A stretch of 64,000 nt of DNA, taken from positions 326,986 to 390,985 of the forward strand of contig NW_005201287.1 of assembly GCF_000372725.1 (NCBI RefSeq), in the 5' to 3' direction. Both the position numbers and the translations under genes were made by a program. Every line of letters starts with the position of its first letter. Within the stretch, counting starts at the first letter, position 1. The notes under the pieces were generated by a model. The model was not told where the DNA came from. It did not search any database and saw nothing but the letters and a program-made list of their open reading frames with translations. Origin of the DNA: Emiliania huxleyi CCMP1516 (lineage: Eukaryota). Below are positions 1-64,000 of the stretch, piece after piece.

Positions 1-230
1 CATACACACGATTCAGACCCATGTGCCATGACGCCCAGCATATGACGCATGTGTGCCGACTTGTGTCATACCCTGATCGCTACGGTTTCTCAGCTCTCCG
101 CGATGCGGAGCGCGTGCATCGACTTTGCACTTTCTCGAGCGCATCGGTCACGGAAAGTACGTCGAGTGGGTGCGCAACCGGCCCTTAATTAACGGGAAAC
201 CGGAAACACTTCTCCCTCTCGAGCCAAACA

Positions 231-306
231 GGTAAGGTAAGGTAAGGTAGATTTCTCCACACACACAAGTGGTGGGGCAAGGAGGGGCGACCCTCGCATC
301 TCCACA
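231..306 (-). repeat. Dispersed repeat with (GGTAA)n end, probable SINE/LINE 3' end; related copies at ~50927-51005 and ~10641-10692
   Basis: ggtaaggtaaggtaaggta..ttctccacacacac..gtggt.gggcaagg..gggcgaccctcgc.tctccac is seen at 231 and 50930. The same core (acacacagtggtggggcaag..gaccctcgcttctccac) follows the microsatellite at 10641. Confidence 0.65.
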
Positions 307-680
307 CCCGGACACGGGCAGGAGCCCCACGGCATTCAAAGTGCAAGCACTGGCCCGGTGCACGTGGGTGAGCAGGCAGCAGCCTGCCCCTCCCTCCCGA
401 CAAACCAACTCCCGCACACACACAATCGCACTCTGGCCATCGAATGACTCCGAATGACTCACTGTGTGTGCTAAGACAAAATCTCCGCAGACAGCCAAAA
501 CGGGCCGACCCGTGCCGCGTTTGTGGTGTCCTCTCAAGCACTAGCATCTGGGCGCCGCACAGAGCGCACTCGACTCTCGAGCGGGCGGGAGCCAAACAAT
601 CGAAGAGAAAAAAAATCTCGCGGGACTACTCATGTGCACCTTCCCCGCTACTTCTCCCGTACGCGGCAGCGTTCCTTAGC

Positions 681-794
681 ACTTGGAGCACTTGGAGTGC
701 AGTTGGCAGCCTCACATCCAGGGCCGGGGAGCTCAGAAGCGCACCCAGCGGGCCGGATGATCGGGATCGGGTTGCCGGCAAGAGAGCCCTAGCC
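681..794 (+). repeat. ~115-bp dispersed repeat, copy 1 of 3
   Basis: acttggagcacttggagtgcagt...cagcgggccggatgatcg...gagccctagcc, flanked by ccttagc on both sides (674-680, 795-801). Other copies at 3331-3449 (inverted) and 12947-13062. Confidence 0.85.
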
Positions 795-911
795 CCTTAG
801 CGAGGATATTTTAGGTCACAGACACAAACACAGACCCACATGCTCACAGACCAACATACTCGCGCCCACAAGCCATCCGGTGCGAGAGCATTCCGAGCTG
901 CGTGTTGCCTC

Positions 912-3200
912 TTATTCGCGCTCCCCAACCGCCCGCGCGTACGCCACCGCCGCCTCCACCGCCGTGCCGAAGCAGCCGAAGGAGACCTTCTTCCCGCCCT
1001 TCTGGTCAGCGGCCACGAAGCGGCCCTTGACCTTGCACACGCCCCTGTAGCCGGTACTGTTGTTGCTCGAGAGATGCAAGCGCAGCCCCTCCGCCTCCGC
1101 CACGACGCCCACCCGCAGGAGCGCCGCTGCCGCCTCGTTGTCGGAGTCCATCAGCACGGGGGCGGCGGCGGCGACCGCCCGCGCGTACGCCACCGCCGCC
1201 TCCACCGCCGAATCGAAGGTGCCGAGGGAGACCGCCCGCCCGCCCACCTTGCGCTGCGCCTCGAAGCGGCCAGAGACGCGCTTGGTCACGCCCTTGTAGC
1301 CGCTGCTGCTGCTGCTCGAGAGGTGCAGCTGCAGCCCCTCCGCCTCCGCCACAATGCCCGCCCGGAGGAGCGCCGCTGCCGCCTCTTTGTCGGAGTCCGT
1401 CTGCACGACGGCGGACTCCGCGCTGCCCTCGCCGCCGTGGGACGGCAAGTCCATGCCAGAGAGCACGACCGCCGTCTCCTCGGCGCGACCCGCCGCGCTA
1501 GCATCCAGCCTCAGTCCGTGTGGAGGCTCGAGCACGTCGGCGGCGGCGGCGGCGGCAACGACAGTGGCAGCGGCGGCAGCGGTGGAGGTGGCGGCAGTGG
1601 CGGCGGTGACGGCAGTGGCGGCGGCGGCGGCGGCGACCGCCCGCGCGTACGCCACCGCCGCCTCCACCGCCGAATCGAAGGTGCCGAGGGAGACCACCCG
1701 CCCGCCCACCTTGCGCTGCGCCTCGAAGCGGCAAGGCAAGGTCGCCCGCTTCGAGTAACGGCGCACGAGAAGTGCGGGACACCTCCTCTGGTCCCGAGTA
1801 CGGGCCTCGCGCACGCCTGCGTAGCCGGTGCTGCTGCGGCTGGAGAGGTGCAAGCGCAGCCCCTCCGCCTCCGCCACAATGCCCACCCGCAGGAGTGCCG
1901 CTGCCGCCTCGTTGTCGGAGCCCGTCTTCATGAGGGCGGACTTCTGCGCGCGGCGCTCCTCGCGCTCCGCCTGCCGCTCCGCCTGCCACTTCGCCTGCCA
2001 CGCCTCGGTGGCCACCCTCCGCTCGACGTTGGCGAGCAGCCGGTCGACCACCTGCCGCAGCTCGAGCCTCTCCAGCTCCTCCGCCGCCGCCTGCGCCGCC
2101 TCTGCGCCCTCCGCCGCCTCTGCGCCCTCCGCCGCTGCGGCCCGCACTGGCCCTTGCGCGCCTGCCGCCTCCGCCTGCCCGACCGCCCGCGCGAAGGCCA
2201 CCGCCGCCTCCACCGCCGTGTCGAAAGACCTTCCTCCCAGGCAGACCTTCCTCCCGTCCACCTTGTGCCTCACGACGAATTTAGAATGGTTCTTAAACAC
2301 GTTCCTGTAGCCGGTGACGCTGCTGCTCGAGAGGTGCAGCCGCAGCCCCTCCGCCTCCGCGGCCACCGCTGGAGCCTGCCCGGCCGCCCGCGCGTACGCC
2401 ACCGCCGCCTCCACCGGCGTGGCGAAGGTGCCGAGGGAGACGGTCTCCTTGCCGTCCACCCCGTGCCGCGCCGTGAAGCGGTCCCCGTCCGCCGCCTTCA
2501 CGCCCTTGTAGCCGGTGGCGTTGCGGCTGGAGAGGTGCAGCCGCAGCCCCTCCGCCTCTGTCGTCTGCGGCTGGGGGGCGGGCGGCTGGTACACTCCAGC
2601 AGCTCCTCCGAGCGGGACTTGCTTCGCCGCCGCGCCGCCGTAGGGAAGCGCGTCGAGTCGCTCCCGCTGCCGCTCGGTCATCTTGGCGCGTCTCGCTCTC
2701 GATTCATCGCGATCGCCCGAGCGGCTCATCACCCAATGCCCTGCCTTCCACCTGTGATCGCCCCATGGCGCCGCCATCTCGTGACTCTTCATTAGCCGCC
2801 ATCCCGGCTCCGCCTGCCGCTTCCGCGCGACCTCTACCTCCAGCGCATCGAGCGCATCATCGACAGGGATGTGGCCATACGGCAGCGCATCGATGCGCTG
2901 CCGCTTCCGCTCCTCCGTCACCCAGCAGGCCAAGTTTGGGTTCCACACCTTTGGCCGCCCGCTCTCGTCGTTCGGCGCGCGGCCCCTCGGCCGCTGAACG
3001 GGCGGGCCAGCGGAAACCGCCGCAGCGACGGTTTCCGAGGCGGTCGCCTGCACCACGGGCGCCTGCACCACGGAAACCGTCGCAGCGGTCGCCTGCACCA
3101 CGGAAACCGCCTCGGCGACCGCTGCGACGGGGCCCGCGGCCGCCTGCACCACGGGCGTGGCCTCGATAGCCGGGGCTTCTGTGGGGGGCGGGCCTCCCAT
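912..3200 (-). CDS. Multi-AP2/ERF-like domain DNA-binding protein (5 repeats), intronless; start uncertain (ATG at 3200, ORF open to 3230)
   Basis: Five copies of EAEGLRLHLSSxxxTGY(K/R)GV...RF.A...VGG..VSLGTF.SAVEAAVAYARA. This resembles the AP2 domain pattern (SGYKGV...LG.F....EAA.AY). Confidence 0.8.
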   Translation of the reverse strand: MGGPPPTEAPAIEATPVVQAAAGPVAAVAEAVSVVQATAATVSVVQAPVVQATASETVAAAVSAGPPVQRPRGRAPNDESGRPKVWNPNLACWVTEERKRQRIDALPYGHIPVDDALDALEVEVARKRQAEPGWRLMKSHEMAAPWGDHRWKAGHWVMSRSGDRDESRARRAKMTERQRERLDALPYGGAAAKQVPLGGAAGVYQPPAPQPQTTEAEGLRLHLSSRNATGYKGVKAADGDRFTARHGVDGKETVSLGTFATPVEAAVAYARAAGQAPAVAAEAEGLRLHLSSSSVTGYRNVFKNHSKFVVRHKVDGRKVCLGGRSFDTAVEAAVAFARAVGQAEAAGAQGPVRAAAAEGAEAAEGAEAAQAAAEELERLELRQVVDRLLANVERRVATEAWQAKWQAERQAEREERRAQKSALMKTGSDNEAAAALLRVGIVAEAEGLRLHLSSRSSTGYAGVREARTRDQRRCPALLVRRYSKRATLPCRFEAQRKVGGRVVSLGTFDSAVEAAVAYARAVAAAAAATAVTAATAATSTAAAAATVVAAAAAADVLEPPHGLRLDASAAGRAEETAVVLSGMDLPSHGGEGSAESAVVQTDSDKEAAAALLRAGIVAEAEGLQLHLSSSSSSGYKGVTKRVSGRFEAQRKVGGRAVSLGTFDSAVEAAVAYARAVAAAAPVLMDSDNEAAAALLRVGVVAEAEGLRLHLSSNNSTGYRGVCKVKGRFVAADQKGGKKVSFGCFGTAVEAAVAYARAVGERE

Positions 3201-3330
3201 TTGAACGTGCAGTAGCGGCGGCGGCTGCACGGCCGCTTCCGGCTCTGGCTCTGGCTCCTCGGGTGGCGGCGACTTGCCAGCGCTGGTCGCACTCGAGCTT
3301 TCACAGCCGTTATGAGAAGAAAATACGTCA

Positions 3331-3449
3331 GGCTAGGGCTCTCTAGTCTTGCCCGCAACCCGATCCCGATCATCCGGCCCGCTGGGTGCGCTTCATAGCT
3401 CCCCGGCCCTGGATGTGAGGTTACCGACTGCACTCCAAGTGCTCCAAGT
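3331..3449 (-). repeat. ~115-bp dispersed repeat, copy 2 (inverted relative to 681-794)
   Basis: Reverse complement matches 681-794: ggctagggctc...gatcatccggcccgctgggtgcgctt...tgcactccaagtgctccaagt. Confidence 0.85.
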
Positions 3450-3460
3450 CAACGCTATGC

Positions 3461-4581
3461 TAGGGTACCCACAGGGCCCAAAAAAGAAAAGAAAAAGAAA
3501 TGGGCCACCCCAGATCGCAGCACTTCGTGTTGGAGAGTCGAGATATTGAGAGTGTAAAAGAAAGAAAGAAAACACACAACCCAAGGGAGGGATGGGAGAA
3601 CGGCACGCCGCCACCACACAGGGATTTTATTGAGAGTGTGACTAGGAGGGTGGGGCGCTGGGGATTCTCAAAGGTATACCCTTGGAATGGCCGGATCCAG
3701 CCTTAAAAGTACGAGATCGCGCGCGCTTCGCGCACAGCACCGCCTGTTCTCCGCGGCTGTGTGACGACGCGTGCCGTGTACCAGCAGAGTTGGGCGCGCG
3801 CGGCGCGACGGCGCCCGCGAGGGGAGGCGCGGGTGCAGCGGCCGCCGGCGGCCGTACCGCCCGCCAGCCGGCGCAGCAGCGGCCAGCGCAGCGGCCGCCG
3901 GCGCAGCAACCAGAGCAGCCGGTGCGCGCCTTGCGAGGCGAGTACTGCCGTCCGGCAGCCTTGAGGCGGCCGGGCGGCAGTACTCGTTCGAACTTTGCGA
4001 GCCGTGCGCGCGCCGAGGCGCCCGCGGCGCGCGCCCGCCCGGCTGCCAGTAGGAGGCGGCGCAATATGGCCTATAGTACAGCCCTTAGGAGGAGGAAGAG
4101 GCTGGCTGGCAGTGCTGTATGCCGCCGAGGGGCAGTTTTTGGGTGCTGTCCCCATCCCAGGGGGCTGCAGAACGCGTCCGCAGCCGGGACAACCCGCCCC
4201 CCCAGCCGAGGCCGGTCGAAGCCCACTTGGAGGCAGCCATGAGGAGTCCTCTTGGTGCTCCTGGCGGCCGTTGGAATGGCGAGCGCGCGCCGATGGGGGG
4301 GGGGGGGGTCTTGCTTGCTCCACACCGAGCGCCATCGGTCCGGACCGGTGCCTCCACCGAGGGGTGGCTTGCACAAGGTCTGAGCCGCGGGCGCTCGGCG
4401 CCAAGTGCAGTGTCACGCTCGCACGCGAAGGGGACACAATGGGAAACCCTCGTTTCCTATGTACTCGGTCCCCCAACGGAAGAGGCCTCGCTCCTATTGG
4501 AACACTCCAACATCAGATTTGCCGCGTGCGTCCCTTTTTGAGACGTCAAGCTATTTTCTTTTGGGTCCTGTGGGCACCCTA
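3461..4581. mobile_element. Non-autonomous TIR DNA transposon (~1.12 kb) with 7-bp target duplication
   Basis: Left end tagggtacccacagggcccaaaa and right end ttttgggtcctgtgggcacccta form imperfect TIRs. gctatgc lies at 3454-3460 and 4582-4588. A second, inverted copy is at 27679-~29170. No transposase is recognisable. Confidence 0.85.
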
Positions 4582-5497
4582 GCTATGCGCTGGTCTGTGA
4601 GAGGTTGATTGAGGTGCGAGCCCTGGAGGCCCTGGGGATGGGGGCTTGGGGGGAGACTACCCGCGGGCCTAGAAGGCCCGCGCGCAGGGGGGTGGGGCAT
4701 TGAGACCGGTCATGAATGAGTGCGCGACACGCATGTTGCGAGCAGCGTTGTTGATGTTCTGCGGTCTCTCTTTCGCTACGTGTTCGCCGTCGGCGAACAA
4801 CGTTCGACCATGGCACTGTTCACAGCGCGCGCGGACGGCCGTCCTGCGACTCCCGCTCCGCTGGACTTTTGTAAGAGCCTGTCGAGGACTGGGGCTCCAC
4901 TCGAGGTCATGTTCATAGATTCCAAAGCATTGTTAATAGCAAAGGGGGGAAAAGGTACCCTCGACCCTCACGCCTGCAACCCTCGCGCGGCAGCACACCA
5001 CTGCTCCGCACGAGACACCGTTGCAGGACCAACCCCAAAACGCGACAGCGCACACAAAACAGGGAGGGTGGGTGGGGAAGCAAGACAGGCCGTGTGGGGT
5101 GTGGGTGTCACGAGGACAGACGTCCACGAAGACGGTGGACGGACGCAAACTCCTTATCCAATTCACACTCACGGCTGTCCTACTGGTCATATAGAAAGTC
5201 GGCCGTCCGCGAGCCCCCAGCTCGCCGACGGCGAGAGAGATGCCACGAGGGGTCGCGGTGGCGTCCATCGCCAGGCTCCCTAGCTCAACCGACGACCCTT
5301 CGGGATCGACGGCCGATCGTCATCAGCTGCTCTCGGGTGATCCCGCTTTGGTGGCTGAAGGACCCGATGGTCCTGTCACATTCGTGTTCCGAGTCGTGGG
5401 GGTAGAAGAATTCTCTCTCTCGATATCGGTGTCGAAACAGTTTGCCAACAACATATTTAAAGCTCTGACAGCGCTCACAGCTGAAACACGGGCCGTA

Positions 5498-5620
5498 TTC
5501 ACAGCCTTGTTATTGAGAAGAAAATACCTCTTATGGCGCTGTGCGCTGGTCTGTGAGAGGTTGAGGTGCGAGCCCTGGAGGCCCTGGGGATGGGGTGAGA
5601 CTACCCGCGGGCCTAGAAGG
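5498..5620 (+). repeat. Uninterrupted copy of the repeat that is split at 3300-3330 / 4582-4676
   Basis: ttcacagcc..ttat.gagaagaaaatac matches 3300-3326, and tgcgctggtctgtgagaggttga...gagactacccgcgggcctagaagg matches 4586-4676. Confidence 0.8.
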
Positions 5621-5816
5621 AAAACATCCCGCACCACAACCCATCCCCGCCTGACACAACCCATCCCCACAGGAAACACAACCCCCGCCGCGCAAGCAAC
5701 GACAGTCGGAAGGCTGTATTCACCGGCCCAGTCGCGGAGTCGGCGGCCTTCCGAGTGGCGGGTCGAGCGTCGCTGCAGCCCGCCTCGTCTGGGTTCCCAC
5801 CAGCAGCTGGAGAAAA

Positions 5817-6500
5817 ATGGCCTTGCCTCTCGCGCCATCGATCCTTTGCCTCTCGCTGAGTGCGCTCGCTGTCTTTGGCGCCTGGCTTGAGCCCCCGTGC
5901 CGGTTCTCCATGCCGGTCCCAACTCGCTACACCGGCATCTGGTCGTTCCTTACGTTCCAGACCAACGTGATCAGCGCGGGCTACTTCGGGATCTGCGTCG
6001 TCTCCGCGCTGGTGCCCGACACCTTGTTGGACCCGTGCGTCGTGACAGGCTTCCCGCTTGCCTTCGCACTGGACCTGCTCCTGACGCCACTCTACTATGG
6101 GCTGGACCACTTCAACGCCGAGAACGTCAAGGTCCGCCGCAAGTGGATCCAGGGTGTCGAGATCGACGGGACGCGGATGGTCTACCCGTACGTCGAGGTG
6201 GCCGCACATCTGCAGCATGCGCCTGGCGCTGTGGTTGCCCTCGTGGCCGCCCTTTGCATTCAGGCGTCGCCGTCTCGCGTCGCCTGCACGGTTGGCCCGT
6301 GCTCGTACCTCGCCTTCTACCTCACGCAGACGATTGCCTGTCGGGTGGCGACAGGCGCGTGGGTATACCCGGTGCTTGAAGACGTCCAGCGGGCCGCAGG
6401 ACTCGTCGGCGTCGGTGCCTTCATCCTCGTTGTGTGTGCCGTCGGCGCCGTGCTTGCATGGGTTGGGAAGGCCCTTGTGGACGCGCGCTTGGCATTGTAG
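5817..6500 (+). CDS. FAR-17a/AIG1/ADTRP-like multi-pass membrane protein (putative threonine hydrolase)
   Basis: 227-aa ORF with several hydrophobic helices and the family-like motifs WSFLTFQTN, HLQHAP and WVYPVL. Confidence 0.72.
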   Translation: MALPLAPSILCLSLSALAVFGAWLEPPCRFSMPVPTRYTGIWSFLTFQTNVISAGYFGICVVSALVPDTLLDPCVVTGFPLAFALDLLLTPLYYGLDHFNAENVKVRRKWIQGVEIDGTRMVYPYVEVAAHLQHAPGAVVALVAALCIQASPSRVACTVGPCSYLAFYLTQTIACRVATGAWVYPVLEDVQRAAGLVGVGAFILVVCAVGAVLAWVGKALVDARLAL

Positions 6501-6900
6501 CCCCCGCTCGTGACGGTCGTGTGGCGTCAGTGTGGCGCTGGTGTCAGAGGCGCTCTCGGCACTCGGGCCAGGACGGGGGCCAAGATGGCAGGGGTACGGG
6601 GGCCCCCTGCCCCTAGCGGGTAGCGCGTCGCGAGGCGCGTGTCGTGTACGAGCCCGGTTTTATATTCTACGTAGTTTCTCCTGAATTTCTCGTTACAGTA
6701 AGGCTCGGCTCCAAGAAGAAAAGACAGTACCCACGGCACAATTCACAGGAGAGAATGACTGAGCGCGGCGTTATCGGGCCACGCCCACGGCGCAAAAAAA
6801 TTGTAGTTCGTCACCACAGCGCACAGGAATGCGGCGGGTGGGAGTCTGACCTGTGTGTAAGCGTACAGTGTGCTCAGCCGCTCTCGCGTCCGGGTTCGCG

Positions 6901-7494
6901 TCAGTCGTAGACTTTCTTCGTTCTCCTCCGCGGCTTCAGCCGCTCCGCAGCCACGCCTCCGTCGTCGTCGGCGCCGCCGCCCGCCGTCACCTCTCCCGGC
7001 TTGAGCTGCAGCGCCGCGTCAAAGAGCCAGTCGGGCACGTCGTCGCCGTCTGCGAGCGTCACCACCTTTGCAAAAGGGTGGATGTGAGTGCGGCAGGTGG
7101 TGGCTCACCACGAGGCTCCTCTCCGCCGCGCCTTTTGGACCTCACGGTGGGTCAGCTCGCCCGAGAGCCTCTCCGCCTGCCTAGGCAAGGGTTCCTCTCC
7201 ACCCAAACCCAGCAACAGCGGCGGCTGCTCGCGCGCATCGCAGCGAGCGATGAGCCAGTCGCAGTGCGCAATGGCCGCCGCCGCATCATCGCGGGCGGCG
7301 CCCTCTGAGCTTCCGGCGGCGGACAGGGCGGCCGCATAGTCCGCGCGGGCCTGGGTCGCGATGCCGCGGAGCTGTTCGTGGAGGCTGCACATATGGACGG
7401 CGCGGTCGCGATGTCGGGAGACCAGGCGTCGTTCAGCGGGTAGGGGAGCTGCGAGCGAGGGCGCCACTGCCGAGGCGGCTTCCACCGCCTGCAA
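6901..7494 (-). CDS. Hypothetical spliced protein, exon structure unresolved
   Basis: Ala-rich ORF 7105-7494, a candidate GT-AG intron at ~7066-7108 and a downstream frame VVTLADGDDVPDWLFDAALQLK...KKVYD*. I could not join the frames unambiguously. Confidence 0.3.
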
Positions 7495-7620
7495 GCGGCC
7501 GGCCGTCGCAAAAAGAGAAATACCCGCGCGCCTAGTGGTGGGGTCCCCTAAAATGCGACCGCTAGGAGAGCCGCGTGTAGTCCTATAAAGTACCCGTACA
7601 CCTAGCTAGTACCTTTAGAG

Positions 7621-8484
7621 CTAACGCGCACTCAGCGTTCTTGCTTGCCTTCCCTTCCCTTCCCTTACCTCTTGCTTGCCGATAACGCACGCCTCGCGCT
7701 GGCAGAAGATGAAGTTGACGTGCTGCGGCAACGGAAATCGCTTTCGCAGGTCAAAAGCGTGGCGATTGGAGGCGGTCGCGTCCCAGTTGACCGTGCCCCA
7801 GTCGGGGACCAGGGCCTTGGGCGTTCTTGGGTTGACGGTCAGCTGTTCGATCCACGACTGGATGACGTCCGACATGATCGCGTCGCCCTTCGTGTCGTCG
7901 TACTTCGGGTGCCGCCCGACCAGCATGTCTTCGATGAAGTACAGCCCTCCTCGCTTGACAGACGGCCAGAGCCCACGGAACGTAGAGAGGATCTGGCCGT
8001 TTGTGTGGCCTCCGTCGTCGATGATGGCGTCGAAGTCGTCGCCCGCTTCTCTCACCCATTCGGCCTGCGTCTGCTTGTTCGCCTGATTGCCCACGAGCGT
8101 GCGGATGCCAAAATCCTTCCACATACTCGAGTTGTGCTTGCTCACGCACGCCGCGTCAGTGTCGGCCATCCAGAGCTCCATATCAGCGAAGAGATCTCGC
8201 CATAATTTGGCGCTCGCGCCGGGACCGTAGTTCTGGTCGCACCCAAGCCCAATCTCCAGCATCTTCATCCTCCGGAACTGCGAGCGCGTGGAATAGTATA
8301 GCGGCACCAGGAACATGCCGTACATGGTCTGATAGCTGTGCGTGGTCACCTTGTCGGTGACAATTGGAGGCCGCGAACGCGCGGCGGTGACGACCTGCTT
8401 GATCATCGGCGCTGCGTACGACGGCTGTGCACGCGCGCCGGAGTGAAGCGAGAGAACGAAAAAGGCGACGGTTGGCCTCAACAT
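7621..8484 (-). CDS. Class I SAM-dependent methyltransferase (MycE-like O-methyltransferase type) with N-terminal signal peptide, intronless
   Basis: Motifs MLEIGLGC..GPGAS, FDAIIDDGGH and GGLYFIED. Hydrophobic N-terminus MLRPTVAFFVLSLHSGARA. Confidence 0.85.
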   Translation of the reverse strand: MLRPTVAFFVLSLHSGARAQPSYAAPMIKQVVTAARSRPPIVTDKVTTHSYQTMYGMFLVPLYYSTRSQFRRMKMLEIGLGCDQNYGPGASAKLWRDLFADMELWMADTDAACVSKHNSSMWKDFGIRTLVGNQANKQTQAEWVREAGDDFDAIIDDGGHTNGQILSTFRGLWPSVKRGGLYFIEDMLVGRHPKYDDTKGDAIMSDVIQSWIEQLTVNPRTPKALVPDWGTVNWDATASNRHAFDLRKRFPLPQHVNFIFCQREACVIGKQEVREGKGRQARTLSAR

Positions 8485-8709
8485 GCGCGTTTTCTCGCAA
8501 AGGCTACCCGGGTGCTGTGAGCGCTGATATCCGTTCAATCGTTCACACCTTCGCGTTCACAGCGCGCATCATGGTACATGTACCGTATAGGTACCTGATC
8601 TGGCTGGTATCCTGCCTGGTACCCAGCGCACGTGACACGCCCGCGCACCCCTAAAGCGCTCGTGTCCGTGGACCGTGGTGGGCGCCTCGGAACAAAAACT
8701 AACCACCCG

Positions 8710-9729
8710 TCACCCTCCCTCCCGCTTCGCCTCCTGGTCGTCCTCCTCGAGCGGCCGCAGCCCGCCTGCCGCCGCCCCCTGCACAGGTCCGAGGATGTGA
8801 TCGACCAGGCCCAGCGCCCTCGCCTCGCCCGCCTAGAGACGCTCGCACACCGCAGCTTGGAGCGAAAAGAGACGCGGCCGACTCGACTCTCGCCGCGAGT
8901 CGCGCCGTCAAGTGCACGTCCCTCACCATCTTGCTGTCGAGGCTGCCCGCGTCGGCGCCCGTCAGCCGGCCAAGCGTCTCTGCCCAGTGGCGGCGCTGCC
9001 TCTCCGACTCCCTGTGGGCACGCGGCGGGCCGAGGCGAGGTGAGGCGGAGGTGAGGTGAGATGAGGCGAGGCGAGGTGAGGTGGGTTGAGCTGAAGTGTC
9101 GCTGTGTGAAGCGTCCAGAGAGTGCTCAATGCTACCCGTCTCTCGCGCCTGGCTTGCGCAGAGAGGTCGTCGGCCTGCGCGTAGGACCCGACCGCCTCTC
9201 CGTCCCAGTGCGGCTGGTGGATCATCAGGCGCGCCTAGAGGCGAGGCGAGCACCCTCATCTCGGGCATCGCCTCGGCGCGCGGCTCAAGTCGCAAGGGCT
9301 TGCCGAGGCTGCGGCGTAGCGGTGGCCGGGCTCTCCGGCGGCGAGAAGCACGGCAGCCATCGAGCGGCAGCGGCCGAGGCAGACGGTGTGCACGGGCGAC
9401 GAGACAGCACGGAGTGTGTCAAAAAGCGCAAAACCCGCCCAGAGAGAGCCGCCACTCGAGTTGATCACGAGCTCGATCGGCTCGCCCGGCGAGGCCGCCT
9501 CGAGCCACAGCAGACGCTTGATCAGCGCGTTGGCCGAGTCGTCTGTCACATCTCCGAGAAGGAAGACACGGCGGTGCGAGAGGTGGGCGGCGTCGAGTTC
9601 GCAATCGGACTGCGGCGGAGCAGGTTTGCCAGAGGAATCGGACGACGCGGAGTCAGCTGAGGCGGCTGCGCGTTTTGCGGCGATGCAGATCGCTCCGCCA
9701 GCGAGCAGGCGAGTCGCGGCGAAGCGCAT
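8710..9729 (-). CDS. clpP: ATP-dependent Clp protease proteolytic subunit, spliced (~4 exons), probably organelle-targeted
   Basis: RRVFLLGDV, INSSGG, catalytic Ser in CRSMAAVLL, His in RLMIHQP, and Asp in RDVHLT|AGEARALGLVDHI. A GC-AG intron at 9235-9303 joins AAAS|ARLMIHQP in frame. Confidence 0.9.
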
Positions 9730-9936
9730 GGATTGATCTGGGGTGCGCGCCCGTGGGGCGGCGCCGGAGTGGGCACAGGAGCTGTCACTCCACAGGAGCT
9801 GTCACTCCACGCCGATTGTGACTGCTCCTGTGGAGCTGGCTGTGGTCCGCGCGAAACCGCGAATCGTGCTCGGCATGAAATGCGCCGCTGTTTTGTTTTT
9901 TCTCTCTCTTACTGTCGTCACCCATGAGTGCGAGTT

Positions 9937-10348
9937 AGGGCTAGCGGCTGGCCAATAGCCTGTGAGGAGGGCGTCCATAGACACCTCACAAGACCCCACA
10001 CACGGTCTCGTCCGTGCCTTGCGGCCGGCGACGAGATTGCTAGAGGCGGAGCAAGCCTGCTCTAGTCTCACACGTTCGCCCCTGTCGCCTGTCTGTGTTG
10101 TTGTGCTGTTGTTTGTCTCTTGGCACCTTGGAGTGCTGGGGGGGGCGACAGGGGGGACGTGGCCTGAGTGATGTGTACGCCCACTCAGGATGTGTGGCAG
10201 CCCGCTGGCTGTGTGTCTTGTGAGCTTGTTTGTGTCTGTGTGTCGCTCGTGCGTGTCGTCATCATCTGTCTTGCGTCCACCCATACCGCGTTGGTGTCCA
10301 GTCCGAGCCTGACTGTTCTTCACCTTACTACATACATACATACATACA
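9937..10348 (+). mobile_element. ~410-bp SINE/LINE-3'-like element with (TACA)n tail; sister copy at 29230-29637
   Basis: Colinear with 29230-29637 from agggctagc to gttcttcacct, and ends in a tetranucleotide tail. Confidence 0.8.
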
Positions 10349-10382
10349 TGCCTTTGTCATAAAAATTCTTTAACTCTTTACG

Positions 10383-10649
<267 letters not shown>

Positions 10650-11361
10650 GTGGTGGGGCAAGCGTACGGGGGGGCCGACCCTCGCTTCTCCACGGCCCCA
10701 CAAGCAGTGTGCCGAGGTCTGCTGCCTCCGCGTGCGCACTCGTGGAGCAGGACAGTCAGTCAGTATTGACCGCGCGCGCGTATGCGGTCGCCGTTCTGAT
10801 TGATCCAGCCGGGAATAGAACCCAGCTAATCTGAGCGTCTGTCTCTGTGTGGCAAGCTTCACTTTGGGGGCGGATGCCGTGTGCCTCCTTGGCTGCCCGG
10901 GGGGCGTGTGGCAGATAAGAAATATCACATCTGGCAGACTCGCCTGCCGGCATGTGGAAGACGGCTAGTGCTAGTCCCCCATCGTATCGGGAGGACGACC
11001 CCGGCTAGTCGCCGACCACACCCACAAAGAACCCTGCACAAAGATCGCAAGGGCGGGGACCTGTTCCTTTCTACCCACCTCACAGTAGAGAGTGTCCGTT
11101 TTTATTTATTTATTTCGCCTGCCTGCCGCCTCGGGCGGGCCTCGATCTGTCTGGTGTGAGGTTCATGAGCAAGAGCAATCGGCGGGCAAACGGCGGGCAA
11201 TCGGCGGGCAAACTTGCGGACACACACACGCACACACACAGACCGACCGACAGAATTTAGCCCTGGGAGGTCGCCCATTCTTCAGTCATATGCGAGCGCG
11301 TGCACGCAACTTTGCTCATCCCCGCGCCGCCTGGCTTTTCGCGGCCGCGAGATACACACAT

Positions 11362-12852
11362 ATGGCTGCTCGTCCATGCCAGCTCGCCGCCGCGCTATCA
11401 TTCATTGCGGACACGGCAGCCAAATCCCTACCTCCCTTCCCGTGGACCTTCAACGCCACTTTGAGCCGCTCCTACGACTTTGGCGGCGAGTCGCGCTCTT
11501 ACCACGCCCTCGTCCCACGTCACGGCCTGTTGGTGGGAGCCATCTTCTACTTTCACGGCGCGACGCTCGACGCCGGCACGATGGCGTACCTGTCCAGAGA
11601 CTTCACGGCCGAGGCGCTGCGGCGCGGGTACGCGCTGGTCTACCCAGAGGGCGTGCCGGACCCGGCCTCTTCTCAGCGGTGCAGAGAGCGGACCTGGAAC
11701 GGCGGCACTTGCTGCGGGCAGCGCTGCTTGTCCGTGCAATCATCCCCACGCCATCTCCACGCCACGTTTCCGACTTATCCGATAGGCACGCTGTGACGGT
11801 GGAGCCGCGTCCCGACGACGTGAGCTACACGCTGGGCGTGCGCGCAGACCTGCTACGCCGCGTCCCGCACTTGCGCGGCCGGCCCCTCTTTCTGACTGGC
11901 ATCTCCAACGGAGGCTCCATGGTCTTCCGCGTTGGCTGCGAGGCCTCCGAGGCCTTCCGCGCGATGGCGGCCGTCGTGGGGTCGCTCGAGATGCGAAACG
12001 CGACCGACTGCGGTTGCGATTGCGCCGACGGCGGCGACGGGTACACCTATTGCGCGTGGGACGAGCGTCGTCCGGGCTGCCGCCGCGATGATTGGCTCAA
12101 CAGCGGGCGGGAGCTCATCTACTCGTGCCCGATGCGGAGAAGCAAGCCACCTCTGCTGATGTTCAACGGCCGGCTGGACGAGCTGACCAACATCAGCGGG
12201 GTGGTCGAATTGCCGACGAACCGCTCGAACGCCACCGCCTACTATGAGAACTACAGCCCAATCGGCTACGTGTGGGAGCACTTTGCGCGAGCCTACGGCT
12301 GCTCGGGCGACGCGCGGCTCAGCTTCTCAAACGGGACGGCGGGCAACTCGACCCAGTGCTTCAGCTTTGGCGGGTGCGCCTCCAACGTGACGTACTGCCT
12401 CTCGGACGCGGGTGGTGGCGCCTGCGCATCTCCCGTCCTTATCTGGTGCATTTTCAGGCCTCGGCCTTCGAATAGGCCACCACTGGTACGGCACGACGCT
12501 GCAGCTAGAGTACGTCAAGGAGGTCATGGAGTGGGCGGGCAAGAACCTGACTCTTCTGATGAACCAGACGTTTGCGCCGAGCACGTCGAGCGTGCACACG
12601 ACGGAGCAGGTGTGCGCTCTACCTTTATGCTTGTGCCTCAGCTATGCCTCGGCCGTGCCTAGGAGCTAGGTCTCCAGGCGCACCTCGGCCGTACTTCGGC
12701 CGGGATCTCGATGGCAGGTGCTCGACTTTTTCGACCGCGAGGCAGCGGCGGCAAGCCCCGCTCCGCGTTTGGCCGACCGGAACGCGTTTGGGGAAGAAGG
12801 GGACCACGACGAGGGAGGAGGAGTAAGTGAATTGAAAATATGGAACGTGTGA
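11362..12852 (+). CDS. Secreted alpha/beta-hydrolase, LpqC / PHB-depolymerase-like esterase (4 exons)
   Basis: Motifs IFYFHG, ALVYPEG, TWNGGTCCG, DDVSY, nucleophile elbow TGISNGG, NGRLD and DAG|HHW, ending TTEQ|VLDFFD. Introns at ~11719-11785 (GC-AG), ~12412-12476 and ~12610-12717. Confidence 0.82.
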
Positions 12853-12946
12853 GCTATAACGTGTGCGAACAACGACTTAACACATCGCGGCGCGCGCCCT
12901 GCGTTGCACTCCTGGATTGGGGCTAGCTTGGGACTTGGCTGTGGTG

Positions 12947-13062
12947 CACTTGGAGCACTTGGAGTGCAGTCATTAACCTCACACCCAGGGCCGGGGAGCT
13001 AAGAAGCGCACCCAGCGGGCCGGATGATCGATATCGGGTTGCGGGCAAGAGAGCCCTAGCCC
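12947..13062 (+). repeat. ~115-bp dispersed repeat, copy 3
   Basis: Matches 681-794. Confidence 0.85.
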
Positions 13063-13128
13063 TGGGGGGTGCGCGTTCGCAGGGAAAGGGCCGTAAAGGA
13101 AACACATTCCACACTTTTTTGTCAGGGC

Positions 13129-16100
13129 ATGGCGGGTAGCGAACAGGCCGTTCCTCCTCCCGCCACGCCTCGCTTCCCGCTCGGCGAGCCGGCGGAAGCC
13201 ACGGGCGGCGGGCTGCGCGGCCTCGTGCAGCAGAAAGAACGCGAGCTGCACGACATCAACGAGTATCGCATCCACGCTCTCGAGGGCCTCGTGGCGGACC
13301 GCGAGCGAGAGGCGCGCTCCGCCCCCTTCCGCCGCGCCGCGCTCCGCTGAGACCGAGCACACACCCGCCGTACCGCGCACCGCATTATCACCACCGTCAC
13401 TGCCACCACCAGCACCCGCGGCTGTTGCCGCCGCCGCCGCCGCCGCCCGCCCGCCCGCCTGCTGCCCGCAACTCGCCACCGGCTGCCAGCACGACCGGCT
13501 TGCCTTAGCCCCTCCGGCGACGGCAGGCGGAGGTGTCGCGCGAGCGGCTGGCGAAGCTCAAGGAGGACTTCACCTACAACCTCCGCCTCCTCGAGGAGCG
13601 GGACGCCGAGCTCGAGCGCTACGACGCCGCGTTTGCGAGCCTGCGCGCTGCTCTGCGCGACAAGGAGTCCGAGGCGTCGGAGCTGCGGATCGCGGCGGCG
13701 GAGGCGGCGCATGCGGTGGCGCACGAGCGCGAGGCCTCCGCAGAGGCTGGCCGCAAGCTCGAGGCGGCGGTGGCGCGCGGGCGGGAGGAGGCCGAGGCGA
13801 TCCGCTGGAAGAGAGAGGACGAGCTTCAGGATCCGCCGAGATCCGCCGAGATCCGGCGAGATCCGGCGAGATCCGGCGAGATCCGGCGAGATGTGCGGTG
13901 GGCTGGAAGAGATGAGAGGACGACTCGCAGCTGCCGGCGAATCTCACGCCATCTCGGCGAATCTCGGGGACTCGCGGCTAATCTCGGCAGATCTTGGGCA
14001 GTCTCGGCTGATCTCGGACGATCTCGGGCGATCTCGGGCGATCTCGCAGGCGCTGGCGGCGGAGCTGGAGTCGGCGAAGCGGACGGCGGCGCGCAGGGTG
14101 GCGGAGGCGGAGGAGGCGCTGAGTGCGGAGCGGCGCGACGGCGCGATGGCGCTGGAGGCGCACGGCAGCGTGGGGCGCGAGCAGACGGGTGGTCGGGTCT
14201 TGGGCTCTGAGGCTCTTTGGGCTCTGATGTCGGTAGGAGCACAGCCGCAGCTTGGAGAGAGGGCAGCGCGAGGCCAGAGCCGCTCGAGCAGCCTCCGCGC
14301 GCGTGAACGGCGTCTCCCCACCCGTCCAGAGCCGTGCGCAGGTGGTCGAGGCGCTCGAGCAGCGGCTGCGAGCTGCAGAGCACCGGGCGGCGGCGGCGGC
14401 GGAGGAGGAGGAGGAGGCGCGGGCGGCTGAGCGGCGCGAGGCGGCGCGCGCGGACGCGGCGGAGGGGCGGCTGGAGGCGGTGGCGCGGGCGGAGGAGGAG
14501 GCGAGGGGGGCGGTGGAGAGAGAGGCCGCGGCGCGGGTGGCGGCGGAGGCGGAGCTGGCTGCGGCGAGGGCAGAGGCGGCGGCTGAGGTGGCGGAGGCGG
14601 CGAGGGGAAAGGGGAAGGCGGAAGCCGAGGCGGAGGCGCTCCGCAGCGAAGTGGCGGCGGCGGCGGTCGCTTGCGACGCGGCGGAGGCGGCGGCGCGGCG
14701 GGCGCAGGCCGAGAGCGGCGAGGCGACGCAGAGGGCGGAGGCGCGGCTGGCGGCGGCGAGGGAGGAGGCCGCTGGAGACGCGTCGGCCGCCGCGCGCGCG
14801 CGCTCGCACTGCGTGGCGCTGCAGCGCGAGGTCGAGGAGGCGGAGGGGCGGCTCGCGGCGGCGGGCGCGGAGGCGCGCAGGCGAGAGGGAGGCTTGCGCG
14901 AGGAGAGCGCCGCAGAGGCGCCGCGTGAGGTGTGAACGGCGTCTCTTCAAGCGTCTGGCTGTGAACAGGCGCACGCCGCAGAGCTCGCCGCCGCCGAAGC
15001 GCGGCTCGAGGCGGCGAAGCAGGAGAGGGGGGACGGCCGCCCTCGACCTGTCCGCGGGCGGGTGTGTCCACGGGGTTGGTGGGTGCTTGTAGGAGAGGGA
15101 GGCCGCCGCGCGCGCCGCTCTGACGGCGGCGGACGAGGCGGCGGAGGCGGCGGCTGCAGAGGCGGGGGCGGTGCGGCGGGAGGCGGCGGAGGCGGGGGCG
15201 GAGAGGGACGCGGCCCTGGCGCAGCTGGCCGAGGCGACTGCGCGGCTGGCGAGGCGCGCGGCCGAGCAGGCGGAGACTTGTGGCACGAGGAGGCCCCTCT
15301 GAGGTCCGACTCCTCTGACTCGTGTTGCAGGCACGGCGCGGAGCAGGCCGAGGCGGAGGCGCTTCGCTCTCGCGCCGCCACGCTGGTGGAGGAGGCGAGT
15401 TGAGGACGAGAGTCGTGTCCCACGGCCGGGGAGGGAAGGAGGGGGTTCACTGGCTGACTGACCTCTCCCCCCCCCCCTCCTCCCCCCCTCTCTTGCTTCC
15501 CTCTCTCCCTCTCCGTGGACCAGGCCGCACGTCTCGAGGCGCTGGTGACTTCCCGCTGCCAGCAGCAGCCCGCCCAACCCAACCCAGCCCCTCCGCCCAA
15601 GGGAAGGAGGGGTCGCTGCGTAGGTGCCGCAGCTGCGGCAGGAGGTGGCGGACGCGCGGGCGGCCGCCGACGGCAACGCGGCGGCGGCGGCGCGGGCTGC
15701 TCAGCCCCTCGCCTTCGAGCTGGCATTGATTCCACGATGAGGCGTGGTGACTCCACGGGCTAGGCGCGGGCTGCTCAGCTCACATCCGAGCTCGAAGGCG
15801 CGAGGCGCGAGGCGGCCGAGGCGGCGGCGGCGGCAACCACCGCCCAGGCGACGGCGGCGGCGGCGGAGGCGGCCGCGTCCGCCGCCACCGTCGCGGCGGC
15901 GGAGTTCGAGGCCCGGCTCGAGGCGAGTCAGCTGCGGGCGGCGCAGGCGGAGGAGGCGCTGGACGCGCGCACGTCGCAGCTCGCCGCCGCCGCCCTCGGC
16001 ATCGCACCCGCGCCTCCTCCTCCCCCCGCCGCTGCCGGAGGAGGAGGAGGCGGAGGCGGGGACGACGAATCCCTGCCCTCTCCGCCGTCGCTGCCCGTGT

Positions 16101-19100
16101 CTGTGCCCGTCTCGCCGTCTCTCTACGGCGCGAGGTCCGCCGGATCGGCCTTTGGCCTCCGCGGCGGCGGCGGCGGCGGCGTCGGCGGCTTTGCGGCGGC
16201 GGCGGCGGTGGAGCGGGCGGAGCAGCGGGCGGCGGCGCTCGAGGAGGAGAATGCGGGGCTGCGGAGGGCGGTGAGTGCGATGCGAGCCGACATGCAGGCG
16301 AGATGCAGCCGAGATGCGGCCGAGATGCGGCCGAGATGCGGCCGAGATTCTGAGACAGAGGTGGTCGTGCGGCCCGACTTGCAGGCGAGCGCGGCGCAGG
16401 CAGCACAGCGTCAGGCCGATGGCGGGCCAGGCGACGCCGCCGCGCGCGCGGCAGTGGCGGCGGAGGCGGCGGAGGCGGAGGCGCGCGCCCAGCACTACGC
16501 GGCGCACAACGAGCTGCTCTCGCTGCGGCTGGCCGAGGCGACAGAGGGGGGGCGCGCCGACACGGCGCCGATCATCGCCGCCGAGGCGCCGGCCCGTCCG
16601 GCGAGGAGCCGCGCCTCGCTGCTCCCCTTCTTTTGTCTGAGTGCCGTGCTGCTCTTGCAGGCGTCGCTGCTGCGCCGTCGGGTGTGTGCGCTGGAGGAGA
16701 CGCGAGGCCGGCTGCAGGCGCCACCCCGTGTGTGTCGCGGACTTGTGCCTGGTCCCTTCCGAGACGTGTCCTGGAACCTTCCTCTGCAGGCGCAGCTGCG
16801 AGACTTGCGGACGGCCGCCACAGCGGCCACGGCGCTCGCCGGCGGCGGTGCGGGCGGCACTGGTGCGGGCAGCGGCGGCAGCGGCGGCGGAGAGGGCGGC
16901 GATGCCGAGGCAGTGCGGGTGCTGCAGGGCAAGCTGTCTGCGCTGACGGCGCGGCTGGCGGATCGGACGAGTCTGGGAGAGGGCGGGTGATGCGCTCGCT
17001 GAGGTCGACGATCGACGATGACGTAGGCGCGGCTGGCGGATCGGACGAGGGAGTGCGAGGCGCGGCAGCGGGGCGGCGGGCGGGAGTGCAGTGCCTCTAG
17101 TCCTCACTGACGGCCGCCCCTCGCGACCACTCACAGGCGCTGCGGCTGGCGGCTGGCGGCGAGGAGGCTGCCCCGCCGCGCAGGCAGCTGGGCGGCTGCC
17201 TGCGGGCTGCTTGTCGGCTACCTGCCGGCGACCTGTCGGCTGTAGGTGGAAGCGTTGCGCGGGCAGCTGGCGGCGGCGGAGGCGGACGTGGCGCGGCTGG
17301 CGGAGGAGCGCGAGAAGCTGATGGAGATCTAGTGAAGTACTCAATTAATTAGTAATTACATCGTCAAGAATAGGAGCGCGAGAAGCTGATGGAGATCTCC
17401 AACATGTTGCGCGCCGATCTCAACCGCGCGATGGCGGACGGCGCCTCGCCCGCCGCTAGCCGCGACGCGGCCGAGGCGGCGGCGGAGCGGGCGACGCGCG
17501 AGGTTGGTGGTCCGGTCGAGGCGGCGGGAGAGAGCGAGAGAGCCGTGGGGCAAGGCGGAGAGGTGTGTGAGCAGGTCGGCGCGCAGTACGAGGCCAAGCT
17601 CGGCGAGATCGAGGGGGCGATGCGGGAGCTGATCTCGCAGAACCGCGCGCTCAAGGCGAGAGGCAGCCGAGAGGCAGCCGAGAGGCAGCCGAGAGGCAGC
17701 CGAGAGGCAGCCGAGAGGCAGCCGAGAGGCAGCCGAGAGGCAGCCGAGAGGCAGCCGAGAGGCAGCCATCTCTCCCCACATCTCCCCACATCTCCCCACA
17801 TCTCCCCACATCTCCCCACATCTCCCCACATCTCGAGAAGGCGGAGCTCCGGCGGTGGACATCGCTCGACGCGGCGGCGCTGCCGCTCGTGGAGAGCCGC
17901 GACGGGCCGCCACACACGTCCGACCGTCCGGGGGGGTCGAGGCTGCACACGTCCTGCGGGGCAGGCTCGCGCTTGCCGGCTGGTGGGCTCGCCACGTACG
18001 GCACGGCTGCGGGGAGGGAGGAGTGGCTGAGGGAGGCGAGGGGCGAGGGGGAGGGGGGAGGCGACTTTCCCTGGGACGACGCGAGGAGCGGCGGCGGCGG
18101 CGAGGGCGGCGGCGAGGGCGGCGGCGGCGGAGGGGCGGGCGAGCGCGCGGCGGGGCAGCGGTGGGCGAGCAGCTCTGTACGGGCCAGCAGTGGCAGTGCT
18201 CGTTCCGACGCGAGGTCTCGGCTCAGCGACGCAAAGCGATCCCTCGCGCTCAACGGAGCCGGGTCGTCCTTGTCGGCGCGCCTCGACCCCCCCGGACNNN
18301 NNNNNNNNNNNNNNNNNNNNNNNNNNNNNNNNNNNNNNNNNNNNNNNNNNNNNNNNNNNNNNNNNNNNNNNNNNNNNNNNNNNNNNNNNNNNNNNNNGGG
18401 GGGGGTTTCCGCTTGGGAAGAGCCGGGAGGGGCCCCCAAAAACTTCGAACCTTCGGGGGGGGTGGAGGCTGCACAGTTCTTGGGGGGAAGGTTCGCGTTT
18501 GCCGGTTGGGGGGCTCCCCACTTAGGGCACGGTTGGGGGAAGGAAGAATTGTCTAAGGAAGCCAAGGGCCAAGGGGGAGGGGGGAGCCACTTTTCCTTGG
18601 GACAACCCAAGAAACGGCGGCGGCGCCAAGGGCGCCGCCAAGGGCGCCGGCGGCGAAGGGGCGGGCAACCCCCCGGGGGGGCAGCGGTGGGCGAGAACCT
18701 TTGTAGGGGCCAGAAGGGGCAGTGCTGGTTCCGACGGGGGGTTTGGGTTAAGGGACGAAAAGGGTTCCCTCGCGCTAAAGGGAGCGGGGTGGTCTTTGTG
18801 GGGGGGCTTGGACCCCCCCCCCCCCAAAAAAACATTACCCCCCCCCCCCCCCACCCCACCCCACTCCCTGACACACCCCACCCCACCCCACTCCCTGAGA
18901 CACGCACAGCCCAGAGGCGCAGCCCAGAGGCACGCAGCCCGGAGCGTACCTCCAACCTCCTGCTCCTGCGGATGACAGGCCCGCGCGGCGCACACGCCGG
19001 CGACTGCGCGCGCGACGGTGTCTCAGGCGCCACGCCGCCCCCGCCCGCCCCGCCCGCCGCTCCCTCGCCTTCTAACCCTCCCGTCTCCCCGCTCCTTCTC

Positions 19101-19264
19101 CCCTCGCCGTCTCCCCTCCCCCCTATATGCTCTCTCTCCTCCCTCCTGATCCGTCCCCAGCTTGGCGCCAGGCACGCATGCTTGAGGCGCAGCGGCAGCG
19201 GGCAGAGGCGGGCCGCCGCCGACCGACGGTACGAAATTGGGCGGCCGGGCCGGGAGACGCGTGA
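13129..19264 (+). CDS. CCDC57: CCDC57-like long coiled-coil (centriolar) protein, many introns, spans an assembly gap
   Basis: LKEDFTYNLRLLEERDAELERYDAAF and EREKLMEISNMLRADL resemble conserved CCDC57 segments. E/A/R-rich coiled-coil exons. The last exon ARMLEAQRQR...PTVRNW..* stops at 19262-19264. Confidence 0.7.
18298..18397. other. Assembly gap (100 N)
   Basis: N run; the sequence to its right is a degraded re-read of 17880-18297. Confidence 0.99.
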
Positions 19265-20331
19265 CACGCTAAGCTTCCACTCAGTCGTGGCACCGTTTCT
19301 CATGCATGATTGTGCATGCTCCATGCACCACATTTTTGAAGGTCTCCGTGTGTGGTGAGAAGAAGGCGCCGTGAGTGTAGTGTGTAGATGAACGAATGAA
19401 ATCGAAAAACGGCCAAAGGCAAAGCAACAAACGCTCTTGAGACCTGCTCGTTGACGAGAGTCGAGACGGAGGGATCGGAGATGGAAAATAAAAGAAATCG
19501 GGGGGCGGGACCCACTTCGCCACAGTCCCACAGACGGTCCCGCGCCTCGCCGCTAGGACGGCGACACGGCCGCGGCTCGTGTGCGTGTCGCCGTCTTTGT
19601 CCGGAGTGAAGACTCCAACGCGCTCGTCGGTGACGGTGTCCTCCAACCTGCGCCGCGCTCGGCGAACCTCGACAGCGCCTTCGGTGGCATGCACCTCTTT
19701 GCGACTGAAGCCTGGAGAGCAGCTCCTCTGCTGCTCACACGCTCTGCACAGACGGCACAGCCTATTGTGCGGCTGCCACAGCTGTGACAGCGATGGGCTC
19801 GCCCTCACTGGCCCTCAGTCACTTGTGCTGCGGCTTGTGTGAGCGACACTGCTCGGCGACTGCCGGCACACTGTGAGACCATGGGCGTGAGGTTAAACCA
19901 CGCTAACCAGCGCTTGGTCACATTGGCCCCGAGGTCAGATCCTTCTACTCTCTTAGTGACAAGACTTGTCTACTGGCTGGAGCCGAGCAGGAGGGCCCGG
20001 CGCACAACCCCTGGTCAACTCACGGTCCACACCCCGTAGACCTCTTCAGATCTATCTAGCGCGGTTAGAGGCTGAGGGCCGGTAAGCGCGAGGGAACTAA
20101 AGTGCGGTGGGAGCTGGGACGTGCGCCCGATGCACGTGATAAGCTATTCGAGGCATCTTGTTACAAGTTTCCCCTCAACTTCGCGGTGAAAATGTTTGGT
20201 CGACGTTGCAGATGCGAGATGTACAAAAGTCGAAGAGAGAACGGTTGCGAGATGGCACAGATGCGTTGCCCTCCTCTGTCCGGTGCGACTTACACAAGCC
20301 TGTTTACCAGTACTTTTGTCCCTTTCCCGCA

Positions 20332-21000
20332 TCACAACTCCCCCTTCTCGTTGTCGTCATCGTCGCCACCCGTCGCTGTTCTCACCCTCACGCCACACTC
20401 CCCCGGCTGCGCCTCGCCGCACAGGGTCAGCAGCTCCTCCGCCCGCGCGGTGCCGCCGCCGTCCCCGAGCCGGCTGCGTGCGGCCGCGATTAGGTTGCCG
20501 ACGACAAAGCCGGCACCGACCCCTGGCTTGGGACGTGCGAAGCCAGGCAGCCCTCCTAGGCTGCCGATGGCTGAGTAAGCGGAGGAGAGCGCCTGGTGAG
20601 ATCAAAAGGGCCCACGTCGGGGCATGGCCAGGGCTTGAGCTATCCCGCTGGTGCGAGGGCGGTAGGGCACCTCGACGCACGCGGCACCTCCAGCCGGCGC
20701 CGGCTTTGTGCAACAGGCTGCCAGGTCGACGAGGAGGTCGTTAGCGAACGAGGCAATGCCTCCCTCCTCAACGATTGCGGAGACCTTGTCGAGCAAGCAC
20801 CCTGCCACCTGAGGTCCGTCCGACCTGCTGCGCACAATGTCGTCGTCGCCGGAGAAGAAATTGTTCTGGGCGCGGCCCGCTTGGATGGTGGCAACCATTG
20901 CTTCCAAGGTGGCGGCAGCTGGCTTGTCCGCAGAGGCGAGGGAGAGGAGGAGGGTCGCGAGAAGGGCGGCAGCAGCGCTCCGTGTCGCGCGAAGCGGCAT
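20332..21000 (-). CDS. Secreted/ER-lumenal hypothetical protein with signal peptide and C-terminal KGEL (2 exons)
   Basis: Signal peptide MPLRATRSAAAALLATLLLSLASA. Removing the GT-AG intron 20593-20670 gives an open frame ...ACVE|ALSSAYSAIG...DDDDNEKGEL*. Confidence 0.72.
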
Positions 21001-22357
21001 ATGTTGTACCCGCCCAGTTCTCTTCCACCTGCTGATGCGGGGCTCCCTCCCGCGAGCTGGCAGCCCTCTGGAGATGTGCGCTGATATGAAACGCGTAAGA
21101 CAACAACCGAACGCGATGCAGGGTTCGGGCTCCTAGCCTTCTAGGGGGTCTCACATTGGCCCGTACCCACCTATCTGGAGCGGTGACGGCCCGCCCCTAC
21201 CTACCTATGTGTCAACCCGGGACGGGCCGCCTCGTGGGTCACGCCAAGTTTAGCCGCGCTTCTCCCGCGCGCTACTGAGCACTGAGCACTGGAATAGGGT
21301 CGATTCCGCATGGTACGGGACCCCTCGATCGTCTCACCCTCCCTCGCTGGTGTGCTCATGGGGGGGGGTCATAACAAACACGGTCCAGGATCGAGGTGCA
21401 CGCCGCCGAGGGACCTCGGAGGGTAGATCGGGCGGTGTCGTCCCCCCTCTCCATCATCTCCGCGGAGATGTCGTCGGTGGTGGCGGTTGTGACCGATCGA
21501 GCTACAAGAGGAGCTTGTTCAGCAGGATCCGGGATGGTCAGATGCACTACCTCACTGGGCCTGAGACCACCGCACGACGCACCCATCACCGTCTCGGGTT
21601 TATGTGGAGTCGAACCACTCCGGGATGGGCAAGCCCATCAAGTCATTTTCGTCAAAGTAGAGCTCGAGCAAGATGTTCAGCCGCCCGCACGTCGTCCCCC
21701 GCACGCTGCCGGATCCCATATTGGTTGGGGACCCGTAGCATCATGCCCTTGGCCCGCGTGCGAGGCAATAATCCGACGTCCTGCTGGGGTGCCGGCCCGA
21801 AGCATGTACCGCCATACAGCTGTATGCGGCCCTGGGATGACACGTCTCATAGCGCCGAGTGCCGCTGGCGTGCGACATCGGCGGAGCAACGTGCTGAGCA
21901 CATCGGGAGAAACCCAGAAAGGCCCGCGCAAGAAGACGAGGCGCGGCCGTCCAATGACCATCGCGGCAAAGGGGACTCAAAGGATGCCACTGCTGTCTCC
22001 ACGCTTGGTGGCCAATCCCAGCAGTGCACCAACCTTCCGCCACACCGCACACGCTCGCCGCAGCTGTGAATCAAAAAAATAGCGAAAGACTAGAGACACC
22101 AAGCGCCCTCTCCCCGTCTAATCACTCCTCGTCCGGAGCGGCTGCGCTCGAGAAGCTCTCAACACTCAAGCTCACAGGCGGCCCATTGGATTGTGCGCGG
22201 GCATTGGAGATTAAATGTGCAACGCATGGCCGCTAAAGGCTCTCAGAACGCATGCCCCATGAGTGTGTGTCATGCCTCATCTCATGGTGTCCGCACGCGC
22301 CGCCCGTGTGTGTGTGTGCACGAGAGACAGTAAGCCACCCCGTAAAAGAAAGGCACG

Positions 22358-25300
22358 ATGCATTGCGGCCAGAGCTGCTCCGACGCGGCCGTGCTAGCGG
22401 TGGAGCGTGGCGAGGAGGAGGCGGTGCTGGCGTGGCTCGACAGCGGCGGGCGGGCCGACGCGACGTACGAGAGAGGCGGCTTGAGCGGCCTCACGTTGCT
22501 GATGGGCGCCGCCAACTACGGCCACGAGCGGGTGGTCGAGCTGCTGCTGCAGCACGGCGCGGAGGTCAACCTGCAGAACAGCGGCGGTGGCACCGCGCTG
22601 ATGGCCGCCGCCAGCCAAGGCCACGAGCGGGTGGTCGACTTGCTGGTACGGCGCGGCGCTGAGGTTAACTTGCAGGCTAGCAATGGCGGCTACACCGCGC
22701 TGATGCTCGCCGCTTTCTTCAACCACCCCGCCGTCGTTCGGCGCTTGCTGCGGGCGGTCGCAGACGCGGCGGCGCGCGATGAAAAGGGCAAGACGGCGCT
22801 TCAGTGGGCCAAGGAGAAGGGCAACGCCGCGTGCGTCAAGGTCTTGTCGGAGGCGGCGGCGGCTGCAGACGGCCGGTCAGGGGCGGGCGGTGCCTCCTCG
22901 GGCGCGGCAGCGGCAGCTGTGGACGCGCCGCTGCTTGGGCAGCGAGTCGAGCTCGGCGGCCTCTCTGCCCGCCCCGAGCTGAACGGGCGGCTGGGCGTGG
23001 CGCGGAGTTTCGAGGGCGGGCGGTACGCTGTGGCGCTCGAGGGCGGCGGCGAGAGCGTGCGGGTGCGGCCGGGTAATCTGTCGGCGGCTGCGGCGGAGCG
23101 GGCTTCGAGCGGTGCCGCGGCAGCCTCCGATGCGGTCATGGCAGCGGTTCGACGGGGCGAGGAGGAGGCGGTGCTGGCGTGGCTCGAGGGCGGCGGGCGG
23201 GTCGACGCGACGTACGAGAGAGGCGGCTTTAGCGGCCTCACGCTGCTGATGGGCGCCGCCTACAACGGCCACGAGCGGGTGGTCGCGCTGCTGATCCGGC
23301 ACGGCGCGGAGCTCAACCTGCTGGACAGCCTCGGCCGCACCGCGCTGATGAACGCCGCTTTCAACGGCCACGAGCGGGTGGTCGACTTGCTGATACGGCG
23401 CGGCGCGGAGATCAACCTGCAGAACAATGTCGGCGGCACCGCGCTGATGTGGGCCGCCCTCTTCAACCACCCCGCCGTCGTGCGGCGATTGCTGCGGGCT
23501 GGCGCAGACACGGCGGCGCGCGATGAAAAGGGCAAGACAGCGTTGCAGCTGGCCAAGGAGAAGGGCAACGCCGAGTGCGTCAAGGTCTTGGCTGAGGCAG
23601 CGGCGGCTACAGACGGCCGGGCGGGGGCGGGCGGCGCCTCCTCGGGCGCGGCAGCGGCAGCTGTGGACGCGCCGCTGCTTGGGCAGCGAGTCGAGCTCGG
23701 CGGGCTCTCGGCCCGCCCCGAGCTGAACGGACAGCGGGGCGTGGCTCAGAGCTTCGAGGGCGGGCGGTACGCGGTTGCGCTCGAGGGCGGCGGCGAGAGC
23801 GTGCGGGTGCGGCCGGGTAATCTCTCGCCAGCGGTGTCGAGGGGTGGCGTGCCAGCCCCAGATGATGTCATCGCAGCGGCTCATCGAGGCAACGAGGAGG
23901 CGGTACTGGCGTGGCTCGACAGCGGCGGGCGGGCCGACGCGACGTACGAGAGAGGCGAAGTGAGCGGCCTCACGCTGCTGATTGGCGCTGCCGTGTACGG
24001 CCACGAGCGGGTGGTCGAGCTGCTGCTGCAGCACGGCGCGGAGATCAACCTGCAAGACAGCAACGGCGGCACCGCGCTGATGAACGCCGCCGCCACAGGC
24101 CACGAGCGGGTGGTCGAGCTGCTGATTCGGCACGGCGCAGATATCAACCGGCAGGACAGCAAACAAAGCGGCACCGCGCTGATGAACGCCGCCGTCCAAG
24201 GCCACGAGCGGGTGGTTGAGCTGCTGCTGCAGCACGGCGCGGAGCTCAACCTGCAAGCCAGAGACGGCAGCACTGCGCTGATGATCGCCGCCCTCTTCAA
24301 CCACCCCGCCGTCGTGCGGCGCTTGCTGCGGGCTGGTGCAGACACGGCGGCACGCAACGCGAGCGGCAAGACGGCGTTGCAGTGGGCCAAGGAGAAGGGC
24401 CACGCCGAGTGCGTCGAGGCCTTCAAGAAGCACGTCCAGGAGGTGGTGGCGGGAAGGCCCGCGGCGACGGCAGCCGGCGGCGAAGGCGCAGGCGGCGCTT
24501 CCTCCTGCGGCGCTTCCTCGGCTGGATCGAGAGTCGCGGAGACGACGCTATCTCCAGCGGTGGCGGCGGGGCGGGCGTCGAGCGGTGTCGTGGCAGTCTC
24601 CGACGAGGTCGTGGCAGCGGCTGAGCGTGGCGAGGAGGAGGCGGTGCTGACATGGCTCGACAGTGGCGGGCGGGTCGACGCGACGTACGAGAGAGGCGGC
24701 TTGAGCGGCCTCACACTGCTGATGGGCGCCGCCATCAACGGCCACGAGCGGGTGGTCGAGTTGCTGCTGCGGCGTGGGGCGGAGCTCAACCTGCAGAACA
24801 GCATCGGCGTCACCGCGCTGGTGATCGCCGCAACTGGAGGCCACGCGCAGGTGGTCGACTTGCTGATACGGCGCGGCGCTGAGATCAACCTGCAGAGGGA
24901 CAACAGAGGCGGCACCGCGCTGATGCGGGCCGCCAGCCAAGGCCACGAGCGGGTGGTCGAGTTGCTGGTACGGCGCGGCGCTGAGGTCAACTTGCAGGAC
25001 ATCAAAGGCTACACCGCGCTGATGCTCGCCGCCCTCTTCAACCACCCCGCCGTCGTGCGGCGCCTGCTGCGGGCGGGCGCAGATGCTGCGGCGCGCACTG
25101 TTGACAGCAAGACGGCGCTTCGGGTGGCGAAGGAGAAGGGCCACGCCGAGTGCGTGCGCGCCCTCGAGGAGCACTCGTCGACCGCAGCAGAGGCGGAGGG
25201 GGAGGCGGCGGTCGCAGAATCAGCCGAGCAGGCGGCGGCCGCACGCGAGGCGGCAGCGGCTGCGGAGGCGGCGGAGGCGCGCGATGCTGCCGAGGCGGCG

Positions 25301-27223
25301 CTGCGCGAGGCGGTTGAGGCGTGCGAGCGAGGCGACGCCGATCTCGAGGCGCTCAGGGCGGCGATCAACGCGAACACCCAGGCCGCCGACGGCTCGGAGG
25401 CGCTGGGGGCGGCGCGGCGGCTGCGCGACGAGCTGGCGGAGAGAAAGACCCGCGAGGCCAGGGCGCTGAAGCGGCAGCGGCAGAAGGAGGAGAAGGCGGC
25501 GGCGAGGCAGGCGGCGGCGGCTGAGCGGGCAGCGGAGGAGGAGGAGGCGCGGGCGGCTGAGGAAGCGGATCGGGTGGTAGCAGAGGCTGCGGCGGCGCGG
25601 GCGGCGGAGGAGGCGGAGGAGGCGTCGCGGGCAAGGGAGGAGGCAGAGGCGCGGGCAAGGGAGGAGGCAGAGGCGAGGGCGAGGGAGGAGGCGGCAAGGG
25701 AGAGGGAAGAGGCGAGGATGAGGGCGGAGGCGGAGGCGGCGGAGGTGGCGGCGGCGGAGGCAGCGGCGGAGGTGGCGGCCGTAGAGGCGGCAGCGGCGGC
25801 CGTGGCGGCGGCGGAGGCTCAAGAGGCGGCGGCAGCGGAGGCGGTGGCAGCGGCGGCGGAAGCGGCAGCAGCGTCGGCTGCGGCGAGTGTCGCCGCCGTC
25901 GCCGCCGCCGCCGCGCCGCCCGCCGCCGTCCCTCTCGACGAGCTCATCGCGGCGACCGACGGTTTTGCCGAGGCGCACAAGGTGGGCGAGGGGGGCTTTG
26001 GGCGCGTGTACCGCGCCGACGCGCTGCCGTCGCTTCCGCGCGTCGCTTGCGGGTTCGCTGTCAAGACGGCGCTGGTCGGTGTCGGCGCCCAAGGCCTCGC
26101 CGAGCTGCAGAGCGAGGTGCGCACGCTCAGCGCGGCGTGCCACCGGTCGCTCCTCCCTCTGCTCGGCGTCTGCTTGGCACGGGCGAGAGCGTGCCTCGTC
26201 TACCCCCTCTGCCGCGGCGGCAGCCTCGAGGACCGCCTCTACCGCACTGCAGCCGCACTGCAGCGGCTCCGCATGCTCGGCTTCGAGACGCCGCCTCCGC
26301 CGCTCTCCTCCGCCGCACGGGTCCGCGTGCTGCGCGACGCGGCGAGTGCATTGCACTACTTGCACACGCTCTCTCCCATGATCCTGCACCGCGACGTCTC
26401 GGCGGGCAACATCCTGCTCGACGAGCGCGGCAACGGCTACCTCGCCGACGTGGGCCTCGCGCGCGCGGCAGAGGCGACGGCCGGCGGCAATGGACAGGTC
26501 TCGCACCTGTCGACGCAACGCATCTTTGGGAAGCCCGGCTACATGGACTCGATCATCATGCACGACGGTCAGGCTTCTCAGCTCACCGATGGCTTTGCGC
26601 TCGGCATCACGCTTCTCGTCGCCCTGACCGGCCGCGGCGCTCTCGGCTTGCTCAACGCGTGCGAGGATGCGCTGGAGGAGCCCGACACGGCGGAGAGCAT
26701 CGCGGCGGCTGACGCGGGCTGGTCGGCGGCGCAGGCCGAGGAGCTGACGCGGCTGGTGGTCGGGCTGGCGTACGAGCGGAAGAAGAAGCGGATGCCGCTC
26801 GCAGAGGCGCTGCCGCGGCTGGAGGCGCTGGTCGAGGCGGCGCGGGAGGTGGAGGAGACGGCTGGGGCCGAGGAGCGCCAGTGTGACCTATGCTGGGACG
26901 CGCCGCGCTCGGTCCGCTTCGCGTGCGGCCACGCGCTATACTGCGAGACGTGTGCGCCGCGCGTGCTGGAGCGCGACACCAACTGCCCGGCCTGCCGCCA
27001 GCCGGCGCTGCCCATCGCCGCAACTGGGCGGCTGGTGGCGGCGCAGTCGACGTTTGTCTACCAGCCGCCCTCGCGCCCCGCGCCCCAGGCTCAGCCCGTG
27101 GGCGCCACGGCGGCGGTCGGTAGGCGAGGGGGGCGAGGCGGGCGAGGCGGACGTGGACGTGGCGGGCGGGGCGGGCGGGGCGGGCGGGGCGGGCGGGGCG
27201 CGGGGCGCGGCGGCTCTGCTTAG
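22358..27223 (+). CDS. Ankyrin-repeat + Pelle/IRAK(RLK)-like kinase + RING finger + RGG-tail protein, 1621 aa, intronless
   Basis: Four ankyrin blocks (GLTLLMGAA..GHERVVELLL..GAEVN, GxTALM). Two GQRVELGGLSARPELNG..VRVRPGNL modules. E/A/R coiled coil. Kinase motifs VGEGGFGRVY, FAVK, CLVYP, HRDVSAGNILL, LADVGLAR, GKPGYMD. RING CDLC..ACGH..CETC..CPAC. RGG repeats at the end. Confidence 0.92.
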   Translation: MHCGQSCSDAAVLAVERGEEEAVLAWLDSGGRADATYERGGLSGLTLLMGAANYGHERVVELLLQHGAEVNLQNSGGGTALMAAASQGHERVVDLLVRRGAEVNLQASNGGYTALMLAAFFNHPAVVRRLLRAVADAAARDEKGKTALQWAKEKGNAACVKVLSEAAAAADGRSGAGGASSGAAAAAVDAPLLGQRVELGGLSARPELNGRLGVARSFEGGRYAVALEGGGESVRVRPGNLSAAAAERASSGAAAASDAVMAAVRRGEEEAVLAWLEGGGRVDATYERGGFSGLTLLMGAAYNGHERVVALLIRHGAELNLLDSLGRTALMNAAFNGHERVVDLLIRRGAEINLQNNVGGTALMWAALFNHPAVVRRLLRAGADTAARDEKGKTALQLAKEKGNAECVKVLAEAAAATDGRAGAGGASSGAAAAAVDAPLLGQRVELGGLSARPELNGQRGVAQSFEGGRYAVALEGGGESVRVRPGNLSPAVSRGGVPAPDDVIAAAHRGNEEAVLAWLDSGGRADATYERGEVSGLTLLIGAAVYGHERVVELLLQHGAEINLQDSNGGTALMNAAATGHERVVELLIRHGADINRQDSKQSGTALMNAAVQGHERVVELLLQHGAELNLQARDGSTALMIAALFNHPAVVRRLLRAGADTAARNASGKTALQWAKEKGHAECVEAFKKHVQEVVAGRPAATAAGGEGAGGASSCGASSAGSRVAETTLSPAVAAGRASSGVVAVSDEVVAAAERGEEEAVLTWLDSGGRVDATYERGGLSGLTLLMGAAINGHERVVELLLRRGAELNLQNSIGVTALVIAATGGHAQVVDLLIRRGAEINLQRDNRGGTALMRAASQGHERVVELLVRRGAEVNLQDIKGYTALMLAALFNHPAVVRRLLRAGADAAARTVDSKTALRVAKEKGHAECVRALEEHSSTAAEAEGEAAVAESAEQAAAAREAAAAAEAAEARDAAEAALREAVEACERGDADLEALRAAINANTQAADGSEALGAARRLRDELAERKTREARALKRQRQKEEKAAARQAAAAERAAEEEEARAAEEADRVVAEAAAARAAEEAEEASRAREEAEARAREEAEARAREEAAREREEARMRAEAEAAEVAAAEAAAEVAAVEAAAAAVAAAEAQEAAAAEAVAAAAEAAAASAAASVAAVAAAAAPPAAVPLDELIAATDGFAEAHKVGEGGFGRVYRADALPSLPRVACGFAVKTALVGVGAQGLAELQSEVRTLSAACHRSLLPLLGVCLARARACLVYPLCRGGSLEDRLYRTAAALQRLRMLGFETPPPPLSSAARVRVLRDAASALHYLHTLSPMILHRDVSAGNILLDERGNGYLADVGLARAAEATAGGNGQVSHLSTQRIFGKPGYMDSIIMHDGQASQLTDGFALGITLLVALTGRGALGLLNACEDALEEPDTAESIAAADAGWSAAQAEELTRLVVGLAYERKKKRMPLAEALPRLEALVEAAREVEETAGAEERQCDLCWDAPRSVRFACGHALYCETCAPRVLERDTNCPACRQPALPIAATGRLVAAQSTFVYQPPSRPAPQAQPVGATAAVGRRGGRGGRGGRGRGGRGGRGGRGGRGAGRGGSA

Positions 27224-27560
27224 TGAGGGTCCGCCCGCATGTACAGTGTGTGCGAGTACAGGCCCTTCGAAGAGAGAGAGCACTCGCAATTGTAAATAAA
27301 AGCACCGAAAATTGTTTTTGCCTGTTGACTGTTGTGAGAGAGGTTTTAGGAGCCACAACAAGAGATCTAGCGGCGGGTAGCGGGGATGGAGGAGACGCAC
27401 GCCGCCACGTATTGACGGAATTCGGGGTTCCGGAATTCTTTTTTGCAGAACACTGGGCACGGCATCGGCGTTTTTTGAGTCTGCTGCCGGCGTGTCGACG
27501 AGCCACGCGCTCGTGTTGAACTGCTTCTCAAGCTCGCTCGCAACTCCACTGCTGCCTGTC

Positions 27561-27678
27561 ATGTCGATCGAAATCATCGACGACGCGGGGCTCTCGTCCT
27601 CGACACGGTCACGGACCTGCCGGACGTGCGGGCAGCTCGGCCACTATGCGAGGAACTGCCCGTCCAAGCCGCCTGAGA
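27561..27678 (+). pseudogene. CCHC zinc-knuckle ORF fragment, cut by the TIR element at 27679
   Basis: MSIEII..TCRTCGQLGHYARNCPSKPPE (CX2CX4HX4C) runs straight into the element end tagggtgcccacagg. Confidence 0.6.
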
Positions 27679-29170
27679 TAGGGTGCCCACAGGACCCAAA
27701 TAGCTCTTGCTCAAAAAGGGACGCACGAGGCGAAATCTGATGTTGGATTGTTCCAATAGGAGAGAGGCCTCTTCCGTGGGGGGACCGAGTGACTAGGAAA
27801 CGAGGGTTTCCCATTGTGACCCGCTCCAGCGCGAGCGTGACACTGCACTTGGCGCCGAGCGGCCGGGGCTCAGACCTTGTGCAGGCCTCCCCTCGGTGCA
27901 AGCACCGGTCCGGACCGATGGCGCTCGGTGTGTGGAGCAAGCAAGACCCCCCCCCCCCCCCCCATCGGCGCGCGCCCGAGGTTTGAACGGCCGCCAGGAG
28001 CACCAAGAGGACTCCTCATGGCTGCACTCAAGTGGGCTTCGACCGGCCTCGGCTGGGGGGGCGGGTTGTCCCGGTTGCGGCTTCTGCAGCCCCCTGGGCG
28101 TGGGTCAGCACCCAAAAACTGCCCCCCGGCGGCATACAGCACTGCCAGCCAGCCTCTTCCTCCTCCTCAAGGGCTGTACTATGGCCATATTGCGCCGACT
28201 CCTACTGGCAGCCGGGCGGGCGCGCGCCGCGGGCGCCTCGGCGCGCGCACGGCTCGCAAAGTTCGAACGAGTACTGCCGCCCGGCCGCCTCAAGGCTGCC
28301 GGGCGGCAGTACTCGCCTCGCAAGGCGCGCACCGGCTGCTCTGGCTGCTGCGCCGGCGGCCGCTGCGCTGGCCGCTGCTGCGCCGGCTGGCGAGCGGTAC
28401 GGCCGCCGGCGGCCGCTGCACCCGCGCCTTCCCTCGCGGGCGCCGTCGCGCCGCGCGCGCCCAACTCTGCTGGTACACGGCACGCGTCGTCACTCAGCCG
28501 CGGAGAACAGGCGGTGCTGTGCGCGAAGCGCGCGCGATCTCGTACTTTTAAGGCTGGATCCGGCCATTCCAAGGGTATACCTTTGAGTGAGAATCCCCAG
28601 CGTCCCACCTTGGCCTGTACGAGGGTTTCCTCTCGCACCCTACCTGGTTTCCTTTCCGTGTTTCCTGCTTGTTTCCCTACAACACCCTCTAGTTTCCTCG
28701 GGAAACTCCGGGGAAACTCCGTGGAATTTGTCATTTTGGGGGGGCTCTGAGCCGTGTCTGAGGCTGTTTTGGGGCCAAAATCGGCAAAATACCGGGTATT
28801 TTGCGGGTATACCTGGAAAACCCCGGTATACCTGGAAAATACCTGGGTATCGTGCCGATTTCCTCAATTTTGCCCCAGATTTTGCCCCAGACCAGCTCTC
28901 AGACTCAGGGAAACTCGCGAGTTTCCCGAGGGAAACTCGAGAGAAACAGAATGGAGCACCAAACACCCTCTGGTTTCCCTGGAAACCTCCGGAAACGCAA
29001 AGTGCTGGGGACCCTCTGGTTTCCCTCTGGGTTGCCGGAAACCCTCGGACAGGCCAAGTCCCACCCTCCTAGTCACAATATCTCGAATCTCCAACACGAA
29101 GTGCTGCGAAAAAGAAAGAAAGAAGAAAGCCCGGCAAGGGAGTGCTGCGATGGCGCGCCCTTTCTTTTTT
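27679..29170 (-). mobile_element. Second (inverted) copy of the 3461-4581 TIR element, carrying a nested MITE; distal TIR degenerate
   Basis: 27679-28609 is the reverse complement of ~3648-4581. Homology resumes at 29058-29109 (matching 3516-3655). Confidence 0.85.
28610..29057. mobile_element. 448-bp MITE with 21-bp TIR and 8-bp TSD (hAT/P-like)
   Basis: TIRs ttggcctgtacgagggtttcc / ggaaaccctcggacaggccaa (1 mismatch). gtcccacc at 28602-28609 and 29058-29065. Internal ggaaac/gtttcc subterminal repeats. Absent from the sister copy at ~3650. Confidence 0.93.
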
Positions 29171-29229
29171 TGACACTACTTACGCAGAGCTGAAAAGAAT
29201 CTTACAACAAAACTCCCTGGCACAACACT

Positions 29230-29637
29230 AGGGCTAGCCGCAGGCAGCTAGCCTCTGAGGAGGGCGTCCATAGACACCTCACTAGACCCCACACACGGTC
29301 TCGTCCGTGCCTCGCCGGCCGGAGAGATTGCTGGAGGTAGAGCAAGCCTGCTCTAGCCTCGCATGTCACTTCCTGTCGTCTGGTGTGTCGTTGTGCCCTT
29401 GTTTGTTCTCTTGGCACCTTGGAGTGCTGGGGGGGGCGACAGGGAGGATGTATGTGGCCTTGAGTTATGTGTAAGCCGACTCAGGGTGTGTGGCAGCCCG
29501 CTGGCTGTGTGTCTTGTGAGCTTGTTTGTGTCTGTGTGTCGTTCGTGCGTGTCGTCATCATCTGTCCAGCGTCCACCCATACCGCGTTGGTGTCCAGTCC
29601 GAGCCTGGCTGTTCTTCACCTTTCTACCTACCTACCT
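29230..29637 (+). mobile_element. ~410-bp SINE/LINE-3'-like element with (TACC)n tail and 8-bp TSD
   Basis: acaacact at 29222-29229 and 29638-29645. An empty-site paralogue is at 45342-45406 and a sister copy at 9937-10348. Confidence 0.85.
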
Positions 29638-29937
29638 ACAACACTGGGCACGGGACTGGCGCGCACTGGCACTAACACAGGTACACCACGGGAGCCGCCT
29701 AAGCGACTCCTGCGAGGGTGGCGAGGCACTTAGCTCCGTGCATCCGCCCACCCCCGCCACAGGCAAGCTCATTCACGACCTGCTCTGCGATGGCCGTGTG
29801 AAAAGAGCTGAAAAAGAGCTGAAGCACACACGTCGCCGCCGAGTCGCTCGCGGCCCTCACGCACAACGCCCTCCGGCGAGGTCGGCCACTTGCAGCGGAA
29901 ACTCGAGGTCAAACCTGGCGCGAAGGCGTCTGCGACA

Positions 29938-31851
29938 ATGGAAAAAACGCCGCGCAGTGACCACCAGCCTCCGGCTCTCGTGCTCTACCTCCTCACCGAC
30001 CAGCAGGCCCTCTGGACCGTGTCGGGCATCTACCGCCTCGCACGGCGCGGCGGTGAGGCCTCGCTCTCGGCCACGGCGGACTTTGGGTGGCGCGAGCCGC
30101 CGGTCGCGACGCCGCACCACGACCGGCTGCTGCGCGAGGGCGCCTTCTTCGCCAACTTCCACGTCTCGGGCCTCTGGTGCGTGCCGTCACGCGGCGCGCT
30201 CATGACGTCACGGTCAGTCTCGCGGCTTTCGCGGGGTGAGGGAGGGCCTGGCAGCGGCGCAGAGGGCAGCTCGAGCGTGATCGGCGGGTGCCTGCACGCG
30301 CGCACGCCGACGATGGGCGCTGCCTTCCGCGCGGCCGGCTACGCCACCGCATACGTCGGCAAGTGGCACCTGGCCGCGGGTTGCAACAGCCGGGCGGCCG
30401 AGGAGGCGGCAGCGCCAGAGGCGATGCCTCGCGGGACAAACGGCTTTGATCACACCCGGCACATGCTCGCGCTCGGTCACTACAAGACGTTGGTCGACGT
30501 GGACGAGCAGGGAGGCCGCCTCCCGTCGCTGCGGCGCTGGCAGGGAGGCTCGTGCAGCCGCAAGCCCGTGCGGTGGCTCAAGCGCTCGCGCGCCCCCTCC
30601 CCCCTCTCCGACACGAGCATCCACCTGGCCGCCTCAATGGACGTGCCCTGCGGCGAGGGCGCCAGAGCGCACTACTACACGCGTGCGGCGGCGCGGTGGG
30701 CGGGCAGGCTGATCGAGGAGTCGCTCCTCGACGCGAGGAGGAGTAGCGCGGGCGGCGCGGGCAAGAGGAGGCTCTTCCTCGTCCTCTCCCTCGCCGACCC
30801 CCACCAGCCATACGCCACCCTCCCCGATGCGGCGGCGCCCTTCGCTGCGGCGGCGGCGCGGCGGCCGCAGTCGTCGCTGCGGCCAGCGGGGGAGGCGCTC
30901 GCCGCCGTGCAAGTCGGTGCGCGGAAGCAGCTGCACCCGCCGCACGATCGCGCCTTCTGGGAGGGCGGCCGCTACCGCGACGTCGTGGCAAACTACCTCG
31001 GGATGGTGGCGCTGATCGACGAGGCGCTCGGCGAGCTGTCCGCCCTCGCCCTGCGGGTTGGTAACTCGACGCTGACGGTGGTCAACTCGGACCACGGCGA
31101 GATGCTCGGCGCGCACGCGCAGATGGGCAAAGGCACCATGTACGACGGCGCCCTCCGGGCGCCCCTCCTCGTGCACTGGCCTGGCCGCGTCGCCGCGCGC
31201 CGCATGGTGGGGGAGATGGCGTGCTCGCTCGACGTCTGGCCGACCCTGGCCGGGCTGATCGGCTTGCCCGCGCTCCGTCCCGCAGCGACCGACGGCGTCG
31301 ACATGCACGCGCTGCTGCTGCCGGCGCGACGCCGCCGCGGCGTGTGGGCGCGCCCCGACGTGAGGATCATCGACGCCGTCTCTGCCAACGCGCAGTTTGG
31401 CACGCTCGGGGTGGCGACGCGCCGGTGGTGGCTCTCCCTCGAGGCACCGGCGTCGGTCCGCCAAAAGTACCGCCTCTGCAAGCCTGGTGATGCTCGGTGC
31501 ACCAAGACTGCTCTTGGCGCGCATATCACGACCAACGGCTCGCGCGCCGACGCCTCCCACCGCCTGCGGCTCGAGGAGATGGGGGCGGCCGGCCTCTGTC
31601 GGCTGTGGGATCGCGCCGCAGACCCGACGCAGCAGACCGACCTCTGCGCGCGCCCCGAGGCGGCGGGTGTGGTGCGGGGCCTGCTGCGGGTGCTGAGGGA
31701 GCACCTGGAGGAGAGGCTGCCCGGCCACCCCGCCCTGACGGCGCACTGGTTCAAGCGGCGCCTCAACTCGAGCCTTTTGCACGCCGCTCAACTTGACCCC
31801 TCCCGCCTCCCGCATGACCCCTCCCGCCTCCCGATTGCAACCCCCGCTTGA
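29938..31851 (+). CDS. Formylglycine-dependent (type I) sulfatase, intronless; start uncertain
   Basis: LYLLTDQQ, TPHHDRLLREG..F, CVPSRGALMT (CxPxR), GYATAYVGKWHL, PHQPY, NSDHGE, PLLVHWPG, LDVWPTL. Confidence 0.92.
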   Translation: MEKTPRSDHQPPALVLYLLTDQQALWTVSGIYRLARRGGEASLSATADFGWREPPVATPHHDRLLREGAFFANFHVSGLWCVPSRGALMTSRSVSRLSRGEGGPGSGAEGSSSVIGGCLHARTPTMGAAFRAAGYATAYVGKWHLAAGCNSRAAEEAAAPEAMPRGTNGFDHTRHMLALGHYKTLVDVDEQGGRLPSLRRWQGGSCSRKPVRWLKRSRAPSPLSDTSIHLAASMDVPCGEGARAHYYTRAAARWAGRLIEESLLDARRSSAGGAGKRRLFLVLSLADPHQPYATLPDAAAPFAAAAARRPQSSLRPAGEALAAVQVGARKQLHPPHDRAFWEGGRYRDVVANYLGMVALIDEALGELSALALRVGNSTLTVVNSDHGEMLGAHAQMGKGTMYDGALRAPLLVHWPGRVAARRMVGEMACSLDVWPTLAGLIGLPALRPAATDGVDMHALLLPARRRRGVWARPDVRIIDAVSANAQFGTLGVATRRWWLSLEAPASVRQKYRLCKPGDARCTKTALGAHITTNGSRADASHRLRLEEMGAAGLCRLWDRAADPTQQTDLCARPEAAGVVRGLLRVLREHLEERLPGHPALTAHWFKRRLNSSLLHAAQLDPSRLPHDPSRLPIATPA

Positions 31852-31991
31852 ACCTGGCCGGGCAAGTACAGGAAAGCGTTTGCACAATACGCGACGACGG
31901 TAAGGTCGTACAGGCTTCCACGCCGGGCGTGCGCGCATTCTTCTCCTTCATGGACAAGAGCAGGGAGAGAAGACGGCGCTCCAAGTGATGT

Positions 31992-32999
31992 AGTACGACA
32001 GCCCCGACTGTCTCGCCGGGATCCCGACCGACGCCGCCGTCGAGGCCTGCTACGCTGGCACGGACGGAGCGTTCGGTGCGGTGTGGGGTCTGCGCGACGA
32101 GGTGGTCCGGGCGTGCCTGGCCGGCCTCGTGTGTGGGTGCTTCTTTTCGAAGAGTCGCTCAACACTAATAGGTGGTCCGGGCGGCGCTCGATGCGACTGT
32201 CGTGGAGAGCGAGTACGGCTCGATGCCTCGCGGCTTCATCAAGAGCGCGCCGCACCCAGGATTCGACCCGAAGCTGTACCCCGGCGATGATGTGGATGTC
32301 GAAGCGGTTCGTGCAGCCGGGCCGCAACCCGAGCATCGCCGCCGCCTTTGGAAAGGCCCAGAGCCGCTTGTGGGGCGAGAGGCGCGGGATCATGGGGCAC
32401 GCCCTTTATGCGAGGTCTCTACCACAATAGGTGGGCGACCTGCAGTACCACACCGCGCCCGCCTTCCTCTCCGCCTTTGAGTACACCGCCCCCGACGACG
32501 AGGACTTGCTCTGGTCCCTCCGCTTCTTCAATGCGAGACTGATGAGATGCGGAAGACAGTACTAACATCTCAACTGAGAGCTGAGTTCGGCCGCTCTTGC
32601 CTATGGTGGGCCGCCCAGCGGTTCCCATGTCCGTGTAACGTGATCCCCCCCCCCCCCCCCCCTGCCCCCCCCCCTCCCCTGCAGGACTACGAGATGGGCC
32701 ACGTCGCGCGCGCGGCATGCTCGGCGGGGGCGTGCAGAACGCGCAAAAGGCATCCTCAAAGGCGCAGAGCCAGGTGGAAGGCGCTGTCAAGAAAGTTGAC
32801 TCGGCGCGGCCGTCAGCGAGAGCGCGCCCGAGGTGGTCCGAGGCTGTCCGAGACCGCTCGAGGTCGTGCGAGATTAGGCGACCGTCGACCAGAGCGAGCT
32901 GCCGTCCGCCGACGTCGAGGCGCCCGAGCCGGACCCAGTCACGCTCGACGCGGCGCCGGAGGAGGCCGCGGAGTGAGGTGGAGGCGAGCGAGGCCCTAG
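31992..32999 (+). CDS. Hypothetical spliced protein or gene remnant
   Basis: Exon-like frames (VRAALDATVVESEYG...LWK|VGDLQYHTAPAF...FFN|DYEMGHV) separated by short AG-ending intron-like gaps. No recognisable domain or clear start. Confidence 0.3.
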
Positions 33000-33645
33000 A
33001 AGCTGCGCAACCATGCGCATACCGCACCGATTGGCAGCCAGCCGCGCGCAGCGACGATATATGATGGGAAGCCTTAGAATGCGCCGGCACAATCTCGAGG
33101 TGTCCCCGCGACGGCGCTACTCCTACTCTACTGTCTGTACGGCAACACGTAGGTTGTAGATTTGCGTCATGAGAGACTCTCTCCTCTGTGTGTCTGTGCA
33201 CCGCGCGTCTTGTCTCTCGTTGTATCTTTCCGTTTCTTTTGGTGCGCACGGCTCTATAAGGGTTCCGCGCCGTTTTCTCCAATACTGCCGTTATTAGGCA
33301 CAAACCCGCCTCTGAAGACACATCTGCAAGTCTGGTGCACTGGCAGGAGCCATACTCCCATAGGGGACGCGTGCTCGCTGACTGTAGCCAGCTTCCCGGC
33401 CTCCGGCGTCTACCGGGAGCCTCCCGGACCATCGACCTCGGGAGCTCTCCCGCACCGTTTAAGCGTTTAAGACCGTTTAAGGAATCGGCGGCCCAGGCAG
33501 CCTTAAAATGGGCCATGGCCCCCTTTAAGCCGTTTAAGCCGCAGGCGCCCCAGGGCCCACCCTTTTAAGCCTAGGGGTCCCCTAAGAGAACACACCAGCG
33601 GCCCCCGGTCCCCGCTCCCGGTCCCGCTTGAGCCGCCATGTCCCC

Positions 33646-33980
33646 ATGTTTGGAGCCCACGAGCGAATATTAGAGCTGCTGCTACAGCACGGCGCGGAGG
33701 TCAATCTGCAGAGCAGCAACAGCTACACCGCGCTGATGGGCGCCGCTTTTGGAGGCCACGAGCAGGTGGTCGAGCTGCTGATACGGCACGGCGCTGAGAT
33801 CAACCTGCAGAACAGCGGCGGCTCCACCGCGCTGATGAACGCCGCCAACACGAGCGGTTGGTCTATAGCTGCTAATTCGACAGATCGCGGAGATCAACCT
33901 GCAGAGCGGCTACACCGCGCTGATGCTTGTCGCTGGTGGTGGTCGAGCTGCTGCTGCGACACGGCGCGGAGATCAACCGA
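33646..33980 (+). pseudogene. Degenerate ankyrin-repeat fragment paralogous to the 22358-27223 gene
   Basis: HERILELLLQHGAEVNLQ..YTALMGAAFGGHEQVVELLIRHGAEINLQNSGGSTALMNAA, then frameshifts. Nucleotide sequence closely matches the ankyrin blocks at 22.5-25 kb. Confidence 0.8.
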
Positions 33981-35186
33981 TCGTCTAACTCAGTTACCTA
34001 CCCGCGTTAGCATAATTATTGTTGGAATTGGGGACGAAGACTTCACGAAGAATTAACAGAAACCTGTATAGGCCAAGGAGATGCGGGGTTTCCCGGTTAG
34101 ATCGTCGCTAAAGCTAAAATAGACGTCAGATCCGTGATCAGCACGGTCGAATTAGGCGGTCCCCCCTCCCCCCGCCACCATTCAAACATCAGCCCCCCAC
34201 AGGGGTGCCCCCCCGCGCTGCATCTGTGAATCAAAAAGAAGAAACAAAAGCGATCGCCGTCGAGCCAAAAGGAGATCGCCTTCCATGGCTGCCTCCAGGT
34301 TCGGCCCTCTTCGGCCCGCTCGGGCGCGCCCTTCCGCACATGGCCGAGACCCGCTTATAGGCGGCTCAGCCAGAGCCAAATGGCGAGGCCACGGCACCGA
34401 ATGCGCCACCATGACCATGCTCGAGTTGGGTGGAGACGGTGGGCATGTGTGTATCGGTGTGGTTTTATCGTATATCGGCGAGTGTCTGTCCGCGCCGGCG
34501 CCGCAAGATGCACCCACCATTAAAAGGTGCTTCTTGAGAGTTGTGAACGAGGCCGCTTCTCTCAAAGTCGCATGATGGCGGCCGCCCGAGCGGCGCTTCA
34601 GCCAGCCCTCACGGCCCGGGCATGCACCCGCACACCCTCCTCTCGCGCATGCCGATGCGCTCAGTCGATGCGGTCGTGGTGCTGCAACTCTGCAGCGCTG
34701 CGACCGCACCGGTCTCCCGCGTCGCCGCCGTCGGTCGTGCCGCTCCCGCCAGCTCCGCTGCCCGCCGACGCGGTGGTACGCGCGCTCTCCGGATCCCGTC
34801 CGAGGGGCGGAGGCTCGAGCGTTGGTCCCGGGCGAGCCGCCAGACTCGAAGACGGCACCCCTAACCGCGTCCCCATCCTTAGCTTCTGTTCTTTCCTCCC
34901 CGTGAGCCGTCTCTGTCGCGAGACCGCCGAGTGTGTGCCCTCGTGAGTCCGTCAGGTACTTTTCGCGTATAAAAATCGGCTGCGCGGGCGTTCCATCTGG
35001 TGCTACCAACGGCCTGGCGGCCTCGGATCCGGCCTCGCAGGTCGACGCGAGCGCCAAGGTGGACCTGTCTCCAGCCTCTCGCGCCCCTCTCGGAGCCGTG
35101 AGAGGGTGCAGGCCGAAACCACAGCCGCTAACGTCCGTGTGGCCGAATGGGACCAAACTTTCGCCGCCGGGTCCCGGGCCACGGGT

Positions 35187-35356
35187 AATGGCACCGATCC
35201 CGCATTTTCCCCGACCTTTACTCGACGCTCTTGTGCCCCGAACTTTCCTCCCCCCGTCCCGAGCACGACCAGAGCTGCTCCGGCGTGGTTTGGAGCGAGG
35301 TACGGGTGGCGGCGGGTTCGAGTAAAGGTCGGGGAAAATGCGGGATCGGCGCCATT
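35187..35356. repeat. 39-bp inverted repeat with ~92-bp spacer (MITE-like hairpin)
   Basis: aatggcaccgatcccgcattttccccgacctttactcga (35187-35225) and tcgagtaaaggtcggggaaaatgcgggatcggcgccatt (35318-35356), 1 mismatch. Confidence 0.8.
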
Positions 35357-36774
35357 TCATAGGTGCTCCAACGCCCTAGCCGGCTCGGGAGCACTGTCCT
35401 GCCCGTTATATGCGCACCCGCTTACGCTTTTAGGCTCTCCGGCGGCCTCAGGAGCCTTGCCGAGGGCTGCTCCAGCGCGGTCACAGTGCCGTGGAGCCGG
35501 CCAGCGTGCTCGCAGCCATGCCGCTGGTGGACCATGCCCGCCTCCCGCCCGGCGGCGACAACCACAGCCCGCCTCAACGTCGGCGAAGCACCTCGGGCCC
35601 TTCGCGGCTGCGTTGTCTGTCCGGCTCCACGGGGCCTTTCCGAGACACTTCCGCGCGGGCCGAGGGACTCATCGGCCCCTCACATCCCGGAGGGACGGCG
35701 CACGCGCTGCCCAGTGACCGGGCGGGTCGGCCCCGACTAGGAGCGGCCCCAGCCGGGCGGAGAAGACCATCCCACTCGCGGTGCGTCGCACCGGCCGGTC
35801 CGGTTTTCGTCTCGAGCGGGTCGCGAGACGGCCGCGAGAGCGAGCACCGCGGTCACAGTGCCGTTGAGGCCACGGACGTCGCCGGAGCGGCACTCCCGGG
35901 GCGCCACTCCCTCACCCGGCCGGGGGGGGCCAACCACAGCCCGCCTCACCGTCCGTGAAGCTTCCGTGGTCCGCTGCTCCGGCTTCGATTTTCGACCCTC
36001 CCGAGGCTGCTAGAGCAGCCCCGCGGAGCCTCCCGGATGCACCAGCACACCGTCGTCCAGGACGACGGCGCAAGCGCTGCCCAGTGACCGGGCGGGTCGG
36101 CCCCGACTAGGGGCGGGCCCAGCCGCGCGGAGAAGACCACCGAGCTCGAAACACGTCGCCACGGCCGGCCGTTTCGCAAGCCTGAGCGGGTCGCCAGACA
36201 CCCGCGAGAGCCAGCAGCTAGAGCGCCGTCGTAGCCGCAGATCGAGTCGAGGAGCTTGATGTCCACGGTAGCAGTTGTGGAGAGTGGTGGCGCGGTGCGT
36301 ATAGAGGGGTCGATCGAGGGATCTTTTTCGAAACGCGACGGGTACGGCTTGACAACTGCCAGCACAGTTTTACGCCGGCCAGCGTGAGAGCACAACAGGG
36401 ATCCGGCGACCCGTACGCTTTACGCGTGGCGGCCGGTGGCTGTCTGGAGCTCGTGCGAGCTGGGCCGACGCGTGGCCGAGCCGAGAGGACCAGCGAGCGA
36501 CCACCTTGGCGATGAAGCTTGGCGGCCGGCGCCTCGTCGCCAGACGTCACAGCGGCGTGGACGCAGGAGTGTGCGGCGACGAGTACCGGCGAATCCGGCC
36601 CGGCGTGGCCGGCAGCTGCCTAGCGCTGGCCTGTGACCGGCGCCGCGGTGGCGGAAGAGGCGTCTCGCCGCCGTGGCGGCGGTCGGCAGGTGCGAGCGTG
36701 ATGGCCATCGTGTGACAGAGTCCGGCGAAAGATTTTCTCAAGAATCACCTTAATTACCTGGACTTTTGCAGGTA

Positions 36775-37506
36775 TAGAGGCATCAGCTTCGCAAAAAAGA
36801 CCCGATGCGCGGCGGCCTGCGACGGCCCGGGATGAGCTCCCCACGATGCGACTAAGCGAGATCAATTGACCTACTGGACCTATAGTCCACCCCTGTCATG
36901 TCTATACTGACTGCAGACGACCACATGCCACACAGCATCACGCACAAGCACAAGACCCGGGATCGCAAAAAAGACCCGCGGTTCTCACACACACCCACGC
37001 GCTCGTGCATGCCGAACCAGCTCTAAAAAAATACCACCGGGACCGCCTCGCCAAGGCGCACAATAGTCAGACTGACAGTGTTTTCCAGTTGTGGCATCCT
37101 CGCACCTCGGCAGCCAGAAATAAATGGGGACCGGCAGACGGTCACAGAGGGTACGGGGTTGAGAGCATTTTCCAGCGGCCCAGGATGACGCATCTGGAAA
37201 ATGCTGTCAGTGTGACTATTGTGCGCCTTGGCAAAGCGGTTCCGAAGTTATTTTTTCCGAGCGCGGTGGACTTCATCTTGCCGGCGGTACCCGACGCTGC
37301 TCGAACGGCAAGTTGTCGACCGCCGGCAGTTGACCGGCAAGATGAAGTCCACCGCGCTCGTAATCGGGATGTCCGGAACCGCCTCGCCGAGGCGCACAAT
37401 AGTCCTCAGTCTGGCGAAGGCCAATTCTGTCATCCTGGGCGTCAGCAGCGTGCGACGACAGCGGTCTTCGTTGCGGAGCGGTCTTTTTTGCGAGGCGATG
37501 CCTCTA
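36775..37506. repeat. Nested inverted-repeat (foldback) region
   Basis: Outer pair tagaggcatc..tcgcaaaaaagacc / ggtcttttttgcga..gatgcctcta. Inner unit gccaaggcgcacaatagtc alternates +/-/+ at ~37050, ~37215-37232 and ~37386. cgagcgcggtggacttcatcttgccgg (37258) pairs with ccggcaagatgaagtccaccgcgctcg (37334). Confidence 0.75.
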
Positions 37507-37511
37507 GGGAT

Positions 37512-40090
37512 GGTCTTTTCTCGCAGCTGCGAGACATGCTTTCTCGGAGCGGGGCATCCAAAACAACAGGGCGGAAGGGAGGGGTGACCATACGCGCAGC
37601 GCAGGAGGGGTGCCCCTAAGGGGGCACAAAGGTAGCTCAAAGGGGAGTGAACAAGACGCCGCACAGGCGACGTGCACGCTCGCCGCCTGCGCTCGCCGCG
37701 TCGCTCTCTCCCTCCCCTTCTTTGCTTGAACTAGGGAATAAAGAGAGCTTCTGCGAGCCGCGCTCGGCCCCTGTCGGGCGCGATGGCCGCGGCAGTACCG
37801 CCGATCGATGTGCACTGCGTTCACGCGGGGCCCGACGCCCCCGTCCAGGGCCCCGCTGCCCACCCGCTGGTGGTGGCTACTGCCGTCCTCCGCTGGGGGC
37901 CGGTTGCGGCTGCGCCGTGCGGAGCAGCGCGCGTGCAGCTTCCGCACCACGCGATGCTGCGCGTCTTTGGCCGGCGGCTGCGCCTCGCGGCGCCCCCCGC
38001 CGGTACTCCCGCCCCGATGGTCTGCCCGCTGGACCTCGCTCTCACCGGAACCGCGTGGGCTCGCTTTCTGAACGAGCTGCTCACGTGCGGGCTCCTCGAC
38101 GCAGCCCCCTTCTCCTCTTCGGCTGCACTACAGCTGGCGATCGACCGCCTCGATGTGTCGCCAGCGGCGCTGGAGGTGAAAGAGCCCGATCTCCTCCCGG
38201 TGGGGGGCCTCGCCGCCGCGGCCGCGCTGGCGGGAGATGCTGCTCATGCGCAGCGCGGGGCGCCTCGCCGAGCCAGCGCCGCGGCGTCTGCGGCGAGGCC
38301 GGCGGCGGCTGCACGCGCGGCCCTCGCGCCATGCCTCGCCCCGCTGGCCTGCACCCCGCTCTGGGCAGACGGTTACCTTCGCGAGCTGGCCCACGGAGCT
38401 GGCCCACGGAGCTGGCCCACGGAGGCTGGCCCACGGAGCTGGCCCACGGAGCTAGCCCACATGGAAGGTCGCCGGGAATGCGGCGTAAAGCATCCTGCGC
38501 CTGGGTGACGGCGATAAACTACCTTCCATCGGACTGGGTGACTGTCCTTAAAATACCTTCCATCGGAGCTCCTACCTGGGTGACGTCTCCAGCCCCCAAA
38601 TACCGGACCAGCCCAAGGTGATGGCTCTAAAATTCCAGCCAGCCTCGGTGATGGCTCTATAATATACACCTATAGGTGAGCCGTCGGCAACCATGGCACG
38701 CTGGCTTCGCTTCGCTAACACGCTGGGGGCGCTCGAGCTCCTCGCCGCCGACGTCGCGCCGCGGCGGCAGCGCGCCCGCATTGCCTGGCGCCCGACGATT
38801 TGGCCCGCCAGTTCATCCTGCTGTCGCGGGCGCTTCACCTCTTCGTCGACCGCGCTCGCTCGCCGGCCAGTCTCGGCGCGGTCCGCTACCGCCGACGGCG
38901 GCTCGGCGAGCGGCGCTGGCGCGTGCCTCGCTCGGGCTCGTTCGCGCCGCGGCGGCAGCGCGCCCGCATTCTGCCTGGCGCCCGACGATTTGTCCTGACA
39001 GTGGCCCGTCGCTCCCGCTTCGAAGCGCTGCCGCCGTCAGCACAAACCGCCGCCACTGCCGTCGCGCCCTGCGCCAGTGCGGCGGGGCGCACCCCCTAGC
39101 GCCCAGCTGGGCCTTGACACGGCATCCTACCGTCGGGGCAACTCAGCTCAACGATTGGGTGAATTCCGGATGACTGCGCATAATGGGGTTGACCCGCCGC
39201 GCAGCAAGCCGGTGTTCACGCCAATTCGAGCTACTACATCGCATCGCTTCACGTTCCGAGCCATACGCACCTTACAACAATGGGGCAGGAGTTAAATCGG
39301 CTCGCGCCGAGCTCCTGCTGTCGTCATCGTCGTCCTATGGGCGTGCGAGGGCGGCGGGCACCGACGGCTCAGCCGAGTCGGGTCGGTAAAGCCCTCCCAC
39401 TGTTCTTCGGTGGCACTGTCGCGAGACGGTTGGCCGATCGGAATCCATTAACTACTACGTGGAGTTCATCCCCTGATGAACGACTCATGGTCAGATTGCC
39501 CATCTCGACTGCCCGTTGTCAACATCACTAGGGAGATTTGATTGGCGCTGGCGCCTGCTGTTGACAAGTGGGATCATCTGGCTTCCGGAATACTTCCGCG
39601 AACCTGCCCCCAGCAGGCGTTTGACCAAGATCCAAATTTCCCTACTCCAGTTGAGGCTGCCCTCGGACCCGAGAAGGTCTTTTCTCGCAGCTGCGAGACA
39701 TGCTTTCTCGGAGCGGGGCATCCAAAACAACAGGGCGGAAGGGAGGGGTGACCATACGCGCAGCGCAGGAGGGGTGCCCCTAAGGGGGCACAAAGGTAGC
39801 TCAAAGGGGAGTGAACAAGACGCCGCACAGGCGACGTGCACGCTCGCCGCCTGCGCTCGCCGCGTCGCTCTCTCCCTCCCCTTCTTTGCTTGAACCCACC
39901 ACCATCCCCTGTCACCTCCGTGTGTGTGTGCCTGCTGGGGGATCATCTGGCTTCCGGAATACTTCCGCGAACCTGCCCCCAGCAGGCGTTTGACCAAGAT
40001 CCGAATACTTCCGCGAACCTGCCCCCAGCAGGCGTTTGACCAAGATCCAAATTTCCCTACTCCAGTTGAGGCTGCCCTCGGACCCGAGAA
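37512..40090 (+). mobile_element. Split-direct-repeat element (A1-internal-B1-A2-spacer-B2), PAT/Ngaro/TOC1-type tyrosine-recombinase retrotransposon architecture, non-autonomous
   Basis: A1 37512-37731 matches A2 39676-39895 (220 bp). B1 39570-39675 (106 bp) matches B2 39939-40090, which has an internal 46-bp tandem duplication. B1 abuts A2. No TSD seen. Confidence 0.78.
37783..38508 (+). CDS. ORF1 (possibly gag-like) of the split-repeat element, probably interrupted at ~38385-38675
   Basis: ATG ~50 bp after A1. Protein-like 200 aa, then gagctggcccacg tandem repeats; a plausible continuation starts at 38693 (MARWLRFANTLGALELL). Confidence 0.4.
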   Translation: MAAAVPPIDVHCVHAGPDAPVQGPAAHPLVVATAVLRWGPVAAAPCGAARVQLPHHAMLRVFGRRLRLAAPPAGTPAPMVCPLDLALTGTAWARFLNELLTCGLLDAAPFSSSAALQLAIDRLDVSPAALEVKEPDLLPVGGLAAAAALAGDAAHAQRGAPRRASAAASAARPAAAARAALAPCLAPLACTPLWADGYLRELAHGAGPRSWPTEAGPRSWPTELAHMEGRRECGVKHPAPG

Positions 40091-40618
40091 CCCCTATTGT
40101 GATGTTGGATCCCTACCTGGGTTTTACCCGGACATGGTGTGTGGTGCCAACACCGTGCTAACGGCTGTGTTAACGCTTGTTTTGGGACTGCCGTTCAACT
40201 GTGTTAACACCGACCTTTGCGCCAAGTGTTGGCACGATCTGTAGTCAGTGCTGCCCCTGAGGTGTGCTAATGTTAGTCCACCAGCCCTAATAGGGCTCGT
40301 CTCAGTCTCGGGCTGGGGCAGCGGCGGGCTAGCAGGGGCGGATTTGGCCCGGCGGCGGGCGGGACTAGCAGAGGGATGGCTCCCACCGGCACTACTGCCC
40401 GTCTCGATCAGCAGTAGCCGTACGGATAATCCTGCCCGGCCCAGACTGGCCCCAGGTCGCAGGAGTCGGGCTTGGGGTCGACCTGAGGCAGGGGAGGGGG
40501 TCCGGCAAGCCCGCTTTCACCGCTGCAATGGGACGCCATTTCCCACAGTGCGGTGTGGGGGTGTGCGAGGAGGGGAGGGCCAGTGCGGAGGGGGCGGGAG
40601 AGGGGGAGAGGCGCGCAC

Positions 40619-43600
40619 CCAGATGCCTCCGTCCACGCGCACCAGGTTGGGCATCGTCAGAGTGGCGAGGTTGCGGTTGCCCGACACCTGTCGCGGTGGC
40701 GAGGGGCGCGGGGCTGCCTGGGCAGGGTGCGGTGTAGGGCGGTGCGAGGAGGGGAGGCAGTGCGGAGGGGGCGGGAGGGAGAGGCGCGCACGTGGATCTC
40801 TCCGCCCACTGGTGGCCAACCCCAACTCGCTCGGTGCAATTCCACCAGGTTGTTCATCGTCAGAGAGGTGAGGTTGGGGTTGTACTCCACCTGCCGCGGT
40901 GGCGAGGGCGCGGGGCTGGGCAGCGAAGCGGAGGAGGGGTGTGCGCGAGGCAGTTCGGGTCGAAGGAGCGGGAGAGAGGGGGGGGAGGCGCGCACCAAGA
41001 TGTTTCCCCCCACCACGCGCACCAGGTTGTTCATCGTCAGAGAGGCGAGGTTGGCGTTGGCCTGCACCTGTCGCGGTGGCGAGGGGCGCGGGGCTGGGCA
41101 GCGGTGCGGTGCAGGTCGCTGTCGCGGTGGCGAGGGCGCGGGGGAGGGGGGGCAGTGCGGAGGGGCGGGAGAGGGAGAGAGGCGCGCACGTAGAGGCCTC
41201 CGATCCTCACTTCCCGCAGGTTGTTCATCGTTAGAGAGGTGAGCTTGGGGTTGTTAAACACCTGCCGCGGTGGCGAGCCGCGGTGGCGAAGGCGCGGGGC
41301 TGGGCAGCGAAGCGGAGGAGGGGTGTGCGCGAGGAAGGGGGGCAGTTCGGATCGAAGGAGCGGGAGAGAGGGGGAGAGGCGCGCACGTTGATGCCATTGA
41401 TGCGCTCCAGGTTGTTCATCGTCAGCGAGGCGAGGTTGGCGTTGTTCTCCACCTGTCGCGGCGGCGAGGGCGGGGGGCTGGACAGCGGTGCGGTGCGCGA
41501 GGAGGGGAGGCACAGTGCGGAAGGAGCGGGAGAAACTGAGGGGGAGAAGCGCGCACGTAGATATCCCCGAACTCGGAGGGGAACGGCATCACTTCCCGCA
41601 GGTTGTCCATCGTCAGCGAGGTGAGGTTGGGGTTGCGCGTCACCTGTCGCGGTGGCGACGGCGCGGGGCTGGGCAACGGTGCGTTGTGGGGGTGTGCGGC
41701 AGGGGAGGCTGTGCAACCAACGGGGCGGGAGGGAGAGGCGCGCACGGAGATGTCTCCGACCACGTCCTCCAGGTTGGGCATCGTCAGAGTGGCGAGGTTG
41801 GGGTTGTACTCCACCTGTCGCGGTGGCGAGGGAGCGGGCTGGGCAGCGGTGCGGTGTAGGGCGGTGCGAGGAGGGGAGGCAGTGCGGAGGGGGCGAGAGG
41901 GGGAGAGGCGCGCACGGAGATGTCTCCCCCCACGTCCTCCAGGTTGTTCATCGTCAGCAAGGCGAGGTTGTCGTTGTGCGACACCTGTCACGGTGGCGAG
42001 GGGCGCGGGGCTGGGCAGAGGCGCGGTGCGTGGAGGGCGGTGCAAGGAGGGGCGGCAGTGCGGAGGGGCGGGAGAGAGAGAGGCGCGCACGTCGATGCCT
42101 CCGCCCACGCCCCGCAGGTGGTTCATCGTCAGCGAGACGAGGTTGTCGTTGGTCTTCACCTGTCGCGGTGACGAGGGCGCAGGGCTGGGCAACGGTGCGG
42201 TGTAGGGCGTTGCGAGGAGGGGAGGCAGTGCGGAGGGGGCGGGAGGGAGAGGCGCGCACGGAGATGTCTCCGACCACGTCCTCCAGGTTGTTCATCGTCA
42301 GAGAGATGAGCTTGGGGTTGTACTCCACCTGTCGCGGTGGCCGGGGAGCGGAGCTGGGCAACTGTGTGCGGTGTAGGGCGGTGCAAGGAGGGGAGGCAGT
42401 GCGGAGGGGCGAGAGGGGGAGAGGCGCGCACGTCGATGCCTCCGCCCACGCCCCGCAGGTGGTTCATCGTCAGCGAGACGAGGTTGTCGTTGGTCTTAAC
42501 CTGTCGCGGTGGCGAGGGCGGGGGGCTGGACAGCGGTGCGGTGTAGGGCGGTGCGAGGATGGGAGGCAGTGCGGAGGGGCGAAAGAGGGGGAGAGGCGCG
42601 CACGTCGATGTCTCCGACCACGTCCTCCAGGTTGTTCATCGTCAGAGAGATGAGCTTGGGGTTGTACTCCACCTGCCGCGGTGGCGGGGGAGCGGGGCTG
42701 GTCAGCGGTGCGGTGGAGGGCGGGAGAGGGGGAGAGGCGCGCACCCAGATGCCTCCGTCCACGCGCACCAGGTTGGGCATCGTCAGAGTGGCGAGGTTGT
42801 GGCTGGCCACCACCTGTCGCGGTGGCGGGGGAGCGGGGCTAGGCAGAGCGATATGGTGTAATGCGGTGCAAGGAGGGGAGGCAGTGCGGAGGGGCGGGAG
42901 GGGGAGAGGCGCGCACGAAGATGCGCCCGCTCACGTTCACCAGGTTGTCCATCGTCAACGAGGCGAGGTTGGAGTTGCTGTACACCTGTCGCGGTGGCGA
43001 GGGCGCGGGGCTGGGCAGCGGTGCGGTGCAGGGCGGCGCGAGGAGGGGAGGCAGTGCGGAGGGGGCGGGAGGGGGGAGAGGCGCGCACACCCCGATGCCT
43101 CCGAACCTTCCCCCTCGGGGTCCCCCGCCCGCGTACACCAGGTTGGGCATCGCCAGCGAGCCGAGGTTGTTGTTGACCGCCACCTGTCGCGGTGGCGAGG
43201 ACGCGCGGCTGCGGTGTAGGGCGGTGCAAGGAGGGGAGGCAGTGCGGAGGGGCGAGGGGGGGAGAGGCGCGCACGTCGATGTCTCCCCCCACGCCCCGCA
43301 GGTTGTTCATCGTCAGAGTGGCGAGGTTGAGGTTGAACCACACCTGTCGCGGTGGCGAGGGAGCGGGGCTGGACAGCGGTGCAGTGCAGGGCGGTGCGAG
43401 GAGGGGAGGCAGTGCGGAGGGGCGAGAGGGGGAGAGGCGTGCACGGTGATGTCTCCCCCTACGTCCTCCAGGTTGTTCATCGTCAGCAAGGCGAGGTTGT
43501 CGTTGTGCGACACCTGTCACGGTGGCGAGGGGCGCGGGGCTGCCTGGGCAGGGTGCGGTGTAGGGCGGTGCGAGGAGGGGAGGCAGTGCGGAGGGGGCGG

Positions 43601-44873
43601 GAGGGAGAGGCGCGCACGGAGATGTCTCCGTACTCCACGTGCAACAGGTTGTTCATCGTCAGCGAGATGAGCTTTTCGTTGTGCTCCACCTGTGTCGCGG
43701 TGGCGACGGCGCGGGGCTGGGCAACGGTGCGTTGTGGGGGTGTGCGGCAGGGGAGGCTGTGCAACCAACGGGGCGGGAGGGAGAGGCGCGCACGGAGATG
43801 TCTCCGACCACGTCCTCCAGGTTGTTCATCGTCAGAGAGATGAGCTTGGGGTTGTACTCCACCTGTCGCGGTGGCGGGGGAGCGGGGCTGGTCAGCGGTG
43901 CGGTGTAATGCGGTGCGAGGAGGGGAGGCAGTGCGAAGGGGCGAGAGGGGGAGAGGCGCGCACGTCGATGCCTCCGCCCACGCCCCGCAGGTGGTTCATC
44001 GTCAGCGAGACGAGGTTGTCGTTGGTCTTCACCTGTCGCGAGGGCGGGGGGCTGAGCAGCGGTGCGGTGTAGGGGTGTGCGGCAGGGGCGGCAGTGCGGA
44101 TGGGCGGGAGAGGGGGAGAGGCGCGCACCAAGATGCCTCCGTCCACGCGCTCCGGCTTGGGCATCGTCAGAGTGGCGAGGTTGGGGTTGTTCGTCACCTG
44201 TTCGCGGTGACGAGTGAGCGGTGCGGTGCAGCGGTGCGGTGCAGGGGTGTGCGGAGTGGAGGCGGTGCGGAGGGGGAGAGGCGGGGGGGAGAGGCGCGCA
44301 CACCCAAATGTCTCCGCGCACGTCCGCCAGGTTGTTCATCGTCAGAGAGATGAGCTTGGGGTTGTACTCCACCTGCCGCGGTGGCGAGGGGCGCAGGGCT
44401 GGGCAGCGGTGTGGTGGAGGGCGGTGAGGGGAGGGGGGGCAGTGCGGAGGGGGCGGGAGAGGGAGAGAGGCGCGCACGTTGATGGTCCTGCCAACGTTCT
44501 CCAGGTTGTTCATCGTCAGCGAGGTGAGGTTGGGGTTGCGCGTCACCTGCCGCGGTGGCGAGGGGCGCAGGGCTGGGCAGTGGTGCGGTGCAGGGCGGTG
44601 AGGGGAGCGGAGGGCCAGTGCGGAGGGGGCGGGAGGGGGAGAGGCGCGCACCAAGATACCCCCGAGCACGTCCCGCAGGCTGGGCAGGTTGACGTCTCCG
44701 CTTGCGTCGCCGTCAATCAAACTGCCGGTCACCGTTTGACACCCCTGCCGAAGCGCATCTGCCAGAAAGCGGTTTCCCTTACACACGACGGCAGGCGTCG
44801 CCACTTGGGCGGGAGCAAAGTTCGGCCCGCGTCCGGTCGGCAGCGCCAGGTTTGCATTCAGCACAGCCAACAT
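40619..44873 (-). CDS. Receptor-L-domain-like leucine-rich repeat protein, 1 leader exon + 23 single-repeat phase-0 exons; 3' end not found
   Basis: Leader exon 44652-44873 (..GCQTVTGSL....VNLPSLRDVLGGIL, an L-domain-type start). Then exons of 66-99 nt with consensus VxxNxxLxxLTMxNLxxVxGxI, each bounded by ..ccaccgcg(a/g)cag| and |gtgcgcgcctctccc. Confidence 0.85.
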
Positions 44874-45834
44874 GAATGACGGCGGCCTCTTTCGCACGAG
44901 AGAGAAGCCGAGAATAAAGAATTTATCCTCGAAGGCGGTCGCATGACACGATTCACGCGACAGGCGAGGCGCGGGCGACGGCTTCCTCAGAAGCCGTCGC
45001 CCGCACCACAGGAGCAGTCACACCACTCCCACTCCGGCGCCCACCTACTCTTCACCCCGACATCCCCACCCCACCCCACAACCCCGCCCCCCCCCCGACC
45101 CGAGCAACCCCGCCCCAACCCGACCCGACCCGATCCACCCCGCCCCGCCCCGCCCCGCCCCCCCCACCGGACCAACCCGCGAGCCGCTCCCGGCTCCGCC
45201 CCTCGCCCAATCCCCACCCGCGCCTGCGCCTGCCACCCGCGCCGCCTCCCCGACGCGCGCACGCGACGCCAGCCACCTCGCCCGCCGCCCCGCCCGCCGC
45301 CCGCCGCCTCGCCCGGCCTTCGCGCCCGAGAATAAAAAAAATTACAACAACTCACTCGCACAACACTGGGCACGGGACTGGCGCGCACTGGTACTGACAC
45401 AGGTACGGTGCGAGAATAAAGAATAGGATCGCCTAGTGTGGAGACGCCGTGTACCGTGGGGCCTTGTTGTCCCAGCACGGGAGAGTACCCGTGTGGACCG
45501 GAGGTAACAGCAGCAGCAGCAGCAGCTGGCGCAACACTGGGCACGGGACTGGCGCGAAATGGCAGTAACATGGACACGGGGGCGCGCGTCACCGAGGCGG
45601 ACTGCAAGGTCGCCTCCAACTAATAATAATAATACGCGCCTGTGCGCTGCGTGGCGCGGCCGCGCCCGCGCGCCGCGCGCCGCGGGCGTGGCTTGCCGGG
45701 GCCCGTGGCGTAAACTCTGTCTGTCATGTGCACATCAACATGTACATACATGTACATGTTGTTGTTGTTGCAATAAAAATAATACGGGCCCAGACCAACA
45801 AAGGCGCGCGCACAGACCGCGGCGCAGCAGCAGC

Positions 45835-45940
45835 TCACGAGACGAGGGTCGACGCGGTGGCGGCCTCGTACTTGAAGTTGGGCGCGACAGCCTTGACCTC
45901 CTTGTAGTAGCGCGGCGGTGGATGCGGCTCTCGATCAGAA
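45835..45940 (-). pseudogene. RPS13: 5'-truncated, frameshifted 40S ribosomal protein S13 (uS15) C-terminal fragment
   Basis: The minus strand reads LIESRIHR-[4-nt deletion]-RYYKEVKAVAPNFKYEAATASTLVS*, matching the eukaryotic RPS13 C-terminus (LIESRIHRLARYYK...PNWKYESSTASALV). Confidence 0.85.
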
Positions 45941-46159
45941 AGACGTATGCATTGCCTATCCAGGGCTATCACCTGGACCTATCAACAGGCGCCTGCGGCG
46001 CCGTGGTCAGGAGCTGCTGTTCACGCCGGTCCACACTTTCATAGTGGACAGTATGGAGTATGCTTATCTGTAATCTGAGGGTCCACCGTGTCGTTGTGAC
46101 GAGAGAGTACGTTCCCCACCCGTCGACAATCGGGTGGGGGTTGCAAGTCGTCTCGTCGC

Positions 46160-48383
46160 TCACTTTCCGCCCACCATCTTGCGCGCGGCAAAGACGGCAC
46201 CCGCCAGGGCGGCCACGGCGGCAGCGAGCTCGAGCGAGGAGAGTGGCTCGACCACCTGTTCCAGACGAGACGACGAGACGCATTTGCGGGCCAAGTAGGG
46301 GGCGGGTGGGCGGGGTGGGTGGTGGTGGTGGGTGGTGGTGGTGGGGGGGTGGGGGGGGGGGGTGGGGGGGGGGGCTCCTCGCCATCGATGTAATGCACCC
46401 CCTTTTGGGTTCGCGGCCGCCCCGAAAATGCGGCCCGAGGAAGGGGCAGGCCGCCCCGACAAGCGGTACAAGGTACTTGTTGGCGGCCACGACAGCCGCG
46501 CTGTTGTAACAAGGCGCAACCCCTTCGAACAACGGCCAGGCGCGGTACTTGGGGAGGGGGGTTTGGAGCCCCTCGGGCCAGAACCTTTGAAAATTTTAGG
46601 ACCGCCCCCNNNNNNNNNNNNNNNNNNNNNNNNNNNNNNNNNNNNNNNNNNNNNNNNNNNNNNNNNNNNNNNNNNNNNNNNNNNNNNNNNNNNNNNNNNN
46701 NNNNNNNNNTTTTTTGGGGGGGTGAGGCGCGCGCACACACACGCCTGCACGAGCGCGCCCGCGGCCGCGAGCCAGACCGTCTCGCCGACGGCAACCTCGG
46801 ACGCCTGCTTGAGCGCCTTTGCCGGGCCGGCGGGCAGCTTGTGCGTCGGGGTGAGCGTGACCGTCGCCGTTGCGGTGGCGAGCGAGAGGAAGGCTGCCTT
46901 GGCGGACGGGTCGGCCAGCGAGAAGGAGGAGACGGTGTCGAGGCCGAGGGTGCCTAGTATTAGTAAGTAGCGACAGTGTTAGACCAAGCCCCCAACTCCC
47001 CGCTCGTAAATCGAGCGTACCGTCGGCCGCCGCCGCGAGGATCGAGTCGCCGGCGGAGAGGGAGGAGAGGGGGACGGTCTCGCCGTCGGCGCGCTGCACC
47101 ATTGCCGAGCTCGGGAAGCACGGCGCCGGGTCCGTGGCTTGCGGGTCCACGCCAAGTGGAGGCGAGGGCGAGGCCGACGGCGGCGGCGGGGACGGCGGGG
47201 CCAACGGCGGCGGCGGCGAGGGCGAGGTAGATGGCGGCGACGGGGGCGTCGCCGGCGGCGGCGGCAGTGACGGCCGCGGGGACGGCGGCTGCGGGGACGG
47301 CGAGGCCGGCGGCGGGGACGGCGAGGCCGAAGGTGGTGGCGGCGGGAGCGGCGGCGGGGACGGCGAGGCCGATGGCGGCGGCAGGGAGGGCGGAGCCGGC
47401 GGCGGCGGCGGGGAGGGCGAGGCCGGCGGCGGCTTGGGCGCCTTGTCCGGAGAGTAGGGAGGCGATGCCGGCGGACAGGTTTTGACGATCGTGGCCACCG
47501 CCGGGAAGTCGTTGGCCCCAATCCTGACGGACTCGCCGCACGCAAGGAGGACCTTCGTGATGTCGGTTCCGCCGAAGACGTCCTGCAGCGCGGGCGGTGC
47601 GTGGCGGCTGGCGTGGGGTGTCGGAAGAAAGCGGGAGGGGAGGAGGGGGGGGGGCGCACATCGCCCATGTCGAGTGTTGTTGCGTTGGTCAGGTCGAGGG
47701 TGCCGGTGAGCTTCGTGCAGCCGTAGAAGGCCCAGTTTCCAATGTCGAGGCTCGACCCGAAGGTGACGGAGGTGATGCCGGTGTTAAGGTAGAAAGCTTT
47801 CTGCAGCGATAGGGCGGGGGGCGTGGCGGCTCGCGTTTGGGCGTCGGGAGAAAGCGGGAGGGCAGGGGGCGGAGCGCGCACAGTGCCGATGGTGAGGCGG
47901 TTGGTTGCGACACTCAGGTCGAGGTTGCCGGCAAGCGTCGAACCGTCAAAGGCGTTCGCGCCGATGTTCTCGAGGCTCGACCCGAACGTGACGGACTTGA
48001 CACCGATGTAGAATCCATCCGAAGGGGTCCCCACATAGCGACCTCTGTTGAAACCATTGCACTCTTGAAAGGCCCCCTGCGAAGCAAGGGAGTGCGGGTC
48101 CCGGTGTGGAGCGCGCCGGACGAGCGCGGGGAGTAGCGAGTGCTGCTTTTGAGCTGGATGGGCGGGCGCACCGGGGGAATGGAGATCTCGGACGAGCAGT
48201 CGAGGTGTCCACTCTCGTCGATACCGCCGTTGCAGATATTCTCCTCGCAAGGTGTTTGGGCGAACACGCCTGCGGCACACGCAGCAGGGGGTGATCCACG
48301 CGGCTGCTGGAGGTGGGATCTGGAGGTGGGCAAGGTTACGCACGGCGTGCGCAGCTGACGAGCAGCAGGAGGAAGCGCTTCAT
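46160..48383 (-). CDS. Surface protein: signal peptide, BspA-type LRRs, Ser/Pro-rich stalk, Hedgehog-type Hint domain, C-terminal TM helix; spliced, spans a gap
   Basis: Signal MKRFLLLLVSCA. LRRs VKSVTFGSSLENIGANAF and ITSVTFGSSLDIGNWAFYGCTKL. (SPSPPPP)n stalk. Hint start PCFPSSAMVQRADGETVPLSSLSAGDSIL and block-B VTLTPTH. Last exon LELAAAVAALAGAVFAARKMVGGK*. Confidence 0.8.
46610..46709. other. Assembly gap (100 N)
   Basis: N run with low-quality flanks. Confidence 0.99.
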
Positions 48384-48419
48384 GCAGGTGTCCCGCCTGC
48401 GGCACAAGCGAGATTCAGG

Positions 48420-49930
48420 ATGCGACTAGAGGAAAGCAGGCGCCAGGCGGGTGCCGTAGGGGTGGCTTTTGAGCGTGCTCGAGTGCTGACACTCGTAAAA
48501 AAGAAAAGAAAGCATTTGGACCGCCGCCCGGCCGCACCGCACTCTCCCGCCCGCCCGCAGGCACCGCCCTCGCCTCTCCGTCTCCGCGCCGCGCCAAGCG
48601 GCAGCGAGTGAGCCTCGCCGCATACACATCTCCCCCATATCTCCCCCATATCTCCCCATATCTCGAGTGAGCCTCGCCGCCGCCTCTGCCGGAGGAAGTG
48701 TCCGCGAGACTTCTCCGACCCTTCCCTGACCCTTCCTGCAGGTCTCGAGCGCCGCCTCGGCCGAGGAAGGGCCCGGCGCCACCCCGGCGAGCGGCGGGGC
48801 GGCGGGCGGCGGCGCGAAGGAGGCGGAGAAGGAGGAGGGCGAACGAGGAGGCCGAGGAGGACGAGGCGAGTCGGCTGCACCTGCTGCGCGTGAGGGTGAC
48901 TTTCCGGCCGGCTGCTCGGGAGGCGGCGGGGAGGGGCGAGGCGGACGGCGACGGAGAGGCGCGAGGGGGTAGGGGTGGTAGGAGGGGAGGGGAGGGGGGA
49001 GGGGGGGGGGGGGGGGGGCTCTTCACACGCGCAGCCTTTTCACAAGGGAAAGGGCTTCTGGCGGGGTAGGCGGAGGAGGGCGAGGCTGCGGACGACGGAG
49101 AAGTCGCGGAGGGAGGGGGGGAGCTGCAGCTGCAGTTCTGCTGCCTCGCCTCAGCGGGACTCCTCGCCTCAGCGCCGACCTCCCGCCCGCCACCCAGCCT
49201 CCCCTCCGGCCTGGCGCCGGACGAGGCGCTCGTGGCGCTGCTTCCCTCCGTCCCTTTCCGCTGGGTGAAGCAGCTCGAGCTCGGAGCCCGCCGGCCCGCC
49301 TCTTCACCGTCCAGCTAGCCCCACCCCTCCCCTCTTGAGTGCGTCCCAGGCGCAGGAGCTTGGCCCGGAGCTCCCGTCCGGCGCCGTGTCTGCGCACGCG
49401 CTGCCCGCCCTGCGCCGCTTCGAGCAGGTCATCGACGCGCTCTCCGCGCGAGTATCCGCCCGCGCCGACCTCGCCACGGAGCTGCAGCACCTCGAGCAGC
49501 GCCGGACCGCACCGCTCCCGCCCGCGCAGCCGCTCATGCCGCCCGCGCCCCTCGTCTCCGCCCTGACCGCCTGGACAGAGGTAGAGAGACCCCCCCCCCC
49601 CCCNNNNNNNNNNNNNNNNNNNNNNNNNNNNNNNNNNNNNNNNNNNNNNNNNNNNNNNNNNNNNNNNNNNNNNNNNNNNNNNNNNNNNNNNNNNNNNNNN
49701 NNNCCGAAAAACACCTCGCATTCCAACCATCCACCCACCCCACCCGCCCACCACCACCGCCCTCGCCCACCGTACACGCCCCCTACTCCGTATCCCACCA
49801 CCGCACCCCCCCTCCCCCTCCCTCCCCTTTCCCGGGCCCAGGTGGCGGACCCGACGGAACTGCCTCCTGCGACCGTTGCCGCGCTGGCGCGTGCGCCCGC
49901 TTGGCGCGTGCCGCCGAGCCCAGTCGGCAT
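48420..49930 (+). CDS. Hypothetical spliced low-complexity protein, spans a gap
   Basis: Exon-like stretches (RRANEEAEEDEASRLHLLR; LRRFEQVIDALSARVSARADLATELQHLEQRR) separated by intron-like atatctcccc repeats. Confidence 0.3.
49604..49703. other. Assembly gap (100 N)
   Basis: N run. Confidence 0.99.
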
Positions 49931-50926
49931 GAGGCGGACAAGCCGGTGCACCGAGGCACACTCCCCCCCATCACACCATGCCCATGATCTTATGCATGCA
50001 TGAGGAGCGCTGCGGTGTGTACGTGTGTGTGTGTGTGTTGGTTTGTTTGTGCGAGGGCTGGGCAGGGCAGGGCGGGGCGGCGGCGAGCGGCGAGCGGCGT
50101 CGGCGAGATCGGCGACGAAGAGAGGCGATGGTGACGTACACGGCGGCAGTGTTCACGGCAGCAGCGCCGGTGGCGGCCCCGCGCAGCGGCGGCGGCGCCC
50201 TGAGTGAGGCTGACTGCCCTGCACAGCCTGCTGGGAACGCTCCCGACGAGCGGCGCGCCACACGGGCCCGCCGCGGGCGACGCGGGCGGCGAGCCGACAC
50301 GCGTGTCGCAGGCGTAGACAGCACTGGCGAAGCGAGGCGGCCGGCGCCGGCCCGGAGGCGGTTGCAGTAAGAGCAGCGAAGCAAAAGTCACTGTCCAAGG
50401 CGTATTGAGCGGGCTGCCATCGAGCAGCGCGCCATGCGGGCCTGCCGCCGGCGACGAGATTGGAGAGCCGACAGGCATCGAAGAGGTAGGTACTGAGGAG
50501 GGCCATCGCGGGGAGGCGGTCTGCGCCGGCCCTGCAGGCCGTCACAGAGAGCCTGGCGAGGCTGTACAGAATGCCGAGAGCATACTGAGCAGGCTGCCGT
50601 CGAGCGACGAGCCATGCTCGTCGCAGGCGATGAGGTCGAGGAGCCGATCGGAGCGTCGCAGAGGCTGCCGACCACTGGCGTTCGCCCTCGGGCCCAGGGG
50701 TGGAAGGCATCGAAGAGGTAGCAGACGTCGCAGAGCATCCGGCAGGCACGCAGCGACCCAATCTTTTGCTCACCGCACGCGACGGCCGTGCGAGCCGTCG
50801 GTCGGTCGGTGGTGATGGTCGACGTCGGCGCGCGCCGACCAACGCGGCTGCGGTGGGCGTCATGTGGCGGGCGTGGGACTAGACATTGTGCGACTTTCGG
50901 ACGTCCCTCCGCCTAGAGTAACTATA

Positions 50927-51005
50927 TAAGGTAAGGTAAGGTAAGGTAAACTTCTCCACACACACGAGGTGGTTGGGCAAGGGGGGGCGACCCTCGCGTC
51001 TCCAC
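50927..51005 (-). repeat. Copy of the (GGTAA)n-ended dispersed repeat
   Basis: Matches 231-306. Confidence 0.65.
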
Positions 51006-52899
51006 GCTAGACGACAGGAGCTCTAACTGGTAACTCTTGTAGTTTGTTTGTTCTTTGTACTGTACTTTTAGCTTACTGGGAGAAAGGGCGAGATCTCTCT
51101 CTCTCTCTCTTTGTTTAGGATCCTCTACATGTGTACATCACGGGCCGCACCTCAAGTGTATCAACACCGACAGACGAAAGACGGACGTACTGACGTAAGT
51201 GTGCACTAACGTATGCCGACACTGTAGATTCTCAAGAAATGGGCATCTCAGACACCGCGCAGATGTCACACATGGCATGACTCAACGGGACATGGCTTGG
51301 GGCATGGGATTTACACGCTCTCCGACATGAACTAACTACTCGCGGTGTACGCGCGCGCCGAGCAGAGCCGGCGCTATCCCGCTGACGGCGGCAAACGCGC
51401 ATTGGCGGCAAGCGCGCCGCGGCGCGCGCGCCGATAGTTGACAAAAGTAGTCATGACAACCGCGCAAGCCAGCGAGCTGGCAGGGCGATCGTCTCCGCGC
51501 CGCAGGCTTGCGCGGGTGCACGCCGGGGCGGGGGCGGCCGCGTTGCTGGCCCGGCCGCCGAAAAAGAACCCTCCACAGCGCGCGGAGATCATCAACACGG
51601 GCTGGCATCGCACGCCAAGTATGGAACGTGGCAGCTTGACGTGGGCGAGGGCCCGGGCGAGGAAGGCCTCGCCCAGATCCACGTGGTGCATGTGCATGGC
51701 AGGAGGTTTATGACGCCAGAGCAGCGAGCGGCGTGCTGGCCTGTCCCGCGTGGCGGCGGGATCAAGAGAGTTTTTCCGGGACTTGATGATTGTGCGAGCG
51801 AGCCAAACGAATCCCACTCTGCCGCCCACAAGTGTGATACTCACACAGTTCGAAATCGGCGCGGCTGAACTCTCTGTGTAGTGGATCCGCGACCACAGTG
51901 TTGGCAGACGAGACAGTGACATGCTTGCCGGCTCGGCTTGCTTGGTCCTTGGACCTCGTGTCGGGCTCCCAATAAGTGCATCACTGTGCGTGCGGTGACG
52001 TATGGTCCTAGGAAGCTACGGCTTCACTATATAACGGTAGTACTAACGATCGGAAGGGGCGATCGGAAGGGGAATACAGTACTTGTATCAGAGCCCTCGA
52101 GATATAGACGGAGACACACTGGCAGCATCGTTGCAGCCAGACGCCGTTTGAAGATAAGTAAGGCCGCCTTCGCTTGAGCCACCCACGCCACACCGCACAC
52201 GCCTCTCCGCGCTCTAGTCCGCGCTGCTCTCTCCGCTGCCCAACCTGAGTAACTCTTCCACGAAAGCGGCTTCTGGGATCCCCGGGAAGCGCGCGCGGCG
52301 TTGGTTCGCGGCGGCTAATAATGGAAAATAATTCATCAGCTAAGGAGCTGGTGACGTGACGCTAATGTGCATGAGCGGAAAGTTGCCTCCCGACTTGACC
52401 GCTATCATGGATCGCATAATCCCGGACTCATGGGAAGAGGACACACAAAGAGGACGACGACTTATTCTGCACACGCGCAGCTCCGGCTTGAAAGACTCTC
52501 CGGTAACCTAGCATTCGTTTACGGCGACCGAAATACAAGTAAAGCAGGAGCAAGGGGTAGCGGGGCAGCCAGCGCGATGGCTCGCCCTCTAAAGAAAGAG
52601 CGACCCGGGGGATGCCCCGCCCGCGCGCCTGACCCAGGCGCGAGAAACGAATCTGCGAGGCGAGGCCGCTCATGCGGCCCGATGGGGAGGAACGGGCGGA
52701 CTGCGGGAATCGGCCTCTTACACCGCCCTTCCTTGCAGCGAGCCCCCTCCAGCCCACCCGCGCTAGGTCTCGGGTTGACGCATGGGTCACTCCCGCGAAC
52801 CCGAGAACTACCCTGGTACTCGAGTAGCCGGGGCAGTCGAGAAGGGGCACCTGACGGTCGGCCGTCAGAAAACACGCCTGCGTGCTGCGTGCATCTACA

Positions 52900-53616
52900 A
52901 TGCTAGCCCGACGCTCCCTCCTCTCGCCTTTTCGGCGCTTGTGCACAACGCTCGCCTCCGAGCCCGTCGCCTCCAGCTCCACCTCTGCGATTCAGCGGCA
53001 CGGCGCCGGCGATAAGGTAGTGAATCTCAACGTAGGCGGTAAATCCTTCATCACCCTGCGATCGACACTTGCCGAGAGCCCAACGCTGCGCGAGTACGTC
53101 GAGCGCGCCGAGGCAAACTTGGAATTTTCAAAGGATGGCGCTACGTTCATCGACCGCGATCCGACGCATTTCCCCATCATACTTGCACACATGCGCAACA
53201 AGTGCGAGGGGCTCGGGCTTAGCCTGACCTTGGGCGCCACCCGGCACAAGACGACGGTTTCACTACCAAAGGATCATGCAACGCTTGGCGAGCTGCTCCT
53301 GGAGGCCAAGCACTACCAGCTGCCAGAGCTTGAGAAGCGCATCTGCAAGAGATACTTTGTCACGTCGCTGATTTCCCAACTCGGCGTCGGCAACCCTTTC
53401 GAGGCATTCGCGCGCGGGGCGACCGCTCTTCGTGGCGTGCTCTTGGCCGTCGTGGGTGGAAGCGGCATTGCCGTAAGCATGACAGATGACTCGGGGAGCC
53501 GGAGCAGCAGCAGCGACGACGTACTCTCGGCGGTGAAGGAACGCGCGCAGGCAGCAGTTGATCGCTTTGTGCGCGGCGGCGGAGATGGGGCGGAAGGTGG
53601 AGGAGAGCGGAGATGA
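52900..53616 (+). CDS. BTB/POZ (KCTD / K-channel T1-type) domain protein with putative mitochondrial presequence, intronless
   Basis: VVNLNVGGKSFITLRSTL, FIDRDPTHFPIILAHMR and LLLEAKHYQLPEL. N-terminus MLARRSLLSPFRRLCTT. Confidence 0.88.
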   Translation: MLARRSLLSPFRRLCTTLASEPVASSSTSAIQRHGAGDKVVNLNVGGKSFITLRSTLAESPTLREYVERAEANLEFSKDGATFIDRDPTHFPIILAHMRNKCEGLGLSLTLGATRHKTTVSLPKDHATLGELLLEAKHYQLPELEKRICKRYFVTSLISQLGVGNPFEAFARGATALRGVLLAVVGGSGIAVSMTDDSGSRSSSSDDVLSAVKERAQAAVDRFVRGGGDGAEGGGERR

Positions 53617-53883
53617 GATCATGGTCGGGCCATGTCTCCACAAGATCTTGTATGTGAGACAAAAGCCGATGGTATGAAAATTTTTCACTGGTCTCGAAAA
53701 AGGTGTGCGCGACCCCGCGACACCGACATAATACATGACAAACGCGTAACGTATGTACACATCGTCGATCGATCTCTCCGGACCCCAGCTCGTCTCGACA
53801 CTCGAGAGTCGAGTCTGACCCGTCTCTCTCACGACACGTAAGAGTACAGACACGCTTGCGCTCGGTGTACGTGGAACTCAATC

Positions 53884-56800
53884 TCAAACGTACTGGCTCG
53901 CCGTGGCCCCGTCGTCCGCCGGGCCGCTGCTGGTCAGCTCGATGCTGCCCCTGTCGCCGCTGGCAGCGGAGGCGGGCGGGGGCGCGCGGGAGAGGGCGGC
54001 GTCGGCGGCGGCTGAGCCCGCGATGGCGAGGAAGACCGACTCGAGCGAGGGCTGCGTCGCCGAGTAGTCCAGCACGCCCAGGGCGCTCTTGGCCCCCTCC
54101 ATCTGCTCGAAGATGTCGTGCAGCAGCACGCCTGGCTCGCAGCGGGAGGACGGGGCGTGAGGCGCCGCGCCACTCCGTGGGTACGACGTGGAAGGCTGAG
54201 GACAGCTCGTTCTCAGACGGTCTACTCTCTGCTCCTCTCGGCTCGTCTCGGCGCGCCGCTCGGCAGCTCATACTTGGACCTGCCCGCCACGTGCTCGATC
54301 AGCCTCGCGCCGGGGAAGAGGCGGCACACGCCCTCGTGCGCCTCCTCGCCGCCTCCACCTCTGCCTCCTCCGCCGCCTCCGCCTCCGCCGCCCGCCGCCT
54401 CGCCCCCCACGCGCAGCTCGAGCGTGTACCCTCCGCCGTACTTCGACTTGAGGTGCTGCTGGCCGCCGAGGCAGCGCAGCCGGCCTGCGCCGTGGAGGAG
54501 GGCGGTCTCTTCCGGGCGCACTCAGAGGCGTGGAGCGGACGGCGTTCGACAACTGAGCACAGCTGACCACGTCGTCTCGAGTGCTAGTTTGACCGAAGAG
54601 CACGTGTTCAAGCATCTGCCCCAGCCGGCCGGCCGCCATCACCCCGACGCGCGAGCAGAGCGCCTCGCACTCCGCCATCGAGTGCGTCGTGAGCACGAGC
54701 GAGCGGCGGGACCTACCGCCGTCACACCGGGCCCGGGGCTGAGAACGCCTCTTGTGGACTCGGCCCAGCACGAGCGAGCGGCATCACCGCTCCGTGGCGA
54801 TGACGTCCCACATGTGTCGCCTGCTCTGCGGGTCCATCCCGCTCGAGGGCTCGTCGAGGAAGCAGACGGACGGGTCGCCCACCAACGCGATGGCGAGCGA
54901 GAGCTTGCGCTTGTTGCCGCCCGAGTAGGCGCCGCACACTCGGTCCGCAAACGGCGTCAGCGTCACCTGCTCGATCAGCGACTGCACGAGGCCGGGGAGG
55001 GCAGCCTCGTCCAGGTTCTTGAGGCGCGCGAACATGGTGAGCAGCTCGCGACCCGTCATGCGCTCGAGGAGCGGGTCCTCCTGCGGGCCACAGGAGGAGG
55101 TGTCTAGGAGGTGTCTAGGAAGTGTCCAGGAAGTGTCTCGAGGAGCGGGTCCTCCTGCGGGCCACAGGAGGAGGTGTCTAGGAAGTGTCCAGGAAGTGTC
55201 CAGGAAGTGTCTCGAGGAGCGGGTCCTCCTGCGGGCCGCAGTAGGAGGTGTCTACGAGGTGTCTAGGAAGTGTCCAGGAAGTGTCTCGAGGAGCGGGTCC
55301 TCCTGCGGGCCACAGGAGGAGGTGTCTAGGAGGTGTCTAGGAAGTGTCCAGGAAGTGTCTCGAGGAGCGGGCTCTCCTGCGGGCAGTAGCCGAGCTGCTC
55401 CCGCACGCGCGGCAGCTGCGTCGCGATGCTGAAGCCGCCCACCCACGCGCCACCCCTCGTGGGCGGGAACTCGCCCGTTAGCATTCCGATCGAGGTCGTC
55501 TTGCCGGCGCCGTTGACGCCGAGCAGACCGAAGCACTCGCCGTCGAGGATGCGCAAGGACAGGTCCGCGACCGCAACCTTGGGCGGCGCCCTGCCCCGCG
55601 CCGCGTACACCTTTTGGAGCCGGTGTGCCACTGCACGCGCGCCGCCCCGCACGCCTCCGCCGCCGCCTTCAACAAGCTCGCCGTGATTAACGATTCATTT
55701 ACTATTATTCATTTACTATAATTAACGATTCATTGCGCCGCCGCCTTCCACGAGATCGCGCACGGCGTCGGCCTCCGCCTGCACGTCTTATTTTCTTTTC
55801 TAATGATGAAGCGCTTGATAATAATTAATAAAAAAAGCGTCGGCCTCCGCCTGCACGTCCGCCTCGACGCAGCAAGCGCCCTCGGAGCGCAGCGCGCGCA
55901 GCGCCGCCTCCTCCGCCGTCCCACCCCGCCGTCGTGCACGCCGCTCGTACAGCACGCAGCCGAGGCCGGCCAGCAGCAGCAGCAGCAGCCCGAGGACGAG
56001 CAAGACGTAGTCGAGCGGCGTCGCCTCCGCCACCACACCTTCCCCGCCGGCGGGCGGCGCGTCGCCCTCGTTGTAGTTGAGCGCCGACTGCACCTCTCTC
56101 TCCGTGGTTCCGGCTGCGGCGACGGCGGTGGCGCCGAGGGCGAGCAGGAGCAGGGCGAGGGCGGAGGCGAGGCCGCAGCCGAGCCTGCTGCGGAAGGAGC
56201 AGGAGAGAGTCTCTCCGCCGAGCACTGCTGCCGCGGCGGCGAGGAGGGCGGAGCGGAAGAGGTAGGAGTACTCCGCGCCGAGGACGAGGGAGAAGAAGAG
56301 AAGCGCCTCGAGTGGGAGGAGGTAGAGCGCGCGCGACACCTCCTCGCTGCCGAAAGGGTCGTGCGGCTGCCCGCCGAGCTCCGCGAAGTACCACTCTTGC
56401 GTGAGAGCGAGCAGGGCTTGCCCGAAGTTGAAGGGCGGGAAGAGGCGGTAGAAGTGGACCAGCGCGCGGTCGGCGTCGACGGTGTTGGGCAGCACCTGCG
56501 GTCCACGTGAGGACGAGTCGTCGCCCTGCCCTCGGCGGTGCCGGCGGTGCCGGGCCGCACCTGCATGATCTGGTGTGCGAGGACCATCACGAAGCCCGTC
56601 GTCAAGTTGAAGACGAGGACGCCGATCTGCGCAGTCGAGTGCGAGAGGAAGAGGTGCGAGTAGCAGTACGCGAGCGGGATCGCCGCGAGGCCATACAACC
56701 ACAGCACGAGCGCCGTCGCGCCCGCCTGGGCCGCATTGCCGACGAAGCCGGGCTCGCCGTAGAGGCCGAAGACGGCCATCACTCCGAGCGAGACGAGGGA

Positions 56801-59800
56801 GGACATGCCTGCGTCCCAGAGGTAGTGGGCGAGCCAGTAGACGACGGGGTTGGTGCCCGAGACGAGCTGCAGGTGCTTCGCCTTGGAGTTTCGCTCCTTG
56901 ACAATGAGGGGCGCGACGGCGGCGGGCGCGTACGAGAGCGGGATGAGCACGAAGATGCCGGCGAGGAAGGCGAGCACCACTTGCACCTGCCGAGAGGGCC
57001 CGAGATGGCCCGAGATGGCCCGAGATGAGCCGAGAGGACCCGAGATTGCCCGAGAGGACCCGAGGGAGGCGAGCACCGCCTGAACCTGCGCCGACTCCAG
57101 CTGAGAATCACTAAGGGGCTCTCTTACATCTGAGCCGCCGGCCTGCGCCGACTGCGCCGCCGTGAGCGGCAGGGGATGGTTGTGCACCCGGTAGTAGGTG
57201 TCGGCTGAGGAGGAGGAGGGAGCGCCGGCGGAGGAGGAGGGAGCGCCGGAAAAGGCGGCGGAGGCGGTCTCGTTGTGGATTAACCGCCACGCCGCGGCGG
57301 AAACCTCCCCGAGCATCGCCGCGTTGGCGTGCGGCGACGACGCGTTGAACAGCACCGTCATCTCCGCCGCGACGCACGCCTCGATGCGGAGGGAGTCGGG
57401 AGGCGGCGCGCCGCTCGCCGAGCCCACGTCCACGTCGGGCAACCTCGACCACTCTGCAGGGTCGCCGAGACCGTACGCCGGCGCGGCGACAGAGATGCCG
57501 CTCTCGGAGAGCGTCACGCGCCCTGCCGACACCGCGACGGGCCCCGCGCCGTCGCTGGCGAAGGTGAGGTTGGGGGCGGAGATGGCGACGGCGGCGCGGG
57601 AGACGCGGATCTCGCCCAGCCGCAGGGTTGGCGAGGTGAGGGTGAGGGTCTCCTCCCCGAGAGGCACGGAGAGGGCGAGGTCGGACGCGTTGAGCAGGGC
57701 GGAGATGTCGATCTCGACGCCCTCGAGGGCGGAGATCGACGCCTCGCCCCCGGCGTGCACGTCGCGCAGGGCGGGCGCCACGCCGCTGAGCTCGAGGACT
57801 GCCCGCTGCTCGAGGGGGAGAGCGCCGAGCAAGCCGAGCAGCGCACCGGTGTCGAGCGGGAGGAGGCTGCCCGCTAGCGCGCCAACCTGCTCGCCGAGGA
57901 GGCCGATGCCTTGCTCGAACGCAAAGCTCCTTGCCAGCTGGCCGTTGACGGTCAGCGGGCAGGAGGGCGGCGCCGGCGGGGCGCCGACCGACCAGGAGGG
58001 GTTGGTGTACGAGGCGCCGGAGGCGGAGGCGGGCGGTGGGGCGGCGGGGTCGGCGGAGGGAGGAGCGAGCTGGCGGCAGAGCGCCTCGATGGTGCCCTCG
58101 AGGTATGCCGTCTCGCGCGTGCCGCCGCCTCCTCCTCCTCCGCCCGCCTCCAGCGAGAATGCGGCCTCGATCGCGGCCGCAAGCGCCTCCGTCGCGCTCA
58201 GCGGAGCGTCCCTCGAGCTGGACGCGACGGCGTCAACGGCGGCGAGGGCGGCGGCGAGGGCTGCCGGGTCGACACGGCTCGTGAGGTTGCCGAGTAGCTG
58301 TCCGGTGAGGATGCCGCCCAGCCCGCCGCCCGCTGCGAGGCCGCCCAAGCTGTCGAGCAGCTGCTGCGCGTCCTGCTCGTCCACCTCGCCGTCGCCATTG
58401 AGGTCGGCGACGCTCGAGTTGCCTCCGCCGAGGGTGAGGTTGGCCGCCGCCGCGAGAGCAGCGAGCTGCTGCGTGACGTCGGCCGGAAGGCTCAGATTCC
58501 CCGCGCCGCCCGGGGGCGACGCGCCGCTGCACCGGAGCAGCCCGAGGGCGACCGCAGCTCGCAATCGTCGCCCGCCGCCAGGGAGAGTCTCGCCGAGTTC
58601 CTCGGCGGAGACGTTGAGCCGGAGGGAGTCCGGGAGGGCGAGGGCGCCCACGCGGACGCACCTCTCGTGCTGACTGTACGTCTCGAGCATGTGCCGCGAG
58701 AGAGCCGCCGAATCGCCTGCCGGGACATGTCGCGGACATGTCGCGGACATGTCGCGGACACGTGCAGAGCGTGTGCCGCGAGAGGGCGCGGAGAGAGGCG
58801 CCTTGCACGCGGTCGAGAGAGAGCACGCTCCGCTCCGCGAGGGCGGCGACGAGCGGGTGCGAGGCGGGAGGCGAGTGCAGGAACTGGGTGGAGTCCGGCC
58901 CATCGCCGCGCGTGTAGAGCGAGGCGTCGAGCAGTATCCTAGACACTTCCGAGACACTCTCCGAGACGCTCTTCTAGGCGCGCGGAGAGGTAGGCGTCGA
59001 GCCGTCTCCTCGGCCCGACGCGCGGGTCGGGGAGGAGGAGGACGAGCATGGTGAGCGCGACGAGCAGTACCTGAGCTCGCGGGCAGCGGCAGCTGAGGAA
59101 GGGCCCCGCGGCGGGCAGGAGGGAGTCGACGTGTCTGCGACGTGTCTGCGACGTGTCTGCGACGTGTCTAGGAAGAAGCACCGGCAGCGCGTGCTGCAGG
59201 AAGAGTCCCTTGCGGTCGCGCTTGGCGCAGACTGCACGCTTCTGGAGCAGCACGCACAACTGCTTGCACGGCGAGGCGGCGCCGCTGCGGCGTGCGCCCA
59301 CGGAGGCGGAGGAAGACCTCCTCCATCGAGGTGAGCGAGACGCCTATTCACAGCAGCAGGGTGTGAAGAGAGGCGGAGGAAGACCTCCTCCATCGAGGTG
59401 AGCGAGACGCCTATTCACAGCAGCAGGGTGTGAAGAGAGGCGGAGGAAGACCTCCTCCATCGAGGTGAGCGAGACGCCTATTCACAGCAGCAGGGTGTGA
59501 AGAGAGGCGGAGGAAGACCTCCTCCATCGAGGTGAGCGAGACGCCTATTCACAGCAGCAGGGTGTGAAGAGAGGCGGAGGAAGACCTCCTCCATCGAGGC
59601 GAGCGAGACGCCTATTCACAGCAGCAGGGTGTGAAGAGAGGCGGAGGAAGACCTCCTCCATCGAGGTGAGCGAGACGCCTATTCACAGCAGCAGGGTGTG
59701 AAGAGAGGCGGAGGAAGACCTCCTCCATCGAGGTGAGCGAGACGCCTATTCATAGCAGCAGGGTGTGAAGAGAGGCGGAGGAAGACCTCCTCCATCGAGG

Positions 59801-62800
59801 CGAGCGAGACGCCGAAGCTCTGCAGGCCGAGCTGCGCCTGGGCCGCCGCGAGGTGGCGCAGGAGCGGGCCGAACGAGGCGGTGGAGGCGAACGGGAGGCG
59901 GAACGAGAGCTCGCCCGCGTGCTGCGAGAGGAGCTCGGCCTCGGGGACGAAGGAGCGGACGGCGGCGCCGACGGCGGTGGCGGAGCAGCTGCCCGGGCCT
60001 GTGCTGAGTGTGAGGGTGTACCCGAGGCCGAAGCGGCTCTTGAGGAAGAGCGAGGAGCCGGCACAGCGCAGCCGCCTAATTAATGACCAATTCATTCTTC
60101 ATTCTTCATTATGAAGTAAAGAGCGAGGAGCCGGCACAGCGCAGCCGCCTAATTAATGACCAATTCATTCTTCATTCTTCATTATGAAGTAAAGAGCGAG
60201 GAGCCGGCACAGCGCAGCCGCCTAATTAATGACCAATTCATTCTTCATTCTTCATTATGAAGTAAAGAGCGAGGAGCCGGCACAGCGCAGCCGCCTAATT
60301 AATGACCAATTCATTCTTCATTCTTCATTATGAAGTAAGGAGCGAGGAGCCGGCACAGCGCAGCCGCCTAATTAATGACCAATTCATTCTTCATTCTTCA
60401 TTATGAAGTAAGGAGCGAGGAGCCGGCACAGCGCAGCCGCCTAATTAATGACCAATTCATTCTTCATTCTTCATTATGAAGTAAAGAGCGAGGAGCCGGC
60501 ACAGCGCAGCCGCCTAATTAATGACCAATTCATTCTTCATTCTTCATTATGAAGTAAGGAGCGAGGAGCCGGCACAGCGCAGCCGCCCTGTCGAGAGGAC
60601 GGCGATGCGGTCGGCGAGCAAGTCGGCCTCGTCCATGTAGTGCGTCGTGAGCACGAGGACCTATTCACAGCAGCAGGGTGTGAAGAGAGCGCTGTTCACG
60701 CCTCGTCCATGTAGTGCGTCGTGAGCACGAGGACCTATTCACAGCAGCAGGGTGTGAAGAGAGCGCTGTTCACGCCTCGTCCATGTAGTGCGTCGTGAGC
60801 ACGAGGACCTATTCACAGCAGCAGGGTGTGAAGAGAGCGCTGTTCACGCCTCGTCCATGTAGTGCGTCGTGAGCACGAGGACCTATTCACAGCAGCAGGG
60901 TGTGAAGAGAGCGCTGTTCACGCCTCGTCCATGTAGTGCGTCGTGAGCACGAGGACCTATTCACAGCAGCAGGGTGTGAAGAGAGCGCTGTTCACGCCTC
61001 GTCCATGTAGTGCGTCGTGAGCACGAGGACCTATTCACAGCAGCAGGGTGTGAAGAGAGCGCTGTTCACGCCTCGTCCATGTAGTGCGTCGTGAGCACGA
61101 GGACCTATTCACAGCAGCAGGGTGTGAAGAGAGCGCTGTTCACGCCTCGTCCATGTAGTGCGTCGTGAGCACGAGGACCTATTCACAGCAGCAGGGTGTG
61201 AAGAGAGCGCTGTTCACGCCTCGTCCATGTAGTGCGTCGTGAGCACGAGGACCTATTCACAGCAGCAGGGTGTGAAGAGAGCGCTGTTCACGCCTCGTCC
61301 ATGTAGTGCGTCGTGAGCACGAGGACCTATTCACAGCAGCAGGGTGTGAAGAGAGCGCTGTCCACGCCTCGTCCATGTAGTGCGTCGTGAGCACGAGGAC
61401 CTATTCACAGCAGCAGGGTGTGAAGAGAGCGCTGTCCACGCCTCGTCCATGTAGTGCGTCGTGAGCACGAGGACCTATTCACAGCAGCAGGGTGTGAAGA
61501 GAGCGCTGTTCACGCCTCGTCCATGTGGTGCGTCGTGAGCACGAGGACCTATTCACAGCAGCAGGGTGTGAAGAGAGCGCTGTTCACGCCTCGTCCATGT
61601 GGTGCGTCGTGAGCACGAGGACCTATTCACAGCAGCAGGGTGTGAAGAGAGCGCTGTTCACGCCTCGTCCATGTAGTGCGTCGTGAGCACGAGGACCTAT
61701 TCACAGCAGCAGGGTGTGAAGAGAGCGCTGTTCACGCCTCGTCCATGTAGTGCGTCGTGAGCACGAGGACCCGGCCGGGCGCCGAGCGCTTCAGCAGTGA
61801 CCAGAGGGACCGGCGGGAGGCCGGGTCCATGCCCGAGGTGGGCTCGTCAAGCAGCACGCAGCGGGAGCCGCCCACGAGCGAGCAGCCCACCGACAGCTTG
61901 CGCCTCATCCCGCCCGACAGCGCGTGCGACCGCGTGTGCTCCTTGTCCGCTAGACCGACCTTGGCCACCATGGCCGCCGACGCGGTAGCGAGCTCGCCTC
62001 GGGGCACGCCCTTGAGGGCCGCGTAGTGCTGCATGTGCTCGGAGACGGTCAGGCTGCGCCAGAGGACGTCATGCTGCGGGCAGATGCCCATCAGCGTGTA
62101 GACGCGCCGCGCGCAGCGGCAGATCGAGAGACCAAACACGTAGCAGTCCCCTCGCGTCGGCGCGTACAGGCCGGTGAGCACGGACAGCGTCGACCTGTTC
62201 ACAGCAGCAGGTGTGAAGAGACGCCGTTCACACCCAAACCGGTGAGCACGGACAGCGTCGACCTGTTCACAGCAGCAGGTGTGAAGAGACGCCGTTCACA
62301 CCCAAACCGGTGAGCACGGACAGCGTCGACGTCTTGCCGGCGCCGTTGTGTCCGAGCAAGCAGGAGATCTGCCTATTAGTTATCAACTCGCTTGTAATCA
62401 ACTATTCATTCGTTGTGGCCGAGCAGGCAGGAGATCTGCCCCGGGTAAAAGGAGAGGTGCAGGTTGTCGACGGCAACCTTGCGCATCTTGCCTCGGCCGT
62501 AAACCTTCGTCAGGCCGACGATCTCGACCGAATCTCCCCCCGCCGCCAGGGAGGGAGGGACCGGCTCAAAGGCGGCGCCCTCCTGCGGGAGAGCCACCTC
62601 TGCGCGCGGCGATTGCAAGGACGGGCACCAAAAGGCGCGGCGCAGGAAGAAGAGCGGGTGGAGGGGTGCGCCGAAGCGAGAGGGGAGGACACGCTCGAGG
62701 TAGAGGGCGAGGGCCTAATTAATTGATGCTTCATGCTTCCTTATGAACTGGAGAGGGGAGGACACGGTCGAGAGGGCGAGGGCCTAATTAATTAGGTATT

Positions 62801-64000
62801 CATGATTCATTATGAAGTAGAGAGGGGAGGACACGCTCGAGGGGCGAGGGCCGTGTACAGCAGCGAGTCGAGCAGCAGCATCCAGAGCGAGAGAGCGAAG
62901 GAGTAGGGCGAGTCGGACCAGTTCTCGGGGCTCACGCCGACAGACGCGTACTCGTACTCGCCGAGCACGTCCGCGCCAAAGGCAAAGGCGGTGGGCGCCG
63001 CGAGCGAGGCCGCGATCTTGGCGCCCGTCTGCTCGAAGCGGTTGGTGCCTGAAGAGGTTGCCGAGCTCGTGATGGGCCGCGGCTCATGACGGGGGGGGGC
63101 GGGTGGGCGGGGCCTCGTGCCGCACATCAATATCTCCCCATATCTCCCCACATCTCCCCACATCTCGTGCCTGTGAAGAGGTACTTGGGCAGGACGAGGG
63201 CGAAGAAGGCGACCGGGCAGGCGGCGGCGGCGAGGACGGCGTTGGAGAAGCAGGCGGCGACGAGGAAGGAGAAGGCGACGCAGGTGAGGCAGAAGAGGGA
63301 GAGGTAAAGGAGCAGCACCCAGAAGGGCGTGTGCGGGAGGAAGAGGGAGCAGACGAGAGCGCAGAGCAGCGCGTTTGCTCCGAACTGGACGAGCGCAGTC
63401 GCATACCTGTCGGCGGCGGAGAGAGGGGGAGATAGGGGGAGAGATGGGGAGATATGGGGAGACATGGGGAGATATGGGGAGCCGCGAGGCGTGAGGGTTG
63501 ACTCGTGAGCAAGGCTCGGGGGAGGCGACGCGCACCACGATCCGACATGCACGCCGTGCCGCAGGCCCATGATGCGCCTGTTAATTAATACTTCATTCTT
63601 AATTAACAGCCGACATGCACGCCGCGCCGCATGCCCATGATGCGCATGGTCTGCGCGAGGCGCGTCTCCTTCTCCTCGACCACGGACTTGGTGAGCAGCG
63701 CGGCGGGGAAGAGCTGGCAGAGGGTGAGGAGGAGGGGCAGCAGCGACTGGACGGCGAGGTAGAACGGGTTCTGCGAGTAGGCGGCGGTGGGGAAGGGCGC
63801 CAGCCACGCCACGTCCGCGGGAGGAGGGAGGGGCTCGGCGCCGTGGCGGGCGGCGAGGCCAAACGCAAAGCCGTCGACGGCGCGCTGCAGCGTGAGGAAG
63901 CCGGAGGTGACGTACCTCTGGTACTCGGTGTCGAGGCCTAATTGATTAATTAATGATTGATTATTAATTCAAGCAGGTGACGTCCCTCTGGTACTCGGTG
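53884..64000 (-). CDS. ABCA: ABC transporter subfamily A (full-size, two NBDs), many introns, 5' end outside the window
   Basis: NBD1: [81 protein letters not shown]2: [61 protein letters not shown] motifs [13 protein letters not shown] and [15 protein letters not shown]. Confidence 0.95.
55063..55380. repeat. Intronic tandem array (4 units) of exon-start copy + 11-bp acacttcctgg/acacctcctag repeats in ABCA
   Basis: ctcgaggagcgggtcctcctgcggg.c.caggaggaggtgtctagg... is repeated. Confidence 0.85.
59303..59812. repeat. 67-bp tandem array (7 units) in an ABCA intron
   Basis: ctattcacagcagc recurs at 59344, 59411 ... 59746. Each unit includes exon sequence encoding VSL(A/T)SMEEVFLRL. Confidence 0.95.
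60046..60587. repeat. 73-bp tandem array (7 units) in an ABCA intron
   Basis: ctaattaatgacc recurs at 60076, 60149 ... 60514. Unit = exon piece (RLRCAGSSL) + AT-rich filler. Confidence 0.95.
60626..61770. repeat. 74-bp tandem array (15 units) in an ABCA intron
   Basis: ctattcacag recurs at 60661, 60735 ... 61697. Unit = 35-bp exon piece ([12 protein letters not shown]) + 39-bp filler. Confidence 0.96.

What the first reader, a model, noticed from the sequence alone, without database searches (positions are those of the whole stretch)
40619..44873. One-repeat-per-exon, phase-0 cassette array: a candidate exon-shuffling diversified LRR (L-domain-like) receptor
Seen: no long ORF exists here. 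The minus strand instead holds 23 micro-exons of 66-99 nt, all multiples of 3, each encoding one VxxNxxLxxLTMxNLxxVxGxI repeat. They sit between mutually homologous ~70-130 nt GT-AG introns (|gtgcgcgcctctccc...ccaccgcgacag|). Cassettes recur in non-tandem order: VKTNDNLVSLTMNHLRGVGGGID at ~43964, 42432, 42091; VEYNPKLISLTMNNLEDVVGDI at ~43794, 42604, 42260; VSHNDNLALLTMNNLEDVGGDI at ~43445, 41916. Some look mosaic: VEYNP-NLATLTMPNL-EDVVGDIS at ~41746 combines halves of other cassettes. Variation concentrates at positions 2-3, 5-6 and the loop before GxI, with in-frame insertions (YAGGGPRGGRFGG, VMPFPSEFG, LHRASWGWPPVGG). An intron variant also recurs (43690-43793 ~ 41644-41745). Established: single-exon LRR/TPR shuffling occurs in brown-algal ROCO and NB-ARC genes, and combinatorial exon use occurs in Dscam. 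Inference: any subset or order of cassettes stays in frame, so this could be a hypervariable recognition protein diversified by recombination through the conserved introns and/or exon skipping. I do not know of this being described for L-domain repeats in a haptophyte.
Basis: partly seen in the sequence, partly recalled or inferred. Interest (0 to 1): 0.9.

Follow-up and report, generated by a model that had tools for sequence, protein, structure and literature searches.

The report
Scrambled one-repeat exons in coccolithophore protein
A marine alga, most likely the coccolithophore Emiliania huxleyi, transcribes and splices a gene built from 23 tiny in-frame exons, each one rung of a predicted insulin-receptor-like binding surface, and the rungs were likely mixed by short DNA copying events and likely selected for difference, which makes it a candidate variable recognition protein.

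Summary
Five runs from four studies are spliced at the predicted GT-AG introns; every listed joint fits genomic order. Relatives place it among receptor L-domain proteins, probably in Emiliania huxleyi.

The scrambling lies in the DNA. Identity tracts between repeats are 55-132 bp, never a whole 170-bp unit, and identical exons sit between unlike introns, which fits short-tract gene conversion. The three most variable residues match the insulin receptor's ligand-binding positions, change faster than silent sites, and straddle the exon junction. Near-identical copies of a sister gene differ in cassette content.

Dscam-like skipping is not supported, though contigs cannot exclude it. One intron with an altered donor is retained in all five runs, which would truncate the protein. 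The ligand is unknown.

The scheme is known from brown-algal ROCO and Tetrahymena LRR genes; the scan noted such layouts in other genomes, none for this fold. I found no report for L-domains or haptophytes. New variant of a known kind; interest 0.6.

The parts
44652..44873 (-). E0: first coding exon (74 aa): possible short signal peptide, Cys-containing N-cap and first repeat
   Evidence: contig 44649-44887 in X2; E0-E1 joint in X2, X6, X8; N-cap aligns with ErbB2 domain I
44478..44546 (-). E1 repeat exon (69 nt); first 36 nt identical to E18
   Evidence: joints
44304..44372 (-). E2 repeat exon (69 nt); first 46 nt identical to E5/E12/E14
44129..44197 (-). E3 repeat exon (69 nt)
   Evidence: E3-E4 joint in 4 of 4 runs
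43964..44032 (-). E4 repeat exon (69 nt); identical to E15, 1 nt from E13
43794..43862 (-). E5 repeat exon (69 nt); identical to E14, 2 nt from E12
43690..43793 (-). Intron I5, a variant that recurs as I17 (41644-41745) with one indel
43618..43689 (-). E6 repeat exon (72 nt)
   Evidence: joints
43514..43617 (-). Intron I6, one substitution from I22 (40688-40791) although the flanking exons are unlike
43445..43513 (-). E7 repeat exon (69 nt); 2 nt from E16
43344..43444 (-). Intron I7: the only donor without G at +5; retained in RNA contigs; retention would give a 279-aa truncated product
   Evidence: donor count; retained contigs in X2, X7, X10, X6, X8; translation
43275..43343 (-). E8 repeat exon (69 nt)
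   Evidence: joint
43091..43183 (-). E9 repeat exon (93 nt, Gly-rich loop insertion)
   Evidence: joints
42917..42985 (-). E10 repeat exon (69 nt)
   Evidence: joints
42745..42813 (-). E11 repeat exon (69 nt); last 55 nt identical to E23
42604..42672 (-). E12 repeat exon (69 nt)
42432..42500 (-). E13 repeat exon (69 nt)
42260..42328 (-). E14 repeat exon (69 nt)
42091..42159 (-). E15 repeat exon (69 nt)
   Evidence: E15-E16 joint
41916..41984 (-). E16 repeat exon (69 nt)
   Evidence: joints
41746..41814 (-). E17 mosaic repeat exon (69 nt); last 31 nt plus following intron copied with E5/I5 (132-bp tract)
41557..41643 (-). E18 repeat exon (87 nt, loop insertion)
   Evidence: in one spliced contig with E19-E22
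41387..41452 (-). E19 repeat exon (66 nt)
41190..41261 (-). E20 repeat exon (72 nt)
40996..41067 (-). E21 repeat exon (72 nt)
40792..40890 (-). E22 repeat exon (99 nt, loop insertion)
40619..40687 (-). E23 last repeat exon (69 nt)
40483..40618 (-). Intron I23 (136 nt): 5' half like the array introns, 3' half unique
   Evidence: joint at 40480 in X2, X7
40408..40482 (-).
   Evidence: same cap in P0001, P0003, P0057

Best explanation
This is a transcribed and spliced 25-exon gene whose 23 one-repeat exons are predicted to stack into one long receptor L-domain beta-helix that is likely secreted, and whose cassettes were likely scrambled in the DNA by short-tract gene conversion between repeats and likely selected for difference on one binding face. 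Shown: the exon layout, splicing in genomic order, a patchwork of 55-132-bp identity tracts, and an excess of amino-acid change at repeat positions 23, 2 and 3. Inferred: because exon and intron are both repeated, any point of the 170-bp unit can pair with any other unit or with a sister gene. Short copies then overwrite exons, half-exons or introns without shifting frame, and occasional unequal exchange changes repeat number. The intron lies between position 23 and position 1, so each rung of the variable face is made by two neighbouring exons and a change of neighbour makes a new rung. Least certain: the protein binds a changing outside partner (virus, bacterium, grazer or mate), as a soluble binder or decoy, since it has no signalling part.
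For: Splicing: 16 of 24 introns are listed as exact GT-AG joints, in 5 runs of 4 studies. Patchwork: all 15 tracts of 55 bp or more are shorter than one unit. E4=E15 and E5=E14 sit between introns 10-15% different; I6/I22 and I5/I17 differ at one place. Exon distance does not follow flanking-intron distance (Mantel p 0.07 and 0.45) or array position (p 0.89). Within-exon recombination test p 0.006. Selection: pN/pS 2.25 (bootstrap 1.26-4.56); codon positions 1+2 differ by 0.285, against 0.152 at position 3 and 0.166 in introns. Core positions have pN 0.045, the others 0.45. Positions 23, 2 and 3 have ten amino acids each and omega at the upper bound in 5 of 5 models, with 2dlnL 8-21 against omega 1 in the 3 models so tested. 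Fold: the model of relative P0001 matches HER2 domain I, IGF1R and insulin receptor at Z 10.2-10.9, rmsd 2.5-3.5, 123-135 aligned; a family profile hits LET-23 and ErbB3 at E 2.5e-8 and 2e-7. The insulin-binding residues in PMC2577065 fall in triads spaced i, i+2, i+3, as 23/2/3 are; the register comes from the ErbB3 alignment. Polymorphism: six proteins with 0-2 differences in their first 350 aa carry four different cassette sets. Metagenome copy L001 shares E0 and E1 (95%, 98.6%) but has another second cassette (81% to E2).
Against: Whole-repeat omega depends on the model: 0.91-2.23, and 2dlnL against 1 is only 3.0-4.0 under the two F3X4 models so tested. Strong codon bias, recombination and only 21 short sequences can inflate it. 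I saw the variable triad before mapping it to the ligand face. Exposed positions of any solenoid vary freely. No second intact allele of this very gene was found; the RNA runs show no exon differences and are probably the same strain. Sister-gene variants come from short-read assemblies and may be chimeras. The spliced protein itself was not folded. Foldseek gave no match at E 0.001, and the top VIA row was an unnamed flagellar doublet chain (Z 12.1), with unrelated beta-helices at Z 9-10. The signal peptide is weak, with two Asn where relatives have hydrophobic or small residues, and intron 7 is often retained, so this copy may be partly decayed. No ligand or infection data exist.
Confidence: 0.62

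Rival explanations
1. A coding minisatellite under structural constraint only. The array turns over by conversion and slippage like any 170-bp tandem repeat; buried residues and frame are kept, exposed residues drift, and nothing selects for diversity. This copy may be decaying.
For: Omega is 0.91 under GY+F3X4 for the whole repeat and 0.6-1.5 outside the face. Intron 7 has lost the +5 G and is retained in 5 of 5 spliced runs. The signal peptide looks weakened. L001 is a broken copy, and P0005/P0154 are frameshifted in the array. The window holds many other repeat arrays.
Against: Exposed codons differ about three times more than silent sites and introns; drift alone would give equal rates. 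All 25 exons are intact and in frame. The most variable triad has the spacing of a known ligand face.
Confidence: 0.24
2. A Dscam-like system: the cell makes many isoforms from one gene by skipping cassettes in different combinations.
For: All exons are phase 0. A 585-nt contig in X6 has the length of E0 plus E18-E23. Sister protein P0156 lacks exactly one cassette of P0158. The E8-E11 contig is shallower than its neighbours in X2, X7, X8 and X10, a weak hint only.
Against: All 30 listed joint rows fit genomic order or mis-mapping to identical copies. E18-E22 lie in one unbranched contig in X2, X7 and X10. E1 and E18 share 36 nt and the two sister cassettes share 15 residues, so assembly collapse explains both shortened forms. 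In E. huxleyi only 8 skipping events were seen among 535 introns inspected (PMC4028052, passages). Donors and acceptors are near-identical along the array, with no sign of mutually exclusive clusters.
Confidence: 0.08
3. The non-tandem order is a misassembly of a simpler repeat or a mix of two alleles.
For: No laid record spans the whole array. The identical exons are the places where assemblers err. No whole genome was held to check.
Against: Introns differ from each other throughout. DNA-like run X1 has exact pieces of up to 410 nt across exon-intron borders, one spanning E3-I3-E4. RNA joints link E3-E4, E5-E6-E7, E8-E11 and E15-E23 in genomic order. The contig shared by E4/E13/E15 is about three times as deep as single-copy contigs (915 vs about 305 in X10), a weak hint of three copies.
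Confidence: 0.04

Closest known systems
[quoted passage not shown]
   Same: One repeat per small symmetric exon; intra- and intergenic recombination changes repeat number and sequence; many pseudogenes; diversifying selection reported; proposed pathogen receptors of an alga.
   Different: There: 72-nt phase-2 exons of LRR type, fused to a Roc-COR GTPase or NB-ARC domain, probably cytoplasmic, with spare or inverted exons in introns and splice variants. Here: phase-0 exons of 66-99 nt, L-domain repeats, no signalling domain, likely extracellular, short homologous introns, no spare or inverted cassette in the window, no skipping shown.
Tetrahymena 90-bp-exon LRR genes (PMC6564038, passages)
   Same: Arrays of one-repeat exons; near-identical exons in scattered positions, explained by ectopic recombination or gene conversion.
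   Different: Thousands of genes, exactly 90 bp, phase 2, linked to a LINE-like element. Here a small family, variable loop lengths, phase 0, another fold; no link to a retroelement was tested.
Receptor L-domain proteins (Pfam PF01030: insulin receptor, IGF1R, ErbB/LET-23; E. huxleyi EMIHUDRAFT_193867)
   Same: Cys-capped right-handed beta-helix; relatives hit PF01030; variable residues sit at positions spaced like the insulin-binding triads.
   Different: Animal L domains have about five rungs (recalled) inside a receptor kinase, and in the insulin receptor this face is conserved (PMC2577065). Here about 24 rungs stand alone and that face is the most variable part.
Arthropod Dscam (recalled; one passage in PMC11378527)
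   Same: Array of homologous in-frame exons.
   Different: Dscam picks among alternative exons by splicing; here the listed joints show exons joined in series.
Lamprey variable lymphocyte receptors (recalled, no call)
   Same: Solenoid binding face diversified by copying repeat cassettes through short shared sequence.
   Different: VLRs are assembled in each lymphocyte from silent flanking cassettes into an incomplete gene. Here the gene is complete, the cassettes are exons, and no programmed or within-clone change is shown.

Membership tests
Receptor L-domain (PF01030) | Pfam match above the curated cut-off | tested here: inconclusive
   Relative P0002 31.5 bits and P0005 21.8 (cut-off 21.8); P0001 20.8 and P0003 15 fall below; P0009, P0057 and P0087 gave no family. 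None of the window pieces tried (E0, 8 of 23 single repeat exons, E24 and one read-through frame) hits. The spliced protein was not scanned.
Receptor L-domain (PF01030) | Right-handed beta-helix superposing on IR/IGF1R/ErbB L domains | tested here: met
   On relative P0001 only: pLDDT about 82-94 in most repeat blocks (one block 69), Z 10.2-10.9, rmsd 2.5-3.5, 123-135 aligned; Foldseek ranks the same family first but only at E 0.025.
Receptor L-domain (PF01030) | N-terminal Cys cap of the C-x-x-V-x-G-x-L type | tested here: met
   Present in E0 and aligned to ErbB2 domain I by the family profile.
Insulin/ErbB receptor kinases | Cys-rich domain, transmembrane helix and kinase | tested here: not met
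   653-aa product has four Cys, highest 19-residue hydropathy 1.21, and ends 24 aa after the last repeat.
Exon-shuffled algal/ciliate repeat genes (ROCO, NB-ARC-TPR, Tetrahymena LRR) | One repeat per symmetric exon | tested here: met
   23 of 23 internal exons, phase 0-0.
Exon-shuffled algal/ciliate repeat genes (ROCO, NB-ARC-TPR, Tetrahymena LRR) | Traceable recombination among repeats and differing repeat sets between close copies | tested here: met
   within the gene; between copies (short-read assemblies, chimeras not excluded).
Exon-shuffled algal/ciliate repeat genes (ROCO, NB-ARC-TPR, Tetrahymena LRR) | Positive selection on repeat surface | tested here: inconclusive
   Strong at positions 23, 2, 3; model-dependent over the whole repeat.
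Brown-algal LRR-ROCO | Roc-COR GTPase and 72-nt phase-2 LRR exons | tested here: not met
   No such domain in the spliced product; exons are phase 0.
Dscam-type combinatorial splicing | Many isoforms by alternative exon choice | tested here: inconclusive
   No listed joint needs skipping (30 rows listed, 22 not shown); contigs drop rare forms; two shortened forms are ambiguous.
VLR-type somatic diversification | Programmed change within a clone from silent donor cassettes | not testable with these tools
   Needs long reads from sub-clones; no spare cassette in the window outside the array.

The most novel reading that the evidence does not exclude
A coccolithophore runs an anticipatory recognition system on the insulin-receptor L-domain fold. 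A family of secreted and membrane-anchored solenoids shares one intron sequence, so members exchange cassettes by conversion fast enough to make new binding faces within a clonal bloom. Each rung is diversified at the exon junction that splits it, and the products bind or decoy giant viruses or other attackers.
Probability: 0.13. Interest if true: 0.9.

Novelty: new variant of a known kind. Interest (0 to 1): 0.6.

Why it matters
It would extend exon-cassette diversification to a third fold, the receptor L-domain, and to haptophytes, in a likely extracellular protein. It also shows the copying process in unusual detail: tracts shorter than one repeat, exons and introns moved separately, and an intron that splits the predicted binding rung. 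E. huxleyi blooms are ended by giant viruses and strains differ in resistance (recalled; the abstract of PMC8531018 states the viral control of blooms). A variable surface or secreted binder is therefore a concrete candidate that a single 4.5-kb amplicon across strains can test.

Tried and rejected
No whole genome was held, so paralogues could not be counted. No run was on record as RNA; X2, X6, X7, X8 and X10 are taken as RNA because their contigs skip the introns. I laid 6 of the 10 runs listed. X1 has no cover over most of E0, which shows nothing.

Single exons and one read-through frame gave no Pfam L-domain hit. The first alignment was too variable for the search for related loci. A DNA pattern found 1 locus in metagenome contigs. 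E0 found 1 weak 15-residue match in viral contigs (not followed). Three protein searches did not return the spliced product of this gene; two of them scored only the top ~8000 candidates.

My first idea that a mobile element cuts the gene at about 40545 was rejected: RNA joins E23 to a last exon at 40482. The apparent skips 40480-42743 and 42156-44126 and 42669-43961 and 43510-43961 were rejected as mapping to identical copies. Five more rows carry the depth of the E18-E23 contig, whose home lay outside the stretch, and lack splice ends. Introner-like mobile introns were considered, but the window has no copy of this intron outside the array beyond one weak 58-nt match. F3X4 fits on the core columns alone stayed at the start value and were not used.

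Literature searches: 'Emiliania huxleyi' + 'receptor L domain' 0 papers; 'huxleyi' + 'L-domain' 0; 'huxleyi' + 'exon shuffling' 10 papers, none on this by title or abstract start; searches gave no such report in the rows listed. The library lacks most subscription papers and no supplements were read, so a mention elsewhere is possible. Scan notes by sequence and by genome returned nothing.
Full report
1. What is in the sequence. The minus strand holds a first coding exon (E0, 44873-44652), 23 internal exons of 66-99 nt (E1-E23, 44546-40619) and a last exon (E24, 40482-40408). All 24 introns are GT-AG and phase 0. Twenty-three are 72-125 nt and homologous throughout; the last is 136 nt and homologous in its 5' half. 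Joined by coordinates, the exons give one open frame of 653 aa with a single stop at the end. All 7 exons that depart from 69 nt keep frame, while intron lengths are spread 7/8/9 over the three frames.

2. It is transcribed and spliced. Ten runs hold part of the stretch, none on record as RNA; I laid six. X1 behaves as DNA. X2, X6, X7, X8 and X10, from four studies, skip the introns. One search lists 15 of 25 joint rows: 13 at predicted introns and 2 that map to an identical exon copy. One search lists 15 of 27: 8 at predicted introns, 2 to identical copies, and 5 from the E18-E23 contig forced onto look-alike exons. Together 16 of 24 introns are listed as exact joints. I4/I13, I11 and I23 are supported through mis-mapped rows or loose ends; the spliced forms of I2, I7, I12 and I14 are not among the rows shown. 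E18-E22 lie in one unbranched contig in X2, X7 and X10. An X2 contig reaches 44887, 14 nt upstream of the ATG. Exon letters do not differ from the window in these runs, so they are probably the same strain and say nothing on strain variation.

3. One intron is retained. I7 (43444-43344) is the only one of 24 donors without G at +5. It is retained in a contig in all five spliced runs; in X6 one 586-nt contig runs E5-E6-E7-I7-E8 to E11. Retention would shift the frame and end the protein at 279 aa, without the C-cap. That the +5 change causes it is inferred from general splicing knowledge. Intron retention is pervasive in E. huxleyi (PMC4028052, passages), so this need not be regulation.

4. Organism and family. 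Relatives share the N-cap, the repeat and the C-cap but have fewer repeats. One, P0057, is named by its source as E. huxleyi CCMP1516 EMIHUDRAFT_193867, 'Receptor L-domain domain-containing protein'. Two peptides that I read by hand from non-matching contig letters in X2, X8 and X10 occur in P0057 and in no other stored protein. The host is therefore most likely E. huxleyi, and sister genes are expressed. P0009, P0087 and P0155 run on into sequence matching the array introns at the same point of the repeat, P0002 more weakly, so the family likely shares the layout and the intron. N-termini vary by eye: signal-peptide-like in P0005 and P0009, a hydrophobic segment and a Cys-rich module in P0087/P0152 (no Pfam hit for P0087). 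The window's protein has no transmembrane helix, four Cys in the two caps and four N-glycosylation sequons. Its start resembles that of P0009 but is less hydrophobic; secretion is inferred, and no predictor was run.

5. Fold. The spliced protein was not folded. Relative P0001, folded with a 4-sequence alignment, gave mean pLDDT 67 and about 82-94 in most repeat blocks. VIA-align places HER2 domain I, IGF1R, IRR, insulin receptor and HER3 at Z 10.2-10.9, below one unnamed flagellar chain (12.1) and just above unrelated beta-helices. Foldseek ranks insulin receptors first but at E 0.025. A 15-sequence profile hits LET-23 and ErbB3 at E 2.5e-8 and 2e-7. Distant relatives mostly hit PF01030, several with bacterial Ig-like or secretion-tail domains.

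6. How the order arose. All 15 identity tracts of 55 bp or more are 55-132 bp, less than one 170-bp unit, and they end inside exons as well as introns. E4 and E15 are identical between introns 13-15% different; E5 and E14 likewise at 10-15%. I6 and I22 differ at one base while their exons differ at 16-19. Exon distance does not track the upstream intron (rho 0.17, p 0.07), the downstream intron (0.01, p 0.45) or array position (p 0.89). A PHI-like test on 28 informative exon sites gives p 0.006. Simple tandem duplication would carry exon and intron together and leave neighbours most alike. Short-tract conversion fits; the mechanism itself is inferred.

7. Selection. Among 21 distinct exons, with loop insertions left out, pN is 0.278 and pS 0.124 (ratio 2.25, bootstrap over codon columns 1.26-4.56); introns differ by 0.166. 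Maximum-likelihood omega is 1.5-2.2 in three MG models, and 0.9, 1.0 and 2.0 in three GY models, so the whole-repeat result is not robust. Positions 23, 2 and 3 are the three most variable. In the ErbB3 alignment they fall on the strand ending in I-E-K-N. Insulin-receptor surface residues listed in PMC2577065 (passages and Table 2) include Q34/L36/L37, L62/F64/R65, V94/F96/E97 and R118/E120/K121, each spaced i, i+2, i+3 (R65A had no effect and R118 had no data). A triad fixed in advance would rank first to third of 23 with p 0.0006, or 0.0035 among 13 non-core positions, but I saw the variability first and mapped it afterwards. The intron lies between 23 and 1, inside this triad.

8. Variation between copies. 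L001, from a metagenome, shares E0 (95%), I0 (90%) and E1 (98.6%), then has a cassette 92% like E4/E13/E15 and 81% like E2. By eye it is 5'-truncated and frameshifted. For a sister gene, six proteins with 0-2 differences over 350 aa show four cassette sets: four cassettes (P0152, P0158); one cassette fewer (P0156); the first cassette replaced by a near-copy of the second, in two separate contigs (P0159, P0160); and a wholly different array shared with P0087 (P0157). All come from short-read assemblies. The replacement seen twice is the most credible.

9. Skipping. No listed joint needs it. Three loose ends remain: the X6 contig with the length of E0 plus E18-E23, where E1 and E18 share 36 nt; P0156; and the shallower E8-E11 contig, which the tool warns must not be read as expression level. 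Skipping is rare in this species (8 events among 535 introns, PMC4028052; PMC6142364 passages report retention above skipping in nearly all species). Long reads are needed.

10. Verdict. A real, expressed gene and a small family in which one-repeat exons are likely diversified in the DNA. The scheme is that of brown-algal ROCO/NB-ARC-TPR and Tetrahymena LRR genes (PMC3341825 parts 2-3 of 7; PMC11378527 and PMC6564038 passages). The differences are the fold, the phase, the likely extracellular site, the lack of a signalling domain and the lineage. My searches found no report of it; no supplements were read. Dscam, VLR, the role of +5 G and virus resistance among strains are recalled where marked. 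Function is untested. New variant of a known kind, interest 0.6.

Noticed in passing
window 46160-48380, minus strand: Upstream gene with Gly/Thr-rich leucine-rich-like repeats on short exons (47583-47784 is 74% like 47801-48009), a Pro-rich stalk and a segment that by eye resembles a Hint (Hedgehog/intein) domain; no Pfam hit for 46982-47560. It spans an assembly gap. Labels are recalled.
   Followed up: partly
window 22346-27223, plus strand: Intron-free 1625-codon frame with four ankyrin-repeat blocks (units 81-85% alike), a coiled-coil-like stretch, a kinase-like domain and a C-terminal RING-like motif, labelled by eye; another modular candidate sensor 13 kb from the array.
   Followed up: no
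window 912-3332, minus strand: 806-codon frame with several repeats that by eye resemble AP2-type DNA-binding domains.
   Followed up: no
window 29812-31851, plus strand: Sulfatase-like frame of 679 codons, labelled by eye.
   Followed up: no
window 55063-55384 and 59303-62852: Tandem arrays of 67-74-bp units at 86-100% identity, several sharing a core motif; possibly another gene with repeated introns.
   Followed up: no
window 44930-45050: Short repeated element with inverted arms just upstream of the gene; many unrelated contigs end in it and L001 holds a copy.
   Followed up: partly
window 33640-33980, minus strand: Isolated ankyrin-repeat fragment about 75% like the 22-25 kb gene, apparently broken.
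   Followed up: no
X1 on window 43273-44676 (table 5c): A DNA contig joins an E0-like exon with a different last rung to an array-type intron, pointing to a further family member in that genome.
   Followed up: no
P0001, P0005, P0006, P0030: A Cys-containing module of about 50 aa precedes the L-domain in P0001 and P0005 and recurs in tandem in unrelated proteins; no Pfam family covered it.
   Followed up: no

What the first reader, a model, noticed from the sequence alone, without database searches (positions are those of the whole stretch)
55063..63990. Introns built from a duplicate of the downstream exon start plus a short AG-ending filler: a candidate intron-generating mechanism
Seen: at least 9 ABCA introns begin with a ~18-45 bp copy of the first bases of the next exon, followed by a ~25-55 bp filler ending in AG. 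Minus-strand examples: GCAGATCTCCTGC(C/T)TGCTCGG(C/A)CACAACG around filler 62374-62412; GTCGACGCTGTCCGTGCTCACCGG at 62170-62332; GCGCATCATGGGC.TGCGGC.CGGCGTGCATGTCGG at 63542-63645; ACGTGCAGGCGGAGGCCGACGC at 55765-55858; also 62680-62850, 63905-64000, 55063-55380 and the three large arrays. The donor (GT/GC) lies inside the duplicated exon copy and the acceptor comes from the filler, so splicing restores the ORF exactly. Established: introner transposons (Micromonas, Aureococcus) make introns using a short TSD for one splice site. Inference: these duplications are far longer and variable, which suggests a different route such as staggered-break repair or target-primed insertion of short fillers.
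Basis: partly seen in the sequence, partly recalled or inferred. Interest (0 to 1): 0.85.

Follow-up and report, generated by a model that had tools for sequence, protein, structure and literature searches.

The report
Introns built from long exon duplications
In a gene of the alga Emiliania huxleyi most introns consist of a copy, up to about 40 bases long, of the neighbouring exon plus a short filler, and transcripts remove them cleanly; one filler recurs in unrelated genes, each time with its own duplication, so new introns likely arise by copying the tail of an existing intron into a staggered DNA break.

Summary
The window encodes an Emiliania huxleyi ABCA transporter. Of 18 introns mapped, 13 carry an exon duplication across the junction, against 0 of 306 swapped pairs. 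DNA of other isolates holds copy plus filler. One ~40-bp filler occurs at 19 distinct sites; all 19 end AG|GY, and 13 have their own 20-42 bp duplication (swapped control 1 of 342). Copy plus filler totals 65-75 bp. An intron in an unrelated gene carries 17 bases of this ABCA exon's duplicate, evidence that introns are copied from other introns. Best reading: an introner-like route in which an intron's 3' tail is copied into a staggered break. Introner duplications in the papers read are 3-9 bp. No empty-site allele was seen, so recent gain and an RNA template remain inferred.

The parts
54500..64000 (-). Part of an ABCA transporter gene (both ends lie outside this range)
   Evidence: Best hit E. 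huxleyi CCMP1516 protein, 95% over 152 aa; spliced model of 63937-54622 open for 1,959 aa with the L001 segment added
63938..64000 (-). 3' part of an intron: partial copy of the next exon start plus AT-rich filler ending AG; donor outside the window
   Evidence: RNA contigs stop at 63938 and run on; DNA X7 spans it
63578..63645 (-). Intron A, GC-AG, 68 nt: 36-nt copy plus 32-nt AT-rich filler with an 11-bp inverted repeat
   Evidence: RNA X1, X10, X11
63407..63535 (-). Intron B, GT-AG, 129 nt, 10-mer repeats, no long duplication
   Evidence: RNA
63049..63170 (-). Intron C, GC-AG, 122 nt, 10-mer repeats, only 7 nt shared across the junction
   Evidence: RNA X1, X11
62715..62851 (-). Intron D, GC-AG, 137 nt: two copy+filler units, AT-rich family; first copy has a 5-nt deletion absent from an X7 allele
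   Evidence: RNA X10, X11 skip 137; unspliced X1 contig spans both units
62373..62439 (-). Intron E, GC-AG, 67 nt: 29-nt copy plus AT-rich filler
   Evidence: RNA X1, X11
62195..62330 (-). Intron F, GT-AG, 136 nt: two units of 24-nt copy plus TGTGAAC-family filler; likely donor lineage of the L002/L014 intron
   Evidence: RNA X1, X10, X11
60661..61770 (-). Intron G (inferred), GT-AG, 15 units of 35-nt copy plus TGTGAAC-family filler
60076..60586 (-). Intron H (inferred), GC-AG, 7 units of 28-nt copy plus AT-rich filler related to D
59344..59812 (-). Intron I (inferred), GC-AG, 7 units of ~40-nt copy plus 5'-truncated TGTGAAC filler (27 nt)
59302..59303 (-). Place where the window lacks 320 nt of coding sequence present in L001, joined at a 9-nt microhomology
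   Evidence: RNA contigs run on 360 nt past 59290, which fits the longer form (lengths only)
59071..59181 (-). Intron J, GT-AG, 111 nt, 11-mer repeats, no clear duplication
   Evidence: RNA pieces
58939..59008 (-). Intron K, GA-AG, 70 nt: decayed 31-nt copy (6 mismatches) plus filler
   Evidence: RNA pieces
58717..58801 (-). Intron L, GC-AG, 85 nt: decayed, gapped copy plus 11-mer filler
   Evidence: RNA joint; local score 16
56987..57142 (-). Intron M, GC-AG, 156 nt; an internal decayed 29-nt copy of the next exon start, not at the 5' end
   Evidence: RNA joint
56496..56560 (-). Intron N, GT-AG, 65 nt, weak duplication trace (score 14, 6 mismatches)
   Evidence: RNA joint
55779..55850 (-). 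Intron O, GC-AG, 72 nt: both splice sites inside a perfect 23-nt duplication; AT-rich filler
   Evidence: RNA joint
55667..55744 (-). Intron P, GC-AG, 78 nt: both splice sites inside a 24-nt duplication; AT-rich filler
   Evidence: RNA joint
55081..55376 (-). Intron Q, GA-AG, 296 nt: four units, splice sites inside the duplicate, 11-mer filler
   Evidence: RNA joint skips 296 in X1, X12, X3
54713..54787 (-). Intron R, GT-AG, 75 nt: decayed 21-nt copy plus filler
   Evidence: RNA joint
14903..14968 (+). Further, more decayed TGTGAAC-family copy in another gene of the window, AG|GC; start is the implied one
   Evidence: not RNA-tested

Best explanation
These are spliced introns made of a 20-42 bp duplication of exon sequence plus a short filler from dispersed families, and they likely arise when a staggered break in an exon is repaired by copying in the 3' tail of an already existing intron. 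Shown: the structure, the splicing, the same filler at unrelated genes with site-specific duplications, a constant 3' end at AG and a variable 5' end. Inferred steps: (1) two offset nicks 20-42 nt apart define the duplication; (2) synthesis copies a donor intron backwards from its 3' AG for about 27-52 nt, sometimes into the donor's own duplicate; (3) the new strand rejoins the end of the first copy through 2-5 nt of microhomology; (4) the insertion survives when the duplicate supplies a GT, GC or GA donor and the filler or the duplicate supplies AG, so the mRNA is unchanged; (5) slippage or unequal crossover between the two copies expands units into arrays; (6) the intronic copy then decays. 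An RNA template with a reverse transcriptase acting in trans is favoured over a DNA template, but this is untested.
For: 13 of 18 introns duplicated versus 0 of 306 swapped pairs. 15 of 18 removed in RNA contigs of studies P1, P2, P6, P7. The filler family is at 19 distinct sites (43 copies collapsed); 19 of 19 are followed by GT/GC against a background of 0.18. 13 of 19 have an own-site duplication versus 1 of 342 swapped. Removing the implied intron gives sense-strand frames, two of which I recognise by recall as SNF2 and helicase-C motifs (L006, L009). Microhomology of 2 nt or more at the 5' junction in 4 of 6 testable copies, background 0.094 (2 further copies dropped for a linker). The L002/L014 intron matches window intron F over 54 of 57 nt, including 17 nt of ABCA exon-derived sequence; this is the best of 91 pairs, and L002 has no tblastn hit to two ABCA proteins. 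The two bases that differ there read as in L002 in X7, X10 and X11 (62237-62238). Summed contig depth over the filler is about 100,000 against about 85 beside it in X7, with loose ends at its borders (not a copy number). Other filler types with long duplications occur in L003, L004 and L012.
Against: No empty-site allele: X7, X8 and L001 hold every intron they cover, so gain is inferred from copy identity alone. No intergenic or antisense copy with an intact 3' end among 19 sites, which random insertion would predict; this needs targeting or biased sampling. Copy and filler lengths are anticorrelated (rho -0.90, sum 65-75, n=13), which the model does not explain by itself. The capture of donor sequence rests on one site. 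The microhomology test has n=6 and I chose the core by eye. 6 of 19 family sites and 5 of 18 ABCA introns show no clear ungapped duplication. No enzyme or autonomous element was identified. Fourteen of the loci were fetched because they hold the filler.
Confidence: 0.62

Rival explanations
1. Remodelling of old introns. The introns existed first (spread by an ordinary introner without long duplication); a break near the 5' end was repaired on spliced mRNA or cDNA, copied the next exon start, then rejoined the intron remnant by microhomology.
For: Explains the exact AG|exon junction, sense orientation, 19 of 19 GY, variable 5' truncation, microhomology and a roughly constant length. No empty site was seen.
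Against: Needs nearly every family member to be remodelled (18 of 19 score 8 or more against 63 of 342 swapped). Does not give duplications on both sides of the splice point (introns O, P, Q) or ABCA exon bases inside the L002 intron.
Confidence: 0.17
2. A non-autonomous DNA transposon (MITE-type Introner) whose transposase makes unusually long target duplications.
For: Repeated filler with a carried 3' splice site and a co-opted donor is the Introner pattern (PMC9860276, passages). Filler A has a perfect 11-bp inverted repeat (z -5.4).
Against: Duplication length varies from 20 to 42 nt and filler length from 27 to 52 nt within one family. The TGTGAAC filler has no terminal inverted repeats, and its internal hairpin is not unusual (z -0.6 to -1.0). 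1 of 7 fillers folded had a significant structure.
Confidence: 0.1
3. Local tandem duplication of exon sequence with locally generated repair filler (Daphnia-type staggered break or tandem genomic duplication), with no copying between loci.
For: O, P and Q take both sites from a duplicated AG|GY or AG|GA. Several AT-rich fillers look like slippage products with internal repeats.
Against: The same filler sits in unrelated genes at 19 sites, and Daphnia repeats are 4-12 bp (PMC4202315, passage). It may still hold for some AT-rich fillers.
Confidence: 0.08
4. Assembly artefact or pseudogene.
For: The window lacks 320 nt beside one array, and array copy numbers are unverified.
Against: Other DNA runs and a metagenome locus hold the structures; RNA contigs splice them out.
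Confidence: 0.03

Closest known systems
Introners / introner-like elements with target-site duplication (Micromonas, Aureococcus, Symbiodinium, Polarella; PMC9860276, bioRxiv 10.1101/2020.10.14.339549)
   Same: Sequence-similar introns at unrelated genes; 3' splice site carried and donor co-opted from the duplication, or both from it; mRNA unchanged; GA donors tolerated in young introns.
   Different: Reported duplications are 3-9 bp and fixed per family; here 20-42 bp and variable. The 5' end of the filler varies, there are no terminal inverted repeats in the main family, and a third to over half of the intron is host exon sequence.
E. huxleyi CCMP1516 introner families in Dataset sd07 of PMC12130899
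   Same: Same species. One family of 5 copies is about 68 nt, 'co-opt 5' carry 3'', noted with '10bp terminal direct repeats', and could overlap the TGTGAAC family.
   Different: Listed with a duplication of 2 or 4 nt or none, and 5, 6 and 45 copies; no long site-specific duplication appears in the six rows seen.
Intron gain by staggered double-strand-break repair in Daphnia pulex (PMC4202315)
   Same: New intron = direct repeat of adjacent exon end plus inserted, often AT-rich sequence.
   Different: Repeats are 4-12 bp and the insert source is mostly unknown; here they are 20-42 bp with inserts from multi-locus families.
Intron gain by tandem genomic duplication (reviewed in PMC3443670)
   Same: A duplicated AG|GY supplies both splice sites (introns O, P, Q).
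   Different: There the intron is wholly duplicated exon; here about half is foreign filler.
Target-primed reverse transcription by non-LTR retrotransposons (recalled, not from a call)
   Same: Variable duplication, fixed 3' end, variable 5' truncation, 5' microhomology, occasional carry-over of donor flank.
   Different: No poly(A) or simple-repeat tail; inserts only about 27-52 nt; no partner element identified.

Membership tests
Introner (broad: repeated intron-creating element) | Similar intron sequence at many unrelated loci | tested here: met
   19 distinct sites in window plus 14 loci
Introner (broad: repeated intron-creating element) | Spliced out with mRNA restored | tested here: met
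   15 of 18 ABCA introns in RNA contigs, one of them (F) of this family; other family loci only by open frame
Introner (broad: repeated intron-creating element) | Recent insertion shown by an empty orthologous site | tested here: inconclusive
   X7, X8 and L001 all hold the introns they cover; no sister-species DNA obtained
MITE-type (DNA transposon) Introner | Short fixed target duplication, 3-9 bp | tested here: not met
   20-42 bp, variable
MITE-type (DNA transposon) Introner | Terminal inverted repeats and fixed element ends | tested here: not met
   Filler 27-52 nt with variable 5' end; inverted repeat only in filler A, 1 of 7 folded
MITE-type (DNA transposon) Introner | Cognate transposase in the genome | not testable with these tools
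   No genome held
Non-LTR/TPRT-mobilised insert | Variable duplication, fixed 3' end, 5' truncation with microhomology | tested here: met
   (microhomology 4 of 6, small sample)
Non-LTR/TPRT-mobilised insert | Poly(A) or simple-repeat 3' tail | tested here: not met
   Family ends in GCTGTGAAYAG directly against the duplicate (the pattern itself required this end)
Non-LTR/TPRT-mobilised insert | Autonomous partner with reverse transcriptase sharing the 3' end | not testable with these tools
   No genome held
Tandem genomic duplication intron | Intron consists only of duplicated exon | tested here: not met
   A non-exon filler is present in every case
Daphnia-type staggered-break intron | Short (4-12 bp) flanking repeat with a unique insert | tested here: not met
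   Long repeats and family inserts

The most novel reading that the evidence does not exclude
E. huxleyi propagates introns serially through splicing products: a reverse transcriptase, primed at a break in an expressed exon, copies the 3' end of an excised intron onto a position already read as a GT/GC/GA donor. Any intron can then found a family, each new intron is spliceable from birth and about 70 nt long, and this route made much of the species' intron complement, including its 10-11-mer repeat introns.
Probability: 0.3. Interest if true: 0.93.

Novelty: new variant of a known kind. Interest (0 to 1): 0.78.

Why it matters
The source of most new spliceosomal introns is unresolved. Here each intron records its own birth: the target is duplicated over 20-42 bases, the filler can be traced to families, and in one case to a specific donor intron. 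That makes direction, age (copy divergence) and template type directly measurable across a genome with many sequenced strains. Introner searches that cluster whole introns would under-count such elements, because much of each intron is site-specific. The structures may also mislead gene prediction: the deposited protein P0001 lacks residues next to several of these introns.

Tried and rejected
No genome held, so no genome-wide test. Filler patterns found nothing in viral contigs or prokaryote genomes. Earlier findings: none returned. A Pfam scan of L002 flanks failed on stop codons and was replaced by translation and tblastn in scripts. A strict scan of 81,957 nt gave 8 AG|GY hits against 0, 2 and 0 for three control dinucleotide pairs, but it dropped known cases (length multiple of three, low complexity) and one hit is an ankyrin repeat, so it is only a weak control. 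In one search two window sites were scored at the first array unit, which inflated them; one search repeats this at the last unit. A conserved hairpin as a shared mobility signal was not supported. Rolling-circle copying of a circular intron as the source of arrays is disfavoured at Q, where internal units match the exon copy and not the first copy. P0002 (70%) runs unbroken across these positions, but whether it comes from DNA or RNA is unknown, so it says nothing on empty sites. Ten paper searches listed no description of long exon duplications in E. huxleyi introns; the library lacks most subscription papers, I did not see the 2013 genome paper or its supplements (recalled), and files 13-14 of the PMC12130899 supplement were not searched.
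Full report
Identity. The minus strand of 54500-64000 encodes part of an ABCA transporter. A 152-aa exon finds an Emiliania huxleyi CCMP1516 protein at 95% identity as best hit, the next at 70%. No whole genome was held.

Observation. I placed 18 introns between 54713 and 63645 by looking for GT/GC/GA..AG registers at the lengths that RNA contigs or repeat periods give. Comparing each intron's 5' junction with its 3' junction, 13 of 18 score 10 or more ungapped, against 0 of 306 swapped pairs; by gapped score of 14 or more, 14 of 18 against 4 of 306. Copies range from perfect (F, G, H, O) to decayed (K, L, N, R). B, C and J show no long duplication, and M has one internally.

Splicing. Sixteen runs were listed; I laid seven, on two stretches. 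On 61780-64000, contigs of X1, X10 and X11 skip 68, 129, 122, 137, 67 and 136 nt, read from piece coordinates; not every run bridges every intron. On 54500-59290, X1, X12 and X3 give joints of 75, 296, 155 with 5 letters between (72+78), 65, 156 and 85 nt, and pieces fit 111 and 70 nt. These runs belong to four studies (P1, P2, P6, P7). X1 and X3 are not on record as RNA but skip introns. X1 otherwise matches the window exactly and shows 2, 2 and 3 other letters in the pieces covering A, E and P, the number of mismatches between the two copies; I infer that mRNA keeps the downstream copy at A and E and the upstream part at P. DNA-like runs X7 and X8 and locus L001 hold copy plus filler, with small indels in intronic parts. 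Only contigs were available, no raw reads. With them removed as single introns and 320 nt from L001 added at 59302/59303, the model reads 1,959 aa without a stop; without that segment it loses frame.

Corrections. In A, D, E, F, G, H, I, K, L and R the filler supplies AG and the copy supplies the donor. In O, P and Q both sites lie inside the duplication. K and Q fit only GA donors, as reported for young dinoflagellate introns (bioRxiv 10.1101/2020.10.14.339549, parts 1-2 of 4 read).

The filler is a family. F, G and I share a filler ending GCTGTGAAYAG. In X7 the summed contig depth over it is about 100,000 against about 85 beside it, with loose ends at its borders (the tool warns this is no copy number). 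One scan of metagenome contigs gave 14 loci. Window and loci hold 43 copies at 19 distinct sites; 19 of 19 are followed by GT or GC against a background of 0.18. Thirteen of 19 have their own duplication of 20-42 nt, against 1 of 342 swapped pairs; six are weak. Filler length is 27-52 nt with a fixed 3' end. Copy and filler lengths are anticorrelated (rho -0.90), with sums of 65-75 nt. Four of six testable copies share 2 nt or more between the end of the copy and the start of the filler core (background 0.094); two further copies were dropped for a linker. Other filler types with long duplications occur in L003, L004 and L012 and in another gene of the window.

Intron-to-intron copying. The intron in L002 (same site as L014) has its own 20-nt duplication, then a 12-nt linker, then the filler. 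The linker with five bases before it equals part of the duplicate in ABCA intron F: 54 of 57 nt match to the AG, the best of 91 pairs among 14 sites, and the linker occurs once in the window, in the ABCA exon. The two internal differences read as in L002 in X7, X10 and X11. L002 has no tblastn hit to two ABCA proteins. Those bases code for residues just after the Walker A motif (motif name recalled), so the direction is most simply from the ABCA intron lineage to L002. This is a single site.

Mechanism. The best fit is repair of a staggered break in an exon by copying the 3' tail of an existing intron, closed by microhomology, with survival of spliceable cases, later expansion of units between the two copies, and decay of the intronic copy. 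Fixed 3' end, variable 5' end, microhomology and flank carry-over resemble target-primed reverse transcription (recalled), but there is no tail and no partner element was found. The uniform AG|GY and the sense orientation of the frames examined suggest coupling to transcription or splicing, or biased sampling toward genes. The constant total length is unexplained; selection on intron size is one possibility. The main rival is remodelling of pre-existing introns on spliced RNA. No empty site was seen in X7, X8 or L001, so gain is inferred.

Comparison. Introner duplications are given as 3-9 bp (PMC9860276, passages) and 3-8 nt in Polarella (parts 1-2). Daphnia exon-intron repeats are 4-12 bp (PMC4202315, first part and passages). 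Tandem genomic duplication has no filler (PMC3443670, passages). PMC12130899 does not name E. huxleyi in its main text (passage search), but its dataset lists three small families with duplication 2, 4 or none; one is about 68 nt with '10bp terminal direct repeats' and may overlap this family (files 13-14 not searched). Passages of PMC11282704, PMC10996645, PMC13518057 and bioRxiv 10.1101/2024.05.26.595999 showed no such structure. Ten searches listed no description of it; the library is incomplete.

Verdict. A real, spliced, multi-locus feature. It works like an Introner but fails the short fixed duplication and fixed-end tests of the DNA-transposon type. New variant of a known kind; interest 0.78.

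Noticed in passing
window 59302-59303: The window lacks 320 nt of coding sequence found in L001, joined at a 9-nt microhomology next to an array; likely an assembly collapse, possibly a haplotype deletion.
   Followed up: partly
window 15690-15763, 16948-17049, 17304-17398, 14277-14363 (+ strand): More copy-filler-copy units in another gene (16-27 nt copies, periods 68-78); the one at 17304 appears to need a GA donor. Not RNA-tested.
   Followed up: partly
window 48605-48680: 17-nt duplication around a 10-11-mer ATCTCCCC-type filler, period 59.
   Followed up: no
window 56987-57142: Intron M looks like two nested events: a 10-nt repeat of the upstream exon end, then a decayed copy of the next exon start.
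   Followed up: partly
window 63130-63204, 63430-63504, 55095-55360: 10-11-mer intronic repeats draw very high summed contig depth in all runs laid, so they are also dispersed families.
   Followed up: no
window 41595-44679: Large degenerate tandem array, period about 170/341 nt.
   Followed up: no
window 22498-25033 and 33673-33978: 99/102-nt coding repeats of ankyrin type (label recalled from the period and motif), in several separate blocks.
   Followed up: no
L003 902-1093: Overlapping duplications at periods 60, 111 and 114 with AT-rich fillers, suggesting repeated insertions at one site.
   Followed up: no
P0001 versus window 62140-62200 and 62440-62860: The deposited protein lacks residues beside several duplication introns, suggesting mis-splicing by automated annotation.
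   Followed up: partly
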